A stretch of DNA of 64,000 nucleotides, taken from IMG/VR virus record IMGVR_UViG_3300045988_160012; one strand, written 5' to 3'. The notes under the pieces were generated by a model. That model searched no databases. It saw nothing but the letters and a program-made list of their open reading frames with translations, and was not told the origin of the DNA. The translations under genes and the position numbers were made by a program. Within the stretch, counting starts at the first letter, position 1. Each line of letters starts with the position of its first letter. This stretch comes from a virus. This document shows, piece after piece, positions 1 to 64,000 of the stretch.

Positions 1-204
1 GTTATTCTTTATCAGAATGTGCTTATCAGAGTTTTTGTTCCTCATAAAATTCGTATTTTATGTGTAAATCAAGACCCTTGAAAGCCCTTAAAACAAGGTA
101 TTTCTCCAATTATCAAAAACTGCTGCCAATAGCCCTTTTAAGCCTGTAATAGCCTATAATAGCCTGTTTTAAGCCTATATTAACAAAAAAGACCCTGTAA
201 CCAT

Positions 205-248
205 TTATCAGTTCCTCTTTTTTCTACTATTCTCGTATAATAATATTG
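205..248 (+). promoter_or_regulatory. sigma70-like promoter (GTTCCT-N18-tcgTATAATaat), copy 1 of a conserved ~40-bp early-promoter element
   Basis: TATAAT with upstream TCG and a GTTCCT -35-like box. Near-identical elements occur at 15587-15625 and 32430-32472 on the minus strand. Lies upstream of plus ORF 325..540. Confidence 0.45.
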
Positions 249-324
249 TGGTCTGTTAGTACCAATAACAGGCTGCAACACTTATATAACAGATTAATAC
301 TGTGCAGAGGAAAGAGGTGATATT

Positions 325-540
325 ATGAATATTCTTACAAGTCCAGTTCACACAAGCCCGAACCCAACACTAATTCAGGCAATAAACTGGGAAAGCAACT
401 CTCTAACTATTACCTGTCAATCAGGTAAGGTTATTGAATTTTGTCCTGTTTCATTTTTTGAGTATATGGAAATTTCCAAAGCCATAACTCTTAATGAAAT
501 TTTGATGTATAATCCTTTACTTATTAACAGGATAAAATAA
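325..540 (+). CDS. hypothetical small protein (71 aa)
   Basis: ORF with a GAGG-type RBS (gaggaaagaggtgatattATG) downstream of promoter copy 1. Confidence 0.3.
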   Translation: MNILTSPVHTSPNPTLIQAINWESNSLTITCQSGKVIEFCPVSFFEYMEISKAITLNEILMYNPLLINRIK

Positions 541-998
541 TACTTTTTCAATGATGGGAGCTTCCTATTCGCAGTAGGATGTTCCCATTTTTTGTTGGTT
601 GTAAGAAATTCATTATAGGTTACAAGGTCATTCTTTTGACCGTACAAGCAAATTGTGTAACAAATATAATTTGATGTAACAAAAAAGACCTTGTAAGTCT
701 GATGAGCATATACTATGAGAAGTTATCTCTTTATTGAGAAGTTATTCTTGAAGTATTATCTCTATCAGACCAACAAGGTCAATTCTTATGCTTGGACACT
801 TTCACGCTTTTTTACGTGAATTTAGATTTTTCACTGGCTGAAACTTTCTATCTAGTTGAGCATCTAGCGAAGCTAGTTAAACAATCAAACTGGATAGCTT
901 TTTTGCCCTAAAACTGGATAATCGGGTTTGCCCTGTGACATGGAGATAACCTTGTTGTTTTATATTATAAGGTCATCTCTTGTAGTTGTCAAGTAGTT

Positions 999-1523
999 TT
1001 ATGATAGATGAGATAGTACAATTTTTGACATTTGCTCAATAGTTTTACTATAAGCTTTATTGTCAATAATGTAATCTACCTCATCGGCAATACCATCAAA
1101 CTGACCAACATCTGACAAACTTCTGCGATATGCTTCTTCAATATTATCACCTCTTTGAAGAATTTTAATCAGTCTATCTCTACGAGGTACATTGATGTAA
1201 AAAGCACGAATATCCAGATTGGGAATCTTTTTAAGTTGACGTAATCCATGTGGTGTTACTACTGCCACTTTATCAGATGTGCAATCATTTTTTGCAGTAC
1301 CATAATGCCATCCATTGTATTCCCCAATCTCTGCAAAAAACTCTTCTTTTTGCAGATTTGAAAATTGAGATTCAGAAATATAATGATAGTCAATACCATC
1401 AACTTCTCCCTGTCTTGGTTGTCTTGTAGTGTATGATACAATTTTTTTATAACCATAATTGTCAACCAAATTTTTTTCAATACTTGATTTACCACTGGCA
1501 CTTTCACCGACTAATACAATCAT
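999..1523 (-). CDS. gmk: guanylate kinase-like nucleoside monophosphate kinase
   Basis: P-loop GESASGKSS; [19 protein letters not shown] matches the guanylate kinase signature (TTRxxRxGExDGxDYxFxS). Confidence 0.7.
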
Positions 1524-1870
1524 TGACTTACCTCCTCTTTTGTATGAAATATTTCAAATCTATACTTCTGTTTAATTTCTGGATATTTATAATGGTCAAC
1601 TTCACTCATAAACATATCGTAAGGTCTTACATATAATCCAAAATTAACACCTGACTTTTCATCTTTATATAATGCCTGATAAACAACTAACTTTTCTTTT
1701 GTTTCTGAATGTTGAGCAAATCCAATGATTTTATAAAGGTATTTGCTGGATGAATCCACCCAGCTACCTTTTAAAAATTCTCTTTTGAAATGTTGAACAA
1801 TATCACCAACTTTTAATCTACTGTTATTATCCATTGTTTTTCTCCTTCTCAAATGCTTGTACTTTGTCAA
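1520..1870 (-). CDS. DUF1653-like hypothetical protein
   Basis: Pattern Y..I....[13 protein letters not shown] resembles the DUF1653 family. Confidence 0.35.
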
Positions 1871-2567
1871 TAAATTTCATAAGATTTTTTTCATTGTGAA
1901 GATATTCCCATGTGTCTGCAAATACATTTACCTTGTTATCTTTATCTACCTGAACAACAACTGTTTTATATCCATTAAAAGCTTTTACTGTTACTACCAA
2001 ATCAAACCCATTTGCAGTATTAGAGTTTTTAGGAGTTTGTGTATTTGTGATTACATAATCGCATCTGTCATAAACACAAAATTGATACTGTATTCCCTTA
2101 TGCTCTTTAATCTCAGATGTTTCTGTTAATTCCCATTCTGGTTTTTCATCAATATTAGGGAAGTATGTATCTGCATCTGATTCTGTAAATACCTTAGTAA
2201 TATATACACGTTCACAAGAATTTAAAAGCTCTGAATAAATCTGTCCACCACCAATAATATAAATACCATTATTGTTATCAATTACATCCTTTTGAGCTAA
2301 CCAAGCTTTGATGCATTTCATATTGGAATGAATTGTACCATCTTTTTGAACCTTTGGATTTTTCTTACATTTTCTAGTGATAATGATGTTGGTTCTATCA
2401 GGAAGTGGTTTCTTAGGTAAAGAATCCCATGTTTTTCTTCCCATAATTACAGCACCGTTAGAAGTAATTTTTTTGAATAATTTCATATCTTCTGGAATAT
2501 TAACTAATAATTCTCCTTTATTACCAATGCCAAAATTTTTATCTACACACACTACTGCTGCTATCAT
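1827..2567 (-). CDS. folA: dihydrofolate reductase with ~80-aa C-terminal extension
   Basis: N-terminus MIAAV..D..IG..G.L....PEDMK.F...T....[10 protein letters not shown] is canonical DHFR. The extra C-terminal domain has unknown function. Confidence 0.75.
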
Positions 2568-2576
2568 AGTATCCTC

Positions 2577-2810
2577 CTATACAATTCTTATTTTTGCCTT
2601 CAGTTGCTCTAAGGCATTATATCTATCAGATTCATATTCGTTTTTAGCAATCATATGTTTGATTTGTTCATTGCAAATCAATTCAATAATTGTTTCTCTT
2701 TCTTCGTCTGATAAACCAGATTTTGCTATTTTATATTTTGCTTTATATTTTTCACATTTTTTCTTGTAATTGTTTACTTTATCACAACGATTACATTTTG
2801 TATTTTTCAA
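2577..2810 (-). CDS. hypothetical protein
   Basis: ORF only; lysine-rich. Confidence 0.25.
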   Translation of the reverse strand: MKNTKCNRCDKVNNYKKKCEKYKAKYKIAKSGLSDEERETIIELICNEQIKHMIAKNEYESDRYNALEQLKAKIRIV

Positions 2811-2834
2811 TGTTATTCCTCTCCTTATATTATC

Positions 2835-3788
2835 CTAAATACCCAAATCAAGTTTTAATTGAGGGCGAATTGGCTCATAATCCAATAAGGTAAAATCTTC
2901 AATGATAAAATCATAAAAATTATTCTTTTCTGGATTAAGTATCAATTCTGGACGAATTATTTCATCCTCTTCATGAACAAGTAATTTTTTAAATCTATTA
3001 AAAATTTCTATTGCCTGTTCTTCATGACGGTCATAAATCTGCTCATTTTGTACAAAATGGCAAAATACACCAGCTTTATATCCTGTATGTCTTGCAATCA
3101 TCATGAGCAATGCTGCATACTGAATTTCATTCATTCCTCCAGCTCCAGATGCAGTAAGCATATCTCCACTTCTTTGAATGAGTGTCATATCAAGATATTC
3201 TCCTCTAACATTCCACATTGTAAGGAAAGCACATGGAGCAAGACCTTCTGTTTCTGCTAAATCTGTTTCTTGCCAAAGAGACATAATTTTTCTTCTGCCA
3301 TAAGGGTCTGTTTTAATATCATTGATAAGTTTATTTACAAGGTCATATCTTTTAACAGTAGCTCCGTATCTTTGACCAATTGTACCATCTCCAATGTTCC
3401 AAGGTGACCACCATGATACTCCCATTTCTTCCATTTCAGAAATAACATTCGTGGGTTTCTGATAGATTGTAAAGATTTCTCTGATAGCTGTTTTCCAAGC
3501 CATCGGTCTGAGAGTGCAAATAGGAAATTCACCTTTTGATAAATCATATTTTCTCATTACCTGATTAATTGAAATTGTATGGGCTGGTGTTCCATCCGCA
3601 TATTTTGGTCTGGGATTAACGTCTTTATATCCCTCTGAAAGAATATCACATATTTCGTGTCCTAAATATCTATCTGCTTTAGTCATTAGTTCGTCCTCCT
3701 GTATATAATGTTGGATTGGTGGTAAATAACATATTCGCCACTTTGAATAATTCTTCTCTAGTGTTATCAACAGTTCCATCAATAACAT
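2835..3788 (-). CDS. thyA: thymidylate synthase (ThyA family)
   Basis: ThyA-like LAPCAF...W (P-C active site) and QRSGDMLTASGAGGMNEIQYAALLMMIA (cf. QRSxDxxLGxPFNIASYALL). The Asn in GMNEIQY is retained, suggesting dUMP specificity. An adjacent DHFR supports a genuine TS. Confidence 0.75.
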   Translation of the reverse strand: MLLMELLITLEKNYSKWRICYLPPIQHYIQEDELMTKADRYLGHEICDILSEGYKDVNPRPKYADGTPAHTISINQVMRKYDLSKGEFPICTLRPMAWKTAIREIFTIYQKPTNVISEMEEMGVSWWSPWNIGDGTIGQRYGATVKRYDLVNKLINDIKTDPYGRRKIMSLWQETDLAETEGLAPCAFLTMWNVRGEYLDMTLIQRSGDMLTASGAGGMNEIQYAALLMMIARHTGYKAGVFCHFVQNEQIYDRHEEQAIEIFNRFKKLLVHEEDEIIRPELILNPEKNNFYDFIIEDFTLLDYEPIRPQLKLDLGI

Positions 3789-5154
3789 ATGCCAAACAAA
3801 GATTCAGTATTTTACCTATTAGCTTCCCTTCTGGAATACCGATTTCTATTAAATCTCTGCCATTGATAGCAAGGTCTTTTAATTGAAAACATTCTGATTG
3901 TTCAACTATCCAGTCTAAAATTTCTGATACTTTATATACCTTTTCAAGTCTCAATTCTATATCTTTGGATGATTGACCTTTAATATCATGTGTTCTTAAA
4001 ACAAGCAATCTTCTTAATTGCTTTTCGCCCAATTTATTCAACAGTCTTTTTACTGCTGCTTTAGTCGGAGTTAAAGTAACATCATGACAATCAATTAATT
4101 GTGATACTGATTCAACAATATCATTGCTATAGCGAAGTCTTTTTAAAACTTCTTGAGCAATAGCATATGATGAATGTGCATGACCATAAAAATGACCAAT
4201 GCCATTTTCATCTTCAACATAATTGTTTGGCTTTCCTATGTCATGAAGGAAAATAGCCAATCTGGTAATTAAATCTGTATCTGAAGTAACATCATCCATG
4301 CAATGTAATGTATGTTCCCAGACATCATATAAATGATATGGATTATTTTGTTTAAAGCCAATCATAGGCTTAATCTCAGGAATTATCTGATAAATTACAT
4401 CCGCATATTCTCTTAATACTTCATTGCCACAATTCTCACTCATAAGAATTTTTGACAATTCCTGTGAAATACGTTCCTGAGAGATATTATCAAGTAATTC
4501 CCTTTCACTATGTATTGCCTGAGATGTATTTTCTTCAATTATAAATTTTAATTGAGCTGCAAATCTTATAGCTCTAAGTATTCTCAAACCATCTTCTTTA
4601 AATCTCTCTTGGGGATTTCCAACACAACAAATTATTTTATTTCTTATATCTTTTATTCCATCATAAAAATCCTGAAATCCGATATATTGGTTGTATGTAA
4701 TTGTATTGATTGTAAAGTCTCTTCTGGATAAATCTTCAAGAAGATTGTTTGTAAATGTTACTTTGTCTGGTCTACGATTATCGGAATATTTACCATCATT
4801 TCTAAAGGTTGTTATTTCATATCCTTCACCATCAAGTACAAAAGTAACTGTTCCATGTTTTAGTCCTGTTAGAACAATCTGAATATTTCTCTCATCTCTT
4901 TTACAAATAGTTTCTATAATAGAAATCATTTCGTTTGGTGTAGCATTTGTGGTAATATCCCAGTCATGAGGGATACGATTCATACACATATCCCTCACAC
5001 AACCACCAACCAAATAAGCCTGAAATCTTCCGTATTTTGTAAGAATATAGATGAGGTATTTTGCTCCTTCAGGAATCATGGCATTATTAAATGTCATATA
5101 CCCTCTATCACTTGCAATCATCTGTTTTCTCCTCTTTTTCAACAATATCCTCAA
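3679..5154 (-). CDS. cca: CCA-adding tRNA nucleotidyltransferase with HD domain
   Basis: LVGGCVRDMCMNRIPHDWDITT (GGxVRD polbeta-NTase head) plus an HD motif FLHDIGK. Confidence 0.8.
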   Translation of the reverse strand: MRILLKKRRKQMIASDRGYMTFNNAMIPEGAKYLIYILTKYGRFQAYLVGGCVRDMCMNRIPHDWDITTNATPNEMISIIETICKRDERNIQIVLTGLKHGTVTFVLDGEGYEITTFRNDGKYSDNRRPDKVTFTNNLLEDLSRRDFTINTITYNQYIGFQDFYDGIKDIRNKIICCVGNPQERFKEDGLRILRAIRFAAQLKFIIEENTSQAIHSERELLDNISQERISQELSKILMSENCGNEVLREYADVIYQIIPEIKPMIGFKQNNPYHLYDVWEHTLHCMDDVTSDTDLITRLAIFLHDIGKPNNYVEDENGIGHFYGHAHSSYAIAQEVLKRLRYSNDIVESVSQLIDCHDVTLTPTKAAVKRLLNKLGEKQLRRLLVLRTHDIKGQSSKDIELRLEKVYKVSEILDWIVEQSECFQLKDLAINGRDLIEIGIPEGKLIGKILNLCLAYVIDGTVDNTREELFKVANMLFTTNPTLYTGGRTND

Positions 5155-5926
5155 TACATTTGTATAAATATGGTGGTAAATATGTTTTGAGGATTTTCTT
5201 ATTATCTAATCCTGTTGTTTTATAATAGGCTTCTGCAATACCTCCTGATATGCAACACATAGTATCCATATCACAATGTAAACTTAGACAATTTCTCATA
5301 CAGCTCTCATAATCATGACTTTCAATAAAACACTGGATTGCTACTGGTACAGTTAATTCACATCTGTCACTCCAAACATATGATTTTTGAAGTTCTTCCA
5401 TTGTTTGTGTACCATCATATAATTTACCTTTGTAGGTCAGTTGACAAATATTTAGAATATCATTTTTACTATATCCTGAATTTGCCATTGCAATAGCAGA
5501 TGCAGTCATACAAGCTCCTGTAATACCACCTTCTGTATTATGTGTGCATATTGCAGAACTCTTGGACAATGCTATGACAGAATTAATGTCGTGTACTATA
5601 TCTCCTATATATGCAACTCTCATAGCTGAACCATTTCCAGTTGATTTATAATCAGTGATTTTATTGTTCAACCATTTAAAGAACATATCACCATATCCCA
5701 CATCTGGGAATTTTCTGCCAAACTCTTTATAGGCTTTTCCAAAATTACCTTTATAATGGTCAATTGCATATTTAGTCGCAATAGCCAATACAGTATCATC
5801 GGTAAATTCATTCAAGTAACCATTGAAAAGTGGACAATGTTCCCAATCTAATGTTTCTGGTCTTTGGTCTGGAAATTCAAATCGACTTCCAATAATATCT
5901 CCAATAATTGCTCCTATTAGTGCCAT
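5108..5926 (-). CDS. ADP-ribosylglycohydrolase (ARH/DraG family)
   Basis: N-terminus MALIGAIIGDIIGSRFEF and overall ARH-like composition. Confidence 0.65.
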   Translation of the reverse strand: MALIGAIIGDIIGSRFEFPDQRPETLDWEHCPLFNGYLNEFTDDTVLAIATKYAIDHYKGNFGKAYKEFGRKFPDVGYGDMFFKWLNNKITDYKSTGNGSAMRVAYIGDIVHDINSVIALSKSSAICTHNTEGGITGACMTASAIAMANSGYSKNDILNICQLTYKGKLYDGTQTMEELQKSYVWSDRCELTVPVAIQCFIESHDYESCMRNCLSLHCDMDTMCCISGGIAEAYYKTTGLDNKKILKTYLPPYLYKCIEDIVEKEEKTDDCK

Positions 5927-6954
5927 TAAATTTCACCTCTTACTACTCTTTCATTTACACTTGCCATAAATTCATTGATACGTTTATAATCAGGATTGTC
6001 TGGTAAATCCGTATTTTGTTTTGCATATTCGAATCGTTTCTGAAGATTTTCTACAATAGAAAAGAACTCTTCGGTAGGCTGACGGTTGACATCAAGATAT
6101 TTACCATTTCTGATTTCCATTAAAAAGTCATGGTCGTTTTCTCTATAAGTAATAATTTCTTTCTTCTCAAGAATATCTATTACCATAAGATAAAGCCTGA
6201 TTAAATGCATCATGTGTTTTGCCAATTTACCATGCTCAATAGCATTTTTATTTCGTTTTCCTATTTTGGCATAGTCTTTTACAATGTTATTCATTTCGCT
6301 CCACATTGATTTATAATCTCTAAGTGGATAATGAGAAAGTGTTACATCCATATAAATCTCAGTATCCATTTCTTCTTGATGAGATTTATCAATATAAAGT
6401 TTTATTGAATCTTCATCAAATGGAAAATACTTATTTTTAAAGTCATATGAAGCATTTCGAATACTGTTAAGGATATGCTTCTCTCTCTCAGACTGTCCTA
6501 CAAGTCTTGCTGCTTTGTTGTCCAATCTTCGTAATTGACTATATGCATAACCACCAAATGATTGAATTGCTCTTTTGGATAGGAACAAATCTTTATTATC
6601 CAAAAGTTCCTGACCAATTGGAGAAACATATAAATAATGTTCGGGTTTAAGTCCAAGTAATTCAATTGTATTTGGGTTGCAATTACTCAATAAATGAATG
6701 AGTTTATTGAGTGAATAAATAGTTGTATCTGTAGCTTCGTTGCAACACTGTTCAAAATTCACATTTGTTAAAATTTCAATTTTGCTATTTATTGCACAAC
6801 CACGAACATCTAAGTCGGATGTTTCAATATTCGTACCATAGGCATGAAAACCGCCTAATCCTAACAGGATAATATTATTTCCTAAATGTGGGTCTGTTCT
6901 AAGGAAATCATATTCTTCTGATTTCAATTTTTCTTTAATCTGTTCAATATTCAT
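5926..6954 (-). CDS. nucleotidyltransferase-fold protein (polbeta superfamily) of unknown specificity
   Basis: LLGLGGFHAYGTNIETSDLDVRG matches hG[GS]x9-13DhD. Large alpha-helical C-terminal region. Confidence 0.45.
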   Translation of the reverse strand: MNIEQIKEKLKSEEYDFLRTDPHLGNNIILLGLGGFHAYGTNIETSDLDVRGCAINSKIEILTNVNFEQCCNEATDTTIYSLNKLIHLLSNCNPNTIELLGLKPEHYLYVSPIGQELLDNKDLFLSKRAIQSFGGYAYSQLRRLDNKAARLVGQSEREKHILNSIRNASYDFKNKYFPFDEDSIKLYIDKSHQEEMDTEIYMDVTLSHYPLRDYKSMWSEMNNIVKDYAKIGKRNKNAIEHGKLAKHMMHLIRLYLMVIDILEKKEIITYRENDHDFLMEIRNGKYLDVNRQPTEEFFSIVENLQKRFEYAKQNTDLPDNPDYKRINEFMASVNERVVRGEI

Positions 6955-6995
6955 ATTTAATCCTCTCTAGCATATAACCTTAATAGTTTGCTGTT

Positions 6996-7403
6996 TTACT
7001 CTAACATAGCTGCCAGACTATCAATCTGAAGTTCTGTCTGCTTATCGTCAGATAATAAAGCTGTAAGCTGCTTTTCTAACATATCCAGTTTTTTCTTTTC
7101 AGATTTATAGCTTTTAACTTCAAGATAAGCTTTTACGTCTACAATCCAATCATCTAAAGAGCTTCCAGAAATCTCTAATGTAGCAGTAGAAATTCCTAAA
7201 TCCTTTGCGGATAATGCAATACTATTCAGTTTAATCAATAACATTTCATCGGAATCTACGTGCAAATTATAAGTAACTTTATCCAATACCAATAAACAGT
7301 TAGTTACTGGATTGAATCTTGTTGGTTTAGATGCAAGTTCTTTTCTTTTGTTCTCGATAGTTTTCTTCAGTTCCATAATTCTTTCATCATTTTTCTGTGC
7401 CAT
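6996..7403 (-). CDS. hypothetical coiled-coil protein
   Basis: ORF; heptad-like composition. Confidence 0.3.
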   Translation of the reverse strand: MAQKNDERIMELKKTIENKRKELASKPTRFNPVTNCLLVLDKVTYNLHVDSDEMLLIKLNSIALSAKDLGISTATLEISGSSLDDWIVDVKAYLEVKSYKSEKKKLDMLEKQLTALLSDDKQTELQIDSLAAMLE

Positions 7404-8667
7404 AATAATACCTCTTTTCTAAATATCCATTTTTTAAATAATGCTCTCCATATACAGGATGCACATATTTATAACACTCTTCGATAGTATCAAAATATTT
7501 TTTAACTGTTTTTTCTCTTGTCTTTGTTACTGTTTCATTTGAATACCATTTTTTCTCTTCATAAGATTCATAAACGGTTTCGTAAATGTACCATTTCTTA
7601 TTTTCTCTTGAATATAAGATTTCTTTACTACTAAGTAATTCATCTTTTTCTATTCCTACTTTAAAAGAATAGTTATAATTTCTTTCAAAAGATTTAACTA
7701 TTGTTGCATCTGCCATAGCAATAAATTTGTCATATGGTAAATCAATAAGCTTATCTGCTTCAAAATCTTCTTGACAATATTCAGCATTGCTATATAACAG
7801 ATTAACCATATCTGGATAATCTGGTCTTTTTTCAAGAACCATATGGGTGAACTTTCTTGTGATTGCTTTCATATGTGTTACTCTATTTTCTCTATACCAA
7901 CTATATTCAGCATTAGGATTTCCAAGAAGAATAAAGAAAAATTCATTCTTTTCTTCTTGAATACTTCTATAGTAAGTAAGATTTTTATTATAATAACTAC
8001 TTCGACATTTACTGATTAACCATGTATCATCAAGTGGATATTCATATCCTTCTTTTCTGTTGTTACTATAATAGTAACTATGACTTTCATGATAATAATA
8101 ATTTGACTGATTTTTCCAAGGTTTTGATTTCCCCATATATACATATTGATTACCATTCAAATCTTCATATGTAGCACCAATTATCAAATCTCTTGCTTTA
8201 ATAAATGTATTGTTATGAATGACTTTGTTCTTTTCCTGAATTTCTTTATAGTCCGAAGATTCTACAGGTACAAGAACTAATTCTTTGCCATCCCAACCAT
8301 AAACAAATTCACCTTCAAGTCCTTTACCTTTGATACAGTTGCAATTTTCTAAAATCCACAACAGATTTGGAATTGTAATTTCAAACTCAAATCCTCTAGG
8401 GTCATATACTCTGGTGTATGTCTGTCTAGGATTCCAACCATATCTATCTCCACCAACCTTCTTATTTAATACAAATCCTTCCATTGGCTCATTATCATAG
8501 ATTTCATTTGGAATATTTTCATCTCTCCAGCCTTGCCATGAAGTCTCTTTTCGTAATTTACCTTTTTCATCAAAGTAAATTACATATGCCAACTTTCCTG
8601 TATAGGTATCTTCACGTTCCTGAAACCCTACATTAATTTTAGTTGGTACAAAAATATTTGTGTTCAT
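7387..8667 (-). CDS. hypothetical Tyr-rich protein (426 aa)
   Basis: ORF; no recognisable motif. Confidence 0.3.
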   Translation of the reverse strand: MNTNIFVPTKINVGFQEREDTYTGKLAYVIYFDEKGKLRKETSWQGWRDENIPNEIYDNEPMEGFVLNKKVGGDRYGWNPRQTYTRVYDPRGFEFEITIPNLLWILENCNCIKGKGLEGEFVYGWDGKELVLVPVESSDYKEIQEKNKVIHNNTFIKARDLIIGATYEDLNGNQYVYMGKSKPWKNQSNYYYHESHSYYYSNNRKEGYEYPLDDTWLISKCRSSYYNKNLTYYRSIQEEKNEFFFILLGNPNAEYSWYRENRVTHMKAITRKFTHMVLEKRPDYPDMVNLLYSNAEYCQEDFEADKLIDLPYDKFIAMADATIVKSFERNYNYSFKVGIEKDELLSSKEILYSRENKKWYIYETVYESYEEKKWYSNETVTKTREKTVKKYFDTIEECYKYVHPVYGEHYLKNGYLEKRYYYGTEK

Positions 8668-8668
8668 T

Positions 8669-8839
8669 ACTTCTCACTTCCTTTCGCAGTATTTTTAATC
8701 AAAATTGCTTTCCATGTTTTACAATTACAAGAAGATGATTCAATAGAATATTCGTGTTCCAAATAATTATTTAGTGTATTCTCAAATACAATTCTGTTCT
8801 CTTCTTTAATTGTTACAACTGATTGTGTATATTTCATTA
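8669..8839 (-). CDS. small hypothetical protein (56 aa, not in ORF track)
   Basis: RBS gaaagaaaggataaataATG lies immediately downstream of promoter motif copy at 8857-8874. Confidence 0.35.
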
Positions 8840-8865
8840 TTTATCCTTTCTTTCAATGTATAACC

Positions 8866-9555
8866 TTAATTACTATAATGCTTTTTAACTTCTTTCTCAA
8901 AATAAGAAAGAAATTCATCCCAGAATCCTTTTGTCCAGATATATTCTTTTATCTGTCTACTCATCAGGCACTTTTTCATATCTGATTTAACATCAAACGA
9001 TTTGTCTTTTTTCTTACACTTCTTTTCAAGCACAGCAGTTAAAAAGGAAGTGGTAATCTTATGGATAATAAGTAAATCAGATTTATCAACCTGAGCTGAA
9101 ATAGCTTTGTATCGTTCAATTTCTTCTGAAGGTATTTCTACATTTTTTGCCTTTGGAAGATTCTTGACACTAAATGGACTTATGTTTGCTCCGCTGGTTT
9201 TTGCCTTTAAAAGAATGGCAATTGTATCAATATCCTTTGCTTTAAATCTAAATTCGACTTCTATATCAGATTCTCTATATTCGATATATTCAATCTGCTG
9301 CTCATCTAACACCTTCTTAATGTTTCTACCTCTACCAATAGAAGGAATATAAGCTGTCAACCAGACTACTTTGGAATTGCCATTCATATGACCGTATGTA
9401 TAAATCTTATTTCCATTCTGGCAAGCAATGTAAATATCATCATATCCCTCCATGATTTCTCCTCTTTTATTTCTAGGAATATCATGTGTGTTTTGGTCTA
9501 ATTCAGGAAGGATTCTGTATGTACCTTTATATTTCATTAAATAATGATTTGCCAT
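8866..9555 (-). CDS. hypothetical protein
   Basis: ORF. Confidence 0.3.
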   Translation of the reverse strand: MANHYLMKYKGTYRILPELDQNTHDIPRNKRGEIMEGYDDIYIACQNGNKIYTYGHMNGNSKVVWLTAYIPSIGRGRNIKKVLDEQQIEYIEYRESDIEVEFRFKAKDIDTIAILLKAKTSGANISPFSVKNLPKAKNVEIPSEEIERYKAISAQVDKSDLLIIHKITTSFLTAVLEKKCKKKDKSFDVKSDMKKCLMSRQIKEYIWTKGFWDEFLSYFEKEVKKHYSN

Positions 9556-9905
9556 TATACTCTCCTTCTAATACTGTCCATTTCCTTTATTTTATCTGAT
9601 AAAGTAACTGCTACTACATGAGTACCCATATAAGCATCAAGAGCTTCACCGATTAAATCATAACCTTCGTCAATAAGAATATGGTTTTCACGGATTCTTC
9701 CTCTGGCTTTATAATCATCTACTGTCATAGGTGTAGGAATAACTACTCCAAGCTCATTTGCCAAATCCATCAAATGCATAATTGAGGTTCTGCGTTGTAC
9801 AATAATCGGATACTGTGTTACTGCACTGGTATAGACCAACTGTGTGCTTTTCCCTGTTCCTCTGTCTTTAATGACAAGAACAGATGATTTGTTCTCTGTG
9901 TTCAT
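9555..9905 (-). CDS. small P-loop NTPase-like protein
   Basis: Walker A DRGTGKST; Walker B-like ILIDEG. Confidence 0.35.
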   Translation of the reverse strand: MNTENKSSVLVIKDRGTGKSTQLVYTSAVTQYPIIVQRRTSIMHLMDLANELGVVIPTPMTVDDYKARGRIRENHILIDEGYDLIGEALDAYMGTHVVAVTLSDKIKEMDSIRRRV

Positions 9906-10912
9906 AAAATGATACCTCCTTATTCTTCAAACTTTATTGTTATAGGTTTATCTTTTGGTTCTGGCATAATATATAACATATCTACATCTGGTAAAGGTTC
10001 TGATATTTCTTTTGTTTTAGGGTTATATCTTATATTATGTATTTTATTGTCGTAAAAACATATAATAAGCAGTTCGCTATTTTGATATTCTAATGGAAAT
10101 TCTTTGAAACAATTACTTATTAAATTTATTGATTCTTCTTTGGATTTCACAAATATACCTCCTATCCAAAAATCATTTCGGGAGGATAAAATATTGGATA
10201 ATGATTCAATAAATCCATATAATATCCTTCTAATCCAGTTTCTCCCTCGTCAGGATAAAAACAATATAATCCCAAACGTATTCCTTCTATATGAAAATGA
10301 AAATCTTCTTCAGAAAATTCATTAAGAAAAATTCTTTTCTTCAATTCTTTTCTTATTTCAGGAAGTTTATTTATAATTAATCCTTTGTTTTTACTACATT
10401 CACATTGTTTGGCTACAAAACATAAGTGCATTGTGTCCATTTCTCTGATTTTTCGAACAGTTCCATTTATATCTTTCCAAACGCTATTATCATATTGAGC
10501 CATTCTTTTTCCTTCCCTCACAAAAATAATCACTTAACATATGTCTAAATCTTAATGGACTATCAATAATATGTTTTGAATATTGAAAATTCTTTAAGAA
10601 CTCAATAACTGTTCTGGCATCTGAATTATTCAAAGGAATGAATTTTACATATTCAGGTCTACCAGCGATACACACAACCGCCCATGAATGTTCTTCTTTA
10701 AAATTAACATCTACTGCCACATCGGTAATCTCATTGAACATTTTTTGCATCTCTCTATTGTTTTCAAGAGACTCCTCATATAAGCAGCTTGCTCTGTTGT
10801 AACAAGCCTGTGCCTGATTTAATTTTTGAATCTCTTCCTTTAATACTTCTTTTCTTAACCACTGTTTAATCTTTTCTTTTAACCACTTCATTTGTGTTCA
10901 CCTCTTTTCTTT

Positions 10913-11389
10913 TTAAGGGTTAATTCTTATAATCCCTTTACCTGTTTTTTCAGCATATTTCACACAATTAGCAGTTCCACTTTTAGAACCATCCCATACA
11001 GCAATAACTTTGTCAGCTAAATCAACCATATATTCATTTCTTTTTTGCATTAACCAAGGTTTGTACTCTTCATCGGAAACCAACTTCACAATATCTGCTT
11101 TTTCAAGAATGTTATTATATTGGTCAACACTTTCTTTTATCCATTTACAAGAATGATTTTTGCATGGAATTGCACAATGCAACTTAATATCATATCCGTC
11201 AGATTTCAGTTCTAACACAGCTAATGCAAATACTGTATCAACTCCAAGTGCCATACCTGTGATTGCTTCTGTACAATCATTCTCCACAAGAATAGTCTTA
11301 AATTGTTCTTTAAGCTTCTGCCATCGTATATCTGACAGATTATATCCATATAGTTTATTTGGTCTATGACCAGTTACACATATCTTCAT
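10913..11389 (-). CDS. SLOG-superfamily YpsA-like protein (DUF1273)
   Basis: N-terminus MKICVTGHRP and overall YpsA-like pattern (predicted nucleotide/ADP-ribose-derivative binding fold). Confidence 0.5.
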   Translation of the reverse strand: MKICVTGHRPNKLYGYNLSDIRWQKLKEQFKTILVENDCTEAITGMALGVDTVFALAVLELKSDGYDIKLHCAIPCKNHSCKWIKESVDQYNNILEKADIVKLVSDEEYKPWLMQKRNEYMVDLADKVIAVWDGSKSGTANCVKYAEKTGKGIIRINP

Positions 11390-11399
11390 TTATTTCACC

Positions 11400-11663
11400 T
11401 TACTCATCATATTTGTATTTGAACTCGTTTTTATCTTTAGAAGTTTTAAATTCCTTACATAGAGCCAATGTCATAATATTTTGACAACTAGAGTTTGGAC
11501 ATCTAACTGTGCATTGACTAGGGCTTGGATTAGGACATCTTGGAATACAAGCTTCAGACCTTTTAAAAATAAATACTGTACCACATTTATTACAAACACA
11601 ACCATATTCTCTTTCTGGTTTTGATTTTTTGATATGGTCATTATGTATTGCTAATATTTTCAT
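11400..11663 (-). CDS. Cys-rich zinc-binding small protein
   Basis: Multiple CxxC/CP motifs. Confidence 0.3.
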   Translation of the reverse strand: MKILAIHNDHIKKSKPEREYGCVCNKCGTVFIFKRSEACIPRCPNPSPSQCTVRCPNSSCQNIMTLALCKEFKTSKDKNEFKYKYDE

Positions 11664-11858
11664 ATGTTTACCCTCACATCTTCTGAAATATTTTCATATA
11701 CTCTATCAATAATTTCATATACCTCATCCACATCGAAAGTTTCTATATTGGGATATTCTCTTCCATTACAAGTTCCACCATGATACCGATTGGCATTTTG
11801 ATTCAATCGTTTTATTAATTCATTCCTAAATTCTAATGTTGTCATTTTTATTTTATCC

Positions 11859-12011
11859 TTTGCAAGTTATTTCTGGATAATAGTCAATACATGTATCTGG
11901 ATGAAGATATAAAGATGTATCGTGATTAATAATTTTATATCCTTCATCATTACCGAAACAATGATATAAGTATTCGCAAGTTTCACAACAACTATAATAA
12001 ATATCCATGTT
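11859..12011 (-). CDS. small Cys-rich protein (50 aa, not in ORF track)
   Basis: RBS TGAGGTGAAAACATG; ORF MDIYYSCCETCEYLYHCFG... Confidence 0.3.
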
Positions 12012-12039
12012 TTCACCTCATAAAATCTGGATTTTATGT

Positions 12040-12096
12040 GCAAATAGGCACAACATATAGAATATATTGTTTGATGTAATACTATATATTGTGCCT
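12040..12096. repeat. 15-bp imperfect inverted repeat (aggcacaaCatatag / ctatatattgtgcct) forming a stem-loop downstream of dut
   Basis: Read directly; lies between the dut stop (12119) and the next small gene. Possible terminator or operator. Confidence 0.5.
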
Positions 12097-12118
12097 AAAT
12101 TATCAGTAACTTTTTGTT

Positions 12119-12679
12119 TTACTTACTTGTACTTCCAAATCCACCATTTCGAACTGCTGTAGCTTCATCATCTACTGTAATTCCATATTCTGAGAAGATT
12201 CCCTGACAAAAAGCTGTTCCTTCTTTTAATTCAATTGGTTTAGATAATACAGGGTCACTATTGACAAGTTTCATAAACATATGTCCTTCATTATCTGAAT
12301 AATAATAATCAGAATCAATAATGCCGACTGTATTAGCCAGACGAACTCCAAACTTAAATCCATGACCGCTGCGAGGATAAGCCTTTAATACCCATCCATC
12401 ATCCATTTTGCAACGAATACCTGTAGGAACTTTGATAGTATCATTTGGAAATAATGTTGCACTATAAGGCATAAAGAAATCATATCCAGCACTACCGCTT
12501 GTAGCTCTTTTAGGAAGAACAATATCGTCATATACTCTTCTGATATAATTTTCATCCCAATCAGGATAAATGTCCTCAATGGCTTTCATAAATTCCTCAA
12601 AAGATACCTTTTCAAATTTCGCAATTCTCTTCATTCTTATTTTTCCTTTCCATATATTCACAAGGAATATATTGACCAT
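12119..12679 (-). CDS. dut: dUTP diphosphatase (trimeric dUTPase)
   Basis: SGSAGYDFF and RSGHGFKFGVRLANTVGIIDSDY motifs. Confidence 0.85.
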   Translation of the reverse strand: MVNIFLVNIWKGKIRMKRIAKFEKVSFEEFMKAIEDIYPDWDENYIRRVYDDIVLPKRATSGSAGYDFFMPYSATLFPNDTIKVPTGIRCKMDDGWVLKAYPRSGHGFKFGVRLANTVGIIDSDYYYSDNEGHMFMKLVNSDPVLSKPIELKEGTAFCQGIFSEYGITVDDEATAVRNGGFGSTSK

Positions 12680-12777
12680 AATAGTATTTTTTGTTTTTGA
12701 TTTTGCATATTACCATGACTCTTGCTTTATTAGAATCATCTATAGTTCCATGCTTACATTTCTCACATTCATCTGTG

Positions 12778-13272
12778 TTAATCATCTTTCCCATATTGTT
12801 TCACCCATATATTATTTTCTTTCTTCCAAACATTTTGATTACTACTTCCTCTGAAATTTAGCGTTATATCTCTTTTGTCAATTTCAAACTGACCATCCAC
12901 TAAATGTGTACACAGATTCAGCAATGCAGCCATATCAGGATTAGATTGAATTTCTTTGAGCGTGAATCCTGAATAACACCAAATATTATTGTTTGGTATA
13001 TGGATTTTTGAAAGAATGGGTATTAATTCTTTTGCAGAATACATTGGGTCACCACCAGATAACACTAATGCACTTAGGAAGGGTCTTTTGTCAATTTCGG
13101 AATTTATATGCTCAATTACTTTATCAGTAATTTCTATTCCATATTTGAAATCATGTGTTTGAGGTGAGTGGCAACCTTCACAATTATGAAGGCAACCACT
13201 AATAAACAATACACATGAAACCCCTTCTGCATCTGCAAAAGATTCCCAGTCAAAACCAGCAAGTCTTACCAT
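12778..13272 (-). CDS. nrdG: anaerobic ribonucleotide reductase activating protein (radical SAM)
   Basis: CLHNCEGCHSP cluster; immediately downstream of nrdD. Confidence 0.8.
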   Translation of the reverse strand: MVRLAGFDWESFADAEGVSCVLFISGCLHNCEGCHSPQTHDFKYGIEITDKVIEHINSEIDKRPFLSALVLSGGDPMYSAKELIPILSKIHIPNNNIWCYSGFTLKEIQSNPDMAALLNLCTHLVDGQFEIDKRDITLNFRGSSNQNVWKKENNIWVKQYGKDD

Positions 13273-15512
13273 TCAACAATATCCTTTGAATCCTGATAAG
13301 CACTATTCTTCACACGCTCTTGAACTTCTGCTTGTTTTCCATCATTGAAATTGTGCCAATCTGTTGTTAAATACCCTGTAACTCTTCTAAGTTGTTGAAT
13401 ATGTTTGCTATGACACATCGGGCAACAGTCATTAAATTCACCCTGATAACCGCAATCAAGACAACTATCAATTGGGAAATTAAATGCTAAGTATGGAATA
13501 TCTAACACTTTAAAAGCATAATCAATAATATCTTCGACTGCTTTTAAGTTTTTTACAAATGTACTATCAAGCTCTACATAAGTAATACATCCTCCTGTTG
13601 GATATTTACAAAATGGAGCTTCAACACGCAACTTATCATAAATAGATATTTCCTGATATACAGGAACGTGATGTGAATTTGTAAGAAACTCATGAGATGT
13701 TACATTTTTAATAACACCATATTGCTCTCTTAATGCTTTTAATGCTGTTCGACACAAGCCTTCGGCTGGAGTGGCATAACAACTGAAATTAAGGTCATTT
13801 CTTTCTGATGCTTCTGCTGCAAATTCATTGATTCGTTTTACAACAGACAATGCAAATTCATGTACCTTTTTATCTTCTGCATGATTTTTACCAAATAAAG
13901 CAACACACATTTCGGCTATACCAATATATCCGATAGCAAGTGTATTATGTTTTAATGCATTATAAACACTCTCTTTACACTCTTTTGCATCCTGAATAGT
14001 ATTATTCTGATACATAAAAGGTGCAGCTTTAGGCGATTGTTCAATCATGATTTCAAATCTTTCAAGTAACCCCTTTTCACAAAGTTTAAGAGTTTCTTCA
14101 AAAGCATCCCAAAATCCTTTAAGGTCTGGTTCTGTACGTTTTCCTAAACAAGTACCAAACTCAATTCCAAGTTTCGGAAGAATTATTGTATTTGGTACAT
14201 TGTTCCCTCTTCCTTGTCTGATATAACCAAGTCCATGTCTATCATAACCAACGAGTGTTCTGCATCCCATCGTACTAAAATAGGTATCTGGGTTATCTTC
14301 ATCTTCATGGGCTTGCGACCAATCACAATTACACCAGTTTGGATAGATTCTTTTACTCATAGATTCTAATGCAAGTTGTTTTAAATCATAATTGGCATCT
14401 TCTTTATTTGCATTACAACCAACTTTATACTGAAAAATAGAAATTGGGAAAATACTTGTTAAATGGAATTTGCCAATACCATCAATACTTGCTTCTAACA
14501 TCCATCTTGTTACCATTCTACCTTCAGGTGTTGTATCTCTTCCAAGATTGATAGATGTAAATGGAACTTGTGAACCCTGTCGTGATTCCAATGTATTGAG
14601 ATTATGATATAAACCCTGAGCTGATTGAGAACCTTCCTTTTCTAGCATTTCCATAGCATATTTATATGCTTCCGTATGATACTTAGCTTCTTCGTCCTCA
14701 ATTCCAATTGAATCTGGTACATGATTAATATATTCTTCTGATTCATGCTCAACCCACTTTAAACCTTCTTTAAAATGTTTCGAAAAACTCATTCTTACGA
14801 AAGGTGCTAAATCATAATCGAGATGAATCGTTCCAACACCGCCAAACTGTACCTGACTTTGACATTGGAAAGCAACTGCAACAAGTTGACAAGCTGTACT
14901 AAATGATTTAGGAGGTCTTACATCACCATTTCTGGTTTTAAATCCATGTTTAAAAATATATTGAAAATATAAATTCAAACAATTGTGTACCCCATAAATT
15001 GCTTTTTCAAGGTCATGTTGATAAATCAACATAATCTTATGAGCTTCTGCTACTTCTTTAGACAGCCCCTCATATTCAAGTGCGATAGTTTTTCCAATAT
15101 CCGCAGATGCTTCTTTCTCTCTTCCAGAAAAACTCTCTTCGTCAACATTTGCATTTGAATGTTCATTGATTTGAGATTTAGCTCTTATCATTACTTTTTG
15201 AACTAATTTGTTTTTTCTGTCACGAACCACTGTTCGCTTATCCCTATAGAGAATATAATCTTTTGCAACTTCTGGTCTGGAACTTTTCATTAACTTGGTT
15301 TCTACAATGTCCTGAATCTCTTCGACAGTCATTTTATCTTTTGACGATTCAGAAATCTCTTTAGCAATTCGTTTTGCAATATCCTCTTTTTCAGAAATTA
15401 CATTGCCATCTTTTTTTTCTCTTTCGTTAAAAGCCTTCATAACTGCTACATAGATTTTTTCGGAATTGAAAGGGTTTTCTCTTCCGTCACGTTTAATTAC
15501 TGCTCTAACCAT
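13266..15512 (-). CDS. nrdD: anaerobic ribonucleoside-triphosphate reductase (class III RNR)
   Basis: N-terminal ATP cone (VIKRDGRENPF). C-terminal Zn site CCPMCHS followed by the glycyl-radical motif RVTGYLT. Confidence 0.9.
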   Translation of the reverse strand: MVRAVIKRDGRENPFNSEKIYVAVMKAFNEREKKDGNVISEKEDIAKRIAKEISESSKDKMTVEEIQDIVETKLMKSSRPEVAKDYILYRDKRTVVRDRKNKLVQKVMIRAKSQINEHSNANVDEESFSGREKEASADIGKTIALEYEGLSKEVAEAHKIMLIYQHDLEKAIYGVHNCLNLYFQYIFKHGFKTRNGDVRPPKSFSTACQLVAVAFQCQSQVQFGGVGTIHLDYDLAPFVRMSFSKHFKEGLKWVEHESEEYINHVPDSIGIEDEEAKYHTEAYKYAMEMLEKEGSQSAQGLYHNLNTLESRQGSQVPFTSINLGRDTTPEGRMVTRWMLEASIDGIGKFHLTSIFPISIFQYKVGCNANKEDANYDLKQLALESMSKRIYPNWCNCDWSQAHEDEDNPDTYFSTMGCRTLVGYDRHGLGYIRQGRGNNVPNTIILPKLGIEFGTCLGKRTEPDLKGFWDAFEETLKLCEKGLLERFEIMIEQSPKAAPFMYQNNTIQDAKECKESVYNALKHNTLAIGYIGIAEMCVALFGKNHAEDKKVHEFALSVVKRINEFAAEASERNDLNFSCYATPAEGLCRTALKALREQYGVIKNVTSHEFLTNSHHVPVYQEISIYDKLRVEAPFCKYPTGGCITYVELDSTFVKNLKAVEDIIDYAFKVLDIPYLAFNFPIDSCLDCGYQGEFNDCCPMCHSKHIQQLRRVTGYLTTDWHNFNDGKQAEVQERVKNSAYQDSKDIVEW

Positions 15513-15548
15513 ACATTTGTTGTCCTCACTTTCTGGCTTTGCATTTTG

Positions 15549-15624
15549 TGTATAACCTTAATAGTTATATATAAAAATAATTTCGCCCACTATTATTATA
15601 CGAGAATTACCTTAATTTTAGGAA

Positions 15625-15625
<1 letters not shown>
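15549..15625 (-). promoter_or_regulatory. tandem promoter region: sigma70-like element copy 2 (15587-15625) followed by phage 18-bp motif (15549-15566) upstream of nrdD
   Basis: Same ~40-bp element as at 205-248 and 32430-32472; motif TGTATAACCTTAATAGTT. Confidence 0.45.
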
Positions 15626-18223
<2,598 letters not shown>

Positions 18224-18227
<4 letters not shown>

Positions 18228-19144
18228 ACATACCTCGCTTTCTTTATAAAATTATTTTTCTTATAATAAAAGGCATACTGTTGAAGGATTCCAGCTTTAT
18301 CACTAATCATCCATTCAGGCATAATCCCTTTATATACATTGTCAATTATTTGTTGCATATGTGTGTCAATAGGACAAGCTTCTAATTGATGCAAAGCAAA
18401 TAAGCATACACAGTTCACAATCTTGTTTCCAACACCTGTAATCTGTGTAAAAATGGTTTTTGCATAAGGATATACAGACAAATATGTAATATCGTTTTTA
18501 TATGCATATTTCTTATCATTTGTAAGACTCATATTTTTTACAAACCATTTAGCAGCTTCAGACACATAAACATCTCTATATCCCAATCCACAATCTCTCA
18601 GCTCCTCTATTGATACGGTGCTAAGTCTTTCTGCTGTAGGAAAAGCATATTCATTTATAGGTTTATCAGTAAAACCTTCGCCAGAAATCGGATTCCCATA
18701 TCTATAACATAAAGTTTCAACACATTTTTTAATGTTAGGAATACTTTTTCTTTGTGAGATAATAAAGGTTATAAGCATTTCCCATAAATCCTGTTTCAAA
18801 ATTCGGATACCACTACCATATTGAATTGCAGCAGACAAAAATTCATCTGATTTTGCATCCTCTTTTATTTTTGAATAATCAGTATCTATATCAAAATACT
18901 CTTTCCAAATCTCCTCATACTCTTCTTTATCACACGAAAAAATGACAGTGCTTAGATGTTGTGATACTTCAACATATCGCCCAAAAGCTACTATTGAGTA
19001 TGCTCCTTGACCAATATAATTCATTCTAAAACACTGTCCTGATTCTGCGATTTGACCTAAATCCATATCTTTTACTTCGATAGAATACATAATAATCACC
19101 TCCTTATTTTGATGTATAACCTTAATAGTATGGTAAGAAAACAA
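18224..19144 (-). CDS. HhH-GPD DNA glycosylase (Ogg/8-oxoguanine glycosylase-like)
   Basis: GVGNKIVNCVCLFALHQLEACPIDTH matches the HhH-GPD motif with its Lys and Asp. Confidence 0.55.
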
Positions 19145-19211
19145 ACACTTTTCGTGTTTTGCCTATATCTTACCATACTATTATATAGATGTCAAGTAGT
19201 TTTATGTAGTT

Positions 19212-21593
19212 TTAAATCCAAGGTAATTCTTCTGTATCTTCCTCTGTACCGTCTATCTCTGGTTTTTTCTTTTCACTTTTTTCTAATGCCATATATTCTT
19301 CTTCTGGCATTGTAAGCAACAACTCTTGCATATGAGTATGTCTTGTTAAATTTGCTTTCTTTTTGACCGCCTGATTGATGCTGTTTAAAGCTCCTAAATG
19401 ATAACAACCTTCTTTCATTCGTGTTAATCCCACATAGAGCAAATTACTATTTAGCATATAAATATGGCTCTGAGGTGTACATAAAATCACGATTTTAATG
19501 GACGAACCCTGACTCTTATGGATTGTAATTGAGTATCCCAGACTTATCATCTGCATATCTGCACGATAATATTTTACGAATACACCATCAAATTCAATGA
19601 TACAGTAAGATTTATAAATTTCTCTTACAATACCAGTTTCGCCATTGGCAATAAAAGCAGTTGGTACATCTTCTGAAGCAGAATACATATCCTTTTCCCA
19701 TTCGCTAAGATGTTGTAAATCAAGTTCTGCTTTATAGTTGTTGACTTTCTGAATTACCAAATCGCCTTCAAAATAAGTAGTGTCACCAACTTTCATAAAT
19801 ACTTCGCTTCCATAATTCGGATTTGCTACTTTCTGAATCATATTATTAAGAACTATAGTACCACAATCACCTACATTTTTTGCAGTCAACACCTGTATAT
19901 CATCAATACTATATCCTTTTTCTAAAAGCTTTTTATACAACCCTACAACATTTTGGGGAATAACTTCAGATGGAAGGTCAACAAATGTATAGTCTTTGTT
20001 ATCTCCAAAAGTAGTCATTTTAGACTTCATAGAACTTGTTAAATATGGCTCACAAAATCTAACATCTGTAGCCACTTTCATTAAGCCCCCTTCACCATAT
20101 CTAAATACCTTTGTTAATGTGGTTGTTGGAATTAATTTAGTTTCCATAAAGTCATGCAGTAAGTTACCACATGATACTGAAGGCAACTGAGCATTATCGC
20201 CAATAAGCAATAATTTGGTAGTGTTAAAATCAACCGCATCAATTACTCTTTTAAATAACTGAATATCTACCATTGAAAACTCATCAATAATTACAATATC
20301 GCACATAATCTTATGTTCCTGATTATATCCCCATCCCATTGGAGTATAACCTAAACCTCTATGAATTGTAGTGGCATTTTCTTTTGTATAATCCGCAAGT
20401 ACCTTTGCAGCCTTTCCTGTTGGGGAAAAGAGTCTAAATGTCTTATGATGGTCTTTAAGCATATTTATTACTGCCTGTGTACTAAAACTCTTACCAGTAC
20501 CACCAGCACCATTTAAAATGCTGATTGGGTATTTACATACATTTGCGACAGCTCCCATCTGCTCATCAGAAAGTGTTGAACCATTAACTGTTCTATATTT
20601 TTCAATATCACAATCCCACTCATCTTTCTTTGTATGCAACACATATAATATTGTCTGAGCAATCTTATGTTCAAGATTATATGTTCTACTTAAAGCCACA
20701 TCCATTGTATCTTTGTTATAATGAATTTCATCTGCTTTTACCGCAGTTACAAAATGATTGGCACAAGCTGGTACTAATTTCATCATTTCAGCCCTTAAAT
20801 CTGCCAGATTCATTTTTGTATGACCATTATTCTCATTCTCTTCCAACATATAAAGTAAACATGACAAGCATCGTTCTGGACTGGTTCTAAGGTCACTCTT
20901 AAATTCTATAATAGGCTTTTTACCTTTTTCAATATTGGCTTTTGATGCCTTTTCCATATCCAATAAAATACCATCTGCTGTTTTAAATCCGACACCAGCT
21001 AACCCACACAAACATTTGTATGGGTCTTGTGCCAATTTTTCTTTCAACTTTTCGATAGAAGTATATTTTGCATAAATCTTTTTAATCATTGAAAGGTTGA
21101 GAAATCCCTGAAATTCAACAACCAAATCTGCCAAGCAAAAGTTCTCAATGATTTTTCTTTTAATTACTCCAAATGTATATTCTTTAATACCTTTAAGTTT
21201 ATTAAAATCAATATCATCTAAACGATTTTCTTTTACTCTCTGAACAATATCAGGATAATTCTCATAAAGAACTTTTGCCTGATTTGGTGTTAAAATCTCA
21301 CTAAGAAAAAGGTACATATCCTCTTCAGTAGTTGGAACATCTCTTTTAATATTCAACACCTTGTAACTCATTCCATATTTGCCTAGCTGCTCAACAGCAC
21401 TAATTTCATAGGTAACTCCTACAGTTAATTCATGCAGTTCTCCAAGTATCGTCACATTATTGTACTTATTCTTCTTTATGTCTGGATACTTTTTACTATC
21501 CACATCTAACGCAAAAATACGAAAATCAGGGGTATCATAAGTACATCTAACTACTTTTCCAGAGAACTTATATTCTTTTTCTTCTTTACTCAT
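19212..21593 (-). CDS. RecD-like SF1 DNA helicase
   Basis: Walker A NGAGGTGKSF, Walker B IIDEFSM and a C-terminal SF1 region (LTRMKEG). Confidence 0.75.
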   Translation of the reverse strand: MSKEEKEYKFSGKVVRCTYDTPDFRIFALDVDSKKYPDIKKNKYNNVTILGELHELTVGVTYEISAVEQLGKYGMSYKVLNIKRDVPTTEEDMYLFLSEILTPNQAKVLYENYPDIVQRVKENRLDDIDFNKLKGIKEYTFGVIKRKIIENFCLADLVVEFQGFLNLSMIKKIYAKYTSIEKLKEKLAQDPYKCLCGLAGVGFKTADGILLDMEKASKANIEKGKKPIIEFKSDLRTSPERCLSCLLYMLEENENNGHTKMNLADLRAEMMKLVPACANHFVTAVKADEIHYNKDTMDVALSRTYNLEHKIAQTILYVLHTKKDEWDCDIEKYRTVNGSTLSDEQMGAVANVCKYPISILNGAGGTGKSFSTQAVINMLKDHHKTFRLFSPTGKAAKVLADYTKENATTIHRGLGYTPMGWGYNQEHKIMCDIVIIDEFSMVDIQLFKRVIDAVDFNTTKLLLIGDNAQLPSVSCGNLLHDFMETKLIPTTTLTKVFRYGEGGLMKVATDVRFCEPYLTSSMKSKMTTFGDNKDYTFVDLPSEVIPQNVVGLYKKLLEKGYSIDDIQVLTAKNVGDCGTIVLNNMIQKVANPNYGSEVFMKVGDTTYFEGDLVIQKVNNYKAELDLQHLSEWEKDMYSASEDVPTAFIANGETGIVREIYKSYCIIEFDGVFVKYYRADMQMISLGYSITIHKSQGSSIKIVILCTPQSHIYMLNSNLLYVGLTRMKEGCYHLGALNSINQAVKKKANLTRHTHMQELLLTMPEEEYMALEKSEKKKPEIDGTEEDTEELPWI

Positions 21594-21629
21594 TTACATA
21601 TTTCCCTTCTTGGTGTATAACCTTAATTA

Positions 21630-24600
21630 TTATTGTTTTTTAATTACTTCGTACTCTTCAAGAATTGGCTCTTGTTCATCTGTACTTGTCCACTGTCCGT
21701 TAATCAATTTCTTTTTAAAATCCATTGTGAATCCTTCTATTTTTAAAATTGAAAACTCTCCAAATGGTTGTTGTTTGTATATTTTACTTTGTTTGATTCG
21801 GGTTTTTGTTTCTTCACCTGTTTTTATATTACGCAAAGTCATATATGGTTTGGTTTCATCTTTGTATGTCTTGTAATCCACTACAATATAGTAATAATCT
21901 GCCATTTTAGGATTTACATATGTAACATACTCCAAATATTCTTTTTCAAATCGCACCTGTTCCATAATTGACATTGATTCATCGGCAATTCTATTTGCCA
22001 TTTCATTCAATAGACCTACATTATCAATCTGACTATACTGTTTTGCAGTTTCTTTTCCAGCATATTTTTTCACAAGATATTCTGTTAAACCATATTCAGC
22101 ATAGCTTTCTAACTTATCTTTTTTGATTTGACTGCACGTTCTTAATGATGGCAAAATAGTTTTAGGACTCTTTGCTCCTTCTGGTTTCATTTTAATACCA
22201 TTATAAAGTTTGATAATCTGTAACAGTTTTTTATTTTTACCAAATTCAGAAAAGAAGTCTAAGCCTGTCAGAATATTTAACTGTCTATTATTGACAGAAG
22301 TTTTCGCAATATCATCTAACAAATCAATAAATGACGTATATTTCTTTTGTTTAGAAACCTCTAACAATTCCTTTGCAATAATGGAATTACAATATTTTAT
22401 AGATGCAATACCTTTATAAATAGAGTTTGTTTCTCTCTCAATAGCATATTCATCCATAGATTTGCCAAACTGAATAGGCTTAATTTTGATGTCATTCATT
22501 CTTGCCAATTCAATACCATAATTGGTATCATCTTTATTTTCAGCTCTGTTAAGATACGCAGCAACAAATTCTATTGTATAATAGGTTCTCAACCACACAC
22601 ACTCATAACCATTCATAGAATAAGCGGTAGAATGATTATATCCAAATTGATACTCGGATGAATCCTGTACAATCTGTACAAATTGTTTTGCTTCCGCTTC
22701 TGCTTTAACTCTTGGTTGTGATGAATGACTACAATATCCTTCCAGAATCTTAGGAAGCTGTTGCTTTAACAACTCTTTGTCCTTTTTACCAATAGCTCTT
22801 CGTGTAGTATCTGCTGCCGAACCAGTAAAACCACAAATATCTGTCAAGAATTTAATGGTATCTTCCTGAAAAATAAGATAGCCATTGTTACTTGCAAGTA
22901 AATCATCAATTTCCTTGGAAGGGTTATCATTATGCTCTCCAGCAATCATTCTATCCCTATATGATTTTCCTGAAGGTCTAAGAGCTGCATTAACCATACT
23001 CATATGGTTGATAGTATTTGGTTTGAAATCTTTTAACAATGAGAAAGCATAATCACCCTCAAATTGGAATACTCCCTGTTGAGCTGTAATCATATTATGC
23101 CATACCTTTGGGTCATTCCAATTCAATTCGTATGACTTCGGATATGGAATACCAGCATATTTACAAGCATCTTTGATAATACCTACTGTTTTTAATCCAA
23201 GAATATCAAACTTAACATAGTTCAATGAATCTACTGCCTTCATTGCACAAATGGAAACAGGCATTTCTGAATCTCCATCCTTATAGAAAAGTCCAATATT
23301 ATCTGCCAAAGTAATCGGAGAACCGATAATACCACTTGGATGAGTACCTTTTGCAACGATAGTATCTTTCAGACCATTCAAGTAATAGAATAAATCCTGA
23401 TTTTCTGCAATTAATTTATCATATGATTTTTTGATAACGTCAAGCTGTTTTCTCTGTTTTTCTTGTGCAATATGAAGCATATATACTTTGTGATTATCAA
23501 ATGAAATAGAACCTGTTTCGGTTTCTCCATTTTCTACAAGTTCCTCAGTATTTACTTCTTCCTGTACAATTTTGGAATATCTTGAAAAGTATTCATCAAA
23601 TTTGTTCTTGATTTCCATTACTTTATCAAGGTCTTTATATCCTAAACCGCCAGCAAGCACATCAATACATCCTCTATCCTGTAAAGTTGAAAATGCAGCA
23701 ATATAAGCTGTTTTCTCAGGAGTAAATCGTTTGATAATATATGCATAAACTTTTTCTCTATCCTCACCAGCAAAGTCTACATCAATATCACCAAGAGAAA
23801 TTCTATCTTCATTACAGAATCGTGAAAATACAGTATTCCACACCATAGGGTCTACATCGGTAATATTTGTAATAAAAGCAATCATACTACCACATACAGA
23901 ACCTCTTCCTGTACCACAAGGAATATCATTATCTTTAGCCCATGAAATCAACTCTGACATAAACATCATAAATGATTCCATACCAAGCTTACACATAACC
24001 TTAAATTCCTCAATAATCTTTTTCTTATACTGTTCAATTATTTCTGCATCAGTATGTGTATTCGCCCATTCAAGATTTTCTTTATAGTTCTCATAAATTT
24101 CTCTTTCGGACTCATCTGTAGGTGTAATTGGATGTTCTGAAAAATATTCATTACACTCTTTCAATATTTTGGAAGGTAATTTCAACTTTCCATTTCTACA
24201 CTTTTCATCAAAGTTAGTGTAAATCAACTGTTTCCACTGTTCTCTTACATTATCACCATATAATGTAGGATACTTAAATGCTTTATCTAAAGTAAATTCT
24301 TCTACCATATCTGCAAGCACATTAGTATTTCTAATAGCTTCCATATACACTTCTTCTGGTAAACAATTCTGGGCTTTAAATGCAGCAATCAACTCTTCAT
24401 ATGTTTTCCAAGTTAAATCAAATTCGTCCTCTTCACCATAAAAGCTATCTTTGTATTTCTGTAAAATCTTTCTGCACTCTGCTTTATATGGACTGGATGA
24501 ATGTGTATCTGTACCAGCAATAAGCGGAATACCTGTTTTCTTGCTATAGAAATACATTTTCTTATTGTAAATTTTCTGATTTTCACAATTATGATATTGT

Positions 24601-25211
24601 ACCTCTAAGAAGCATCTATGCTTATTTTTCACCATCCATTTAACCAATGTCTGAAAAGCTTCTCTTCTTTCAGCGGTATCCCATTTATTTAATGGTGATG
24701 CTAAACAGGCAGAGGTAATAATAACATTATCACTTGTACCCATAAGTTCTTTCAAAGAAATTCTTGGATTATGATACATATGTCTATCGCTTTTATCTTC
24801 AAGTTTACCTTTTAAGGTAGATACTGAAAGTAATTTATTGATTTCAAGAACTCCATCCCAGTTCCTTGCATACAATCCAATATGACCACCTCTATCATCG
24901 TCCTGTAGCTCAGTACACAAATACATTTCAACACCATGAATATATTTGATACCAGCTTTATCACATTCCTGTTTTTTCTTTATCCAGTCGTAGCAATTTC
25001 CATGTTCTGAAAAGGCTAATGCCTTCATGTTTTGCTTCTTTGCAAGTTTGATATATTCTTTAAACTTAGAACAGGAATCTGCATATCCATTTGCATTAGA
25101 ATAATCACTGTGTAGATGATAAACTGTGTAATTGTCATAGTTGAGAACATTGTATGGAATTGTTTTTTGTGTTACATTATCCATTACATTTCCTCCACTC
25201 AAAATGCACAT
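21630..25211 (-). CDS. dnaE: DNA polymerase III alpha subunit (PHP + polymerase core)
   Basis: PHP-domain motifs YHLHSDYSNA and FSEHGN; the palm GTGRGSVCGSMIAFITNITDVDP (cf. DnaE GxGRGSxxGS); ~1190 aa uninterrupted. Confidence 0.9.
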   Translation of the reverse strand: MCILSGGNVMDNVTQKTIPYNVLNYDNYTVYHLHSDYSNANGYADSCSKFKEYIKLAKKQNMKALAFSEHGNCYDWIKKKQECDKAGIKYIHGVEMYLCTELQDDDRGGHIGLYARNWDGVLEINKLLSVSTLKGKLEDKSDRHMYHNPRISLKELMGTSDNVIITSACLASPLNKWDTAERREAFQTLVKWMVKNKHRCFLEVQYHNCENQKIYNKKMYFYSKKTGIPLIAGTDTHSSSPYKAECRKILQKYKDSFYGEEDEFDLTWKTYEELIAAFKAQNCLPEEVYMEAIRNTNVLADMVEEFTLDKAFKYPTLYGDNVREQWKQLIYTNFDEKCRNGKLKLPSKILKECNEYFSEHPITPTDESEREIYENYKENLEWANTHTDAEIIEQYKKKIIEEFKVMCKLGMESFMMFMSELISWAKDNDIPCGTGRGSVCGSMIAFITNITDVDPMVWNTVFSRFCNEDRISLGDIDVDFAGEDREKVYAYIIKRFTPEKTAYIAAFSTLQDRGCIDVLAGGLGYKDLDKVMEIKNKFDEYFSRYSKIVQEEVNTEELVENGETETGSISFDNHKVYMLHIAQEKQRKQLDVIKKSYDKLIAENQDLFYYLNGLKDTIVAKGTHPSGIIGSPITLADNIGLFYKDGDSEMPVSICAMKAVDSLNYVKFDILGLKTVGIIKDACKYAGIPYPKSYELNWNDPKVWHNMITAQQGVFQFEGDYAFSLLKDFKPNTINHMSMVNAALRPSGKSYRDRMIAGEHNDNPSKEIDDLLASNNGYLIFQEDTIKFLTDICGFTGSAADTTRRAIGKKDKELLKQQLPKILEGYCSHSSQPRVKAEAEAKQFVQIVQDSSEYQFGYNHSTAYSMNGYECVWLRTYYTIEFVAAYLNRAENKDDTNYGIELARMNDIKIKPIQFGKSMDEYAIERETNSIYKGIASIKYCNSIIAKELLEVSKQKKYTSFIDLLDDIAKTSVNNRQLNILTGLDFFSEFGKNKKLLQIIKLYNGIKMKPEGAKSPKTILPSLRTCSQIKKDKLESYAEYGLTEYLVKKYAGKETAKQYSQIDNVGLLNEMANRIADESMSIMEQVRFEKEYLEYVTYVNPKMADYYYIVVDYKTYKDETKPYMTLRNIKTGEETKTRIKQSKIYKQQPFGEFSILKIEGFTMDFKKKLINGQWTSTDEQEPILEEYEVIKKQ

Positions 25212-25277
25212 AAAATTTGGTTTTTATGGGGAAATGAGAGCCTTAATTTAAAGCTTTTTACATCTCCCCATTTTGCA

Positions 25278-26486
25278 TCAAATATTATCAAGCCATGATA
25301 AATCCACGTTTTCAGTGTCTTTATGATGTATAACCTTATTAGTTTGTGCTACTGGACTACTTTCTACAGTAGAACTACCAACACCAGAAAATACATCTCC
25401 GTCTTTAGCTTTTTCTGTTCTTTCAAGATATGCTTTATATGGTAAATGTAAATTTGGAGAATAGCCACAAAGCGTAGAAAAATAATAACTCTGAGCTTCA
25501 ACAGATTCATCTGTATCCCAAAATGCTTTATCGCTATGAGTCTCCTCATAATCCTTTTCTCTTAATTCAATATCATTAATAGTGGAAATAATAGTTTCTT
25601 TCCATCTATTGATAAGTTCGTCTGTCAGTGGTACATATACATAACAATCAGAAATAATATATTTCTCCTGTACTTCTTTCGGCAAACATTTAATATCATT
25701 TGTATCTAAAAGCAGTTTAAGATAATCGTCTACTTGGTCAGTATATCCTAATTTCTTTAACCACATCTTTGCATTTGTTTGAAGGCTTTCACCAATTTTA
25801 CATCTCTCAACCTCTCTGGTTTTTACTGCACCATTCGCCTGTTCATATTGAATAGAAACATATTTAAGGAAATTCCAGCAAATATGAATCTTATCCATTG
25901 GAACTCCCTGTTGGTTTAAACCAATTGCATATACAACTAACTGACCGCACTCATTCTCAGCCTTTTTGCCTTTATATATGCTGCTTGTTTTCCAATCCAA
26001 AATATTGAAATTTCCTTCATCATCCTTAAAACAAACATCAATATACCCCTGAAATAAATTATCACCGATTTTGGCTTTCACAAATTGTTCAATAACAGGT
26101 TTATATTTTAATGGAGTATGATTCATAAAGAAATGTTTCAGATTTTCATAATACTTCTGAGAAATCTTATCATTTTTTTCAGGTGAATTTCTATCGAATT
26201 TCATTTCCGCAATATTAAATGCGGTAACCCAACCATCTTCAAAATCGTCTATCATTTGCTCATATGGTAATTTGCCAGTATATCTTCTTTCCATAATATC
26301 ATGTGCAATACCACCTGTTGTTGTATAAATACAGTCAGTTCTATCTTCTTTTTTATGAAGAATATACTTCAAAAAATACTCATATGGACTTGTATGAAAG
26401 CAATTCCATTTTGACCAAGACCATATTCTACTGACTCCCTCATTTTTCATAAGAGTTTGCAGTTCTTCACTTGTTAATCTTGCCAT
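25278..26486 (-). CDS. PD-(D/E)XK family nuclease (RecB/Cas4-like exonuclease)
   Basis: GYIDV...ILDWKTS arrangement (D...D-x-K core). Confidence 0.45.
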   Translation of the reverse strand: MARLTSEELQTLMKNEGVSRIWSWSKWNCFHTSPYEYFLKYILHKKEDRTDCIYTTTGGIAHDIMERRYTGKLPYEQMIDDFEDGWVTAFNIAEMKFDRNSPEKNDKISQKYYENLKHFFMNHTPLKYKPVIEQFVKAKIGDNLFQGYIDVCFKDDEGNFNILDWKTSSIYKGKKAENECGQLVVYAIGLNQQGVPMDKIHICWNFLKYVSIQYEQANGAVKTREVERCKIGESLQTNAKMWLKKLGYTDQVDDYLKLLLDTNDIKCLPKEVQEKYIISDCYVYVPLTDELINRWKETIISTINDIELREKDYEETHSDKAFWDTDESVEAQSYYFSTLCGYSPNLHLPYKAYLERTEKAKDGDVFSGVGSSTVESSPVAQTNKVIHHKDTENVDLSWLDNI

Positions 26487-26495
26487 ATGTACCTC

Positions 26496-27569
26496 CTACT
26501 TTTGCAAACTTTTAAGGTATTTTCTATGATGCTCCGCATCATATTTAACCTTATATTTCATCAGAAAATCGTATATTTTATTCTTAGCATCTGCTGGACT
26601 ATCTTTTTCTTTCAATAAATCCCATTTGTCTTGAATGTAATATACGTTTCTCTTGTTATAAAATTTCTCACATATATCCCAAACTTCTTCAATCGGCACA
26701 TCTTTGTCTAATGCGATTACAATATCAACATTTAGACCAATTAAAATAGCTGCCTGTTCCTCTGACATTGTATGTCCACTTAAAGCAACCAATGTTGAAT
26801 CATTTAAGCTATCTCTTTTCAATACAGATTTCTCAGCTTCAACAACTGTAACCTGTTTTGCTTTTTGAATTGAATCATAATTTTCATATAATCCAAACAG
26901 ATTTAAGCTTTTTTGATATGATGGAGTAATGAAGAATTTTTTTATTCCCAACTCTTCATAATTTTCTACAGTTGTTCTACTGTTGATACCAAGTAGTTCC
27001 CCTGTAATCCAATATCTCATTGGAATAATTACCCTTTTTCGTTTATATGAATATGCCAATCCAAACTTTTTCGCTGTCCAAGGCATTACACCCTCTCTTA
27101 GCCATCCTATATATAAAAGTGGAATATAATCATTTAACAAATCTTCGTCTATTGTCTGAATATTTGATACATCTACTCGCTTTCTACTTCTGTGTTTTGC
27201 TAAAAAACTTAATGCAACATTTTGTTCGGAAACTTTTTGAGTTTTTATAGGTTTGGAATATTTGAAATCCAAACCAAGTATCTTATGCAAATATTTAACA
27301 GCTTCCAAAAAAGAAATGTTTTTATTATATTCCACTAATGTAATAATATCGGAGTTATCATCAAACTCTTTTTGTCTTGTCCAGTTGACAACATTTAGAT
27401 ATTGATTATTTTTTACATTTACAGCACCTACATTATCTCCATTATAGTTTGAACACGAATAAAACTCTTTATTATCATGATATTTGATGTTTTTACATCC
27501 AATCTCATCTAATACAAATTCAATTTTTTGATTATCATAGATATATTTTTTCAATGAAATAGTATCCAT
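26496..27569 (-). CDS. DNA primase (TOPRIM domain)
   Basis: VVEAEKSVL ... IVIALDKD resembles TOPRIM Glu and DxD motifs. Adjacent to the replicative helicase. Confidence 0.55.
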   Translation of the reverse strand: MDTISLKKYIYDNQKIEFVLDEIGCKNIKYHDNKEFYSCSNYNGDNVGAVNVKNNQYLNVVNWTRQKEFDDNSDIITLVEYNKNISFLEAVKYLHKILGLDFKYSKPIKTQKVSEQNVALSFLAKHRSRKRVDVSNIQTIDEDLLNDYIPLLYIGWLREGVMPWTAKKFGLAYSYKRKRVIIPMRYWITGELLGINSRTTVENYEELGIKKFFITPSYQKSLNLFGLYENYDSIQKAKQVTVVEAEKSVLKRDSLNDSTLVALSGHTMSEEQAAILIGLNVDIVIALDKDVPIEEVWDICEKFYNKRNVYYIQDKWDLLKEKDSPADAKNKIYDFLMKYKVKYDAEHHRKYLKSLQK

Positions 27570-27583
27570 TACACACCTCCGTA

Positions 27584-29083
27584 TTAGAATCCATCGGGTG
27601 AAATATTTGTAATACCAACCTCATTGATAATATTCCTTGATTTATCATGTTCTGCAACTATCTGAAATTGGTTTGCTGCTCCTTCCTGATTCTTCACAAT
27701 AAAAAATACTTGGTATCGTTTATTTTTATCCAGTTTGACAGGTATTTTAGATTTCCCATTTTTACCTTCCAATCTGTAAACTTTTAACGCTCTCTTTTCA
27801 TCTGTATATTCATCTTCAAAAACATCTCGAATCATAATACAGGTAGATGCTACATCGACAATATTCTTTGCAAGTCCAATATTATTTTGTGTATAATACC
27901 TCATTACTGAACTTCCCTTTTCCAACTGGAAAGTAATTAAGATATGTACATTTAAAGCTTCCTGTTTTACAGTATCTTTAATGTCTACCATAGCCTGTTG
28001 CATTTCCAACCATGAATTTCCGCTTACTTTTCCAGCATCCATTTTGAAAGTATCAAGAACAAAATATTTGACACCCATTGCTACATATTTTCTGATTTCT
28101 TTAATTGCTTTTGCTGTTTGATATTGAACAAATGGAATAACAGTAATCATATGATTCTGAGTTTTTTCTTCAAGCCAATCTGCTGCCTTATGAAGCATTG
28201 CTTTAACATCAGGTGCATACTTACCATCTCTAACAACGTGCTTCTGAATGTCATATTTGAAAATATTATTACAAATCCAAACCAACATTTCTCTTTGCCA
28301 TTTTGCAAGAGAATCCTCATTAACCATAATTACTATTTTTTCATTTAATTCAATGATACTTGGAATTGTAGTAGAACGTGCTACTGTTGATTTACCAGCA
28401 TTAGATACACCACCCAACAAAGTAATTGACCCCATATATTGACCGCCTGTTTCTTTACTCAAAATCGGCATATCATGATATGGTAAACCAATGGCAATTC
28501 CAGCATCTAATTTTTCAATTAAATCATGAATTTTATAACAAATATCATATGATTTTACATCACTATCAATATTGGCAAAAGTATGATTCAAATAAGCAGA
28601 ATACTCATTGTAAATATCTTCGGCAGTCATATCTGCATAATCAGAAAGTCTTTCTTTTACTGGAAATCCCTTTTTGCATAACTGAATAACTGCCTTCCAT
28701 TTTCTAAGCTCCTGAATATATCCCTGTAGGTTTTCTACCTTTATGTATTCCATAGCAGACCTTATGGTGTCATACTCTCCATATTCAGTATATTTTGCCT
28801 TCAATTTGGGATGTTTCTCTAGGTAAACTCCAATAGTAATATCATCAAGGGCATTTTTCTTTTCTGTCAAAATAATCTCATGAGCTATTTCAAAGTAAAC
28901 TCTCCAGACATTATTTGAGAAATCATCAATAGTAAGATTTGTATTATAAATTTCATCAGGACTTTTATATAAAATACTCACAACATTCGCTTCTGAAGCA
29001 ATCTTATATTCCAAAACCTTTTTGGCAGCATCAATTGTTTCCTGTTCAAATGCGGTAAGTTTTACTTGATTCTTCTCTGCCAT
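27584..29083 (-). CDS. dnaB: DnaB-like replicative DNA helicase
   Basis: Walker A LLGGVSNAGKST and a RecA-like C-terminal domain with N-terminal helical domain. Confidence 0.8.
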   Translation of the reverse strand: MAEKNQVKLTAFEQETIDAAKKVLEYKIASEANVVSILYKSPDEIYNTNLTIDDFSNNVWRVYFEIAHEIILTEKKNALDDITIGVYLEKHPKLKAKYTEYGEYDTIRSAMEYIKVENLQGYIQELRKWKAVIQLCKKGFPVKERLSDYADMTAEDIYNEYSAYLNHTFANIDSDVKSYDICYKIHDLIEKLDAGIAIGLPYHDMPILSKETGGQYMGSITLLGGVSNAGKSTVARSTTIPSIIELNEKIVIMVNEDSLAKWQREMLVWICNNIFKYDIQKHVVRDGKYAPDVKAMLHKAADWLEEKTQNHMITVIPFVQYQTAKAIKEIRKYVAMGVKYFVLDTFKMDAGKVSGNSWLEMQQAMVDIKDTVKQEALNVHILITFQLEKGSSVMRYYTQNNIGLAKNIVDVASTCIMIRDVFEDEYTDEKRALKVYRLEGKNGKSKIPVKLDKNKRYQVFFIVKNQEGAANQFQIVAEHDKSRNIINEVGITNISPDGF

Positions 29084-29093
29084 AACTTACCTC

Positions 29094-29594
29094 CTACCAT
29101 AACTCTTCTAAATTACTTGAAGTTTCTTTAGTTTTACGTTGGTAGGAAGCACCTGTATGTGTCGCAGTTTTAACATCCATTGTCTGAGTCTTTTCCTCTG
29201 CTTTAACCGCATTTTTCATTCGTGTATAAACTGTATTGAGATTAGACTCCACAATCTTTAGCACATAATTGAATCGATGTCTTTCATCTCTAAATGAATT
29301 ACTACTCAATCCCCTCTGAATATCTAATGAGCAATACTTAAATGTATTCAATACTGTTTTATAGGAGTAACTTGCAGTATCCTGAATGTGATTGTTCTCC
29401 ATAAATTTATTACTCAGTAGTCCTTTTAATCTCAATACCATTTCTGACGAAAGAGATTGATTCTGGTCATATCCCATAACCTCTGTTCTGACATATTCAT
29501 ACAGTTCATCCCAGTCAGCTTTTTCTTGTTTTGACATATGTTTTCGTGTTGTTCTTGCCATAATTATTACTCCTATTTTTGAAATTTCCCCCAC
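29094..29594 (-). CDS. hypothetical protein
   Basis: ORF. Confidence 0.3.
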   Translation of the reverse strand: MGEISKIGVIIMARTTRKHMSKQEKADWDELYEYVRTEVMGYDQNQSLSSEMVLRLKGLLSNKFMENNHIQDTASYSYKTVLNTFKYCSLDIQRGLSSNSFRDERHRFNYVLKIVESNLNTVYTRMKNAVKAEEKTQTMDVKTATHTGASYQRKTKETSSNLEELW

Positions 29595-29628
29595 GTAAAA
29601 CGTGAGGGATTTATATTAATTGCAAATC

Positions 29629-30831
29629 TTATTTAAGGGTAAAAGCAAGAATCTTCTTAGCATCTTCAACAGAAGTAATTTCTTTCGGATTTGCATATCC
29701 CATTGATTTAACCTCATCCATAATAGGTTTAATCACTGTAAGGTCAGATTTGTGAGCTGTAAAGAAATCAACAATCTCAGCAATAATTTCATCAAGCTCC
29801 TTTTCTGTTTTATGTTGCTCTTCCATAGCTGCAACCTTTTCCTCTTTTTTACTTTCAATGGCTGCCTGTTCAGCCTTTGTTTCCTCAAGAGACTTACCAG
29901 ATTTAGACTGTTCAGCTAAAATAGCATCTGTAATTGCCTTGATAAACTCATCTGGGTCAAGATTAATCTCTGGTACAATATCAGCAAAACGAGAACCAGA
30001 ATCTACTGCATAGTTATCATCTCTAAATTTAATCTTTCTCTTTTCATCTTTGACAACATTCTTGACCTCTTCCTTGTTGGTAACAATATTTTTCTTACCT
30101 GTTTTCTCTTTTGCAATTGTTCTGTCAATATATGCAAGACCAAGGAAATGAAGGTTTTTCTTGAGAGCATTGAAATAATTCTGCTGCTGGTCAGATGTAA
30201 GTGTCTGATAAGTTTCTCCTGAAACAACATCTGTTACATCTTTCGTCTTTACGTGACCAATAACAAATGTCTCAACTCCTACTTTCTTTAATTCGGCTTT
30301 CATATTGAACATAAGCTCAATAGCCTTCTTTTCTCCTTTACCAAAGCCACCCCAAGCAGCATTGATACTCTTTGTACACTTTTCAGGATGCTGATTTTCT
30401 CTACATTCTTTATTCCAAAGACGAATAGCTTCCTGTTCTGCAATAGTGATAAGCTGGTCATATGTATCCCAAACAACTACTTTAAGAGCTGCATATTCTG
30501 TTGATTTGTTTTCAATAATATCTTCACATACATCTGCAAAACCAGCAGAGTTTGTAAGCTCATCAAATTCCATATTCCATTCAGGGCAGTTTACATGGTT
30601 AATACCTTCAATTGCATCTGCACCTCTCTCCTGTCCTAACTCTAAGAACATATATCCATCTTCACCTACAAGCTTTTCACATACCTGTCTTACCAGAGTT
30701 GTTTTTCCAACTTTCGCTTCACCTAACAGGCAGCTAGAATATGATAAAGGGTCTAAGTTTACATGATTTTTTCTTCCGAATTTAGCCATTTCGAATCCTC
30801 CAATTTTATTTAATATAAGAGGAGAGAGCAT
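29629..30831 (-). CDS. P-loop ATPase (RecA-like/AAA) with C-terminal coiled-coil
   Basis: Walker A GEAKVGKTTL; Walker B VVVWDTYDQL. Confidence 0.45.
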   Translation of the reverse strand: MLSPLILNKIGGFEMAKFGRKNHVNLDPLSYSSCLLGEAKVGKTTLVRQVCEKLVGEDGYMFLELGQERGADAIEGINHVNCPEWNMEFDELTNSAGFADVCEDIIENKSTEYAALKVVVWDTYDQLITIAEQEAIRLWNKECRENQHPEKCTKSINAAWGGFGKGEKKAIELMFNMKAELKKVGVETFVIGHVKTKDVTDVVSGETYQTLTSDQQQNYFNALKKNLHFLGLAYIDRTIAKEKTGKKNIVTNKEEVKNVVKDEKRKIKFRDDNYAVDSGSRFADIVPEINLDPDEFIKAITDAILAEQSKSGKSLEETKAEQAAIESKKEEKVAAMEEQHKTEKELDEIIAEIVDFFTAHKSDLTVIKPIMDEVKSMGYANPKEITSVEDAKKILAFTLK

Positions 30832-30849
30832 ATATCTCTCCTCTGTTAA

Positions 30850-30867
30850 TGTATAACCTTAATAGTT
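30850..30867 (-). promoter_or_regulatory. representative copy of phage 18-bp promoter-like motif TGTATAACCTTAATAGTT (gene strand: AACTATTAAGGTTATACA)
   Basis: At least 16 intergenic copies, each within ~15-20 nt of a minus-strand RBS/ATG. Approximate plus-strand starts: 6971, 8857, 15549, 19113, 21614, 25327, 30850, 32409, 36513, 42864, 47134, 48035, 49184, 56723, 59279, 62687. Confidence 0.55.
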
Positions 30868-30877
30868 ATACTGTATT

Positions 30878-32071
30878 TTAAAGATTGTTAAGCCAATCCA
30901 TATCTGCTGAAGAACCACCATCTGTTGTTGCAGATGTATCTGCTTCAGGTGCGTTCATAGCATTTTCTACATTCTGCTCTACTGTTTCATTAAGATAATC
31001 AAGAATTAAATCATCTTCCTGATATTTCTCTTCAAATTTCTGTACAACTGGAATCTTATCATCACCAGTCAGTTTAACCATTGGTCTACGAAGAATCATT
31101 CTCTGTTCTCTACCGCCATTAGATGAACACTTTGCAAGAGCTTCCTCTTCAGTGAATACCCCACAAGCAATTAGGTCTTTAATATCTTCTGGAATATCGT
31201 CCAGAGTAGCCTTCACTGTAGCACCACCTTCAATAAATTCGCCTTCAAATGTAACCTGATTAATTCCTTTCTTAACCTTAAACAGCTTTTCCATAATTGT
31301 TGTACACTGTTTCTGATTGGTAATATCAGGGAACTCATATTCAAACTGCTTATTATAAGGATACTGACCTTTAATTTCAACCCCATTAAGCTCTTTCAGA
31401 TAATCAAGTACGATGCCATCCACATACATAACACCCTTATCCTTATCGTAATTATCTTTCAGATTTGCAGAATCCTTATTAAGCAGTACAGACTGTGTAA
31501 ATCTTGCTGCATACTTGGAAACATCATCAGCTTTGCTAAGTACAATACTTGTTACATTTTTTCTGACCTGAACCTTATCCTGATAGCTTGAATATTTAAG
31601 AGTACCCTTAACATTTACTACCATACCATCTTCCAGATGCTCTTTGATATATGCGATTGCATCATAAGGGGCAAGGAATTTCTTATAGAATGTACTTCCT
31701 TTATCAGTCTTTTCAAGTCCTACAGTTAAAAATGATAAATCACCAACTGTCTCAAGAATCTCATCATTAAATCTATCTTCCCAAGCAACCTGAATCTGTG
31801 TCTCAAAATCATCAGAACCATCTTCTTTTTTGCCATGAGCATAAATTAATCCAGCCTGTTCCTCAGAATAACCGCCCATCATTTCACAAAATACTGTTCC
31901 AAACTTCTCACCACAATCAATACCAAGATTTAACAAATTGTAAATCCAAGAAGATTTCTCACTCTTCTCATCAATCTTGAAAGTATGCTCAGTAATTTTG
32001 GCAGCTCCAATCAGATTAAAACTTGATACCCAGTCACTTTTTTTGATAACTTTCTTTGTAGTATTTGACAT
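30878..32071 (-). CDS. hypothetical protein (397 aa)
   Basis: ORF; acidic C-terminal tail (possible ssDNA-binding-type tail). Confidence 0.3.
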   Translation of the reverse strand: MSNTTKKVIKKSDWVSSFNLIGAAKITEHTFKIDEKSEKSSWIYNLLNLGIDCGEKFGTVFCEMMGGYSEEQAGLIYAHGKKEDGSDDFETQIQVAWEDRFNDEILETVGDLSFLTVGLEKTDKGSTFYKKFLAPYDAIAYIKEHLEDGMVVNVKGTLKYSSYQDKVQVRKNVTSIVLSKADDVSKYAARFTQSVLLNKDSANLKDNYDKDKGVMYVDGIVLDYLKELNGVEIKGQYPYNKQFEYEFPDITNQKQCTTIMEKLFKVKKGINQVTFEGEFIEGGATVKATLDDIPEDIKDLIACGVFTEEEALAKCSSNGGREQRMILRRPMVKLTGDDKIPVVQKFEEKYQEDDLILDYLNETVEQNVENAMNAPEADTSATTDGGSSADMDWLNNL

Positions 32072-32094
32072 TGTATGTCCTCCTTTAAATTGAT

Positions 32095-32379
32095 TTATTC
32101 TGTAACTGCATTATCAGTCTGAGCCTTCTTTTCTTTAAGCCCTGTTAAAAATGCCTTCATTGCTCTTAACTGACGTACAATTAACTTGCCATTGTCATTG
32201 TGACGCTTTTTCTTATTAGATACTTTTCTGGTAACAACTGTATTACCCTTCGCATCTACAGTTTCAACTCTTTTTGAGTGAACCTTATCCCACTCTGCTT
32301 TAAAATTCTTTGTGTTTCCATTCTTGCGATAACACTGGTTACGAATTACTTCTCTCTGAAGTTTTCTAAGACTACTCAT
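32095..32379 (-). CDS. small basic protein
   Basis: ORF; K/R-rich. Confidence 0.3.
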   Translation of the reverse strand: MSSLRKLQREVIRNQCYRKNGNTKNFKAEWDKVHSKRVETVDAKGNTVVTRKVSNKKKRHNDNGKLIVRQLRAMKAFLTGLKEKKAQTDNAVTE

Positions 32380-32408
32380 ATTGTCTTACCTCTCTTTCTT
32401 TTATTTGA

Positions 32409-32472
32409 TGTATAACTTTAATAGCTTACAATATTATTATACGAGAATTACTTTATTTTTAGGAACTACTTT
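32409..32472 (-). promoter_or_regulatory. tandem promoter region: sigma70-like element copy 3 (32430-32472) plus phage 18-bp motif (32409-32426)
   Basis: Same architecture as 15549-15625. Confidence 0.45.
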
Positions 32473-32488
32473 TTCAAGAAATTTTCAT

Positions 32489-32914
32489 TTATTTTAAATA
32501 AAAATTTGCTACGTGTTCTACCAATTCTCGCATTGAATCACATATACGTGTACTACACTCTACCAACCAAGGATGTAATTTATTACCGTCCTTATTTAAT
32601 GCAATAACAGGTATATGATATTCTTTGGCTATCATCAACTCCATAGCAGTACCAATACTTTTAGGGTTATTAAAATTAACCACCACTAAATCTGCTTTTC
32701 TAAGCCATGCCAATTCAAACTCCATAGCTTCTCTTTCAGATTTATGTTCTGTTGTTGCTGGAGAATAATATTCTGGTGGGCTAAAAAATATTGGCTTTTT
32801 GATAATATCATAATCACCATATAATAATGCATCTTTAACTTGATTTCTCCATTTTAGCTGTTCTTCTAATGTATAGCCAGACATTCCACCAGCCATATAA
32901 ATACGCACATCCAT
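32489..32914 (-). CDS. nucleoside 2-deoxyribosyltransferase-like (Rossmann) protein
   Basis: IYMAGGMSG ... E..W...ADLVVV pattern. Confidence 0.4.
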   Translation of the reverse strand: MDVRIYMAGGMSGYTLEEQLKWRNQVKDALLYGDYDIIKKPIFFSPPEYYSPATTEHKSEREAMEFELAWLRKADLVVVNFNNPKSIGTAMELMIAKEYHIPVIALNKDGNKLHPWLVECSTRICDSMRELVEHVANFYLK

Positions 32915-33510
32915 TACATATCACCTCTCATTTGTTGATAAAATGGTACTGTCATAAGCTCTGCACGAATTTCATCATACATTTTATGAAGTCTAGGATT
33001 TACCCAACGCATCCACTCTTTACGATTATCCTTAACCATATATTCTCTAACCTGAGTAGCGGAAATTGGGATTCTTCCTCTATTAACAATTAACTGAGAC
33101 ATATCTATAATGTCCTCTGCTGCAAACCATCTGGTTCTTTCTTCATCATTTCCAGAAATCATTAATTCTGGAACTTTATAAATATATCTATCAGCATTTC
33201 CGAGAAGATATTTACCCCAATCTGGTGTAATATCATTTTCATTTGTCAAATCTGCTAATCCATATATCATAATATTTGAATTGTCACCATAGATTTCTTT
33301 GAGCATTTTGGTTCTGGTATTGATATTCAAAGGATTTCGTTCTGTGCCACATTCTTGAGCAGAACCAATCAAAATCAATACTCTATCACAAAGTTCTAAT
33401 CCTGTTTTAACCAATGATTCATGTCCTTTGTGAAAAGTCTGAAATCTACCACAAATCATTCCAACATCATATGGTTTCATATTTCCTCCTTTAGATAACA
33501 TATTATCCAA
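32914..33510 (-). CDS. nadM: nicotinamide/nicotinate mononucleotide adenylyltransferase (NadM/NMNAT-like)
   Basis: GMICGRFQTFHKGH matches the (H/T)xGH cytidylyltransferase motif as found in NadR/NadM NMNATs. Confidence 0.7.
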   Translation of the reverse strand: MDNMLSKGGNMKPYDVGMICGRFQTFHKGHESLVKTGLELCDRVLILIGSAQECGTERNPLNINTRTKMLKEIYGDNSNIMIYGLADLTNENDITPDWGKYLLGNADRYIYKVPELMISGNDEERTRWFAAEDIIDMSQLIVNRGRIPISATQVREYMVKDNRKEWMRWVNPRLHKMYDEIRAELMTVPFYQQMRGDM

Positions 33511-33553
33511 AATACGTTAAAATAGGCATTTTTAGACAATATGTTATCCATTA

Positions 33554-33865
33554 TTATTTTCTATTATATCCTAAATCTTGATGCCATTGGCACAAATCAA
33601 GTAACCATTTAGGAGCTTCTTTTCCTGAATCTTTATAGTAACGCTCTATTTGTTGCGGTCTGGCAATTAATTTAGTGATAAGTTTTCCAGTATGATAATT
33701 ATGTATTAGAATCAATCCTGTATCTGTAATCGAATGTACTTCTAACCCATCCTTATGTCCTTTATCAACTATAAATCCATCAATCATATAGCCATCACCA
33801 TTGATAAATTTATTTATTAAGCGTTCTCTTTTATATCTTTGCTTATCATAATGTTTGCTGACCAT
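33554..33865 (-). CDS. hypothetical protein
   Basis: ORF. Confidence 0.3.
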   Translation of the reverse strand: MVSKHYDKQRYKRERLINKFINGDGYMIDGFIVDKGHKDGLEVHSITDTGLILIHNYHTGKLITKLIARPQQIERYYKDSGKEAPKWLLDLCQWHQDLGYNRK

Positions 33866-34322
33866 CCTCTTTATCCTCCTGTGAATCAGGAATCAACTCA
33901 GGATTGTCAAAAATATTACCTACAACTTCTATATTATTCAGACAAATTTCTTTACCTAAAGGATACCATTTATGCTCTGTATAATCCAAAAATACATATG
34001 CACCATAGTCTGAAGAATATGAAATTAAACCAACCATGCCCGATTGAATTGCTTTACATATATCTCCCTCAAATATCAACTGTTTATTTTTATCCAACAA
34101 ACCTGTGTCAATTTGATATACATATCTATTATCTGATATAAGAGATAAAGTCATATTACCTAAAAGGTTCTTTTTTGCTAAATATAAATCATTGTTAGGA
34201 GCAAGATAAATATTCTCTTTTACCCATGTAGTTTCCTTTTTGTCATATACTCTATACATTTGCTTCCTCCTGTTCTGCTTTCCATAAGTAAAATTTCTTT
34301 CGGAGATTACAAATATCGGCAT
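33846..34322 (-). CDS. YopX-family phage protein
   Basis: C-terminus VVGNIFDNPELI is typical of YopX. Confidence 0.55.
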   Translation of the reverse strand: MPIFVISERNFTYGKQNRRKQMYRVYDKKETTWVKENIYLAPNNDLYLAKKNLLGNMTLSLISDNRYVYQIDTGLLDKNKQLIFEGDICKAIQSGMVGLISYSSDYGAYVFLDYTEHKWYPLGKEICLNNIEVVGNIFDNPELIPDSQEDKEDGQQTL

Positions 34323-36495
34323 ATGATTTTGCAGCTTCTTTTTCTTCTGGAGTCATATTTAAGAAAGTTGATTTACACCATCCTAAAAATTCATTTTCTT
34401 CTCTAGTTAATAAACTGCCTGTCCATTTGTAATTACCATATCGTAAAACAGATTGTGCTACTCCTCTTAACTTCTTCCAATATTTATAATAAAAGAGTTT
34501 AAGCTTTGTCATATATCCCACAGAATCTTCTATTACAAATCCCTCTATATCATTACCTTTGTATTTATATCCTTCTGCTGTTACTTCATTGTACCAAGCA
34601 TAAAAATCTTCCCATGATTCAATTACAAATGCCTTTTCTTTTACCTTGATACCTAATTTAGTTGCTAATTGGAATAATTCATCATAAGGCAATTTCTCAA
34701 ACTTCATTTGATTTTTCACTACATCCAATAAAACAACTTTACTTTCTGGATATTCAATAATATGTGGGTCATTTTCCATATCACAACATTCAAAAACAAA
34801 TGATACATTATTCTCTTTGATATAATCTTTAATTTTATTCATGGTATCAGTTCCATAAAAGCGATATAAAGCCTGTCTTAAATATTCAGAAAAGCAGCCT
34901 GTAGGTGTTGATTTACTTGTAATCAGCAAATCATCTGATTCTGGATTCCAACCAACAATACCCAAAAATCCATTCTCTTTTACATAAGCTGTAACTGGAA
35001 AATGTAATTTATATTTAAGATTTCCAATTCTAGTTTCAGGTCTTTCATTAATATTAAAGAACTTATCGTATGCTCTGGCTACGATTTTATAATCCTGTGT
35101 ATCAATATAAAGTCCTCTAGCTTTATTCGTAATGGAATCCCATACACCATTTTCAAAAGCCTGTCTTGTGAAATTAAAAGAAGATACTCTACCAAATTCT
35201 TTTTCAAAAATATATTTGTTCTGTCTTAATTCTGAAACAAAAGAATATACATCAACATCTACATTTTCTGCCATTTCTGATTCTTCAATCTGTTTTGTTG
35301 GTTCTTTAAAAACAGTATTCTGGATTTCAATAGGATGTAATTTATCTTCAGTAATCTGAAGAACCCTTAGACATCCACCAAATTCAATTTCACCTTCTAA
35401 GTTAAAAGTTCTTTCGGTTGTCTGCATAGGTGATTTAACAATATTTCTATGACCATGAATCTGATACATATTATGCGGTGTATTGTCAACAAACGATTTA
35501 TCTACAATATCAGCATCCGCATATCTGCCAACACCTTTTATCATCTGTTCTGTTGCAACTTTTAACAAATTATCGTCAGGGAAATTGCTAATACCACCAT
35601 GCGTTACAATAAAAGTTTTTCCTCGATATATAAAATAGCAACACTGATTTAATCTTCGATAAAATTCTCGTACTCTTTTCTGAGATACACCAGCCTTTAC
35701 TAACTGTGGCTTTGTCACAAATTCAAATTCTTTTGAACGAGAAATCAGATTATTCGCCCACATCCATAACCATCTTTCATGATTACCTTCAAGAAAAATA
35801 ACATTTGGTAATTTACTTAACTCACACAGATAGTTTATTGTTTCTGCATTTTCAATACCTCTATCAATGTAATCTCCACAGAATATATAAAATTCATCTT
35901 CCTTAATATTTCCATTAGAATCCATATATTCTTTAAGAGCTGTATAACATCCATGAATATCACCAAAAACATGAATTTTGTTATACTGGGATAAATCCAT
36001 TGGACGATACCAGATTCTATCTAATTCCTCTGGTTTTAATACAGTAATGCCAGATGGAATCTGCTGGGTTTCAAAACGTGAATACATTTTATCAATAACT
36101 TCTTTAGGAACTCGTTTAAGTGTCTCTCTCTCTGCGTTTCTTCGCTTAGTTTCCTCAATTGGAATATCAGTCATATCAATACAGTAAATTCTATAACGAT
36201 AATTTTCAGCTAAATCTTTATACTGATTCATTTCAGATGTCTTTGAATTTGTAGCATCAATCACTGTAAATTCACCATTCTGCATACGTGTTTCCAATAT
36301 ACGAAACAATGTGTTCCATACAGTTTTTTCATTGTTTCCAGAGATAACACATTCTCCATTTATGTCTAATACTGGACTCTGACAAAGCAAACGAATATCA
36401 TCTGCTGATAAAGCATAAGGTTTTAATCCATGCTTTTCAATAAATGTACTTTTGCCACATCCAGCACTACCACGCATAAGCAACAATGCTCTCAT
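34252..36495 (-). CDS. pnkp: trifunctional polynucleotide kinase-phosphatase-ligase (bacterial Pnkp-like RNA repair enzyme)
   Basis: N-terminal P-loop kinase GSAGCGKST. Central calcineurin-like phosphoesterase (GDIHG, GDYIDRG, GNHE). C-terminal NTase/ligase-like domain with a lysine motif VKENG (KxDG/KxNG). Confidence 0.7.
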   Translation of the reverse strand: MRALLLMRGSAGCGKSTFIEKHGLKPYALSADDIRLLCQSPVLDINGECVISGNNEKTVWNTLFRILETRMQNGEFTVIDATNSKTSEMNQYKDLAENYRYRIYCIDMTDIPIEETKRRNAERETLKRVPKEVIDKMYSRFETQQIPSGITVLKPEELDRIWYRPMDLSQYNKIHVFGDIHGCYTALKEYMDSNGNIKEDEFYIFCGDYIDRGIENAETINYLCELSKLPNVIFLEGNHERWLWMWANNLISRSKEFEFVTKPQLVKAGVSQKRVREFYRRLNQCCYFIYRGKTFIVTHGGISNFPDDNLLKVATEQMIKGVGRYADADIVDKSFVDNTPHNMYQIHGHRNIVKSPMQTTERTFNLEGEIEFGGCLRVLQITEDKLHPIEIQNTVFKEPTKQIEESEMAENVDVDVYSFVSELRQNKYIFEKEFGRVSSFNFTRQAFENGVWDSITNKARGLYIDTQDYKIVARAYDKFFNINERPETRIGNLKYKLHFPVTAYVKENGFLGIVGWNPESDDLLITSKSTPTGCFSEYLRQALYRFYGTDTMNKIKDYIKENNVSFVFECCDMENDPHIIEYPESKVVLLDVVKNQMKFEKLPYDELFQLATKLGIKVKEKAFVIESWEDFYAWYNEVTAEGYKYKGNDIEGFVIEDSVGYMTKLKLFYYKYWKKLRGVAQSVLRYGNYKWTGSLLTREENEFLGWCKSTFLNMTPEEKEAAKSYADICNLRKKFYLWKAEQEEANV

Positions 36496-36521
36496 ATATA
36501 ACCTCCTTGTGATGTATAACC

Positions 36522-36992
36522 TTAATTGTTAAGTAATCTATCAACAACCTGATTGATTAATTTGCTGTCTGCCTTTCCTTTTAATTTCGGCATAATATTT
36601 TTCATAACCATCCCTTTAATCTTTGGACTGATTTTTACATTGACTCCTGTAAGCTCAATAAGTTCACTCTCAATATACTTTTCAAGCTCATTTTCAGTCA
36701 TTTGAGTAGGTAAATATTCACTTAAAATTCCAATTTTAAGTGTAGTAGAAGCATACAAATCAGTATTTTCCTTACCCTTTAAAGCGTCCTTCGTCTGATT
36801 GAGCTGCTTAACTTCTTTTTGAATTGCCTGAAGAATAACATCATTAGGAATATCTTCAGTAACATTGGTCGGATTCTTTTCTTTTACAATAGCTTTCGCT
36901 TTATCAACCACCATCTTTAATACATCTCTCTTTTCTGTATCTTTGTTCTTCATAGCAGTCTTAATCTCTTCTTTAATCTGTAAATATAACAT
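36522..36992 (-). CDS. GatB/YqeY-domain protein
   Basis: Overall YqeY-like pattern (MLYLQIKEEIKTAMKNKD..RD.LK..). Confidence 0.55.
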   Translation of the reverse strand: MLYLQIKEEIKTAMKNKDTEKRDVLKMVVDKAKAIVKEKNPTNVTEDIPNDVILQAIQKEVKQLNQTKDALKGKENTDLYASTTLKIGILSEYLPTQMTENELEKYIESELIELTGVNVKISPKIKGMVMKNIMPKLKGKADSKLINQVVDRLLNN

Positions 36993-37382
36993 TTACTCTC
37001 CTCCTTCAATTAACTTTGTTATCTGAGAAATCAAATTTAATACACCTGATTTATCTCCACTGAATAACTCACCAGTTGTTTTTATCTGGTATTCCCACTC
37101 ATCGGCATCTACTTTTTTAACTGGATAGCCACTATATACAACTGTACCAACTGGAATGATTCCCTCTGCTCTTGAGTTTGAATATTGATATGCTTTTGTT
37201 AATATTTTCAAATGTTTTTGACAACCATTTGCATAGAGTCTTGAATTAGTTTTATTAACAAATACATAAGCATATCTAAATCCTTCAGCATCTACAATAT
37301 ATTTGAATTTATTGACTATCAACAACACACCATCTTTTATTCGATATATGTCTTGATAATCACATTGGCAAACTACTTCCAT
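36993..37382 (-). CDS. hypothetical protein
   Basis: ORF. Confidence 0.3.
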   Translation of the reverse strand: MEVVCQCDYQDIYRIKDGVLLIVNKFKYIVDAEGFRYAYVFVNKTNSRLYANGCQKHLKILTKAYQYSNSRAEGIIPVGTVVYSGYPVKKVDADEWEYQIKTTGELFSGDKSGVLNLISQITKLIEGGE

Positions 37383-37903
37383 GCATCCTCCTTATATTTA
37401 GGGTGTACATAACACATAATATATCTGTTATCTTTTTCATAAATTCTTTTTACTACGCAAGATTTATATTCTGTACCCATCATTGCACTTGCATTTCCCA
37501 TCACAACTCCAATTTGATTGTTGATAACATCAACACTTATTACAATACCAACCTGACTTGGATAGGTATGTTCATATCCATTACTCTGCCAATCAAAATA
37601 AACAATATCTCCAATTTTAGGACGATAATATTTAGAAGAATATATTCTTGCTCCATTTTTCTTAAACAACTGCAATTGATGATAACAAGAACACTCTGTA
37701 GGAATATCTTTTTCTAATCCAGCATATAAAGCCATAACAGATACAAATATACAACCCCATGCATCTCTTCGCATAACCTTATATCCTCTCGGAATATTCT
37801 TTTGCGAATTATATTTATTTATCATTTCTAAATACATTCTGCTATCTTCATACATTCCTATATGCTTTTTAGTAAAATATATTAATCTGTCTACTTTACT
37901 CAT
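37373..37903 (-). CDS. CHAP/NlpC-P60-like cysteine peptidase domain protein
   Basis: Cys (WGCIFVS) then GDIVYFDW...QVGIV (Cys-His papain-like arrangement). Confidence 0.4.
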   Translation of the reverse strand: MSKVDRLIYFTKKHIGMYEDSRMYLEMINKYNSQKNIPRGYKVMRRDAWGCIFVSVMALYAGLEKDIPTECSCYHQLQLFKKNGARIYSSKYYRPKIGDIVYFDWQSNGYEHTYPSQVGIVISVDVINNQIGVVMGNASAMMGTEYKSCVVKRIYEKDNRYIMCYVHPKYKEDAWK

Positions 37904-38535
37904 TATCGTTTTACCTTATCATACACATCAAAATCAAATAGTAAGAACTTTCTACTTGCTAGATAATCACACATATGTACAAACTCTTCGATTCCAAGTT
38001 TGGGCTTTGGAAGAACAATACCTTTTGCATACGGAGCTGTGTTCCATTCACCCATATGCGAAGCGATACAACTGTGAACCAATGGAATAATCGCCTTCAT
38101 ATAATCCATATTCTCATTTGTCACATATTTGGCAGCAGTATTTTTAAACAAAGTTGCTGCTAACAATGGATGGTCAAATCGTGTACCATGCTTCGGAGTA
38201 TCATCAGGCTTCATACAATCATGTAAAATTAAAGCTGCATAAGCTACATCCTTATAAATCATGATTGTTTCGTAATCATCAGCTCCAACACCCAAAGCGA
38301 TATTCTTAAAAATATCAGTTTCAATCATGCTATGAGCGATTCCAACTGCTGCTCTAACGTGTCTAACTAAACCACCATCACCTAATGAATACACTGGATG
38401 ATACTTTCCAGAACTAGATGCTGGAATGGTTTGAATACATTCTGGAGAAGCATCCAATGTATCTACCACAATCTTTTTTAATGTCTCATCAGAAATATAT
38501 CCAATTTCTTTTGTAAATAACTCAGATGTTTTCAT
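37903..38535 (-). CDS. HD-domain phosphohydrolase
   Basis: ALILHDCMKPDD (HD dyad) and additional His/Asp. Confidence 0.5.
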   Translation of the reverse strand: MKTSELFTKEIGYISDETLKKIVVDTLDASPECIQTIPASSSGKYHPVYSLGDGGLVRHVRAAVGIAHSMIETDIFKNIALGVGADDYETIMIYKDVAYAALILHDCMKPDDTPKHGTRFDHPLLAATLFKNTAAKYVTNENMDYMKAIIPLVHSCIASHMGEWNTAPYAKGIVLPKPKLGIEEFVHMCDYLASRKFLLFDFDVYDKVKR

Positions 38536-38996
38536 AAGCTTTCCTTTCTATATCCTTTGTTGTTATCGTGTATAAATCTTAATGTGCCACATTTCGGACA
38601 AATTTTAATTCTCCCATGAATAGATGAGTTGTACCAATCTTTTTCTTCAGTAAGATAACCACAGGCAGCACATTGAATCTCGTTATCAGACTTATCGGCA
38701 ATACCTGAATTTCTTTTCTGTTGTTCTTCAAAGATTCTCGACTCATCTTTTGATAACCACTTAATCCATTTTCCGCAATCTCCACAATATAATCCTATTT
38801 GATTGCCATTTGCTTTTGTGAAAAGGTCTTTACTATTACATTTCGGGCAAACAAATTCTTTCATACCAACACCTCCTTTTGTCAAAATAGCCTTATATAA
38901 AATTGAACGAGAATTGCTTATTTTGAATTTAAAATTTTTAAGCAACTTCTTCTTTGTCAAATAATCAATCTTCCAATTATAACAATCCTCGTTCAA
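38532..38996 (-). CDS. zinc-ribbon protein
   Basis: Four CxxC pairs. Confidence 0.4.
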   Translation of the reverse strand: MNEDCYNWKIDYLTKKKLLKNFKFKISNSRSILYKAILTKGGVGMKEFVCPKCNSKDLFTKANGNQIGLYCGDCGKWIKWLSKDESRIFEEQQKRNSGIADKSDNEIQCAACGYLTEEKDWYNSSIHGRIKICPKCGTLRFIHDNNKGYRKESL

Positions 38997-39020
38997 TTTT
39001 TACTGAGAGTATTTAAGATA

Positions 39021-40169
39021 TTACTCTATTAATAATTGAATCTGCTTCTGCATTTCATGTATAACCTTATCAGTTATATCTGTTGTAATATTGTCTGGTA
39101 GAGTAATTCTTAACGACTTTACTGCTTCTTCATCAGACAATCCTATAGCTTTCAATACATGAGATGGCACTGAGGAATGTGAATTACAAGCTGAACCAGC
39201 GGATACATATATATCACACAAATCCAACAAGTATATCATTGCTTCCCCCATTACATTTTGATTAAAAGTAATATTGATATTATTGGGAAGTCTGTCAGTA
39301 TATTGACCATTAAGCTTGCAACCAATTTTATCTAACAATTCACCAATCATATAGTCTCTTTGTTTTATTGTTGTAAGATATTTTTTCTGTTTCATATCTA
39401 CAGAACATAATTCAACTGCTTTAGCAAATCCCATTATATAAGGAAGGTTCTCTGTTCCACCTCTTAATCCATTCATTTGACTACCGTAAATCAACGGACT
39501 GATTTTTACATCTTCTTTTTTATATAAGATACCAATTCCTTTTGGTGTACCAATCTTATGTCCACTGGCACTCAACATATCAATTTTAGATGCCTTCACA
39601 TCAATTGGAATATGACCAAAAGCTTGTACTGCATCAGTATGAAATATTGCTCCATATTTATGTACAGTTAAAGCAATATCGTGAATATGTTGAATTGTTC
39701 CAATTTCATTATTTGCATATTGAATAGACACTAAAATATCTTCTCCACTTTTCTGTGAAATCACATATTTTAAAGTATCTTCTAAAGCTCTTAAATCAAT
39801 ACAACCGTTTGTATCAACATCTATAAAGTGAACATCAACCCCAATACCATCCACACATGACAATATAGATTTATGTTCGATTACAGAAGTTATAACTGAA
39901 GGTATTCTACCCTTTCTCAAACGATTTTGTACAAAGCCCTGTATCGCCCAACAATTACTTTCGCTTCCACAACTGGTAAAATATACTTCATACATTTCTG
40001 AATTAAGGAAGTGTGCTACTGTTTCTTTTGCAGATTTTAATGCATTAGCAGCTTCTTGAGCTGGACTATATAAAGATGATGGATTATACCACATATCCAT
40101 ATAAGAATAAATTGTATCTAAAACCTCTTTCTTTGGTTTAGTTGTTGCTGCTTCATCCAGATATATCAC
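39021..40169 (-). CDS. cysteine desulfurase (class V aminotransferase, IscS/NifS/DndA-like)
   Basis: MIYLDEAATTKP start; PLP-lysine region SASGHKIGTPKGIGILY; active-site Cys region SAGSACNSH. Confidence 0.8.
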   Translation of the reverse strand: MIYLDEAATTKPKKEVLDTIYSYMDMWYNPSSLYSPAQEAANALKSAKETVAHFLNSEMYEVYFTSCGSESNCWAIQGFVQNRLRKGRIPSVITSVIEHKSILSCVDGIGVDVHFIDVDTNGCIDLRALEDTLKYVISQKSGEDILVSIQYANNEIGTIQHIHDIALTVHKYGAIFHTDAVQAFGHIPIDVKASKIDMLSASGHKIGTPKGIGILYKKEDVKISPLIYGSQMNGLRGGTENLPYIMGFAKAVELCSVDMKQKKYLTTIKQRDYMIGELLDKIGCKLNGQYTDRLPNNINITFNQNVMGEAMIYLLDLCDIYVSAGSACNSHSSVPSHVLKAIGLSDEEAVKSLRITLPDNITTDITDKVIHEMQKQIQLLIE

Positions 40170-40178
40170 AATATCACC

Positions 40179-40670
40179 TCACTTAAAATTAATGTATTCT
40201 GTTGAACCATAACTGTTATCAATTTTTTTATATAAAACCAACTCCATTCCTTGTCTTGAAACATCGTCAGTTATAATACCTTCAAAATCATAACTGGTTA
40301 TACCATCTACATTATATAATTCATCCAATACAACTTCATGTATTGTATTTGGATAATTTTCATCCAACATTCTATTCAAAGTTACCAAAATAGTGTACGC
40401 TCTTTGTTCAGCAGAACCACCTTTATATGTAGCAATCTTCAATAAAAATTCATGGTCTATAAAATCCCAATCCATTGACATTCTATCTTGAAATTTGGTG
40501 TACCCATTATCATAATGTGTAACACTACTTTCATTATCATTTATAATAAGTGGTTCTGGTTCGAACTCTTTTACATTGGATTCCTTTAAATTTGAATGTG
40601 TTGTGCCACAAGAAGCCATAACCAACATCATAGATATTACTATGATACTGCTGACAAACCTTTTAATCAT
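40179..40670 (-). CDS. lipoprotein
   Basis: Signal peptide with lipobox MASCG. Confidence 0.4.
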   Translation of the reverse strand: MIKRFVSSIIVISMMLVMASCGTTHSNLKESNVKEFEPEPLIINDNESSVTHYDNGYTKFQDRMSMDWDFIDHEFLLKIATYKGGSAEQRAYTILVTLNRMLDENYPNTIHEVVLDELYNVDGITSYDFEGIITDDVSRQGMELVLYKKIDNSYGSTEYINFK

Positions 40671-40992
40671 CGACTACAAATCTCCAATCTTTAAAGAAAG
40701 TTGTTTTATCAGGATAGCTTACAAAAAATTTCTCATTCTGAGTTAATTGAATTTCATTTTTGTTTTCAAATATACGCACCCAACAATATTTGTCTTTCTG
40801 TATATTTGTAACAGGTTTATCCGTAATGCAAATTAACAAGACCTTTTCATGAGTAGTAACACTTCTTTCAAACCATCTATTTTGAAGAATCTGTCCATCA
40901 ACCTCTTTACTTCTTGTGCCAGATGCATACATAAATATCACAAATCCTATTTCTATAATGATAAAAACAACTATTCCAATCAATACCTTCAT
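40663..40992 (-). CDS. small membrane protein
   Basis: N-terminal TM helix. Confidence 0.3.
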   Translation of the reverse strand: MKVLIGIVVFIIIEIGFVIFMYASGTRSKEVDGQILQNRWFERSVTTHEKVLLICITDKPVTNIQKDKYCWVRIFENKNEIQLTQNEKFFVSYPDKTTFFKDWRFVVDD

Positions 40993-41002
40993 TTTTGCTC
41001 CT

Positions 41003-41491
41003 TTACTTTTCTAAAGACTCCATCATCTTTTTAATTGTTCTGGAAACATCTTTCTTCGCACCAGTAACCTTATTTAATTCATTCTGAAGGAACTGCTCAT
41101 TACTATTCAGATATTTCTGCTGACAACGGAGATATGCAAGTCTAATACCAAAGAAAAGATTAAATGTATCTCCATGACAAGACGCTTCAGAGCGAACATT
41201 ATTGACAGTTCTTACCTGTACCTTTCGTCCATTGGTTCTATAAAAACCAACTACTCCACCATTCTCACCAGCAATCTGTGTCCAAGGCAACCATCCCTTT
41301 ACCTTTTCAGGCTTCTCAAAGTATTCACTTACGACATCAATCGGAAGTGCTGCTACTGCAATTTTTGTTCTTGCATCTCTCATAACTACAGATGTCTCTG
41401 TAATGTTCGCTACCTCATATGTCATTCCAACCATTTTCATTTTATCGTACTCTTTTGTTAAAATAAGTCTGTCTCCTCTTAAAATATCCAT
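41003..41491 (-). CDS. hypothetical protein
   Basis: ORF. Confidence 0.3.
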   Translation of the reverse strand: MDILRGDRLILTKEYDKMKMVGMTYEVANITETSVVMRDARTKIAVAALPIDVVSEYFEKPEKVKGWLPWTQIAGENGGVVGFYRTNGRKVQVRTVNNVRSEASCHGDTFNLFFGIRLAYLRCQQKYLNSNEQFLQNELNKVTGAKKDVSRTIKKMMESLEK

Positions 41492-41509
41492 ATCATTACC
41501 TCTTCTTTC

Positions 41510-42283
41510 TTATTTTTTATCTTCAAGCCACTTGTTATCCAGATAATAGAATCCTATTACTACTGCAATTATTACAATAATCCAAACAATCCAGAATATC
41601 ACAAGTTCAACGCTTGATTCTAAATGGTCAATAGTTTCATCTATATTCAAACCATTATAAAATGGTGTATTGTTTGAAATTGTATTATCAGTCAGAACAG
41701 TATATATTGTTCCTGTATATTCTGTTCCAATACCATAATACTTATATCTTATATGACTTGATGTTTTTATTGTATCTATATAATCATCGTCTGGTAATTC
41801 TATTTTGCTACTGTCAAATACTACACCACAAAATGATACTTCATTACATTTTATATCTTCGCTACCAACTCTATCCCAAGTCCAATAAGTTTCTGTTCTA
41901 GTGTGAGTCTGCCTTGTTTTACCGCTTCCTGTTGTATAAGTTACTGTTCTGGTATGCATTGTGTATTTTTCTTTGATTTTTTCAACATACATATACGCTC
42001 CACCGATTTCAGGATAGGTAACTGTATCAACAGCTTTCAAATCACCATGAACAAATGCATTTCCTATATCAGTTCTCATACCATATGAGAACATTTCAGA
42101 ATTATTATCAATCTGTAATGCGGTATTGTATTTTTGATACTCATTCATCAAGTTATCACTTATTTTTCCATGAATCACAAAGCCAATAAGGGTCATTACA
42201 GCTATAATCGCAATGCTGAATAATACCTCTCTCTTTGTAATTTCAAAATCATGCCTTATTTTTCTATAACCGTAATAACCCAT
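41510..42283 (-). CDS. membrane protein (N- and C-terminal TM helices) partnered with LemA
   Basis: Hydrophobic termini; downstream of the LemA gene. Confidence 0.35.
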   Translation of the reverse strand: MGYYGYRKIRHDFEITKREVLFSIAIIAVMTLIGFVIHGKISDNLMNEYQKYNTALQIDNNSEMFSYGMRTDIGNAFVHGDLKAVDTVTYPEIGGAYMYVEKIKEKYTMHTRTVTYTTGSGKTRQTHTRTETYWTWDRVGSEDIKCNEVSFCGVVFDSSKIELPDDDYIDTIKTSSHIRYKYYGIGTEYTGTIYTVLTDNTISNNTPFYNGLNIDETIDHLESSVELVIFWIVWIIVIIAVVIGFYYLDNKWLEDKK

Positions 42284-42298
42284 TTTTGTCTACCTCAT

Positions 42299-42850
42299 TT
42301 AATCAAACAAATTTGTTGGTGCATCATCTGAAACATCAAAATCCAATTTCTGATAATCTCCTTTTTCATATCCCATTAGTCCAAGAATCTGCTTATTAGG
42401 AGAATGTTTTACATACGCATTATACTTCGTAACCCATGTATTATAATTTGTTCTCACATTGGCAATTTTATTTTCTGTTGTAGACAATTCATTCATAAGT
42501 TCCTTATAATTACTTGAACTCTGTAATTCTGGATATGCTTCAGCAACCGCTTTAATCTGAGTGGTAATCTCTGCTACTGCTGCATCACTCTTTGTTCCTC
42601 TGGAATCAACTACTGCCATCAAGGTGTCATATTCATGTTTATCGTAAGCCTTTACGCAATCTACCAGATTAGGAATCAAATCGGCTCTTCTCTTTTCCTG
42701 AATCTTGATTTCAGATTTAGCAGTTGTAATCTGTTCCTCATAAGAAATTGCTTTGTTCTGTACTCCCCAGAACCCAAATGTAAATGTTCCGATAATTGCT
42801 ACAATAATCGCCATAATAATCAATGGCAGCTTCCATGATTTAGTTTTCAT
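42299..42850 (-). CDS. lemA: LemA-family membrane protein
   Basis: N-terminal TM then KSEIKIQEKRRADLIPNLV...YDKHE, typical of LemA. Confidence 0.6.
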   Translation of the reverse strand: MKTKSWKLPLIIMAIIVAIIGTFTFGFWGVQNKAISYEEQITTAKSEIKIQEKRRADLIPNLVDCVKAYDKHEYDTLMAVVDSRGTKSDAAVAEITTQIKAVAEAYPELQSSSNYKELMNELSTTENKIANVRTNYNTWVTKYNAYVKHSPNKQILGLMGYEKGDYQKLDFDVSDDAPTNLFD

Positions 42851-42882
42851 ATAATCCTCCTTCGGTATATAACCTTATCAAT

Positions 42883-43176
42883 TTATTCTTCTTTATCTGT
42901 AAGTGGTTGGAATCCATCATGTGAATCACTTGCAAAGAATATTTCATAGCCATCTTTTTCTTTTCGGAATATAATTGCATCTATGCTTAATCCGTCATAT
43001 TCTGAGCAATTCAACAATGTAAATGATTCTAACCAACCCATAATAATTGGTTGTGCTTTTCTGTAATCTGGATAAATACCAGACATAGCATCTTCGCAAG
43101 GTACAACAACTATATCGTCCTTATATTTAGTAATTGCTATTACATTTTCATCTTTGAATCCGAACTTCTCAAACAT
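42883..43176 (-). CDS. hypothetical protein
   Basis: ORF. Confidence 0.3.
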   Translation of the reverse strand: MFEKFGFKDENVIAITKYKDDIVVVPCEDAMSGIYPDYRKAQPIIMGWLESFTLLNCSEYDGLSIDAIIFRKEKDGYEIFFASDSHDGFQPLTDKEE

Positions 43177-43190
43177 TGTCCTTCTCTTTC

Positions 43191-44090
43191 CTATTCAATC
43201 TTTACACCAATAAACTCAAGCACTTCTTTTAACCCCAACCCACCTTCTGACATAGGCTTCATACAATATTGCCATAATTTTGGATGAGTGATTTTTAGGC
43301 TTTGAAATCTATTCGGTTCTTTTTCAAGGTGACATCCATACATACAAAAGACGCATCCTGTTCTGTTACACTTTGTTGTCTGCCATTTTCCTTTATCATC
43401 CTGTATAATCTCTCCATATACAGGAGCATAAGGTAAATTATATTTCTTAATATATTCAAGAATATCTTGCTCTGTCCAAAATGATAGTGGTTGAGAAGTT
43501 GGTCGTTTTGTATCAAAAGCATTACATCCATGTACTTTCCATGCAGTTTTTCTTGCCTGACTCTCACAAGCCATAGTGCCGATTATTGGATGATTACCTG
43601 TTTCTTTTTCATATTTCTTTGCTGGCTTCTTTTTCATAACATTGCAACATTTATTACTAATAAGAAATGGAGCTTCTAATAAGAATTTCCATTTTTCACA
43701 ATTATAAATGCTTTTATTTCCATTCTTATCCAGCAATTCTCCATTTAATCTTTTTATCCGATATGTATATTTTCCTGTTGTTTCATGCCTTCTAGCTTCC
43801 TCAATAACCTGAGAGATTTCTTTACTTACAATCGGATAACCATATGTTTGAATTACTGTTTTGAAATTCATTTCAGGTCTTACCCATGTAACATTTTCAA
43901 CCGATTTTACAAACTCTCTCAACTCTGGATATTCAAGTCCTGTATCAACAAACACCGCTGGTGTATCTGGATAAAGCTTTCTAACCAAATGCAATAAAAC
44001 TGTGCTGTCCTTTCCTCCCGAAAAGGAAACATAAATTTGATTGTAAAAAGGAGTAAAGTTAATGGGTAAACAACCTAAAAGTAAGTTCAC
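43191..44090 (-). CDS. PAPS-reductase/DndC-like PP-loop ATP pyrophosphatase (body of gene; native 5' end currently inverted)
   Basis: YVSFSGGKDSTVLLHL (SGGxDS PP-loop) and a C-terminal Cys cluster CNRTGCVFCMYGC. The annotated start is a GTG with no RBS. Confidence 0.65.
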   Translation of the reverse strand: MNLLLGCLPINFTPFYNQIYVSFSGGKDSTVLLHLVRKLYPDTPAVFVDTGLEYPELREFVKSVENVTWVRPEMNFKTVIQTYGYPIVSKEISQVIEEARRHETTGKYTYRIKRLNGELLDKNGNKSIYNCEKWKFLLEAPFLISNKCCNVMKKKPAKKYEKETGNHPIIGTMACESQARKTAWKVHGCNAFDTKRPTSQPLSFWTEQDILEYIKKYNLPYAPVYGEIIQDDKGKWQTTKCNRTGCVFCMYGCHLEKEPNRFQSLKITHPKLWQYCMKPMSEGGLGLKEVLEFIGVKIE

Positions 44091-44200
44091 AAATGATGAT
44101 TTAAAAGTTATGCAAAGCTGGGATTTAGACCGTAAAATTGCAACTTCTCTTACAAGAATCGCTGAATTTTATGCCAAATATCCGCATAAAATTTATGTTT
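44027..44200. other. invertible DNA segment (12-bp perfect IRs aaacataaattt / aaatttatgttt) carrying RBS+ATG+45 N-terminal codons of the PP-loop gene in reverse orientation
   Basis: Plus-strand ORF AAAGGAG-N8-ATG (44062) encodes MGKQPKSKFTNDDLKVMQSWDLDRKIATSLTRIAEFYAKYPHKIYV. Inverting 44039-44188 joins it in frame to ...SFSGGKDSTVLL on the minus strand. Confidence 0.6.
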
Positions 44201-44264
44201 TAAGTGTTGTTAGATACAATATATAGTGTATTTATTTATATACTTATCCATATATTGTATTGCT

Positions 44265-45020
44265 TTATTCCTCGCAACAATGTTCACAATCGCCCTGACA
44301 ACACTCTCCACAACATTCCTCAGAACAACACTCTTCAGAGCCAACCATAACCGCATTTGCTAATACTTCCTGTAAGAAATATGCTTCCAGTTCAAAGATT
44401 TTTTCCTTAATCTTTCTCTTACAAATCTCGACCCCAATATCCTGACTGTAATTATCAGGAGATACTGATGCTGAAGATTCAGTAATAACAAATCCATTAG
44501 GCAGCTTGCAAGCAACTACTGTACATTTGCCAAATACTGTAGAAATATTAAACTCTGAAGCTTCCATGATTTCATTAACAGCTTCCTCAGAAACACTTAA
44601 CATACCTTCGTCAATTCCAACCGCTACTTCGGTTACTTCTGCAAAGCACTCATGAAGAATCTCTTCTGATATATAAAATGTTCTGTCTGTTACCTCTGAT
44701 ATGATTGTTGCAACTCCAAGTGAAATACCGTCAAGTTTAAAAATCTCACCAAGATTTAATCCCTCAAGACCTTCTCTCTCTTTAATCAGAACATATTTAC
44801 CATCTGAGTTTTTACTATAGTGTATAACCTTATCAGTTATAACCTTCTCAAAATATTTATCAGCTTCATCAGCCGACATTGTTCCCATATGGCAACCACC
44901 AAATCTAAAAGAGATTTCGCCATCTGGTTTTACCTCTGTAACTTCGCACTCCTCACCAATATTAGTGAAAGCTCCCATTGCCTTGATTAATCTGATTTTC
45001 TCTCCTACCTTAACTTGCAT
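44265..45020 (-). CDS. hypothetical protein with Cys/Glu-rich C-terminal tail (ECCSEECCGECCQGDCEHCCEE)
   Basis: ORF; unusual C-terminus. Confidence 0.3.
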   Translation of the reverse strand: MQVKVGEKIRLIKAMGAFTNIGEECEVTEVKPDGEISFRFGGCHMGTMSADEADKYFEKVITDKVIHYSKNSDGKYVLIKEREGLEGLNLGEIFKLDGISLGVATIISEVTDRTFYISEEILHECFAEVTEVAVGIDEGMLSVSEEAVNEIMEASEFNISTVFGKCTVVACKLPNGFVITESSASVSPDNYSQDIGVEICKRKIKEKIFELEAYFLQEVLANAVMVGSEECCSEECCGECCQGDCEHCCEE

Positions 45021-46164
45021 CCTTTAGTTCCTCTCTTTCTTCATATTTTTTAGAATACCAAGTATTCCACTTGTCAATAACCTCTTGCTGCTCATCAGAT
45101 ACAGGGTCATTGAATTTTTGTCTTGCCTGAACAATCTTACCTTTTCTTACCTCAATGGTAACAAGTGATTTATCAGGTGAATCTTTATATCTCAGGAAAA
45201 GTATATGACAATTTCCTTCAATAACATTTTTGATATATGAAGCTACACAATTGTTCTGACTTACCGCTTCATCTTTTATGGCTTCTGTTGATTCAGGATA
45301 AATAAAAGTATAATCTCCAAAAGTCTTTTCCATTCCTTTGTTTATTCTTGCTTTAAATTTATCCTCCTCAAACTGTTGAGACAACCTTGAATAGTTTCTA
45401 CTTGCAATCTTATGAGTTGTAAGAAAATGCCTTGGATATTTGTCAAACTTATTACTAATTTGTCTCATCATATTGGCATAGTCATAAACTTCTTCAACTG
45501 CAAAACCAGTATCTTCTATTGCTTCAAAAGTCTTTAGATAATCCAGATAATTGAATAATCCTTTAGCAGTATAACCATACTCATTCAACAAGGTATTTAA
45601 TATACCTATTTCTTTCCAATTATATTGCCATCTATTCTCTCCATAATATTCTTTTACACTTTTTAATTTGGTAAGGATACGGTGTATATCTTTATCATCT
45701 AATGATATAAACTCCATTTGATACGGAAGATTATAAGCATTTGGATTTTCTTTATAAAATAAAACCAGTTCGTCACTCAATGTTATTTTATGGTCTTTGC
45801 AGATTTTAATTAAACCTTTTGGTATTTCTTTGATTGTTCCTGAAAAGCTACCACATATATCTTCAAATCCAGCAGAAAAAATTTGCTCATATCGTTGATA
45901 ATATGGAATTTTTGAAAGAATTGTACCAATATTATATATTGGATAATCCCATTTTCTTTGCACAAATTCAAGGAATTTTGCATACTGCTTATCCTCACAA
46001 GCTTCAATCAATTCATTCATTGAAATACCACTTAACTGTGAACATAAATTTTTTACTATTTTTCCTTTCTTTCCGATACAGGTTTTAGTAGCAAAATCAT
46101 ATTTTACAGTTTTACCATCCTGAAAATCGAATATGAGGAACTGCTTTTCTTTGTAAACTAACAT
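45010..46164 (-). CDS. hypothetical protein (possibly PcfJ-like)
   Basis: ORF; weak resemblance only. Confidence 0.25.
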   Translation of the reverse strand: MLVYKEKQFLIFDFQDGKTVKYDFATKTCIGKKGKIVKNLCSQLSGISMNELIEACEDKQYAKFLEFVQRKWDYPIYNIGTILSKIPYYQRYEQIFSAGFEDICGSFSGTIKEIPKGLIKICKDHKITLSDELVLFYKENPNAYNLPYQMEFISLDDKDIHRILTKLKSVKEYYGENRWQYNWKEIGILNTLLNEYGYTAKGLFNYLDYLKTFEAIEDTGFAVEEVYDYANMMRQISNKFDKYPRHFLTTHKIASRNYSRLSQQFEEDKFKARINKGMEKTFGDYTFIYPESTEAIKDEAVSQNNCVASYIKNVIEGNCHILFLRYKDSPDKSLVTIEVRKGKIVQARQKFNDPVSDEQQEVIDKWNTWYSKKYEEREELKDAS

Positions 46165-46175
46165 AAGCAGTTACC

Positions 46176-46193
46176 TCTCTCTCTCTCTCTCTG
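46176..46193. repeat. (TC)9 / (GA)9 dinucleotide microsatellite in the 5' leader of the gene at 45010..46164
   Basis: cctctctctctctctctctctgg read directly; lies 12 nt upstream of the ATG. Confidence 0.9.
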
Positions 46194-46230
46194 GAGAATT
46201 TCATCAATCTAAAAATCATATTCTCACCTC

Positions 46231-46473
46231 CTAGAACATTGCTGCAATATCCACACCTGTTAATACACAAAGGCAATAAACAATGCCAAGCATTGAAAGC
46301 ACACTCAAATATACCCCAAATTTTGTCAGTGCTTTAGTCTTACTAAGTAAAATAATCAATGTGTACATGAAAACTGCCAAAGAATAAAACAACAACCAAC
46401 CAACTCTAATCTTCTGAAAAATTGTTAATAAAAACAATACAATATGCAATACTGCTATTCCAAATCCCAACAT
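46231..46473 (-). CDS. small membrane protein (2-3 TM; holin-like topology)
   Basis: Hydrophobic 80-aa ORF. Confidence 0.3.
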   Translation of the reverse strand: MLGFGIAVLHIVLFLLTIFQKIRVGWLLFYSLAVFMYTLIILLSKTKALTKFGVYLSVLSMLGIVYCLCVLTGVDIAAMF

Positions 46474-46482
46474 AACTCCTCC

Positions 46483-47121
46483 TTATTCAACTTTTAAATC
46501 TTCATATCTTTTGTATAAGTGATTCTCGGCATAATACAAATTGTAATCACATTGTTCAATATACCACCAATCTTTTTTATGACCAGCTTTTAATTCGTCA
46601 TGTAAATGAGAAGATGTATTATAGTTGGAATCTACCATTTGACGAAAACTAAGTTCATCAATTTCGTTGCTGTTTTTTACAAATTCAGCAATCTCCAAGA
46701 TGTCTTGCATAGTCATATCATCTGTAACAACATAAACGACTCTAACAATTTCATTTTCCTGTCTGAAAATTTTTGATAATTGTTCTTTATTCCTTAAATG
46801 GTAAACAACCCTTCTGCACATTTTCATTGGAAAATTACTGTCAATATAGCTGGTGTGCATTTCTAAAGGAATACCCATCTCTTCAAGAATATCAAACAAC
46901 TTTTCATACCAATCTGTATGCTTTTCATATTCGTGCAATGGGTCACCACCACCAGATACAGATACAATATTGCAGCTATTCCCAATTAACATTTGTTTCA
47001 GATTATTTAATCCTGTTATTGTCGTTTTGGGAACTTTGATATTATTGTTTTTTACAATGCAATATGGACAACTATAGTGACATCCAAAATTTGTGATAAT
47101 ACTCAAATATTTTTCAATCAT
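46483..47121 (-). CDS. radical SAM protein, QueE-like (7-carboxy-7-deazaguanine synthase-like)
   Basis: GCHYSCPYC (cf. QueE CxYSCxWC) and SVSGGGDPL (cf. ISGGNPAL); RBS AAAGGAG. Confidence 0.5.
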   Translation of the reverse strand: MIEKYLSIITNFGCHYSCPYCIVKNNNIKVPKTTITGLNNLKQMLIGNSCNIVSVSGGGDPLHEYEKHTDWYEKLFDILEEMGIPLEMHTSYIDSNFPMKMCRRVVYHLRNKEQLSKIFRQENEIVRVVYVVTDDMTMQDILEIAEFVKNSNEIDELSFRQMVDSNYNTSSHLHDELKAGHKKDWWYIEQCDYNLYYAENHLYKRYEDLKVE

Positions 47122-47144
47122 ATTACTCCTTTCAGTATATAACC

Positions 47145-47816
47145 TTAATTGTTATCACTTTCATCATCATCTTCGACTTCTTCCATCTCCATAACAACAT
47201 CACAGTTGCCACATTTAATAGCAATATCTTTCTTTCCTTTTGCAATTTGCTTACATTCAGGACAAGTATATTTGAATAAAGTTTTCTTTCGCTTAATTTT
47301 AGGCTTAACAGTAATTCCAGCTCTAAAATATTCAAATGCATTTTCGTCTGGTTTAATGTTGGTCTGAATATATTCTTTTAACTCATCTGACAAAGAGGTA
47401 TATCCCCAACCAACACTCTTTCCTTTTTCTACAACAAATCCTACCGCTTCAGCAAGGGTCTTGAATTTTTTGTTGTGGACATTTCCGCTGCAATCTTTAA
47501 TTTCATTTACTTTATTACAATAATGAACCATTTCATGTAACAAAGTTTCTACAATTTCTTCTGCTGAACGATTGCCAAACCAACGTGGGTCAATATTGAT
47601 TTCATAATATGCTTCAGGTTCTTCTGTCGTACTCTCATTTGTTTCCAGAACTTTTTTATCTTTCCATACTTTATCTACAGTAAAGTGTCCAAGCGTTGTT
47701 CCCTTGGTTTTCTGGATGGTAATAACTGGTTCTGGAAGGTTTTCATCGAACTTATCTTTATTTAAAATATTGAAAATTCGATACAACTCATCTAATGCAA
47801 TACCGATTACATTCAT
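47145..47816 (-). CDS. SprT-like zinc metallopeptidase with C-terminal zinc ribbon
   Basis: LLHEMVHY (HExxH) and CPECK...CGNCD. Confidence 0.6.
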   Translation of the reverse strand: MNVIGIALDELYRIFNILNKDKFDENLPEPVITIQKTKGTTLGHFTVDKVWKDKKVLETNESTTEEPEAYYEINIDPRWFGNRSAEEIVETLLHEMVHYCNKVNEIKDCSGNVHNKKFKTLAEAVGFVVEKGKSVGWGYTSLSDELKEYIQTNIKPDENAFEYFRAGITVKPKIKRKKTLFKYTCPECKQIAKGKKDIAIKCGNCDVVMEMEEVEDDDESDNN

Positions 47817-48013
47817 TTATCAGTTTCCTCCGTTTTCTTTAATATCAAATCAGGTTCTTTATCTTTCAGACGAGTTATAACAGCTCTTACTCCTTCAAGA
47901 TATAGTGGATTAGCGTTTATTGAATTAGCTTCTGTCTCAAACTCAACCAATTCAGCAATCATATTTTCTTTATGAAAATATTCTCCTGATTTATTTACTT
48001 TTAAATCGTTCAA
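47813..48013 (-). CDS. hypothetical small protein
   Basis: ORF. Confidence 0.25.
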   Translation of the reverse strand: MNDLKVNKSGEYFHKENMIAELVEFETEANSINANPLYLEGVRAVITRLKDKEPDLILKKTEETDK

Positions 48014-48108
48014 GGTGTCCTCCTTTCGATATGATGTATAACCTTAATTGTTACTATACATAAGATACCACACATCTATGTTGTTGTCAAGTAGTTATTT
48101 GATATAAA

Positions 48109-49022
48109 TTACATAGATTTAAGGTTTTTTAGAATCCATGCTATAACATCTACCGTCCAACCATTTCCACACAATTCCACTCTTTTTGAAGCAGATTTTA
48201 CACATTCAGTAAAACCATCTGGTAGTGTCTGCAATCTTTCAGCTTCAATAGGGTGTATTTTTCTAAATGAATATTCACCAAGATAAATATTATTTTTGTC
48301 ATTACCAGAAGAAGGCAGCGTATTCATCTTGATAGTATTATATCTGGCTCTATTTTGTTGTGAATAATTTCCTTTTCCGCTTGTATCCCAACTAACAATA
48401 GTGTTATTCCTATTGAATCTAATTGTATCTTTGTATTTCTCAAAGCTTTTAATATCATGTTTACATGAATACTCAATATCTTTAATAACTTTATCAGAAT
48501 GTGGATACTCTTTTGAAAATGGTATATTAGTCCAATACAACCTTTTTCGCATTTGAGCAGAAAACTCCATTGAATTTATTTCAACAGGTTCGACCTGTAA
48601 TCTTTTGGAAATTTCATTTTGAATATCTTTAGATATTGAAGAGTTGTTTTCATACAAAAAATACTTGCAATGACTTTCATTCAATGCCCTTACAAACTGC
48701 ATAAACAACTTGAATCCCATGCCATCACAAGTAACCTCTCTATCTGCTCCTCCTCTTGCAATACTCCAGTATGTACATGGACTTCCACCAATCAGCAAAT
48801 CAAATCCCTGATATTGCGTGAAATCACCTTCAAATACATCTCCTAAATATTCATCAGATGGATAATTATATTTCGCTACAGCATTGGCAGCTTCTTCTAT
48901 TTCATACGACACGTATCTCTCTACTGGAATACCAGCTCTTTCTAAAGCAACTCTTCCGCATGATATTCCGTTGAATAAACTTAATACTGTAATCCCTTTA
49001 TCTGGAATTACTCTTTTATGTT
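48109..49022 (-). CDS. dcm: C5-cytosine DNA methyltransferase lacking its start codon in the current orientation
   Basis: Motif IV GGSPCTYWS and ENN motif inside the annotated 48109..48912 ORF (GTG start). The frame stays open upstream to 49022, encoding motif I VLSLFNGISCGRVALERAGI, with no start codon before a TAG. Confidence 0.8.
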
Positions 49023-49145
49023 GGGTGGCTACCTTATTTTAAATACTTTGTAGTATTCATTTATTCAGCCACCCAACATTTTTACATTATTCTCAAACGA
49101 AAGGAGCTTATTTTTATGCTTTTTGAACCTCATAAAAGAGTAATT
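49006..49145. other. invertible DNA segment (15-bp perfect IRs aattactcttttatg / cataaaagagtaatt) carrying RBS+ATG+first codons (MLFEP-HKRVI) of the C5-MTase in reverse orientation; contains nested 11-bp IR gttgggtggct/agccacccaac
   Basis: Plus-strand AAAGGAG (49100) -N9- ATG (49116) CTT TTT GAA CCT CAT AAA AGA GTA ATT. Inverting 49021-49130 yields MLFEPHKRVIPDKGITVLSLFNGISCG... in frame on the minus strand. Confidence 0.65.
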
Positions 49146-49192
49146 TTATGTGTACTCAAAGTCCTTATTTTAAAGCTTTAAAAGGTATAACC

Positions 49193-49714
49193 TTAATAGT
49201 TTACATAGCAACTAAGTTTTTTTTGTACCTTTTTCTTTAATTGTCTTTCATATCGTTCTGACACATTCATCAGAACTGCAATTTCTCTACCTTTCAGTCC
49301 TTTTAAAAGATAATGAACTAATGTTTGTTCCTGTTCGTTTAAAACACTAAGAAGGTATTCGCAATGCATATTTCCTATCACATCATCAATGACAGATTTA
49401 GAGTCAGCAAATGTCTCAGCGAAACTTTCCTCTCCCTCACTATCTGTTGATGCATCGTAAGATAGTATGCTTTCCTCTGGAATACTCCTTTTTAAACTAA
49501 TAGCTCTCCAATAATCATTAATTACATTCTGCATACAGGAATACGCATATGTTGAAAATGTATTCTCATTCTCTGAAGAATAAGAAGTTGCTGCATTACA
49601 TAACCCTATCGCAAGTAATCCATAATAATCTTCAACTACTAAATTTCTCTTTTTTGCAAAATCATAAATAAGATTATGATTTTCCTCTGCTAATTTTTGC
49701 TCTTTTTCTGTCAT
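49193..49714 (-). CDS. sigma-70 family sigma factor (small, ECF/phage-late-like)
   Basis: Region 2-like N-terminal segment. Region 4 HTH LLKGLKGREIAVLMNVSERYERQLKKKV. Confidence 0.65.
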   Translation of the reverse strand: MTEKEQKLAEENHNLIYDFAKKRNLVVEDYYGLLAIGLCNAATSYSSENENTFSTYAYSCMQNVINDYWRAISLKRSIPEESILSYDASTDSEGEESFAETFADSKSVIDDVIGNMHCEYLLSVLNEQEQTLVHYLLKGLKGREIAVLMNVSERYERQLKKKVQKKLSCYVNY

Positions 49715-49733
49715 TGATATTCTACCTTTCTTG

Positions 49734-50015
49734 CTATTTTATTGTATACACCGCAACATTCCTTAAACTGATTTCATCAAATCGCTTTCCGATAATAACA
49801 ACTCTTCCATCGTCAACCAGTTCTGTCAATCGAGGTGCTGTAGCTTGTCTTTCGTTGCTTCTTAACAAGCCTTGATTATAAAGAATAACCGCTACTTCTC
49901 TTGCTGTCAGCCCATTTTCTTTATTATCATGTAAAGTTGACAGAATTAAATTATACAATCCATTTCTATCCAATTTTTCAAGACTTTCAAATCTTGTATC
50001 AGTTGTAATTGACAA
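49734..50015 (-). CDS. small winged-helix DNA-binding protein
   Basis: LTAREVAVILY...RLTELVDDGRV pattern. Confidence 0.35.
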   Translation of the reverse strand: MSITTDTRFESLEKLDRNGLYNLILSTLHDNKENGLTAREVAVILYNQGLLRSNERQATAPRLTELVDDGRVVIIGKRFDEISLRNVAVYTIK

Positions 50016-50027
50016 CTTTATACCTCC

Positions 50028-50786
50028 TTAAATTGCAACAGGTAAATCATTCGGTGTATAGACTGGCATTGGTTTCAGCTTAAAAATATTCTTCTTATGC
50101 ATAGAGTCAATCTTATGTTTGATATTTTCATCTTCACATTCACCTGTTCTGATATATCTGTTAAGTGTTGCATATGAAAATCCCAGATTATCTTCATCTG
50201 TAAGTCCACACAAACCATCAATCGGAACTTTTCTTGTCAACTCTTTAGGTAATCCAAGATACTCTCCAATAGCAATTACTTCATCGGTTGTAAGCAGAGA
50301 TAACGGACTAAAATCACCAGCTCCATCACCGTAACGTGTAGCGTATCCCACCCAATCTTCACTAAGATTACAAGTATTTGCCACTCTGCCATTTAAAGTC
50401 TGTGCAATAGCATATAATGTAGCCATTCTAATTCTTGCTGGAAGATTGGTACTTGTCTGCATACTCCAATGGTCGCACAACTGAGGTTTGATTTCATGTT
50501 TCAATGATTTAATTGCTCCATGAATGTCTACCGTATAGTTTTCAATACCAAGATGGTCAACAAGTTTGTATGCCATATCAATATCTGACTGTTCACCATT
50601 TGGCATAAGAACACCAATCACTCTATCTTTTCCCAGAGCTGCTACACATAATGCAGCAACTACGCTTGAATCTTTGCCACCTGAAATACCTACTACAGCA
50701 TCACAACCATTTCCATTAAGTGAAAACCAGTCCTGAATCCATGCGATAATTTCTTTTGTTGTCTTTTCTACATTAAACTTATACAT
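50028..50786 (-). CDS. nadE: NH3-dependent NAD+ synthetase
   Basis: PP-loop VVGISGGKDSSVVAAL and NadE-like length and pattern. Confidence 0.8.
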   Translation of the reverse strand: MYKFNVEKTTKEIIAWIQDWFSLNGNGCDAVVGISGGKDSSVVAALCVAALGKDRVIGVLMPNGEQSDIDMAYKLVDHLGIENYTVDIHGAIKSLKHEIKPQLCDHWSMQTSTNLPARIRMATLYAIAQTLNGRVANTCNLSEDWVGYATRYGDGAGDFSPLSLLTTDEVIAIGEYLGLPKELTRKVPIDGLCGLTDEDNLGFSYATLNRYIRTGECEDENIKHKIDSMHKKNIFKLKPMPVYTPNDLPVAI

Positions 50787-50846
50787 TCTGTACTTTCCTT
50801 TCTATTCAATTTGAGGTGGACTTTCATCCACCTCACCAACAATTGC

Positions 50847-51374
50847 TTAACCTAAATCATATCTCCAAATTTCTACATCTACAGAAGATTTACCAAACAC
50901 ATCCTGAATAATTTTATACACATCATTCCAATCTGCACCACCTCTATAGCTTCCAATTCGATATGGCATAGCAACTGTCGCTCCAATCTTCTCAGCTTTC
51001 TCACGAACATCCAAGAAAGCCATTTTCATTGCAGTTAAATCAGTCTGCTGCTCATCCATACCAAAATTCTTCTGACCAAAAAGATTAACAATATACTGAT
51101 ACTTAGAATCATATGCTTCAACATTTTCATTCTTCATAGTATCAACCATTACCATAGCCCATGTATCAACTGGAACATACTGAACTGTTCCAAGCATTTC
51201 AATTTTATTTTTATTGCAATGCTTCACATATTTAACATATGCCTTTTCAACATGAGGGTATCTGTCAGCTACCTGTGCTGCTACACCGCTTCCCATAACA
51301 CCTAAACAATTTGTCTGGTGTACAATAAAATTTGCATCTGAATCAAAAAGATTTCCATTGATGTTCTTAATCAT
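50847..51374 (-). CDS. macrodomain protein (ADP-ribose binding/processing)
   Basis: MIKNINGNLFD...FIVHQTNCLGVMGSGVAAQV matches the macro-domain signature. The start is probably the internal Met at 51374, not the annotated 51431. Confidence 0.7.
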   Translation of the reverse strand: MIKNINGNLFDSDANFIVHQTNCLGVMGSGVAAQVADRYPHVEKAYVKYVKHCNKNKIEMLGTVQYVPVDTWAMVMVDTMKNENVEAYDSKYQYIVNLFGQKNFGMDEQQTDLTAMKMAFLDVREKAEKIGATVAMPYRIGSYRGGADWNDVYKIIQDVFGKSSVDVEIWRYDLG

Positions 51375-51387
51375 CTTTATCCCTTTC

Positions 51388-51638
51388 TTAGAATCCTTTA
51401 CTTTCTGCATGGATGCTATTTCTGATTTCATTTAATGTCTGGTTACGAACAACCTTACCATTAAGGAATACAGTCTCAAGCATATTAATATCAGACTCTT
51501 TCACATCATCTGTTACAACCTGACCCTTTTGGATTCCATCAATATATTTGATTTCTCCATCTTTGTTACGATATACTCTGACCATACCCTTCTGAGATTT
51601 CTTAACACCATCACCTGTTTTCGGGTCTTTTTGAACAA
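51388..51638 (-). pseudogene. nadV: 3' fragment (~83 codons) of the NAMPT/NadV-like gene, separated from its body by the IS insertion
   Basis: The frame is open from the IS boundary: VVQKDPKTGDGVKKSQKGMVRV...NMLETVFLNGKVVRNQTLNEIRNS. This matches the conserved NAMPT C-terminus (..VFKDP...KKG..L.HTVFKNGKV...DEIRKNA). Confidence 0.7.
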
Positions 51639-51920
51639 CCCCGCCCGACGGGTCGGACGAGGATTCCGTTGCAGCCGTCAGGATTTCTCACATTGGGATG
51701 CATTGGAACCGCGATTTAGTCCAGAGTTACGCTTTTCCTAACTTCGCCGACATCTTGCGGTGCTTTGTAAGTCAGGAACAGGATTGCCCTAGTGCCGTCC
51801 GTCCACCCCCACATTGTATCATACGATTGATACACATCCAGAAAGTGGTGACAAAAGGGCAAGATTTACAGTTACAATTCTATATTGTTTTCGGGTTACC
51901 TTGATTAAAAAGTTTATAGA
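51639..51920 (-). ncRNA. putative omegaRNA/reRNA scaffold of TnpB (3' end of tnpB through right-end hairpin)
   Basis: GC-rich, structure-rich non-coding stretch between the tnpB stop and the IS end. Its position matches the established location of TnpB guide RNAs. Confidence 0.35.
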
Positions 51921-53666
51921 TTACTCAAATACTGGCATATACCGTATTTTCATTTCAGCGGCTAAAGTTCTTAAACTTGGTCGCTTTCTTTCTTCTAGCA
52001 CCTCATACGGAATGCTTCGGTAGAAGAAATGTTTTCGAATACCTGAAAATGTATTTGTGATCCTTGCCCAGATATTCTTGTAGGTTTCTTGTGAAAACTC
52101 TGGTACAGTACCTTCTTTTGTTTTCAGAAGATTTAGCATCCGCGAGTCTGGTACCAGTTTCTCATACAAACCGAGACCTACCAGACCAATCGTATATGCC
52201 GCAGCTTGATGAATGGAAATTCCATACTTTCGCATGAACAGAAACTTTCCCATTTGACTGGTATAGGCCGGATCAATCTTGCAAAAGGCAATTTCTCGTT
52301 TTAAGCTCTGATTTTCGATGCTTGATGCAATCCTCTGATAAGCAAATAAGGTCATATGATGATTTCCTTTTCGATTTCCGTATTTTCTGGATGCCAGTTT
52401 GATCGTCAAATCAATGTCTTCCACAATGAGACGTTTATCCTTTTCTGCACACCAATCAAATATATCCTTCACTGCTGCTCCCAAAATATTTGTAACCTGA
52501 CCAGTAGATTTGTTCATAAGGTCAAATCGAATTAACTTCTGGTCAAGCAGTTTTCCGGTTTCATCCAGTTCTGCCAATGCAAAATGATCATAATTAATAT
52601 CCATAGAAATTGCACCATTTCCGTAATAACTGTTTTCATATGCTTTTAGCTTCATAGTAACGGAGATGATCAGATACTGCTTATTTTCCTTATCACGCTT
52701 CAAAATGAAATTGTAGCAAAGTGACTGTCGATCTTCTGGCTTGCAGGTAAAGTTTTTCTGAAAACTTTCTTCGTTTCTTGGAAGCTTAAAATCATGAAAG
52801 ATCGTAACAGAACCATCTATGCAGGTAACAGACAGATCTTTCCCATCATATTTACACAGGAAGTTTCCATACTTTGACGTATGTCTGCCCGGAAGTGACA
52901 TACTCTGGTGGCGCTTTTCAAAAAACTCTTGTCTCCATTTATTAGATGCCTTTTTCGAAGTTTTCTGGTCCTTATCATTTGATGAATCATCGGATTTTGT
53001 AACTTCAACTACATCTTTCTCAGAATACAACTTCTTTCCACCAAACACAATCCGCTCTGGTGGAAGTTTTTCAAGGTTCTCCAGTTTCTTCGCTTTGCGT
53101 TTTCTTGCTTCTGTTACCAAAGCCAAACGTGTCTTTAACTTACGAATATCAGCTTCAACCTTACGCTCATACTCATCCAGATTCACCATCATCTTATTAA
53201 ACAAAATGATCTTAAATCCTCTAACCTTCGACTGGCATTTCGGATATGGTTTAATCCATTTTTTTGTTTTTATATAGAGACGAATGGAGTTTTTAATTGC
53301 TCTCTTTTTATCCAACTCTTCTTTCACAGACTGAATCTTTTCATCACGATTCTTTAAATCTGCAGCGATTGTCGTTTTATAATACTTTTTTAGTTCCTTT
53401 TGTGAAGAAATCTGTCCAGAAGCTGCTGTATAGATTGCTGCATTATAATAATCATTGGTTTTGTATTTTTCTTTCAAAAAGACAGGATAGGCATGGTCAA
53501 GTAACGGCCCTGCATTTAAATATTTCTGATCATAGAGTGCATTGTACAGATCCATTTTGGCATCATTAAATACACGCATCGTCTCTAGAAGCGATGCGGC
53601 ATTTTCAATGGTTTTCTTATCTAAATAGTAACGCTTATCCGAATTGATTGTCCTTGATAGTTCCAT
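51921..53666 (-). CDS. tnpB: TnpB-like RuvC nuclease (OrfB_IS605 family), atypical long form
   Basis: RuvC-I ISMDINYDHFA, RuvC-II RLIVEDIDL, and the hallmark IDPAYTSQ. Probable ATG start at 53666 with RBS CCGAGGT (the track start at 53705 is a TTG). No CxxC...CxxC zinc finger after PAYTSQ. Confidence 0.6.
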   Translation of the reverse strand: MELSRTINSDKRYYLDKKTIENAASLLETMRVFNDAKMDLYNALYDQKYLNAGPLLDHAYPVFLKEKYKTNDYYNAAIYTAASGQISSQKELKKYYKTTIAADLKNRDEKIQSVKEELDKKRAIKNSIRLYIKTKKWIKPYPKCQSKVRGFKIILFNKMMVNLDEYERKVEADIRKLKTRLALVTEARKRKAKKLENLEKLPPERIVFGGKKLYSEKDVVEVTKSDDSSNDKDQKTSKKASNKWRQEFFEKRHQSMSLPGRHTSKYGNFLCKYDGKDLSVTCIDGSVTIFHDFKLPRNEESFQKNFTCKPEDRQSLCYNFILKRDKENKQYLIISVTMKLKAYENSYYGNGAISMDINYDHFALAELDETGKLLDQKLIRFDLMNKSTGQVTNILGAAVKDIFDWCAEKDKRLIVEDIDLTIKLASRKYGNRKGNHHMTLFAYQRIASSIENQSLKREIAFCKIDPAYTSQMGKFLFMRKYGISIHQAAAYTIGLVGLGLYEKLVPDSRMLNLLKTKEGTVPEFSQETYKNIWARITNTFSGIRKHFFYRSIPYEVLEERKRPSLRTLAAEMKIRYMPVFE

Positions 53667-53699
53667 GCAAATTACCTCGGTTGAAAAATAGGTTAACTG

Positions 53700-53755
53700 T
53701 TGCAATATCTCTTTAAATATGCTATTATTATAGCATATTTAAAGAGATATTGCAA
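53700..53755. promoter_or_regulatory. perfect 26-bp-arm palindrome (TTGCAATATCTCTTTAAATATGCTAT tatt ATAGCATATTTAAAGAGATATTGCAA) between divergent tnpB and tnpA
   Basis: Read directly; sits in the divergent promoter/operator position. Confidence 0.7.
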
Positions 53756-53786
53756 GTATCGATTGTAAAATGAACGGAGGTTTCTT

Positions 53787-54236
53787 ATGGACGATTTAAA
53801 CAGAAAACGACATGCCGTTTACAAACTCACTTATCATGCAGTGTTTGTTATTAAATATCGCAGAAGGGTAATGACAGAACCCATCATTACACACATGAGA
53901 CAGTATGCTACTCATCTGATTGAACAGTGTTATCAGGGAAAGCTTCTCGAACTAAATGGAGAACCCGATCACATCCATATCCTGTTTGAACTTCCTGCAA
54001 CAGCAGCTCCATCCGTTGTTGTGTGCAGTCTTAAGACCCAACTTTCAAAAGAAGTTCGAGCAAAATTTTGGGATAAGATCAAAGATAAGCTCTGGAAGGA
54101 TAGCTTCTGGTCAGACAGTTATTTCATTACCACTACCGGAGGCGCAAACATTGAAACACTAGAAAGATATATCCAAGACCAAGGGATTGAAAAACCAAAA
54201 CGAAAATATACCAAAAGACAAGCAAAGAAAATGTGA
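53787..54236 (+). CDS. tnpA: IS200-type HuH Y1 transposase
   Basis: HuH motif DHIHILF; catalytic Tyr region FWSDSYFITTTGG; RBS GGAGG. Confidence 0.85.
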   Translation: MDDLNRKRHAVYKLTYHAVFVIKYRRRVMTEPIITHMRQYATHLIEQCYQGKLLELNGEPDHIHILFELPATAAPSVVVCSLKTQLSKEVRAKFWDKIKDKLWKDSFWSDSYFITTTGGANIETLERYIQDQGIEKPKRKYTKRQAKKM

Positions 54237-54293
54237 AAATACCATTGCACTTGATATTGATTTATTTTTTATGCCGCATTCATCCCCGCCCGA

Positions 54294-55838
54294 CTATGTC
54301 GGACGAGGTTTTCTGCGGAGAACTGGATAAACCAAAATAGGTTTACCATTGATTTCAGCATATGTAGCTTTATAAGCCCAGCCCTGTGTATCTCTTGTGT
54401 TATACTGGAAACTGTAAGAACCAGCACCAAATACTACATTTTCAACTGCATAGCCAAGGTTAGTCATATGATTACAAATGCTTTCACATCTTTCAAGTGT
54501 AATAGCATCTCCGTACACCATTCCAATATGAGAGTCTAATACTTTATACCCCTTAGAGTTTATAGTTCCACCGAAAATCTCCCAAAGAATATCCAGTGTT
54601 CCTCTCTCTTCAATAGTGGCATCACGATATGTGAATGTGTCGTTCTCACCATCATTAGACCATGTAGCAATATATTTCTTATTTCCAATCTCAAGGTAAA
54701 TTGGAACAAGCTGTCCAGACGTATCTGTTTCATTGCAATAAAGTGACTGCATCATCGGACTTCTGGTATAGTAAGATTCAAATGCTTCTTTACTTTCATG
54801 GGCTTTCCACATTGGGGCAATACCACAAATAATCTCTTCTGGGTCACCGCTGTCAGGTCTAATATTGATTCTGCCTGTATGATTAAGAATTACATCCTTA
54901 TTTTTTCTAACAATATTGTCAACAAAATTCCAGTAATCATAACTGTCTGCCACAAAGCTGAAAGGTTTATTTGGATAAAGCTCTTTACACATTCTTACAA
55001 AAAATGTTTCTTCATCTCCATCTACTGCATAATTGCTTGTAGTACAAGAATGTTCAACAGATGCAGACCAGCTTCCAACATCCTCATTTTCAACATCAGC
55101 TCCATAGTAATCACAAAGATACTGAATTGAAGGGATTGTAGATGTTTTATCGAAGCTTGTTAAAAATGCAGCTCCGCTTGTAATAGCAGCATCAAGACTA
55201 GCCATACCTCTAAAAGAAAAATCGCCACAACCAACTCTCTTCCAATTCGGATTGTCAGATGTTAAAACAATATATTTTTCAATAATCTTTCTGTAAATAT
55301 AAGCTCTTGTTGCTGTTGTTGTAGGTAACCATAAATTACAAGAAAATAATGTCTCAAGATAATTTGTTACCCATGCAAAATCAGGATGTGTATTTTCGAC
55401 TGTACAACAAGGTACTCTATATGGTACTTTTGTACCTTCTGGCAAAGCCTTAATCTCAATCGGGAGATAGCCAAGTTTATGAAGTGCTTCAATATGTTCT
55501 GTATGAGCATTTTCATCAAATGTATTATGGATATACAACTTATACTCATTAAGCACTTCGTCTAACGGTCTATCAAAGAAATATTCATTAAACTGTTTTA
55601 CCAAATATTCCTTAATAAATCCCTGTAATCCAAACCAGATTACAAATTTGCTCTGAGGAAAGAATTTGTTACTACGTGGTGTCCAAGTGGAATACATCAT
55701 TGTCATTCCATCTGGATACATAGCCCGATGTGCAATTTTATAAAAATCGCATAATAACATCATATTCTTCATTTTACTTATCCTCCTTACAATGGCATCC
55801 ACAACCGCAATCACATACGTTCTCAGCATAATCAACAT
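54294..55838 (-). CDS. nadV: nicotinamide phosphoribosyltransferase-like (NAMPT/NadV or Namat) body; C-terminus truncated by IS (last ~7 codons read into IS hairpin)
   Basis: NAMPT-like length and architecture. The C-terminus ...GKPILVYPVLRRKPRPT* ends inside the IS end. Its native continuation is found at 51638-51388. Confidence 0.7.
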   Translation of the reverse strand: MLIMLRTYVIAVVDAIVRRISKMKNMMLLCDFYKIAHRAMYPDGMTMMYSTWTPRSNKFFPQSKFVIWFGLQGFIKEYLVKQFNEYFFDRPLDEVLNEYKLYIHNTFDENAHTEHIEALHKLGYLPIEIKALPEGTKVPYRVPCCTVENTHPDFAWVTNYLETLFSCNLWLPTTTATRAYIYRKIIEKYIVLTSDNPNWKRVGCGDFSFRGMASLDAAITSGAAFLTSFDKTSTIPSIQYLCDYYGADVENEDVGSWSASVEHSCTTSNYAVDGDEETFFVRMCKELYPNKPFSFVADSYDYWNFVDNIVRKNKDVILNHTGRINIRPDSGDPEEIICGIAPMWKAHESKEAFESYYTRSPMMQSLYCNETDTSGQLVPIYLEIGNKKYIATWSNDGENDTFTYRDATIEERGTLDILWEIFGGTINSKGYKVLDSHIGMVYGDAITLERCESICNHMTNLGYAVENVVFGAGSYSFQYNTRDTQGWAYKATYAEINGKPILVYPVLRRKPRPT

Positions 55839-56709
55839 TCATAGCAAACACAGTTACATTTTCATCACTTTTAAAAGGATAAATGCTATCTGTTGTGAAT
55901 ACATGGTCAATCAGCTTTCTGTGCTGAGTTGTTCCGAAAATACTTTTCTTTTCATAGTCCACTGTAAGAAGATTCATTTTATCGTCACCAAACTGACCAT
56001 CATAAATACTCTTTTCACAATGAGAAACAAACAGATAAATGTTTCTTGCCCCCATCTCTTTCAATTTCTTTGCTGCATAATAGAAAGTTCCACCCTTACT
56101 ACAAATATCATCACGAATAAGAATATCTTTTCCTTTAATATCTTCAGGTTTAATTCCCATGACATCTAATCCAAGAATCCGACCTGTTCCCCATTCTCTT
56201 TTCTTAACACCAAATGCATACGGAATCTTAATCCCTTTAGAATATCTCTTCATAGCCCCCTCATCAGGGAAAAACATAATCGGTGCAATACCATCGTGAA
56301 TCAACATATCAAGCACGTTGCTCACAAAAATATTAGTATTGATTACATTGCAATTCTTGATAGTTGCTGCTACAACACTTGAATGTGGGTCAACTACAAA
56401 TACTCTGTCAAAATTCAGAGAATTAATCATTTCTGCAAAATACTTCATAGCAAAAATATCATTTGGCTCTTCGATTCTGTCCATTCTTGCGTTAGGTACA
56501 TATGGAAGGAAAAGAGATACATTCATTCCATGTGCCTGATAGAATTTTGTTAAGAATGAAACTGCTACAAACTCAGCATCATCCTCATAATTCCAAGTAA
56601 TAACAACTGTTTCTCCCTGTAAGCTAACATCACCTTTTACATTTGCTGTTCCATCAGGAAATCTCTTTACTTCAACTTCTTTTCCATTTACTCTAATCAT
56701 AATCTTCAC
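55774..56709 (-). CDS. prs: ribose-phosphate pyrophosphokinase-like (Prs; or ADPR-PP synthetase Adps of NARP1-type pathways)
   Basis: VKRFPDGTANV...; LPYVPNARMDR; PRPP-binding loop LIRDDICSKGGT. Confidence 0.7.
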   Translation of the reverse strand: MKIMIRVNGKEVEVKRFPDGTANVKGDVSLQGETVVITWNYEDDAEFVAVSFLTKFYQAHGMNVSLFLPYVPNARMDRIEEPNDIFAMKYFAEMINSLNFDRVFVVDPHSSVVAATIKNCNVINTNIFVSNVLDMLIHDGIAPIMFFPDEGAMKRYSKGIKIPYAFGVKKREWGTGRILGLDVMGIKPEDIKGKDILIRDDICSKGGTFYYAAKKLKEMGARNIYLFVSHCEKSIYDGQFGDDKMNLLTVDYEKKSIFGTTQHRKLIDHVFTTDSIYPFKSDENVTVFAMNVDYAENVCDCGCGCHCKEDK

Positions 56710-56751
56710 CTTTCTTTTTAGATGTATAACCTTAATAATTATAACCGTTAT

Positions 56752-57387
56752 TTAGTTTTCATTTGCCTGTGTGGATTCATCTGTATCTGCCTTTGCTTCC
56801 GTTGTTTCTGTAGATTCTGAATTTTCTCCATAATGTCTACCAATTACATCAACCTGACAACTTGCCATTGTTCTGAGAGCTGCATTATGAGCTTTAATAC
56901 TTGTACCAGCACAACAATGACTATCAACCTTAATTACCGTATTTGGCATAGCAGTTCTTAAACCAATGGCATTTGCTACAACACAAATATCTGTGCATAC
57001 TCCGCAAAGTTCGATTTCATCACTACTACTACACACCTGAGAAAGAATTGCAATCAAATCCTTGCTTGCAAATGTATTTTTATCAACTACACCTACATAC
57101 TTTTTCTGTTTGCGAAGCATCTGAACAGCTTCCCAAACATCCTTGTTGATACTTTCTCCACCAGATTTTTTAATACAATGCGGTACAGGAAGTTTCTTGC
57201 CTTCAAGAGTATCCAGATAATTGTCATAATGAATATCTCTTGTCAGATAAATAGAATCATAATCCTTTCCGTATTTCTTCAGCTTTTTTACAAGCTTTGG
57301 CACAATGGCTTTTGTCTCGTCATTTCCTAACGCACCATCAATAAAGTCATTCTGCACATCCACTACAACCAAAATCTTTTTGTTCAT
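56752..57387 (-). CDS. pncA: isochorismatase-family hydrolase, nicotinamidase (PncA)-like
   Basis: VVDVQNDF N-terminal motif; catalytic Cys region ELCGVCTDICVVANAIG. Confidence 0.6.
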   Translation of the reverse strand: MNKKILVVVDVQNDFIDGALGNDETKAIVPKLVKKLKKYGKDYDSIYLTRDIHYDNYLDTLEGKKLPVPHCIKKSGGESINKDVWEAVQMLRKQKKYVGVVDKNTFASKDLIAILSQVCSSSDEIELCGVCTDICVVANAIGLRTAMPNTVIKVDSHCCAGTSIKAHNAALRTMASCQVDVIGRHYGENSESTETTEAKADTDESTQANEN

Positions 57388-57438
57388 AGTTTTAACTCCT
57401 TTACATTCATATTATCGTTGATTATGATTAACCAACAG

Positions 57439-57522
57439 TGCTGGTGATGGGATTCGAACCCACACGTTGTTTCCAACAATAGATTTTGAGTCTACCTTGT
57501 CTGCCAGTTCCAACACACCAGC
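57439..57522 (-). tRNA. tRNA-Leu (anticodon CAA), type II with long variable arm; no encoded CCA
   Basis: Manual cloverleaf with acceptor GCTGGTG/CACCAGC+A, anticodon loop CTCAAAA and T-loop GGTTCGAATCC. Confidence 0.8.
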
Positions 57523-57526
57523 TTAG

Positions 57527-57599
57527 TGTGCCATATGGGATTCGAACCCATGACCCTTTGATTAAAAGTCAAATGCTCTACCAACTGAGCTAATGGCAC
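57527..57599 (-). tRNA. tRNA-Lys (anticodon UUU); no encoded CCA
   Basis: Acceptor GTGCCAT/ATGGCAC+A; anticodon loop CTTTTAA; T-arm GGGTTCGAATCCC. Confidence 0.8.
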
Positions 57600-57889
57600 A
57601 TATCCATAATGACCTTTCATAACATTATGGCGATTTGAGCGATTTCCATTTCTGTTTCATAAGAATTTTCAGATATTCTCTTATCTTACTTTTTTACTTG
57701 AATTATATATCATTTCAAATTCTAAGCTATCTTATAACGGTACTGTGTCTGGGGCTACTCCAGAGCTGCTAATTTAATAGCTGTCTAATTATCAGTGACA
57801 CTCCTTTGGTTTTACGTTTCGTTCGGGCTTTTGCTCCAATTCTTAATAATGCACACCATATAGGCGAAACGACAGGTTTTGATATTTAA

Positions 57890-57961
57890 CTGGGGTAATC
57901 GGATTCGAACCGATGTATGCAGCAGTCAAAGTGCTGTGCCTTACCGCTTGGCGATACCCCA
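57890..57961 (-). tRNA. tRNA-Gln (anticodon UUG), U1:A72; no encoded CCA
   Basis: Acceptor TGGGGTA/TACCCCA+G; anticodon loop CTTTGAC; T-arm ATCGGTTCGAATCCGAT. Confidence 0.7.
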
Positions 57962-58299
57962 ATGGGTAGATGCGGTTTTACCTATAATTAGTAGCTAATC
58001 TAATTATGTTCTCCTACCGCCTAAAGGATGCACATTTTCATTTCAACCCACGCATTGTCTGCATTTACAACACTTGAACACTGACGCAGTTCCCTACGCT
58101 ATCTTCAATATAGCTGTTTATGTTTCTCCAGTGGCGAACTGGCAATGGTTAGCCAACCCATATATAATGAAAATAGTCTAAGCGTTAGATAGATTGCTCT
58201 ATCCGCTGGAATCGTACCAGCCCATCAACTATTGTTGAATCGAACCTCGCTTTTATTTTGCTACTTATTAGCCTTGTGTAAAATCTTCAGTCAGGAACA

Positions 58300-58420
58300 A
58301 TCATACTTTAAACAATATCCAAGGATTTTATAAAACCTTATTGTTTATTATTTACTCATTGACCTTTGATTCGTTTTAACCTTTGAACTTTTACCTTTGC
58401 TCTGTGAACTTTAAGAATTA
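58300..58420. repeat. clustered ACCTTTG direct repeats (gACCTTTGattcgttttaACCTTTGaacttttACCTTTGctc) in 1.2-kb non-coding region
   Basis: Read directly; iteron-like spacing. Confidence 0.5.
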
Positions 58421-58601
58421 AGCTTTACAGCATATTCTTCAAATATCTGTACTCTCTATGCGAGAATCATTTTTTATATTTTTATTCATAAGCATTGAAT
58501 AATTGTTAAGGTGTTATTTCTTATTTATTTTTATATGAATCGAAACAACAAAAGTATTCATAGATTGTCGTTTAAGATTTTCAATAAGCAGCAAATATAT
58601 C

Positions 58602-59243
58602 TTAATACTCTACAGTAATCTCTGTAAGAGCATTGGAAACAGAAAGTGCGGAATCGACTTCCGTTGTGAAATCAGCAATTTCAACTTCAAGAGCTTCAAT
58701 CTTCTCCAGAATATTAACTGGGTCAATCAATTCCATTGTATTTGCTTCAATGTAGCTCTTTCTTGCTTTTTCATACTCTTCATTCGCTGTTTTGCTTTCC
58801 TTCTGTCCAAACAATCCAACGACATATTCTGTAGCTTTATCATCAACTACACTATTTTTTGAAATGATTGCAGTCATAGCTGAATCATACTGCTTTTTCA
58901 TTGCATTTTTTAACTGAAGCTTCAAATCAATTCCATGATTATTCATCTCTATTGCTTCTGCAACTGTATATTCCTTTCCACCAATTTTAACAATCGTTTT
59001 TGCGTTTGAAAGGACAACTGCTCTTTTGATTGCTTCTCTTCGTCTGATAAGGTCAGATGCTTTATTGTAAGAAGCTTTCATTGTTTCCTGATACTCCTCT
59101 ACAGTAACCCCATTGACCTTTTCATTTGAATGTTTGTTTGCCAAACAAAATCTTGCTGAAGAAATTGCATTATTAATTCTGCTGTCAAGAATCTTCAGCT
59201 CGCATAATGCTTTATGAATTGTCATTTTTTCTACTGTTGCCAT
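58602..59243 (-). CDS. hypothetical protein
   Basis: ORF. Confidence 0.3.
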   Translation of the reverse strand: MATVEKMTIHKALCELKILDSRINNAISSARFCLANKHSNEKVNGVTVEEYQETMKASYNKASDLIRRREAIKRAVVLSNAKTIVKIGGKEYTVAEAIEMNNHGIDLKLQLKNAMKKQYDSAMTAIISKNSVVDDKATEYVVGLFGQKESKTANEEYEKARKSYIEANTMELIDPVNILEKIEALEVEIADFTTEVDSALSVSNALTEITVEY

Positions 59244-59612
59244 TTTGATTCCTCCTTATTATTTAACCTTTAATATAATGTATAACCTTAACAGTTATAT
59301 CTTTAAAAGAAAGCTTTTTGAATCTCTCTTAACTTGTATTCAGTATAGCACATTGCTTACTACTTGTCAACAACTATTTTAAAGTTTTTATCACTTATTT
59401 ATGTTGTTGTTACCGTCTTTCAATACATCATAGCACACAGAAATACGGAATTTTTACACATAAAACTAATATTTTATGTGTTAGTGAATATGAAATGCCA
59501 CCTGATTTTAAGTGTGTTTGGGAAAAGCAAGTAACATCCAGCTTAAAAGTTCATGAGCATATAGCCCGAACAGAAAAGCTTTTTATGTTGCATCCAGATA
59601 AATTACATACAT

Positions 59613-60248
59613 TTAAAGGGTGTTAATAGATACGTTGAAGCATAAAATATTAGTTTCTGCCACTTTTCTACACCAATCATAGAACTGTTCATAGTCAAAT
59701 TCACCTGTAGAATACTTTGTAACCCCTTTATATGGTGGGTCACAATAGATTAAAGTACCAGATAATGTATTCATATCAATATCCAGATAATTTTTACTGG
59801 TCAATTTAACATCTTGAATAAGCGGAACTTGTCTCATAATATTCCTTATTGCTTCATTTGGAATATCTCTAGGGGTTACACCATCTGCTTTAAATCCTCT
59901 GGCATAACCACCAAAGTATTTTGAACCAAATGTACTACAGAATCCAACCAATCCAACATAATAATCAGGATAATTCTCTTTGTTTAATCTGACAGAATTA
60001 TATTCATCTTCTGATATTGTTGATGGTGGTATCCAGCCTTCCTGAAGTTTTTTCAATAAAGCAATCAGTTCTTTATGAATGTCATTACCCACACGAACCT
60101 TACAATGAATTTTATCCATCATGTTCAATCCACCGCAGAATGGTTCGTAGTAGATACTGACATTATTATCATCAATTAGTGATTGTAATATTGGTGCAAT
60201 TTGTTTTGATACCTTATTTTTGCTTCCAACGTACTTAATAACAATCAC
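59613..60248 (-). CDS. dam: DNA N6-adenine methyltransferase (Dam family)
   Basis: KYVGSKNK (cf. KWAGGK), motif I YYEPFCGGLNMM and motif IV CDPPY. Start codon uncertain (GTG/ATT adjacent to AAGGAG). Confidence 0.7.
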   Translation of the reverse strand: MIVIKYVGSKNKVSKQIAPILQSLIDDNNVSIYYEPFCGGLNMMDKIHCKVRVGNDIHKELIALLKKLQEGWIPPSTISEDEYNSVRLNKENYPDYYVGLVGFCSTFGSKYFGGYARGFKADGVTPRDIPNEAIRNIMRQVPLIQDVKLTSKNYLDIDMNTLSGTLIYCDPPYKGVTKYSTGEFDYEQFYDWCRKVAETNILCFNVSINTL

Positions 60249-60251
60249 TCC

Positions 60252-60551
60252 TTATGCTGCTTTTACCTTCTTTTTCTTGTTCTTCACAACTACCTTACCA
60301 TCATCTTTATCCTTACCCCAGAATACATTGCCACTTACAGGGTCAACATAAGGCTTAGTCTGTACAGTATTACGAATAAGTGTATCCCACTTCATATCAG
60401 ATGTCTTAGGTGTCTTACGAGACTTAATCTTCTTACCAGCAACAATTTTCTTTGCCTTTTCCTGTTTGTTGATGATATGTCTACCTTCTGCCTTATATTT
60501 TGCACAAGCCTTTGCTCTTGCAGAATCCTTACCATGTTTAGTTCTTCCCAT
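60252..60551 (-). CDS. small highly basic protein (possible DNA-binding)
   Basis: K/R-rich 99 aa. Confidence 0.3.
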   Translation of the reverse strand: MGRTKHGKDSARAKACAKYKAEGRHIINKQEKAKKIVAGKKIKSRKTPKTSDMKWDTLIRNTVQTKPYVDPVSGNVFWGKDKDDGKVVVKNKKKKVKAA

Positions 60552-60570
60552 TATTGTGTCCTCCTTTTAA

Positions 60571-62178
60571 TTAAAACATTTTATCTTCATCAATGTCTGT
60601 ATCAACATTGGTGTCGGTGCTTTTATCTGTAGAGATACCTACATTCACACTTGGTACAGATGGTGTACTTAATTTTCCACCAAGAAAACCACCCAGTAAT
60701 GCAGTAATATCAATACCTGTAGACTCTTTGATTCCATCTGTAACCTGACTCATAGTTGTCATGATGTTACCAGCTAACTGTGAAGAATCTCCACCGAACA
60801 TTTTAATAGAATCAACATTTGTATAACCCTTACCAACAGCTTCGGCAATCTTCGGTAACTGTTCAAAGTAAACCTTGATAGTATCAAGTTCCATCTGCTG
60901 TCTAGCTGCTTCACCATATTCTTTCATGGCTTCTGCCTTTTTCTGAATACCAGCAGCTTCCGCTTCTGCTTTAGCTCTTGTGGCTTCCGCTTCTGCCTGT
61001 CCTTTTGCTGCAATAGCTTCTGCTTCTGCTTTACCAGCAGCTTTTACTGCTTCTGCTTCCTGTTCCTTAGAGAATCTTTCTGCTTCTGCCTTTGCTTTAC
61101 GTGACTCGGCTTCTTTCTCTGCTTCAAACTTGTCTGCTTCTGCTCTTTTCTGTCTTTCGAAAAGCTCTGCTTCTGCTTCTTTCTGTCTCTCATACTGTTC
61201 TGCATCGGCTTTCTGTTGTGCTGCATATTTATCTGCTTCTGCTTTCTTTTTAATAGATGCTTCCAGAGTCTTTTCCTGAATAGCAACCTCACGTTCTTTC
61301 AACTCAAGTTCTTTTTCCTGTTTTGCAAGATTGGCATTAGCAGTTGTAATTTCTACAGTCTTTCTCTGTTCCTCTTCCTGAATAGTGTAAGCTGCATCCG
61401 CTTCTGCCTTTTTAATATCAGACTCTTTCTTTAATTCAGCTTTCTTAATATCCAGTTCATTCTGTTTAATAGCAATTTCCGCTTCAGACTGTACTCTTGC
61501 ATCATTCGCTTCCTTAGAAGCTTTTGCCTTTGCGATTTCTACCTCTTTATCAGCATTTGCTTTGGCAATAGCAGCATCCTTTTTAATCTGTGAAATGTTA
61601 TCAATTCCCAAATCGTTAATAACATGATTTTCGTCAGAGAAACGCTGTACATTAAATGACACTAATTCCAATCCCATTTTTTTAAGGTCTGGAATTACAT
61701 TTTCAGAAACCTTTTCAACAAATGTTTTTCTATCTCCAATTAGTTCACGAAGTTTCATTGTACAAATAATTTCACGAATATTACCCTCAAGAACCTCTGT
61801 AACAATATCTCCAATTTCCTGAGTAGACTTATTCAAAAAGTTCTGAGCTGCAATTTCTACCATTTCCGATGTAGAACCAACTTTAACATTTACTGCTGAA
61901 TCAACATAAATATTAATGCAATCAGCAGTAGGTACTGCATCTCCTGTCTTAATATCAAGCGGAATAAGTTTTAAAGAAAGTTTATCCATTCTCTCAAAGA
62001 AAGGAACTTTAATACCAGCTTTTCCAATAAGAACCTTTGGTTTCTTTCTCAATCCTGAAATAATCAAAGCTGTATCTGGAGATGCTTTAACATATCCAGA
62101 TGCAAGAACACCAACTCCACCAACACCTACAACAAAAGGTAACGCAACTGTGATTCCATTCATAACTTCATTTAACAT
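60571..62178 (-). CDS. SPFH/band-7 (flotillin-like) membrane protein with long EA/K-rich coiled coil
   Basis: N-terminal TM plus an SPFH-like domain; Ala/Glu/Lys repeat region (KAEAEA...). Confidence 0.7.
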   Translation of the reverse strand: MLNEVMNGITVALPFVVGVGGVGVLASGYVKASPDTALIISGLRKKPKVLIGKAGIKVPFFERMDKLSLKLIPLDIKTGDAVPTADCINIYVDSAVNVKVGSTSEMVEIAAQNFLNKSTQEIGDIVTEVLEGNIREIICTMKLRELIGDRKTFVEKVSENVIPDLKKMGLELVSFNVQRFSDENHVINDLGIDNISQIKKDAAIAKANADKEVEIAKAKASKEANDARVQSEAEIAIKQNELDIKKAELKKESDIKKAEADAAYTIQEEEQRKTVEITTANANLAKQEKELELKEREVAIQEKTLEASIKKKAEADKYAAQQKADAEQYERQKEAEAELFERQKRAEADKFEAEKEAESRKAKAEAERFSKEQEAEAVKAAGKAEAEAIAAKGQAEAEATRAKAEAEAAGIQKKAEAMKEYGEAARQQMELDTIKVYFEQLPKIAEAVGKGYTNVDSIKMFGGDSSQLAGNIMTTMSQVTDGIKESTGIDITALLGGFLGGKLSTPSVPSVNVGISTDKSTDTNVDTDIDEDKMF

Positions 62179-62215
62179 TTATTTTTCCTCCTAAATTAAA
62201 TTCATACTAAGATTG

Positions 62216-62662
62216 TTAAGCTTTTGGCTTACTCATATAACGTAAAGGATTTATAAAATAATCCAATCCAGCCAATCCAGAATTACAATCTGCCAAACGT
62301 ACCCCATGTGGTTTTTCAGAATAAAAGAAATCTCCACATTTGATTACACGTTCTTTAAAATCATTCACTCTGATTTCATTGATACGTTTATACACTTCTG
62401 TAACGTCTTTCCAATTATCATCGTCATATCTTCCTGTGATAGATTTAAAATATACACCGCCTGATTTCGATGTAATTTTCAAAATAGGAACATCCTGAAC
62501 AACTTCTATTACTTCAATAGTTGTTTCATCCATATCACAAAAATTATAATTTGGAATTTTAACCACCTCGTCACTTAATGCTGCATAATTTTTAATGACC
62601 TTCTTTTCCTCAATCGGTTTAGTTCTAATTACTTTCTTTCCGATTAAACTTCTAAGATTCAT
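62216..62662 (-). CDS. hypothetical protein
   Basis: ORF. Confidence 0.3.
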   Translation of the reverse strand: MNLRSLIGKKVIRTKPIEEKKVIKNYAALSDEVVKIPNYNFCDMDETTIEVIEVVQDVPILKITSKSGGVYFKSITGRYDDDNWKDVTEVYKRINEIRVNDFKERVIKCGDFFYSEKPHGVRLADCNSGLAGLDYFINPLRYMSKPKA

Positions 62663-62703
62663 ATATAATATCCTCCTTATTATAAGTGTATAACTTTAAT
62701 AGT

Positions 62704-63303
62704 TTAAATATTTGATAAGCTCTCATATTCTTTAAGCATATCTGCCATTTCTGGATTTGTTTCTGCCAACATCTTATAAAGTACAATCTCCTGATTGTCT
62801 TTAATCATAGAGTCCATTCGCTTCTTCAGAGCATCTTTCTTCTTACGATTTTCCTTGCGTTTCTCAAAATCTGCAAAGTCAACCTTACACACAACTTCTT
62901 TTGTAACTGTAACACCATCATAGTCAACCTGAGATTTTACTTCAGATACTTTTCCTACTGAAAAACCTCTTGTTGTATCAACCAAGACACAATCATCCTT
63001 TTTGATAGTATCATCGAATAATGCAAATGCATAATCCTTTGTGGTATTAACTCCTTCAAGGAATTTAACCATTGCTACTTTGTAATTACCCTTAACTGCT
63101 GCCATATTATCTTCATACCTTTCTAAATATATTTCTTTAATCGCTAATTCTTTTCTTCCCAGTCCATTCCAATTATCAAAACAGATTTTACAACTGGTCG
63201 GAGAATAGTAATTTAAAATTGTTCCTATTTGTTCATATGATTGAATATGCTCGGCAGTAACAATTATTCTGTCACCAGATTTAAACTTTTTCATCTGTAT
63301 CAC
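62704..63303 (-). CDS. hypothetical protein
   Basis: ORF. Confidence 0.3.
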   Translation of the reverse strand: MIQMKKFKSGDRIIVTAEHIQSYEQIGTILNYYSPTSCKICFDNWNGLGRKELAIKEIYLERYEDNMAAVKGNYKVAMVKFLEGVNTTKDYAFALFDDTIKKDDCVLVDTTRGFSVGKVSEVKSQVDYDGVTVTKEVVCKVDFADFEKRKENRKKKDALKKRMDSMIKDNQEIVLYKMLAETNPEMADMLKEYESLSNI

Positions 63304-63486
63304 CTATCCAATCTTTCTCAAAGATTCTTCTCTATATTGATTAATCCTTCCACTATCCAATTTTACTTGCACATACTTTCTATTGTATTTTGGTGGATAA
63401 TCAATATATCGAATTACTTCTCCAGTGCCTTTTGTAGTTCCACAACTACTTTGTATTTCAACTCTATTACCTTTACAGAATCGCAT
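63304..63486 (-). CDS. hypothetical small protein (start probably at internal Met, TAATG overlap with upstream stop)
   Basis: The track ORF 63304..63540 overlaps the pentapeptide-protein frame. The ATG at 63486 overlaps the TAA of the upstream gene. Confidence 0.3.
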   Translation of the reverse strand: MRFCKGNRVEIQSSCGTTKGTGEVIRYIDYPPKYNRKYVQVKLDSGRINQYREESLRKIG

Positions 63487-64000
63487 TAATACTGTACAGC
63501 TTCCTGTCTGGTGATAAAGAAATGGATTCCAGCAGCACATTCATCCCATCTGTCTGTCTCAAAATCCTCTACTTCAACCGTTGTTCCTACACGATAAATA
63601 AAATTACTATCGTAATTACTCGGAATTGAAGTTAATCCATCATCCTCACCATCTAAAGTTGTAATAGAAAGAACTTCTGCTTTAGAACAACGACACTTAC
63701 GACTTGTGGCACTGGAACGTAAAGCATCTTCCGTTATTCTAAGTTTTACAATATGACCATTTGCTTTCTTATAACCAATGAATGAACCCTCTTCAGGGCA
63801 TACAAGAGCAAAGAACCCTGTACACTCATCATATCTAACATTCAGGAGGTCAGCACTTCTGAGGTCAGCACCACTGAGGTCAGCACCACTGAGGTCAGCA
63901 CTTCTGAGGTCAGCACTTCTGAGGTTAGCACCACTGAGGTTAGCACCACTGAGGTCAGCACTTCTGAGGTTAGCACCACTGAGGTCAGCACTTCTGAGGT
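63487..64000 (-). CDS. pentapeptide-repeat protein (partial; N-terminus beyond window)
   Basis: The frame is open to the window edge. 15-bp tandem repeats encode [20 protein letters not shown] ... (A[DN]LXX consensus). Ends ...[22 protein letters not shown] at 63487. Confidence 0.65.
63846..64000. repeat. 15-bp tandem repeats (gaggtcagcac[tc][ta]ct), >=10 units, coding
   Basis: Read directly. Confidence 0.9.

Follow-up and report, generated by a model that had tools for sequence, protein, structure and literature searches.

A putative nicotinic-acid branch of NARP1-type NAD+ reconstitution in a human-gut phage, with its Namat gene interrupted by an IS200/IS605 element

Five genes of NAD+ and ADP-ribose metabolism lie together on the minus strand of the window, the whole 64,000-nt stretch of viral DNA that was analyzed. 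We judge, with somewhat better than even confidence, that they form a NARP1-type NAD+ reconstitution operon from a distinct and widespread sub-clade, one that would use the deamidated (nicotinic acid) branch. Two changed active-site residues in its Namat, together with the partner genes, suggest this route. The pathway is cut at its central step in this genome, where only a truncated 492-aa Namat is encoded. The phage, with a genome of roughly 141 kb, comes from the human gut and probably infects a Lachnospiraceae or related clostridial bacterium. The same gene set was found again in more than 110 independent viral contigs, and its clustering is far above chance.

The initial annotation described five consecutive genes of an NAD+ reconstitution and counter-defence module. 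All five identities were confirmed at or near the coordinates first given (Table 1), and such a module is still the best overall reading, with the counter-defence role and every enzymatic specificity predicted from sequence. However, the genes are not consecutive, since a 2,696-bp element with tnpA and a TnpB-like gene splits the NAMPT-like gene.

Gene identities and the interrupted Namat gene

Table 1. Features of the operon, the inserted element, and other genes of the window
Feature	Coordinates	Strand	Match or remark
PncA-like nicotinamidase, 211 aa, first operon gene	56752..57387	-	Pfam Isochorismatase 4.4e-17
Adps-like ADP-ribose pyrophosphokinase (Prs family)	55774..56709	-	similarity to SPbetaL1 Adps
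Namat-like gene, 5' part, codons 1-482	54327..55772	-	
IS200/IS605-family insertion element, 2,696 bp	51631..54326	-	LE to RE on the minus strand
tnpA, Y1 (HUH) transposase	53787..54236	+	Pfam Y1_Tnp (PF01797) 6.8e-33; NCBIfam transpos_IS200 (NF033573) 3.1e-33
TnpB-like gene, 581 aa from ATG	51921..53666	-	ORF extends to 53705
Near-perfect palindrome, interval between tnpA and TnpB-like gene	53696..53757		
Namat-like gene, 3' part, codons 483-562 and stop	51388..51630	-	
Poa1p-like macrodomain protein (Adpp-like)	50847..51374	-	Pfam Macro 5.4e-6; alternative start 51410
NH3-dependent NAD+ synthetase NadE, 252 aa	50028..50786	-	Pfam NAD_synthase 4e-52
NadM/archaeal-type NMNAT, 17 kb from the operon, outside the cluster	32914..33510	-	NCBIfam NMNAT families 7e-16; Pfam CTP_transf_like
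tRNA-Leu(CAA), tRNA-Lys(UUU), tRNA-Gln(UUG), immediately upstream of the operon	57438..57962	-	
ARH	5108-5926		
YpsA/SLOG	10913-11389		
NAD-dependent ligase	15625-17604		

NARP1 consists of Adps and Namat (Osterman et al. 2024, bioRxiv 10.1101/2024.02.11.579819). By sequence similarity, the Prs-like protein of the operon is an Adps: it is 37.9% identical to SPbetaL1 Adps (3.5e-47) and 26.4% identical to E. coli Prs (2e-17), and it scores under every NCBIfam Prs cut-off (TIGR01251, 96.5 vs 113). The closer match to SPbetaL1 Adps and the scores under the curated cut-offs set it apart from a housekeeping Prs. In 73 of 73 sequences compared, the catalytic Lys that corresponds to SPbetaL1 K162 is unchanged. 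In enzyme assays, SPbetaL1 Adps lacked Prs activity (Osterman et al. 2024). The start in Table 1 is a GTG at 56709; gene callers on identical contigs take the ATG at 56700 (308 aa), which is the more likely one.

The Namat gene is interrupted after codon 482. As encoded, its reading frame runs on into the element and stops at 54294, which gives the 492-aa product. When the element was removed in silico, the two pieces joined seamlessly (...PILVY/KDPKTGDG..., with the slash at the joint) into a 562-aa product that aligns without gaps to SPbetaL1 Namat and is 100% identical to the intact genes in L001 and P0122. The gene is uninterrupted in L001-L003 and P0122, and intact and interrupted alleles coexist in ERZ505070 NODE_1 and also in other samples. 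The NAMPT-like limits given previously, 54294 and 51638, were thus ORF limits that took in element sequence. The reported overlap between the starts of the Prs-like and NAMPT-like genes was likewise a longest-ORF artifact, since the Namat ATG at 55772 is preceded by AGGAGG and is separated from the Prs-like stop codon by 1 nt.

The sequence of the joined 562-aa product identifies it as a Namat. It matches PDB 9W5X/9W5W at 1.1e-148 and human NAMPT at about 1e-59. We take these PDB entries to be crystals of SPbetaL1 Namat because the numbering of Asp13, Tyr15, Arg40, and G390-D400 fits the published Namat structure (PMC12774641). That work defined a Namat-specific selectivity-clamp helix (SCH) motif, GSX.X.X.TRD with aromatic X, and residues 451-461 of the joined protein carry it as GSYSFQYNTRD. 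In the SCL loop, TPRSNKFF, the residue aligned with Arg40 is Lys and the one after it is Phe, which places Lys-Phe at the stacking position; the adenine stacker was expected to be Arg, Lys, or Tyr at the third position or the residue that follows. Both adenine-stacking clamp aromatics are present. The catalytic His, the R306/D308 equivalents, the SCH clamp, and the Ser residues at the Asp215 and Ala242 positions all lie in the 5' part of the gene. The protein has a NAMPT_N domain, not NAPRTase_N (Pfam), and no PncB-type nicotinate phosphoribosyltransferase (NAPRTase_N + NAPRTase) was found in the cluster.

The comparisons that the initial annotation had proposed, Prs versus Adps and NadV versus Namat, thus favored Adps and Namat, and its suggestion of a NARP1-type pair in place of Prs and NadV was borne out by the Adps-clade similarity and the Namat clamp. 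As in NARP1, the two genes adjoin and are translationally coupled, the Adps falls in the Adps clade, the Namat keeps the catalytic core, SCH motif, and SCL stacking residue, and both proteins are closest to the characterized ones of SPbetaL1. NARP2 (NadV/Nampt and NMNAT, as in Vibrio phage KVP40) had been named as well, and the genome does have a NAMPT-family enzyme along with an NMNAT. This identity was rejected, as the NAMPT homolog here has an Adps partner and the Namat adenine clamp; it has also lost the nicotinamide-binding Asp, and the NMNAT is 17 kb away and without a Nudix domain.

The best solved relatives of the nicotinamidase-like protein are the nicotinamidases/pyrazinamidases 1ILW (3.4e-10) and M. 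tuberculosis PncA 3PL1. Across 109 phage homologs, its catalytic triad (D10/K103/C135) and its metal site (D51/H53/H70) are near-invariant. NadE matches TIGR00552 at 6.5e-52 (176 bits vs a cut-off of 63.65) and contains an SGGKDS P-loop.

The macrodomain gene lies 13 nt downstream of Namat. Its protein matches the yeast Poa1p ADP-ribose-1''-phosphate phosphatase (PDB 6LFT/6LFQ, about 1e-6), and its phage homologs are annotated as Poa1p-like or phosphatase, some of them adjoining prs-like genes. NARP1-AP consists of Adps, the Macro-domain phosphatase Adpp, and Namat (bioRxiv 10.64898/2026.01.28.702374), and the macrodomain, which the initial annotation regarded as an added component, fits this extension. 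We class it as Poa1p-like, as is Adpp. From its family, it is predicted to convert ADPR-1''-P, the aRES product, to ADPR. The gene order differs, with Namat-Macro here and Adps-Macro-Namat in NARP1-AP, and PncA and NadE are extra here. Since the best NCBIfam match of the macrodomain, under the cut-off, is the DarG macrodomain, an anti-DarT role is also possible. At the corresponding position, phage Phass-1 encodes a 139-aa protein with no Pfam match and no detectable macrodomain.

The NMNAT, ARH, YpsA/SLOG, and NAD-dependent ligase genes listed previously from elsewhere in the window were all confirmed by profile matches. Of these, ARH, SLOG, and the ligase are 30-45 kb distant from the operon, and no evidence linking them to it was found. 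In phage Phass-1, too, the nicotinamidase gene has a tRNA array upstream of it.

Namat residues 215 and 242 and their gene neighbors

Asp215 and Ala242 are named as nicotinamide-pocket residues of Namat; Asp215 hydrogen-bonds nicotinamide, and the D215A change in SPbetaL1 Namat lowers NAD+ output 8-fold (PMC12774641). Both positions are Ser in the window's Namat. In human NAMPT, Asp219 sets substrate specificity; D219S is listed as able to 'switch the substrate affinity' and D219A as loss of activity.

Among 82 Namat homologs, position 215 is Ser or Ala and position 242 is Ser in all 37 with a NadE/PncA link; in the remaining 45, Asp or Glu occupies position 215 and Ala position 242. All other pocket and catalytic residues are unchanged across the 82. 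The reverse search, starting from NadE, returned 75 Namat neighbors, every one of the Ser/Ala + Ser type. NadE was found beside a Namat of this type at 112 of 112 phage loci with complete context (two contigs with the changed Namat stop before the NadE position), and a nicotinamidase was present at nearly all. Neither gene was found at any of the 45 Asp/Glu-type loci.

The NadE-linked Namats form one clade, with 36-53% identity internally, and so do their Adps partners. Because the clade arose once, the perfect association represents one origin followed by long co-retention, not many independent events. The Ala-type members would indicate that nicotinamide use was lost, not that nicotinate use was gained, because D219A in human NAMPT is a loss of activity. 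The SCH clamp of most clade members contains an insertion and has no Tyr396 equivalent, which makes their ribosyl donor less certain; the window's protein is an exception.

These data bear on whether the operon could be an ordinary NARP1-AP, in which Adps, the macrodomain, and Namat use ADPR and nicotinamide, the way they do in SPbetaL1 and Vibrio phage Gary. A parallel salvage by PncA and NadE would then need host PncB and NadD, and the changes at 215 and 242 would be neutral or tuning. Both NARP1 and NARP1-AP are established by experiment, and the SCH clamp and catalytic core of the window's Namat are fully canonical. We still regard this explanation as unlikely. The residue lost at all 112 linked loci, and still Asp or Glu in each of the 45 Namats without the link, is the one that contacts nicotinamide and that SPbetaL1 Namat needs for full NAD+ output. 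In addition, PncA would use up nicotinamide, the substrate of a nicotinamide-dependent Namat, and canonical NARP1, with its Asp-type Namat, is never seen with PncA or NadE beside it.

A proposed route from nicotinic acid to NAD+

NadE works on deamidated intermediates only, and PncA yields nicotinic acid (NA). In the pathway that we propose, NADase defense effectors would split NAD+ into nicotinamide and ADPR (or ADPR-1''-P). The macrodomain would take off the 1''-phosphate to give ADPR, by analogy with Adpp, and Adps would pyrophosphorylate ADPR to ADPR-PP, by homology with its SPbetaL1 counterpart. The phage nicotinamidase would convert nicotinamide to NA. The new step would fall to the Namat variant, which retains the catalytic core and the adenine clamp with Ser for Asp215 and Ala242, and which would combine NA and ADPR-PP into deamido-NAD (NaAD). 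Finally, NadE would amidate NaAD to NAD+. The predicted Namat product is therefore NaAD here and NAD+ in NARP1. In this particular genome, unlike in NARP1, the step is genetically interrupted. To our knowledge, the reaction of NA with ADPR-pyrophosphate to nicotinic acid adenine dinucleotide is not known in biology, and no description of a nicotinic-acid route of this kind was found in the literature searched.

The initial annotation had proposed an unusually complete toolkit working from ADPR, nicotinamide, or nicotinic acid. One linear nicotinic-acid pathway reads better, since the Namat has lost the nicotinamide-specifying Asp and NadE and PncA partner that variant. As encoded, the toolkit is also incomplete, with its central Namat enzyme missing unless the element excises.

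The proposed pathway resembles the Preiss-Handler pathway (PncA, PncB, NadD, NadE) in its nicotinamidase at the beginning, NadE at the end, and NaAD as predicted intermediate. In contrast to that pathway, in which NA and PRPP give NaMN and then NaAD, Adps and the Namat variant replace PncB and NadD, and NaAD would be made in one transfer from ADPR-PP, reusing the ADPR left by NADases. The complete classical version is encoded by sister phage contigs L156-L158, which carry PncA, a true PncB, NadD, and NadE. PncB and NadD replace Adps and Namat in place, and the NadE is 70% identical to that of L105.

The window's operon might itself be a Preiss-Handler pathway running through PRPP, with no ADPR recycling: the Prs-like protein would make PRPP, the NAMPT-like protein NaMN, NMNAT NaAD, and NadE NAD+. 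The PncB-NadD version in the sister phages, the altered SCH clamp in most clade members, and the PRPP activity that Namat keeps in vitro (PMC12774641) are all in its favor. So is the NMNAT gene, which adjoins NadE in the relatives L049, L062, L064, L070, L077, and L161. We consider this as doubtful as an ordinary NARP1-AP. The Prs-like protein belongs to the Adps clade and scores under all curated Prs cut-offs, the SPbetaL1 Adps that it resembles showed no Prs activity, and the adenine-stacking aromatics of the clamp are both retained in the window's Namat. Only with ADPR as a substrate would the operon have a use for a Poa1p-like ADPR-1''-P phosphatase, and NMNAT is missing within +/-10 kb in most loci. 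NMNAT is possibly an accessory to the operon. Its presence in the genome, and next to NadE in some relatives, means that a mononucleotide (PRPP) route may run alongside the nicotinic-acid route or instead of it.

Another explanation is that the operon is a metabolic booster and not a counter-defense system, supplying NAD+ for the phage's own NAD+-consuming enzymes, such as the ligase and ADP-ribose-handling proteins, while it infects an anaerobic host. NAD/ADPR-linked proteins are indeed encoded in the genome, among them an NAD-dependent ligase, ARH, and SLOG, and the persistence of the interrupted allele in several samples implies that the function is dispensable at least sometimes. However, ADPR recycling pays mainly after NAD+ cleavage, and anti-defense phenotypes have been demonstrated for homologous Adps/Namat/Adpp modules. 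The two purposes are also compatible with each other. As a replacement for counter-defense, the booster seems improbable.

The element inside Namat

The interrupting element resembles IS200/IS605 elements with TnpA (Y1) and TnpB, such as IS608 and ISDra2. It has a Y1 transposase and subterminal imperfect hairpins (CCTCGTCCGAC..GTCGGGCGGGG) at either end, is inserted 3' of the fixed pentanucleotide TTTAT, and terminates in ...GTTGTTCAA. There is no target duplication. The empty site, GGTTTAT/AAAGACCCG, is present in L001-L003, relatives that are 98-99% identical, and is seamless, as seen in L001. Full-length copies with 81-82% identity were found in gut Lachnospiraceae/Oscillospiraceae genomes as ordinary IS copies at unrelated sites. 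Six of six element copies sit 3' of TTTAT with the same right end. In an Rfam scan, the palindrome listed in Table 1 was picked up only as spurious miRNA-like hairpin matches.

The TnpB-like protein has no Pfam match, no PDB sequence match at E<=10, and a weak NCBIfam TnpB match (28 bits vs a cut-off of 100). Its AlphaFold2 model (pLDDT 86.8) is closest to Cas12f, Cas12e, Cas12c/m, and RuvC, suggesting an accessory protein with a Cas12f/TnpB-like RuvC fold. D356, E416, and H486 are invariant. Unlike TnpB, this 581-aa protein has no zinc finger and carries His at the position of the third RuvC Asp. The element further differs from IS608 and ISDra2 in that its accessory protein is without Pfam or PDB sequence matches and in its location inside a phage counter-defense gene.

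Clostridia are known to have fusions of IS200/IS605 elements with group I introns. Despite such precedents and an orientation matching that of the Namat gene, it is very improbable that a self-splicing, IStron-like element repairs the Namat mRNA so that the protein is made: the Rfam scan of 51300-54500 gave no group I intron or other ribozyme family at E<=10, the insertion point is only about 90 nt from the end of the antisense tnpA gene, the 290-nt 3' untranslated stretch shows no stronger folding than shuffled sequence (z = -0.9), and the bacterial copies are ordinary IS copies.

Namat function would instead return only in genomes from which TnpA had precisely excised the element. The TnpB-like nuclease, if active, would be guided to the restored TTTAT/AAAGACCC... 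joint. We put the chances at about even that both parts of this picture hold, namely that Namats with Ser/Ala215 and Ser242 make NaAD from NA and ADPR-PP and that the element homes against the intact allele. If so, the element would be a selfish homing element in a phage counter-defense gene, with a sequence-orphan Cas12f-fold D-E-H protein guided against intact Namat. The Namat variant, the phage nicotinamidase, and NadE would then amount to an additional NARP, one that reconstitutes NAD+ by the deamidated branch, is common among large phages of the human gut, and can be exchanged for a PncB-NadD module carried by phages.

Gene content and the Adps-Namat pair

The initial annotation described a five-gene NAD+/ADP-ribose cluster on the minus strand. 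Pfam and NCBIfam searches found all five families, in genes running from 57387 down to 50028, but that description was incomplete, since it missed that the NAMPT-like gene is split by an insertion sequence (IS) element. The ADP-ribosylglycohydrolase (ARH), YpsA/SLOG, NMNAT, and NAD-dependent ligase genes listed elsewhere in the window were borne out. Three tRNA genes lie immediately upstream of the cluster, and the G+C content of the cluster region (0.36-0.38) is slightly above that of the remaining window (~0.32). A nucleotide search of INPHARED found no near-identical phage, the sole match being one 57-nt stretch. The nicotinamidase (PncA) was assigned because of its best solved relatives, 1ILW and 3PL1, and because an Asp-Lys-Cys triad and an Asp-His-His metal site are near-invariant among 109 phage homologues. 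We are highly confident in the five gene identities and the IS insertion as read here.

Features of the window and of the PncB-NadD sister loci
Feature	Location	Strand	Basis
Nicotinamidase-like isochorismatase-family gene	56752-57387	-	Pfam, NCBIfam
Prs-family gene	55774-56709	-	Pfam, NCBIfam
NAMPT-family gene, two pieces	flanking 51631-54326	-	Pfam, NCBIfam
Predicted TnpB-like accessory gene, 581 aa	51921-53666	-	AlphaFold2 fold
Macrodomain gene	50847-51374	-	Pfam, NCBIfam
nadE	50028-50786	-	Pfam, NCBIfam
RNA-repair gene set	3679-6954 and 34252-36495		
Anaerobic ribonucleotide reductase NrdD	13266-15512		
162-bp segment between inverted repeats	59463-59656		
SPFH/flotillin-like protein, 535 aa	60571-62178		
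Tandem 15-nt array	63846-64000		
PncA, DUF5662, PncB, NadD-like, NadE	L156 7038-10729 (also L157, L158)		

With the IS element removed in silico, the NAMPT-like protein matched PDB entries 9W5X and 9W5W at 1.1e-148, compared with ~1e-59 for human NAMPT. These entries were taken as SPbetaL1 Namat structures because their residue numbering agrees with the published account (PMC12774641), and the solved Namat crystal structure is 50% identical to the window Namat. Namat is defined by a selectivity clamp made of a helix motif, GSX.X.X.TRD, whose aromatic X stacks on the adenine of ADPR-PP, and a loop with Arg, Lys, or Tyr at the third residue (PMC12774641). At these positions, the window protein has a GSYSFQYNTRD helix and a Lys-Phe loop. 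A NadV/NARP2 identity was rejected, given this clamp and the neighbouring Adps. The Prs-like protein is 37.9% identical to SPbetaL1 Adps (3.5e-47) versus 26.4% to E. coli Prs (2e-17), keeps the catalytic lysine, and falls under every curated NCBIfam Prs threshold; on this similarity and these cut-offs, a housekeeping Prs of cellular origin was rejected. In assays, SPbetaL1 Adps converted ADPR and ATP to ADPR-PP and had no Prs activity (bioRxiv 10.1101/2024.02.11.579819). The stop codon of Adps is 1 nt ahead of the Namat start. Judged by sequence, the pair is of the NARP1 type (Adps plus Namat), not Prs plus NadV, because of the clamp, the similarity to Adps, the subthreshold Prs scores, and the close gene spacing. 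The initial annotation had proposed NARP1 logic and set Prs against Adps and NadV against Namat; with one protein nearer Adps and the other a Namat, its interpretation was right in kind. The window Namat has a ~68-aa insertion relative to SPbetaL1 (residues ~319-387, window ~54600-54820), which falls between the RPDSGDP motif and the next conserved block and is present in 99%-identical relatives.

Among the best solved relatives of the macrodomain is yeast Poa1p (6LFT/6LFQ, ~1e-6), an ADP-ribose-1''-phosphate phosphatase. Its phage homologues are annotated as Poa1p-like or "phosphatase", and some adjoin prs-like genes. According to a 2026 preprint, 15% of NARP1 operons include a Poa1p-like macrodomain termed Adpp, which turns ADPR-1''-P, the product of aRES defence, into ADPR, giving the extended pathway NARP1-AP (bioRxiv 10.64898/2026.01.28.702374). 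The window gene fits this Adpp family by sequence. An anti-DarT function could also apply, as the related DarG macrodomain gives the top NCBIfam match, below threshold.

The published human-gut phage Phass-1 (OQ749652.1) has a matching gene order: nicotinamidase, "ribose-phosphate pyrophosphokinase", "nicotinamide phosphoribosyltransferase", a 139-aa protein, and NadE. The Phass-1 paper does not discuss this cluster (PMC10607447). The 139-aa protein, at the macrodomain position (L082 11576-11995), has no Pfam match; it contains FDFDDTVF, a DxDxT-like motif that recalls HAD phosphatases, and may be an analogous phosphatase. Phass-1 recodes TAG (code 15). In the viral locus L105 (7675-8511), the Adps region appears under the standard code as two ORFs of 97 and 158 aa, as it does in some relatives. 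As Phass-1 shares the operon and recodes TAG, TAG may be read through in some members of this phage group.

Several other features of the window were recorded. The RNA-repair set comprises a CCA-adding/poly(A) polymerase-family enzyme with an HD domain, ARH, an RlaP-family nucleotidyltransferase, and a kinase-phosphatase-RNA ligase fusion (Pnkp-like plus T4 Rnl1-like), which suggests a counter to tRNA-cleaving defences. The presence of NrdD fits a host that is strictly anaerobic. The 162-bp segment lies between perfect 16-nt inverted repeats (AAACTAATATTTTATG / CATAAAATATTAGTTT), is reversed at 100% identity in a close relative (L003), and looks like an invertible DNA switch beside the start of ORF 59613-60248. 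The tandem array, 10.3 copies of GAGGTCAGCACCACT with 88% matches, continues past the window end and is also found in the three contigs 98-99% identical to the window (L001-L003).

A residue switch in the nicotinamide pocket

Asp215 of Namat, the counterpart of Asp219 in human NAMPT, hydrogen-bonds nicotinamide (PMC12774641). In our alignment, the window protein has Ser at this position (SPbetaL1 numbering). The pocket was compared across 82 homologues, from 80 viral loci, SPbetaL1, and Phass-1. All 37 with NadE within 10 kb, and nearly always nicotinamidase too, carry Ser or Ala at position 215 together with Ser242; all 45 without NadE in that range carry Asp or Glu215 with Ala242. Both positions line the nicotinamide pocket, and D215A in SPbetaL1 Namat reduced NAD+ output 8-fold (PMC12774641). 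For human NAMPT, a published table lists D219S under "switch the substrate affinity" and D219A under activity loss (PMC4919578). The remaining pocket and catalytic positions (Asp13, Tyr15, Phe189, Arg192, Arg306, Asp308, Gly360, Asp361, Gly390, Thr398, Arg399, and Asp400) are all unchanged across the set. A reverse search from NadE gave 79 more loci, almost all with PncA and Adps; Namat was readable in 75, and every one had Ser/Ala215 and Ser242.

On a neighbor-joining tree, the NadE-linked Namats form one clade beside SPbetaL1 Namat, with 36-53% identity within it. Their Adps partners likewise form one clade. The switch therefore probably had a single origin and has stayed linked to PncA and NadE while the lineages diverged deeply. 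In most clade members the clamp helix contains an insertion, which makes donor specificity less certain across the clade; the window's Namat is without it.

Three phage contigs found through NadE (L156-L158) have neither Adps nor Namat. Their nicotinamidase and NadE genes flank a DUF5662 gene, a true PncB (NAPRTase_N plus NAPRTase, 2.8e-67), and a NadD-like adenylyltransferase, and their NadE and PncA are 70% and 50% identical, respectively, to those of an Adps/Namat-type locus. These gut phage contigs hold a full classical Preiss-Handler operon with the DUF5662 gene embedded. PncB and NadD convert nicotinic acid to deamido-NAD (NaAD). Because the Adps-Namat pair replaces PncB and NadD between the nicotinic-acid maker and the NaAD consumer, Adps with a Ser/Ala Namat would also yield NaAD. 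This sister-locus frame is the strongest contextual argument for NaAD as the product of the pair.

An IS200/IS605 element within Namat

The gap between the two NAMPT-like pieces is 2,696 bp. It contains an opposite-strand Y1 transposase gene (PF01797, 6.8e-33), a near-perfect palindrome, and the 581-aa gene in operon orientation, with an imperfect hairpin, CCTCGTCCGAC..GTCGGGCGGGG, at both element ends. Excising exactly 51631-54326 in silico restored the frame (...PILVY / KDPKTGDG...) and gave a 562-aa protein that aligns across the junction without gaps with its best solved homologue. The gene is uninterrupted in the three IMG/VR contigs 98-99% identical to the window, with 100% protein identity and an empty site that reads GGTTTAT followed by AAAGACCCG; alignment to them breaks at 54327 and 51636. 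Full-length copies of the element (81-82% nucleotide identity) were found in gut Lachnospiraceae (Anthropogastromicrobium aceti, MAGs) and Oscillospiraceae, each preceded by TTTAT and ending in GTTGTTCAA. The seamless in-frame join, the empty sites in relatives, and these TTTAT-preceded copies identify the interruption by sequence as canonical IS200/IS605 transposition into a TTTAT site. An IStron or group I intron was rejected, as Rfam scans of the whole window (gathering thresholds) and of 51300-54500 (E<=10) found no group I intron or other ribozyme and returned only tRNAs and spurious hairpin matches.

The interrupted gene encodes 482 native and 10 element-derived codons and is missing 80 C-terminal residues. 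From alignment to SPbetaL1, we infer that these include central-sheet strands of domain A (domain per PMC12774641), and the truncated Namat is therefore expected to be inactive. The operon in the window genome is best classed as disabled, or made conditional, by the insertion.

Searches for the exact IS/Namat junction strings found no match in IMG/VR or JGI metagenome contigs, and the interrupted allele was located by exact-protein look-up. The exact truncated product is on at least eight contigs from several samples, and the exact joined product is on at least eight others; the interrupted allele is no assembly accident. One ENA contig (ERZ505070 NODE_1, 268,695 bp; L173, L175) has an interrupted Namat at its end and an intact copy ~141 kb away, and therefore both alleles coexist in one sample, with a genome unit of ~141 kb. 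It was probably assembled as a concatemer of two units owing to the allele polymorphism of that sample.

For the 581-aa protein, neither Pfam nor a PDB sequence search at E<=10 gave a match, and the NCBIfam TnpB match scored only 28 bits. Its AlphaFold2 model (pLDDT 86.8) is nearest Cas12f, Cas12e/CasX, Cas12c/m, and RuvC, and predicts a Cas12f/TnpB-like fold with confidence. The family counts at least 342 proteins, all unannotated and about 565-600 aa long, with 4,531 member sequences in one 99%-identity cluster. Its invariant residues include D356, E416, and H486, so that the third acidic residue of TnpB is replaced by His (D-E-H, not D-E-D), and its alignment contains no zinc finger. Sequence 3' of the gene folds no better than shuffled sequence (z = -0.9), and no omega-RNA could be defined. 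If this protein acts like TnpB, its guide would be a transcript of DNA beside the element's right end and would target TTTAT+AAAGACCCG..., the intact Namat allele, with TTTAT+AAAGACCCGAAAACAGG as the predicted cleavage target. Such targeting would help the element to persist and spread where infections are mixed.

The proposed route and its meaning

Overall, the cluster fits best as a NARP1-AP-like operon re-routed via nicotinic acid and NaAD. In the proposed route, NADase defences would free nicotinamide and ADPR (or ADPR-1''-P). As in their characterised homologues, the macrodomain would provide ADPR, which Adps would convert to ADPR-PP, and PncA, by family-level homology, would produce nicotinic acid. 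The Namat variant, as predicted from its residue switch and genomic context, would join nicotinic acid to ADPR-PP, yielding NaAD for NadE to amidate to NAD+ (again by family-level homology). We moderately favor the nicotinic-acid routing; if it holds, ADPR-PP is likely to be the donor rather than PRPP. There is room for a parallel PRPP/mononucleotide branch, since the genome's NMNAT adjoins NadE in six relatives. As a speculative reason for favoring the deamidated route, clostridial hosts may salvage NAD via nicotinic acid and deamidate nicotinamide fast, which would starve a nicotinamide-dependent Namat.

The literature searched covers NARP1 and NARP2 (2024), the Namat structure (2026; PMC12774641), and NARP1-AP, RyDEP, and NARP3 (PnuC plus NadR; 2026). 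It makes no mention of NadE, nicotinamidase, nicotinic acid, or NaAD tied to Adps/Namat, and contains no NARP linked to nicotinic acid or NadE. Neither this cluster nor the names NadE and PncA appear in the 2022 Aravind survey of viral NAD+/ADPr systems (PMC9503650). NadE is rare, being found in 45 of 50,697 deposited phage genome records, which may explain the lack of an earlier description.

The Asp215/Ala242 switch offers a simple sequence criterion, open to test, by which Namat homologues could be grouped according to substrate. The interrupted and intact alleles are a natural knock-out/knock-in pair for gauging the operon's fitness value, and the former is a case of IS200/IS605 activity in the genome of a virulent phage. 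NAD+ depletion is among the commonest outcomes of anti-phage immunity in bacteria, and the pathways that undo it (NARP1, NARP1-AP, NARP2, and NARP3) have all been described since 2024. If true, the nicotinic-acid route would add a new enzymatic reaction, explain the existence of phage NadE and nicotinamidase genes, and show that Adps/Namat can stand in functionally for PncB/NadD. The module is abundant in human-gut phages and therefore bears on phage-host dynamics in the microbiome, including hosts with nicotinic-acid salvage.

Follow-up and report, generated by a model that had tools for sequence, protein, structure and literature searches.

The window analysed here, a stretch of 64,000 nucleotides from the IMG/VR virus record IMGVR_UViG_3300045988_160012, contains a Namat/NAMPT-family gene that is split by a 2696 bp insertion sequence (IS) of the IS200/IS605 family. 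The interruption was confirmed, and the two parts make up one gene. In all likelihood, an element of the type found in Lachnospiraceae gut hosts transposed into this gene, which belongs to a putative NAD+-reconstitution cassette of a large phage, with the consequences described below. The landing of an IS in a phage gene is in itself an ordinary event.

The split gene and its empty site

The element occupies positions 51631..54326, and its top strand (left end to right end) is the minus strand of the window. These boundaries are the BLAST break-points against seven related phage contigs (four from IMG/VR and three from metagenomes, with a flank identity of ~98-99.5%), all of which carry an uninterrupted 584-codon ORF. 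The empty site in all seven reads GGTTTAT followed directly by AAAGACCC, with no bases duplicated or lost, and among the eight related sequences the window alone carries the IS. Numbered from the ATG at 55838, the insertion point falls on the codon boundary between Tyr504 and Lys505. Removal of 51631..54326 in silico restored a 1755-nt ORF with 8 nt differences from relative L001. Moreover, the upstream ORF (54294..55838, minus strand) matches NCBIfam NF006629 (465 positions) at profile positions 4-397 and the downstream frame (51388..51639, minus strand) at 397-463, making the profile contiguous across the junction. The probable true start of the gene is the ATG at 55772, which has AAGGAGG 8 nt upstream and lies 2 nt past the stop of the candidate Adps gene; counted from there, the product is 562 aa long and broken after residue 482. 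The features are listed in Table 1.

Table 1. Features of the split gene, the inserted element and the surrounding cassette (window coordinates).
Feature	Position	Strand	Evidence or remarks
NadE NAD synthase gene	50028..50786	-	PF02540 E 4e-52
Macro-domain gene	50847..51431	-	PF01661 E 5e-6; overlaps Namat 3' end
3' part of Namat/NAMPT-family gene, 80 native codons (KDPKT...KGF) + stop	51388..51630	-	NF006629 397-463
Predicted guide segment AAAGACCCGAAAACAGGTGA, first 20 nt of Namat 3' part	51611..51630	-	Published TnpB architecture and empty-site sequence
Candidate omega/reRNA scaffold, 290 nt	51631..51920	-	46.6% GC; ends in right-end hairpin
Right-end hairpin, then TTGTTCAA	51639..51662	-	8 nt from right end
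TnpB-superfamily gene, 581 aa	51921..53666	-	Weak NCBIfam guided_TnpB match; 36-member alignment; AF2; Foldseek
Near-perfect palindrome between tnpA and tnpB-like gene	53696..53759	.	
tnpA, Y1/HUH transposase, 149 aa	53787..54236	+	PF01797 E 6.8e-33; NF033573 E 3e-33; divergent from tnpB-like gene
Left-end imperfect hairpin CCTCGTCCGAC-ATA-GTCGGGCGGGG	54284..54308	-	Starts 18 nt inside left end
IS-derived ORF tail PVLRRKPRPT + TAG	54294..54326	-	Read directly, compared with empty site; stop inside left-end hairpin
5' flank TTTAT	54327..54331		
5' part of Namat/NAMPT-family gene	54327..55772	-	Pfam NAPRTase + NAMPT_N; NF006629 4-397; 99% identical to intact genes L001-L003
PRPS-like gene, candidate Adps	55774..56709	-	Sub-threshold Pfam PRPP-synthetase matches; PDB Prs E 1.6e-17 or weaker
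Isochorismatase-family gene, candidate PncA-like nicotinamidase, first in cassette	56752..57387	-	PF00857 E 4e-17

The original prediction had described a clean disruption by a 2.7-kb IS200/IS605 element, GC-richer than the phage, ~80 codons before the natural stop. This interpretation is supported, with small coordinate corrections. Exactly 80 native codons lie downstream, and the GC content is 38.2% for the IS vs 32.6% for the rest of the window. The predicted junctions were each off by ~3 codons: native sequence in the 5' part extends to 54327 and not ~54321, the IS contributes 10 codons (PVLRRKPRPT) rather than the seven of RRKPRPT, and the native 3' part begins at 51630 (KDPKT...) instead of 51638, the residues VVQ at 51631..51639 being IS sequence. 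The insertion had also been called recent, as both halves are intact and in frame. Recency is favored by the empty site in all relatives and by another copy of the element that differs at just 3 nt; the reading frame is uninformative, because the 2696-bp insert (not a multiple of three) sits exactly at a codon boundary.

The inserted element and its spread

In independent copies of the element the alignment stops exactly at IS positions 1 and/or 2696 where the contig reaches that end. TTTAT was found directly 5' of every copy with a readable 5' junction (11/11; the window copy and 10 external ones), all copies read to their right end finish in GTTCAA, and the 3' flanks are mostly unrelated to one another. 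Terminal inverted repeats are absent; the same 11-bp-stem hairpin is found near both ends, with compensatory changes among relatives. The tnpA product is intact, with H62-I-H64 and Tyr128 present, and the palindrome next to its gene contains two promoter-like sites that face each other (minus strand, TTGCAA-17-TATAAT; plus strand, TTGCAA-17-TATTAT). With its Y1 TnpA, its subterminal hairpins and no target duplication, the element is an autonomous member of the IS200/IS605 family, as had been predicted. By analogy with this family, it would move by single-strand peel-and-paste transposition and excise seamlessly, the latter being established for the family.

Like IS605, IS608 (ISHp608) and ISDra2, the element combines a Y1 HUH TnpA with a TnpB-family gene, has imperfect hairpins just inside its ends where other elements have terminal inverted repeats, inserts 3' of a fixed AT-rich pentanucleotide without duplication, and contains a 3' non-coding region at the omega/reRNA position. 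The divergent tnpA/tnpB arrangement is that of IS605, and the right end of IS608 finishes in TCAA, the same as here. However, TTTAT takes the place of TTAC or TTGAT as the target, and the TnpB, with 581 aa instead of ~400 aa, is without a zinc finger and carries His at RuvC-III.

Copies of the element that are 99% identical were found in human-gut metagenomes, where 4531 sequences belong to the exact protein cluster and most contigs with the IS end at the IS. Copies of 81-85% identity are present in Lachnospiraceae genomes, for example Anthropogastromicrobium aceti, as are relatives of 83-85% protein identity; no copy more than 85% identical was found among species-representative genomes. The claim that the element is host-derived is thereby borne out. 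The IS would have been acquired from a Lachnospiraceae-type gut host and have transposed as single-stranded DNA into a large gut phage, landing immediately 3' of TTTAT on the coding strand, between Tyr504 and Lys505.

The abundance of the IS in gut metagenomes, the many contigs that end at it and its presence in one of eight related sequences could also be expected if reads of a multicopy host IS had been misjoined into a phage contig, with no real phage genome carrying the element. Against such an assembly chimera, both junctions lie within one contig, the flanks are exactly adjacent in the seven relatives with no base lost or gained, and the element sits at its canonical TTTAT target and in its canonical orientation. 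Misjoined reads would not yield such a perfect transposition footprint at both ends, and a chimera is considered very improbable. Even harder to sustain is the idea that the downstream frame is an independent small gene and that the upstream ORF ends naturally, an outcome which the original prediction had named as one that would count against it. An ATG-initiated 65-aa ORF does exist there, but nothing else speaks for this idea. It is refuted by the relatives, where there is one continuous gene, and by alignment of the fragment to the C-termini of proteins with solved structures, SpbetaL1 Namat 422-487 and human NAMPT 415-479 (E 2e-28), which places it at the C-terminus of the same gene. Both the search for uninterrupted relatives and the alignment to reference proteins had been proposed as checks, and neither of the two refuting conditions named in the prediction was borne out.

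TnpB relative and candidate guide RNA

The TnpB relative is so divergent that Pfam and PDB sequence-profile searches with it gave no match; a weak NF040570 match covers residues 398-485. In an alignment of 36 family members, RuvC-I Asp356 and RuvC-II Glu416 are invariant, but the RuvC-III Asp of the canonical D-E-D triad is replaced by a near-invariant His486, and no C4 zinc finger (Cys4 motif) was found. The AF2 model (pLDDT 87) had Cas12f (E 3e-5), Cas12e, ISFba1 TnpB and RuvC as its top Foldseek matches, in keeping with the TnpB/Cas12 superfamily, whose members combine a RuvC nuclease domain of RNase H fold with a WED/REC architecture. The accessory protein is a non-canonical TnpB and, with the RuvC-III Asp to His replacement, a candidate nuclease. 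In the TnpB clade RIIIr-4 the RuvC-III catalytic Asp is changed to His, the C4 zinc finger is lost, and viruses are represented (Altae-Tran et al., PNAS 2023, PMC10691335). All three published traits are present here, and by this description the protein probably fits the clade. The RIIIr-4 members highlighted in that work are RHH/MazE-associated, whereas the sub-family here is paired with a Y1 TnpA; the paper mentions no biochemical test of any member (PMC10691335).

The 290-nt region 3' of this gene looks like a guide RNA. It contains sequence blocks conserved across relatives of 38-85% protein identity, and 15 covarying pairs were found in two of its helices (11 relatives), although part of this covariation falls within a hairpin required by TnpA as well, on DNA. 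Folded as a single sequence, the region did no better than shuffled sequence (z = -0.86), and it had no Rfam match. The predicted guide segment together with TTTAT recreates the empty site. The TnpB-family protein would act with an RNA from this right end, programmed by the flank AAAGACCCGAAAACAG and with TTTAT as the TAM. Since TTTAT plus AAAGACCCGAAAACAG is exactly the uninterrupted allele, sibling genomes without the IS, or the products of excision, could be cut by the complex, and recombination may then drive the element back in.

The interrupted enzyme and its cassette

The gene had been described as NAMPT/NadV-like. It does belong to the NAMPT family, but in sequence it is closer to the phage Namat of the anti-defence pathway NARP1 than to NadV or true NAMPT. 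Among solved structures, SpbetaL1 Namat matches it best (E 7e-150, compared with 1e-60 for human NAMPT). As in NARP1 Namat (structures 9W5X/9W5W), the catalytic core (SpbetaL1 His245, Arg306, and Asp308) is kept in the query, as it is by 119-120 of 120 homologues, and both selectivity-clamp-helix positions are aromatic: Y475 and Y479 stand where SpbetaL1 Namat has F392 and Y396 and human NAMPT has G385 and K389. Differences from SpbetaL1 Namat include Ala242 to Ser, Gly213 to Lys, and an insertion of ~70 aa. In addition, the Asp that hydrogen-bonds nicotinamide in published work (SpbetaL1 Asp215, human Asp219) is Ser in the query lineage, a residue shared by 96 of the 120 closest homologues.

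Truncation leaves a product of 514 aa, made of 504 native and 10 foreign residues, that is missing the last 80. The break point aligns between human F414 and K415. K415 and K423 of human NAMPT are listed as active-site residues supplied by the second chain, and inactivation is likely because the break falls exactly before the Lys415 equivalent. According to the published structure of SpbetaL1 Namat, the C-terminal region supplies domain A with strands beta13-beta17 and helices alpha19-alpha20, and the last strands and helices of this domain should therefore be among the missing residues. With the last 80 residues gone, and the equivalents of both Lys415 and Lys423 among them, the truncated enzyme, and hence the central step of the cassette, is most probably dead.

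The enzyme would stay functional if the element were removed from the mRNA in the manner of IStrons or if the two fragments complemented each other, neither of which we find at all likely. IStrons are chimeras of a group I intron and an IS200/IS605 element (e.g., CdISt1) that are found in Clostridia in sense orientation within genes, and the element here is likewise a TnpB-bearing, sense-oriented insertion in a protein-coding gene of a Clostridia-associated genome. However, no group I intron or other Rfam family was detected above noise in 51300..54500, and the 90 nt between the left end and the antisense tnpA are too few to hold an intron core. Complementation is opposed by the downstream fragment, whose first in-frame start is Met520, so that Lys505 and Lys514 would be missing from it. 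If the enzyme is dead, its loss could have been selected, for instance if hosts that have no NAD-depleting defences sense the cassette or make it a burden, and the insertion kept as a reversible switch. The use of one of ~490 TTTAT sites in the window, in an accessory gene, the seamless excision of the family, and a window-specific P436S change in the conserved LDPH motif, which could reflect relaxed constraint, would agree with this. Yet only one of eight sampled genomes has the IS, the data fit equally well with a neutral insertion that is tolerated because the gene is non-essential, and the private changes (2 non-synonymous vs 4 synonymous) are uninformative; selected loss is regarded as unlikely. 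Under the favored account of an inactivating transposition, the phage would stay viable because the cassette is presumably accessory, and TnpA could restore the gene exactly by excision, since the family excises seamlessly.

The cassette consists of five genes, namely PncA-like, Adps-like, the Namat/NAMPT-family transferase, Macro, and NadE, the last two lying downstream of the insertion. The signature of NARP1 (Adps and Namat; Osterman et al., 2024) is a nampt-like gene immediately preceded by a prs-like one, and such a pair is found here. NARP2, a NAMPT clade without Adps and with an NMNAT partner, was rejected: an Adps-like gene adjoins, and no NMNAT domain was found in the cassette and neighboring ORFs scanned (44-63 kb). 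Unlike canonical NARP1, the operon also contains PncA-like, Macro, and NadE genes, and in this window the transferase is broken. NadE or PncA was found within 8 kb of none of 77 canonical (acidic-residue) viral loci. The Namat reaction, ADPR-PP + nicotinamide to NAD+, is a candidate activity here. The transferase lacking this Asp always travels with PncA, Adps, and NadE. The absence of the Asp, which specifies nicotinamide, and this constant company suggest that the cassette is an undescribed, nicotinate-based variant of NARP1. The PncA-like gene was found together with the cassette in independent lineages.

The split gene and its empty site

A row of co-directional genes is found on the minus strand of the window between 50.0 and 57.4 kb (see table). 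The original prediction held that the NAMPT-like gene of this row had been split by an IS element, and this was borne out by a contiguous profile match, seven uninterrupted relatives and an ORF restored on excision. Against the NCBIfam model NF006629, the upstream ORF covers profile positions 4-397 and the downstream frame positions 397-463, therefore the match is contiguous over the junction. An IMG/VR scan with the upstream protein revealed four contigs encoding a 99-100% identical protein, and in 4/4 a single 584-codon gene is uninterrupted. Three more metagenome contigs were found by an exact-word scan with the downstream flank. The empty site in 7/7 relatives reads ...CCTATTTTGGTTTAT/AAAGACCCGAAAACAGG... 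(the slash marks the insertion point), and in the window these halves stand on either side of the insert, with zero bases lost and zero duplicated. In silico removal of the insert gives a 1755-nt ORF which differs at 8 positions from that of L001, a related contig with the intact gene. The severed portion is exactly 80 native codons. Both junctions had originally been placed about 3 codons off: the truncated ORF reads 10 codons into the IS (PVLRRKPRPT*) instead of seven, and the residues VVQ ahead of KDPKT, taken at first as native, are IS sequence. The true start of the transferase is probably ATG 55772, which has AAGGAGG upstream and lies 2 nt past the stop of the PRPS-like gene.

Features of the window, in order of position
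Feature	Position	Strand	Remark
CCA-adding enzyme	3679..5154		
NAD-dependent DNA ligase	15625..17604		
RNA ligase/polynucleotide-kinase fusion	34252..36495		
Stretch differing from relatives	~48974..49145		
NadE	50028..50786	-	
Macro-domain gene	50847..51431	-	
Open frame beyond the 2.7 kb of foreign DNA	51388..51639	-	
IS200/IS605-family element	51631..54326	-	2696 bp
Long (tnpB-like) ORF between both NAMPT-family pieces		-	no Pfam match
Near-perfect palindrome	53696..53759		arms ~26 nt
Y1 transposase gene (tnpA) between both NAMPT-family pieces	53787..54236	+	PF01797, E 7e-33
NAMPT-family ORF	54294..55838	-	
Pro-to-Ser change	~54533	-	codon 436
~70-aa insertion in the transferase	~54610..54820		ORF residues ~341-409
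PRPS-like gene	55774..56709	-	
Isochorismatase/PncA-like gene	56752..57387	-	

Outside the minus-strand gene row, the window is taken up by a module for phage replication and nucleotide metabolism, with a DNA polymerase, helicases, an NAD-dependent ligase, NrdD, RNA ligase/PNK, a CCA-adding enzyme and three tRNAs. The RNA ligase/polynucleotide-kinase fusion and the CCA-adding enzyme look like a tRNA-repair kit. Since the phage encodes an NAD-dependent DNA ligase, its replication has a direct need for NAD+. Comparison of the whole region with 50,697 phage records by megablast gave no match, so the lineage is known from metagenomes only. Near 49 kb the window also differs from its relatives, with about 1 kb extra in L032 and a 140-nt inverted match in L033 (both related contigs).

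The inserted element and its TnpB-like protein

The IS was compared with seven copies from short gut-metagenome contigs that are nearly identical to it (98.9-99.2%), with 79-82% identical copies in assembled bacterial genomes and with four from IMG/VR. Wherever a contig reaches the element end, the alignments end exactly at IS position 1 or 2696. TTTAT precedes all copies with a readable 5' junction (ten elsewhere and the window copy), GTTCAA ends every copy whose right end was read, and the 3' flanks are mostly unrelated to one another. One imperfect hairpin with an 11-bp stem is found at both ends, 18 nt in from the left terminus and 8 nt in from the right one. Each hairpin is preceded on its 5' side by four bases able to pair with the cleavage-site region of that end: AAAA with the target's T-run on the left, and GAAT with GTTC on the right, the latter pairing being invariant in 11 relatives. 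The hairpins, the fixed TTTAT, the pairing and the HUH/Tyr transposase are what defines IS200/IS605. The divergent layout of tnpA and the tnpB-like gene is common to IS605, and the spacing resembles that of IS608. The IS is present once in the window and has a GC content of 38.2%, compared with 32.6% for the rest. The event is a recent, canonical IS200/IS605 insertion in a phage transferase gene, with the probable inactivation of an anti-defence enzyme, and the overall interpretation first given was correct.

Other origins of this arrangement were also considered. An assembly chimera would not reproduce the footprint, which is perfect on both sides and lies at a canonical target. An IStron-like splice of the element from the mRNA is excluded, as no intron is detectable and the left end is too short for one. 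Likewise excluded is the reading of the downstream frame as an independent small gene, which the seven intact relatives contradict. Loss of the transferase may have been either selected or tolerated; about 490 TTTAT sites are found in the window, and the one that was hit lies in an accessory gene.

The palindrome between tnpA and the tnpB-like gene carries two face-to-face extended -10 promoter-like sites, is kept in all copies examined and may be an operator for divergent transcription. Separately, two gut-metagenome contigs (L017 and L019) carry 99% identical IS copies with the same 30-nt 3' flank and different 5' flanks. This is not expected from independent insertions; the copies may have recombined with each other, or one element may be nested.

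For the tnpB-like ORF (51921..53666, minus strand) the most likely start is ATG 53666, giving a protein of 581 aa, as long as P0001, a 99% identical relative. Besides the lack of a Pfam match for the window protein, PF07282 was matched weakly by 13/36 members of its family, the family profile gave 0 matches among all PDB sequences at E <= 10, and the NCBIfam model guided_TnpB gave a weak match of 28 bits. An AlphaFold model built with 36 homologues was confident (pLDDT 87), and its best structural matches were Cas12f, Cas12e, Cas12m, ISFba1 TnpB and RuvC resolvases. The family alignment shows no variation at Asp356 and Glu416; at the RuvC-III position Asp is replaced by His486, which is near-invariant (SIHQAAAYTIGL), and the Cys4 zinc finger is absent. 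A major TnpB clade, RIIIr-4, was described as having the Asp to His change and no zinc finger, and as occurring in viruses; its activity is presumed (Altae-Tran et al., PMC10691335). The TnpB-like protein fits this published description exactly. A profile search with the family returned 2259 50%-identity clusters at E <= 1e-3 and at least 465 at E <= 1e-30, mostly of 530-600 aa. Relatives of 44-56% identity again showed the divergent pairing with a Y1 transposase, and a few were without one. P0112, a 41%-identical member (L039-L046), has no transposase and one identical genomic context across many samples, and may have become immobilised.

[quoted passage not shown] Relatives of 38-85% protein identity share the blocks CAATnGTATG, GGAYGGACGG, GCTGGACTAAATCG and GGAATCC, split by variable stretches and followed by the hairpin and GTTCAA. 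RNAalifold gave two helices, in which 15 pairs carry compensatory changes; of the two, one lies more than 200 nt from the end and is thus not explained by the DNA hairpin of TnpA. The single-sequence fold was not better than shuffles, and the comparative data were therefore relied on. An Rfam scan at E <= 1 returned only noise (miRNA and snoRNA models on the palindrome), with no known omegaRNA family and no group I intron. The position and behaviour of the region are those expected of an omega/reRNA, for which it is a candidate. If the published architecture applies, the guide would be the flank AAAGACCCGAAAACAG... and the TAM (target-adjacent motif) TTTAT, which together would correspond to the uninterrupted allele, as in the seven sibling genomes. 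Under that scheme the products of excision, or IS-free phages in the same cell, would be cut by the RNA-guided complex, which would favour renewed copying of the element. With the Namat flank as its guide, the His-type TnpB of the IS may in this way serve as a gene drive, or as a weapon against IS-free sibling phages in co-infection. The TTTAT TAM, the known 20-nt flank and the public empty-site genomes offer a natural target for asking if this His-type, zinc-finger-less clade works as an RNA-guided nuclease.

Effect on the transferase

The intact protein of L001 matched SpbetaL1 Namat (9W5X/9W5W), the solved enzyme of the NARP1 anti-defence pathway, at E 7e-150, and human and other NAMPTs at 1e-60. 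Its Namat selectivity-clamp helix has aromatics at both positions (Y475 = F392, Y479 = Y396), where NAMPT has Gly and Lys. A PRPS-like gene before a nampt-like gene is the signature of NARP1, and the transferase likewise follows a PRPS-like gene here. The PRPS-like protein had no strong match in the PDB; gene context alone makes it a candidate Adps.

The break between Tyr504 and Lys505 aligns to F421/K422 of SpbetaL1 and F414/K415 of the human enzyme. In human NAMPT, Lys415 and Lys423 are listed as active-site residues from the partner chain. Their equivalents, Lys505 and Lys514, are conserved in 118/120 homologues and lie on the severed piece. Domain A of Namat receives strands beta13-beta17 and helices alpha19-alpha20 from the C-terminal region; judged by their position, the 80 residues cut off should contain the last of these elements. 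Moreover, no in-frame start is found on the severed piece ahead of Met520. With both lysines and the last 80 residues lost and no earlier start, the split transferase is very probably inactive. Because elements of this family excise without a scar, the lesion could in principle be undone, and the insertion would amount to a reversible knock-out of an anti-defence cassette. Inside the IS the minus strand has no terminator-like site, and the tnpB-like gene has a promoter-like site in front of it; transcription of the Macro and NadE genes downstream may thus persist.

The Pro-to-Ser change is specific to the window and falls in the conserved LDPH motif, whose Pro is kept in SpbetaL1 Namat and the other four genomes compared. 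Drift once the gene was inactivated could account for it, with too few changes to judge; the six private codon changes (2 non-synonymous) are also too few to speak for relaxed selection on the broken gene. Compared with SpbetaL1 Namat and human NAMPT, the transferase has an insertion of about 70 aa between its DPEEIICG and EERGTLDILW segments. In Staphylococcus phages, including phiSNIID and O1-102 (H13, H20-H22), nadV gave tblastn matches in 2-3 pieces over about 2.2 kb, and appears to be interrupted too, by an intron or homing element.

The Ser-type cassette, donor and hosts

In the pyridine pocket of the transferase, SpbetaL1 Asp215 is replaced by Ser, Ala242 by Ser and Gly213 by Lys. SpbetaL1 Asp215 corresponds to human Asp219; it hydrogen-bonds nicotinamide and has been described as fundamental for substrate specificity. 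The 120 closest homologues are either Ser/Ser (96/120) or Asp/Ala (24/120). Gene context was analyzed at 84 viral loci, taking flanks of at most 8 kb. NadE or a PncA-like gene was found near 0/80 Asp/Glu loci. The non-acidic loci (n=4, three lineages) had NadE in 4/4, and PncA and Adps in the 3/3 reaching far enough upstream. Two more Ser-type lineages show the order Isochorismatase, PRPS-like, transferase, NAD synthase. The first of these, on a contig of 271 kb, is interrupted by a NUMOD homing-endonuclease ORF; the second belongs to a bacterial MAG and comes right after an NrtR regulator. The four-gene cassette (PncA, Adps, transferase, NadE) is present in at least five divergent lineages, including one bacterial operon. 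Besides the window (50028..57387, minus strand), the Ser-type transferase occurs with PncA-like, Adps-like and NadE genes on contigs L005, L006, L143 and L145. On L143 a NUMOD1/NUMOD3 homing-endonuclease-like ORF (5103..6026) between the Adps-like and transferase genes represents a second kind of mobile element in the cassette.

The adenine clamp is kept in the Ser-type transferase and the cassette has NadE without NadD, so that a nicotinate/NaAD route is the simplest reading. PncA would convert nicotinamide to nicotinate, Adps would convert ADPR to ADPR-PP, the Ser-type transferase would join nicotinate and ADPR-PP into NaAD, and NadE would amidate NaAD to NAD+. It is thus proposed, tentatively and at somewhat less than even chances, that the interrupted gene is the core of an undescribed "deamidated NARP1" and not a nicotinamide transferase. 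The alternative is an ordinary PRPP-dependent nicotinate phosphoribosyltransferase relying on host NadD. No description of such a cassette was found in the searchable literature. NARP3 (PnuC plus NadR) was rejected as an account of the extra genes because the proteins differ. If the NaAD route is true, phage counter-defence would gain a further NAD+ route beyond NARP1-3, one also present as an NrtR-regulated operon in bacteria.

The exact cluster of the TnpB-like protein has 4531 member sequences, and relatives of 83-85% protein identity were found in Lachnospiraceae MAGs and in the isolate Anthropogastromicrobium aceti. A scan of species-representative genomes gave no IS copy above 85% identity. 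The protein relatives in Lachnospiraceae support a host origin of the IS, and this points to Lachnospiraceae-type hosts for the phage. The insertion thereby ties an uncultured phage lineage (about 130-140 kb) to such hosts and offers a clean natural example of an IS200/IS605 element passing from a gut Firmicute to a virulent-type phage genome. The insertion event itself is of a known kind; its value lies in the host link, in a natural test target for an uncharacterised TnpB clade and in the attention it draws to a variant cassette. The same IS (99.9% identical, 3 nt different) was also found at 3341..6036 of L024 (IMGVR_UViG_3300029856_000130), another phage-like contig, where it lies between tail-sheath and virion-structural genes. 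The IS therefore enters (pro)phage DNA repeatedly.

Follow-up and report, generated by a model that had tools for sequence, protein, structure and literature searches.

An intact IS200/IS605-family element encoding a RIIIr-4-type TnpB-like protein splits a NAD-salvage gene in a gut phage genome

The window, meaning the whole 64,000-nucleotide stretch of viral DNA analysed here, contains at positions 51631-54326 an intact and autonomous IS200/IS605-family element of 2,696 bp, recently landed in a gut phage genome. The element splits a NAMPT-like (nadV/Namat-like) gene of phage NAD salvage. The 5' part of this gene lies at 54327-55838 on the minus strand, with matches to the Pfam families NAPRTase and NAMPT_N, and the 3' part (80 codons) at 51388-51630 on the same strand. 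Deletion of 51631-54326 restores the reading frame (...ILVY/KDPKTGDG..., with the slash at the junction), and the gene is indeed unbroken in four near-identical IMG/VR phage contigs (L026-L029), which lack exactly these nucleotides. The flanks of the window are 97.7-99.3% identical to those contigs, the alignment stopping at 54327, and the empty sites read ...TTTTGG TTTAT AAAGACCC..., placing the insertion 3' of the target-adjacent motif (TAM) 5'-TTTAT-3' (54327-54331, minus strand), which is target DNA outside the element.

The ends were set by more than 60 other copies together with the four empty sites, giving 54326 for the left end (LE) and 51631 for the right end (RE), slightly wider than the 51639 and 54320 reported earlier. 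TTTAT precedes 37 of 41 distinct insertion sites, the remainder being GTTAT, CTTAT, TCTAT and CGTAT, while most other copies are found at unrelated places, many of them apparently between genes. Neither shared flanks among the other copies nor a duplication of the target at the empty sites, either of which would speak against a mobile insertion sequence, was seen.

The LE (54237-54326, minus strand) has its outer boundary in common with all copies and starts with 18 nt, CCAGTTCTCCGCAGAAAA, followed by the imperfect hairpin CCTCGTCCGAC-ATA-GTCGGGCGGGG (plus-strand positions 54284-54308). The RE (51631-51662, minus strand) carries the hairpin CCTCGTCCGAC-CC-GTCGGGCGGGG (plus-strand positions 51639-51662) and then TTGTTCAA, the 8 nt that close the element; GTTCAA is the terminus of all family members. 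Near-identical hairpins in one orientation and an asymmetric spacing to the junctions had both been noticed before, and both hold, the distances being 18 nt on the left and 8 nt on the right. Next to the LE, tnpA (53787-54236, plus strand) encodes a 149-aa transposase of the Y1 HUH type that matches Pfam Y1_Tnp (PF01797; E=6.8e-33) and the NCBIfam IS200 equivalog (NF033573; 114.7 bits, cut-off 55), with the HIHIL and SYF motifs in its translation. The earlier reading as an IS200/IS605 element with a Y1 TnpA is supported. In relatives down to 46% TnpB identity, tnpA adjoins a divergently oriented tnpB; more distant family members are tnpB-only and still keep both ends, LE and RE being retained in these derivatives together with the TAM.

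Between the two divergent genes lies the perfect palindrome of 56 bp described previously (53700-53755; 26-nt arms, 4-nt loop, 100% complementary). It contains a promoter-like site in each direction, both with an extended -10: TTGCAA-17-TATAAT on the minus strand towards tnpB and TTGCAA-17-TATTAT on the plus strand towards tnpA. Perfection of the palindrome is specific to this subfamily. Several mismatches occur in the 83% clade and in those further away, where only the promoter geometry is conserved, with the central TATAATAATA and the -35-like hexamers on either side retained. A promoter scan of the region gave 8 sites against 8.5 expected in shuffled sequence; the promoter reading therefore rests on position and conservation. 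On these grounds the palindrome, proposed in the earlier note as an operator or promoter candidate, is best read as two probable overlapping divergent sigma-70-type promoters. A main role as operator for a dimeric regulator, or as a functional DNA or RNA hairpin (for example in a single-stranded transposition intermediate), seems rather unlikely to us. Such a role would explain why the 26-bp symmetry, spacer included, exceeds what two promoters need and why other clades keep partial symmetry beyond the hexamers, and the overlapping -10 boxes mean that one polymerase or repressor would affect both genes. However, the perfect palindrome is not conserved across clades, what is conserved being the central TATAAT/TATTAT and two -35-like hexamers at 17-nt spacing. 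Moreover, a candidate DNA-binding regulator is not encoded in the element, and both predicted transcripts would begin within the palindrome, carrying one arm each.

The second gene corresponds to a large ORF of 594 aa (51921-53705, minus strand) whose actual start is the ATG at 53666, preceded by GAGG and in agreement with the homologues. The resulting tnpB-like gene (51921-53666, minus strand), of RIIIr-4 type by profiles, model and relatives, encodes 581 aa, close to the 580 aa estimated before, with the motifs SMDIN, IVEDIDL and IDPAYTSQ all present in the translation. Its predicted catalytic positions are D356 (RuvC-I), E416 (RuvC-II) and H486 (RuvC-III position), equivalent to D369, E429 and H499 in the 594-aa numbering used below. 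The family profile aligns AAyvIGRR with AAINIARR of Cas12, with H499 three residues before AA as in D-x-N-A-A. Consequently, of the two replacements suggested earlier for the RuvC-III Asp, His stands and Gln does not. The zinc finger is truly absent; the protein has no cysteine after PAYTSQ, and two CxxC motifs occur there in 0 of 86 relatives. The extra length had been described as an N-terminal extension; the model instead places it in an enlarged, coiled-coil REC-like region (helices 85-147 and 176-213) and not in a terminal add-on, with a further C-terminal extension of ~85 aa and no zinc finger/TNB insertion.

We also considered whether the large protein could be another RuvC-fold enzyme, resolvase- or transposase-like and RNA-independent, that merely shares the PAYTSQ region. 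It scores under every curated family cut-off: the Pfam search gave no match, NCBIfam guided_TnpB matches amino acids 398-485 (E=1e-6) with 28 bits where the cut-off is 100, and a PDB sequence search with the close-family profile also gave no match. RuvC resolvases and Tex are, in addition, among the fold matches of the AF2 model (pLDDT 86). However, the top Foldseek match of this model is Cas12f1 (E=2.4e-5), and its longest structural alignments, of 260-400 residues and with regions outside RuvC included, pair it with Cas12k, Cas12f, Cas12e, Cas12b, Fanzor2 and TnpB. The gene also occupies the tnpB position of an IS200/IS605 element, a structured 3' RNA abuts the RE, and a published RIIIr-4 TnpB shown to process its omegaRNA is recognised by the family profile. 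We therefore consider a different RuvC enzyme very unlikely, and the modelled fold is of the TnpB/Cas12 type.

With the family profile, the published RIIIr-4 exemplar (Nocardiopsis dassonvillei ortholog 39) scores E=3e-20, while ISDra2 TnpB gives no match and E. coli TnpB only E=29. RIIIr-4, a virus-enriched major clade of TnpB (Altae-Tran et al. 2023, PMC10691335), is defined by the Asp-to-His change in RuvC-III and a missing zinc finger. Considering the invariant D-E-H, the missing zinc finger and the exemplar match, the 581-aa protein groups by sequence with this catalogued clade. The His substitution and the zinc finger loss are thus not new, being published hallmarks of RIIIr-4, and the protein is a well-defined additional member of this type. 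Within its family (2,278 clusters at 50% identity), D369, E429 and H499 are invariant in 86 of 86 diverse relatives, the spacing from S483 to H499 (PAYTS to His) is 16 residues in all 86, and dN/dS is 0.079. Because all three residues and the spacing are invariant, we lean towards a D-E-H site that is catalytically competent.

The main competing possibility, which we hold to be rather unlikely, is a protein that binds DNA under RNA guidance and leaves it uncut; as in Cas12m2, its D-E-H would hold either one metal ion or the displaced strand. Its benefit to the transposon would then lie in marking or opening the site made up of TTTAT and the flank, or else in repression of transcription or of transposition. 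This reading would fit the missing TNB domain, an aid to substrate loading into RuvC in Cas12 and TnpB proteins. On the contrary, His-containing triads are active in other RNase H-fold nucleases (DEDH in Argonaute, the C-terminal DDH of UvrC, H-x-x-D in Cas9 and in T. thermophilus RuvC), and cutting the empty site is a known benefit for a mobile element. The only RIIIr-4 ortholog tested, Nocardiopsis dassonvillei ortholog 39, processed its omegaRNA and was nevertheless negative in a dsDNA TAM-depletion screen (Nety et al. 2023, PMC10278001, Supplementary File S2 row 39), and Cas12m2 offers a precedent in which a conserved, non-canonical HDD triad can serve DNA binding without cleavage (PMC10442227). 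However, a single negative in vitro screen of a distant ortholog is weak evidence, as 32 of 59 orthologs were negative there, typical TnpBs included (PMC10278001), and Altae-Tran et al. take conservation to imply activity (PMC10691335).

Downstream of the tnpB stop, the GC-rich non-coding stretch that had been pointed out as a possible omegaRNA covers the 290 nt up to the right end (51631-51920, minus strand; 46.6% G+C compared with 32.9% for the window). Results showed that it is a structured RNA with helices backed by covariation. RNAalifold on 13 diverse loci gave 42 pairs, of which 24 show compensatory changes, and paired cells reached 92.5% compared with 36-48% when partners were slid, values reached by 0 of 500 shuffles. 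The window RNA alone is not exceptional in folding energy (MFE z=-1.3), so the case for this candidate scaffold stands on covariation, and the many conserved G:U pairs identify the tnpB strand as the transcribed one. The structure includes a long three-part stem (51858-51829 paired with 51820-51788) and the conserved loop UGGAYGGACGG (51805-51795); by inspection, stem A (~51733-51710) and stem B (~51710 with 51668-51661) would follow, with the RE hairpin next. Conservation falls sharply directly past GTTCAA. By analogy with the canonical TnpB arrangement, the guide is predicted to be templated by the nadV flank next to the right end, as proposed before (AAAGACCCGAAAACAGGTGA, 3' exon side, 51611-51630, minus strand); this flank joined to TTTAT is the empty site. 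A G+C-rich structured RNA at one end, a co-oriented tnpB and a location inside a coding sequence could also suggest an IStron-like self-splicing insertion whose interrupted gene is still expressed. This is extremely unlikely, as group I and group II intron families searched on both strands gave none at E<=1, the 90 nt from the left end to the tnpA stop are too short for a 5' ribozyme, and most other copies occupy unrelated, often apparently intergenic sites.

Taken together, the explanation that we favour with moderate confidence is a mobile IS200/IS605 element whose RIIIr-4 RNA-guided protein has a homing role, with a lean towards a competent D-E-H. TnpA would excise the top strand and reinsert it as single-stranded DNA ("peel and paste"), and the tnpB transcript would be processed into an omegaRNA with its 3' end reading into the flank. 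The ribonucleoprotein may then recognise TTTAT plus flank, that is, the IS-free allele, and its action there, as for canonical TnpB, would lead to recombination with an IS-bearing copy that restores or spreads the element (retention, homing). If true, in a phage this would amount to homing-endonuclease-like action against co-infecting IS-free siblings. We do not favour the nuclease-attenuated, domesticated regulator (TldR-like) evoked in the earlier note, since the family moves and is linked to TnpA: it is multi-copy, LE/RE-flanked and tnpA-adjacent to 46% identity, with the D-E-H and dN/dS values given above.

Compared with known systems, the element resembles IS608 and ISDra2 in its Y1 TnpA, directly oriented subterminal imperfect hairpins, 3' omegaRNA, duplication-free insertion 3' of a motif of 4-5 nt, and right end closing in TCAA. 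The tetranucleotides 5' of its hairpins, AAAA (LE) and GAAT (RE), are similar to AAAG and GAAT, the guide sequences of IS608, and AAAA in place of AAAG is the change expected for TTAT versus TTAC. On the contrary, TnpB of IS608/ISDra2 is ~400 aa with D-E-D, whereas here 581 aa carry D-E-H, the TNB zinc finger is absent, the coiled-coil REC is enlarged, the C-terminal extension is new and the RNA scaffold, as analysed, lies wholly downstream of the stop codon. TldRs likewise derive from TnpB, have a changed RuvC motif and are followed by the sequence encoding a guide RNA, but they have lost both TnpA and the transposon ends, and their targets are host promoters; the present family keeps both, TnpA within the identity limit above, and takes as its guide region the sequence that happens to flank each insertion. 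Cas12m2 (type V-M, HDD) and Cas12k (type V-K) share the compact Cas12/TnpB fold, a non-canonical or inactive RuvC and a coiled-coil REC element, but belong with CRISPR or Tn7 systems and do not move as genes, while a CRISPR array and Tn7 machinery are absent here. In addition, Cas12m2 keeps the zinc finger and is changed in RuvC-I and RuvC-II, not in RuvC-III (PMC10442227). The closest likeness is to the RIIIr-4 exemplar (529 aa, also longer than a typical TnpB), with RuvC-III His for Asp, no C4 zinc finger, a long omegaRNA-type 3' RNA and the virus enrichment of its clade. The exemplar has no transposase association listed, whereas the link of the present subfamily to a Y1 TnpA is tight. This subfamily comes from gut Firmicutes of low G+C content and from phages of these bacteria; its ends and its TAM (TTTAT) are defined, and empty sites occur naturally.

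Judged from its sequence, the large protein of the element is a member of RIIIr-4, a clade that is already catalogued and functionally open. RIIIr-4 is one of the five major TnpB clades defined by Altae-Tran et al. 2023, where it is delimited by the change of the RuvC-III catalytic Asp to His and by the loss of the C4 zinc finger (PMC10691335). We found both features in the family. In a conservation alignment of 86 members (23-67% identity), G273, D369, E429, S483, H499 and A502 were invariant (residue numbers are those of the 594-aa ORF, minus 13 for the 581-aa protein), and S483 was separated from H499 by a spacing of 16 residues in 86/86 members. In place of an Asp-Glu-Asp triad, the family therefore has invariant D and E followed by an invariant His. 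A broader family profile paired "AAyvIGRR" with "AAINIARR" of Cas12j-type proteins, an alignment that puts H499 at the Asp place of D-x-N-A-A; marginal matches of this profile to Cas12j and Cas12m in the PDB (E about 0.02) helped to place this residue. The by-eye alignment of the earlier note was right in seeing the RuvC-III Asp position replaced by His or Gln, of which Gln is now ruled out. Its claim that no zinc finger follows PAYTSQ holds throughout the alignment, as two CxxC motifs, and with them a C4 zinc finger (TNB), were found in 0/86 members. We also looked downstream of RuvC-II for a compensating acidic residue, and none was invariant in the 86 members. The sole acidic-rich column of that region is column 515, with E or D in 72/86, which makes E515, 16 residues past the invariant His, a candidate for a fourth active-site residue.

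Direct comparison with known representatives of the clade agrees with this assignment. Nety et al. 2023 examined a single RIIIr-4 ortholog, a Nocardiopsis dassonvillei protein of 529 aa for which no transposase is listed. It made an RNA in which a processing site was clear (466 nt), but the dsDNA TAM screen gave it the score "N"; 27/59 orthologs were active in that screen (PMC10278001). Our family profile matched the first 400 residues of this ortholog with E=3e-20 (database size set to one million) and another representative, from Supplementary File S3 of PMC10278001, with E=1.6e-52. As controls, ISDra2 TnpB (a sequence verified as identical to PDB 8BF8/8EXA) gave no match and E. coli TnpB gave E=29. 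We found no later work on RIIIr-4 beyond the two 2023 papers, and the papers searched reported no activity past RNA processing. The authors of the clade definition argue that conservation implies activity (PMC10691335).

The large ORF (51921-53705, - strand, 594 aa) most likely starts at ATG 53666, giving 581 aa, because homologues have MELxRT as their N-terminus and this codon is preceded, at 8 nt, by a GAGG. Standard searches say little about its product. Pfam gave no match; NCBIfam guided_TnpB covered residues 398-485 only, scoring 28.2 bits where 100 are required, and a second curated-family score was also below its threshold (24.9 vs 32). A PDB sequence search with the single protein and with a close-family profile found nothing, and hhalign of the family profile, run with one ISDra2 TnpB sequence rather than a TnpB profile as its partner, gave no meaningful alignment. 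Close homologues (over 120, each of 560-600 aa) carry no annotation beyond the NCBI name "hypothetical protein". Clustered at 50% identity, the relatives gathered by the full profile search form 2,278 clusters (E<=1e-3), or 475 at E<=1e-30. The family is thus overlooked by standard annotation, with no Pfam match and about 2,300 such clusters called hypothetical, and counts of such IS copies in gut genomes and phages are probably too low.

The AlphaFold2 model of the protein (48 sequences, mean pLDDT 86) has a bilobed fold with a split RuvC domain carrying motifs I, II and III. The added length consists of two long helices (85-147 and 176-213) in the REC-like region and of a C-terminal extension of about 85 aa. 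Foldseek returned Cas12f1 as top match (E=2.4e-5); Tex, Spt6 and prefoldin were also among the structural matches, a likely effect of the RuvX-like core and of the protein's long coiled coil. Profile search and structure prediction, the check proposed in the earlier note, thus gave the D-E-H placement without zinc finger and a Cas12-type fold.

More distant relatives were seen in Sporosarcina, Bacillus, Neobacillus, Micrococcaceae and Vibrio (loci L018 and L020-L024). At 23-28% identity they keep NPAYTSQIG...H..AA..IARRG and are without zinc finger; the ORFs are of about 520-540 aa in Bacillales and shorter in Micrococcaceae and Vibrio, the Vibrio one having internal stop codons. No Y1 tnpA was found within 2.5 kb of these relatives. 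Four homologous proteins (P0056, P0100, P0118 and P0119) come from chimeric ORFs, in which a portion of the protein is joined to an integrase Arm-binding domain, FtsW, a methyltransferase or an intein (Hint/LAGLIDADG); the likely causes are gene calls that cross an insertion junction, or chimeric assembly.

The element that carries this protein has the layout of an ordinary IS200/IS605 insertion. Its small ORF (53787-54236, + strand, 149 aa), divergent from the large one in the ORF listing and on direct reading, encodes a Y1 transposase, TnpA, which matched the Y1 HUH family Y1_Tnp of Pfam (PF01797, E=6.8e-33) and the IS200 equivalog NF033573 of NCBIfam (114.7 bits, cut-off 55). The repeat finder gave two direct copies of a hairpin-forming sequence, near 51636-51665 and 54281-54311, where imperfect hairpins lie in the same orientation at 51639-51662 and 54284-54308. 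These are subterminal, without terminal inverted repeats, and in distant copies of the element they contain covarying pairs (G:C to A:T) and one conserved mismatch.

The exact ends were read from empty sites, searched for with a gapped pattern made from both flanks of the interrupted nadV gene. Four IMG/VR phage contigs carry CCTATTTTGG-TTTAT-AAAGACCCG with the flanks joined, the site reading TTTAT|AAAGACCC in all four; both of their flanks align to the window at 97.7-99.3% identity, with breaks exactly at 51630 and 54327. Because the flanks are joined in these contigs, TTTAT (54331-54327, - strand) belongs to the target DNA, the element is 54326-51631 (2,696 bp) and the insertion occurred without target-site duplication. 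As the contigs are near-identical to the window, the insertion is recent in the phage lineage. Moreover, 7 further contigs with the same protein share one common block of 98.9-99.2% identical DNA between unrelated flanks, from ...TTTAT|CCAGTTCTCC... to ...GGGGTTGTTCAA|. The earlier note had correctly recognised an IS200/IS605 element, whose ends are now moved to 51631 and 54326, and had seen asymmetric hairpin spacing, which proves to be 18 nt at the left end vs 8 nt at the right. The left hairpin is preceded on its 5' side by AAAA and the right one by GAAT, with TTAT and TCAA as the respective cleavage sites. For IS608, we take the guide/cleavage pairs to be AAAG/TTAC and GAAT/TCAA; by analogy, AAAA/TTAT and GAAT/TCAA would fit a guide-tetranucleotide code of this type, which we regard as a lead. 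Another indel between sibling phages was noticed in one of the empty-site contigs (L026 3569-4611), where about 1 kb is present that the window lacks at 48974-48983.

We also asked whether the non-coding stretch of 290 nt between the large-ORF stop and the right-end hairpin is a structured RNA, as the earlier note had proposed. Thirteen 3' regions, from stop codon to right end (274-329 nt, proteins 41-100% identical), were aligned and folded with RNAalifold, giving 42 pairs, of which 24 show compensatory changes. Counted on a structure derived from the same alignment, 92.5% of the cells were paired, compared to 36-48% when partners were slid by 1-3 columns; the covariation score was 0.487 vs at most 0.13, and 0/500 column shuffles reached the observed values. 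In the window, a three-part stem pairs 51858-51829 with 51820-51788 and includes a near-invariant loop, UGGAYGGACGG, at 51805-51795. By inspection, a short stem surrounds the conserved loop UAAC.CUGGAC.AAAU (changes GCG/CGC, CCG/CGG, CACG/CGUG and CUGC/GCAG), and a second stem pairs GUUCC with the invariant GGAAUC directly before the right-end hairpin. It is the tnpB sense strand that folds, given the frequency of conserved G:U pairs. Sequence conservation ends abruptly past GTTCAA, the position at which the guide starts in canonical TnpB loci. Covariation therefore supports a structured 3' RNA that abuts the right end, with a predicted guide beyond it. The folding stability of the window RNA alone does not significantly exceed that of shuffled sequences (z=-1.3), so that the argument rests on the comparative evidence. 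The comparison with RNA models that the earlier note had suggested matched no guide-RNA family, as a permissive Rfam search of 51000-55000 gave chance matches only (miRNA models on the palindrome, snoRNA models) and no intron or guide-RNA family. The reading of the element as an IStron was likewise rejected, no intron family matching at E<=1 on either strand.

Between the divergent genes, the repeat finder located a perfect palindrome at 53700-53755 (26-nt arms, 4-nt loop). A consensus scan found TTGCAA-17 nt-TATAAT on the - strand, towards tnpB (10/12 matches), and TTGCAA-17 nt-TATTAT on the + strand, towards tnpA (9/12 matches), each with TG upstream. We read the palindrome, from these sites, as a putative compact bidirectional promoter, whose two transcription directions probably compete, as the -10 boxes overlap at the dyad; an additional operator function is possible. 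In other clades the palindrome is imperfect and keeps the central TATAATAATA and the two -35-like hexamers. Of the operator or promoter candidate in the earlier note, we favour the promoter, and the perfect symmetry does not extend outside this subfamily.

Scans of genome and metagenome collections revealed about 100 further element loci, nearly all from human gut samples, with 2 copies in Anthropogastromicrobium aceti, pointing to recent and frequent movement in the human gut. Over all loci, TTTAT precedes the left end at 37/41 distinct flanks, the others being GTTAT, CTTAT, TCTAT and CGTAT (one row of this count was re-read by eye). The Y1 tnpA adjoins the large gene, divergently, in relatives down to 46% protein identity, and members at 41-60% identity include tnpB-only derivatives in which left end, right end and TTTAT are still there. 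Comparison of the window copy with one of 84% identity gave a dN/dS of 0.079. Among 50,697 deposited phage genomes, megablast of the element gave zero matches, and tblastn reached just 3 genes, all distant (24% identity) and named "TnpB-family transposase" in Thermus phages.

Two individual copies deserve mention. One of the 2 copies in Firmicutes bacterium OM04-13BH (L015 2489-4234) has an in-frame stop near the C-terminus of the tnpB-like gene (…ELPY*VLEE…), and is therefore a decaying copy. The tnpB-only copy encoding protein P0112 (41% identity, L118-L121), with both ends and TTTAT intact, recurs in the same gene context in many assemblies (116 collection blocks, 24 contigs read). Two readings fit it: a non-autonomous copy that became fixed in some widespread genome, or an early stage of domestication.

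By analogy with IS608 and ISDra2, TnpA would move the top strand as ssDNA, and the 3' part of the tnpB mRNA would become an omegaRNA reading into the flank, as in other TnpB systems. The resulting RNP would recognise TTTAT plus flank (TTTAT-AAAGACCCGAAAACAGGTGA), i.e., the empty allele of sibling phages, and its action there would favour restoration or spread of the element. These inferences draw on the TnpB work of Karvelis in 2021 and Meers in 2023.

We consider it somewhat more likely than not that the D-E-H protein, without a TNB domain, has some catalytic activity, be it cutting of dsDNA, nicking or ssDNA cleavage; that it only binds is the less probable view. A more specific proposal, which we put forward tentatively, is a mechanistically distinct RNA-guided enzyme (nickase or ssDNA nuclease), or a non-cutting R-loop former, acting as a homing drive in phages. 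A nickase or ssDNA nuclease would suit the single-stranded lifestyle of IS200/IS605 elements, and an R-loop former would help the element to re-insert or to be retained at TTTAT plus flank. With either, RNA processing by the Nocardiopsis ortholog and its failure in the dsDNA screen would be explained. The element supplies a biochemical test system, with exact ends, a 5-nt TAM from 41 natural insertions and a covariation-backed RNA scaffold, and near-identical phages with occupied and empty alleles form a natural pair for testing.

The insertion also knocks out a phage gene for NAD salvage or possibly anti-defence. The interrupted gene (54327-55838 and 51388-51630) is NAMPT-like (Pfam NAPRTase and NAMPT_N matches), and removal of the element restores its frame, ...INGKPILVY|KDPKTGDG.... 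It is adjoined by a PRPP-synthetase-like gene (55774-56709; Pfam matches weak, below cut-off), with an NAD synthase gene and a macro-domain gene nearby, at 50028-50786 and 50847-51431. The NAMPT-like and PRPP-synthetase-like pairing resembles, by analogy, the phage NAD+ reconstitution pathway NARP1, made of Adps and Namat (bioRxiv 10.1101/2024.02.11.579819); if it is NARP1-like, the IS has severed the final 80 codons from a probable anti-defence gene. At the window end (63846-64000), self-overlapping BLAST matches to related phage contigs at 15-nt offsets point to an array of tandem repeats whose period is about 15 nt.

Two known systems frame these results. Caution comes from Cas12m2, whose conserved HDD triad binds a single metal ion together with the displaced strand and does not cut (PMC10442227). 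The other is TldR, to which the earlier note had alluded in likening the protein to nuclease-attenuated, RNA-guided regulators. TldR-type RuvC decay was rejected, given the invariant D, E and H and a dN/dS of 0.079, and so was TldR-type domestication. In TldR, transposon ends and transposase are lost and the host locus is fixed, whereas the element family has its left and right ends, an adjoining tnpA down to 46% identity and 41 distinct insertion sites.
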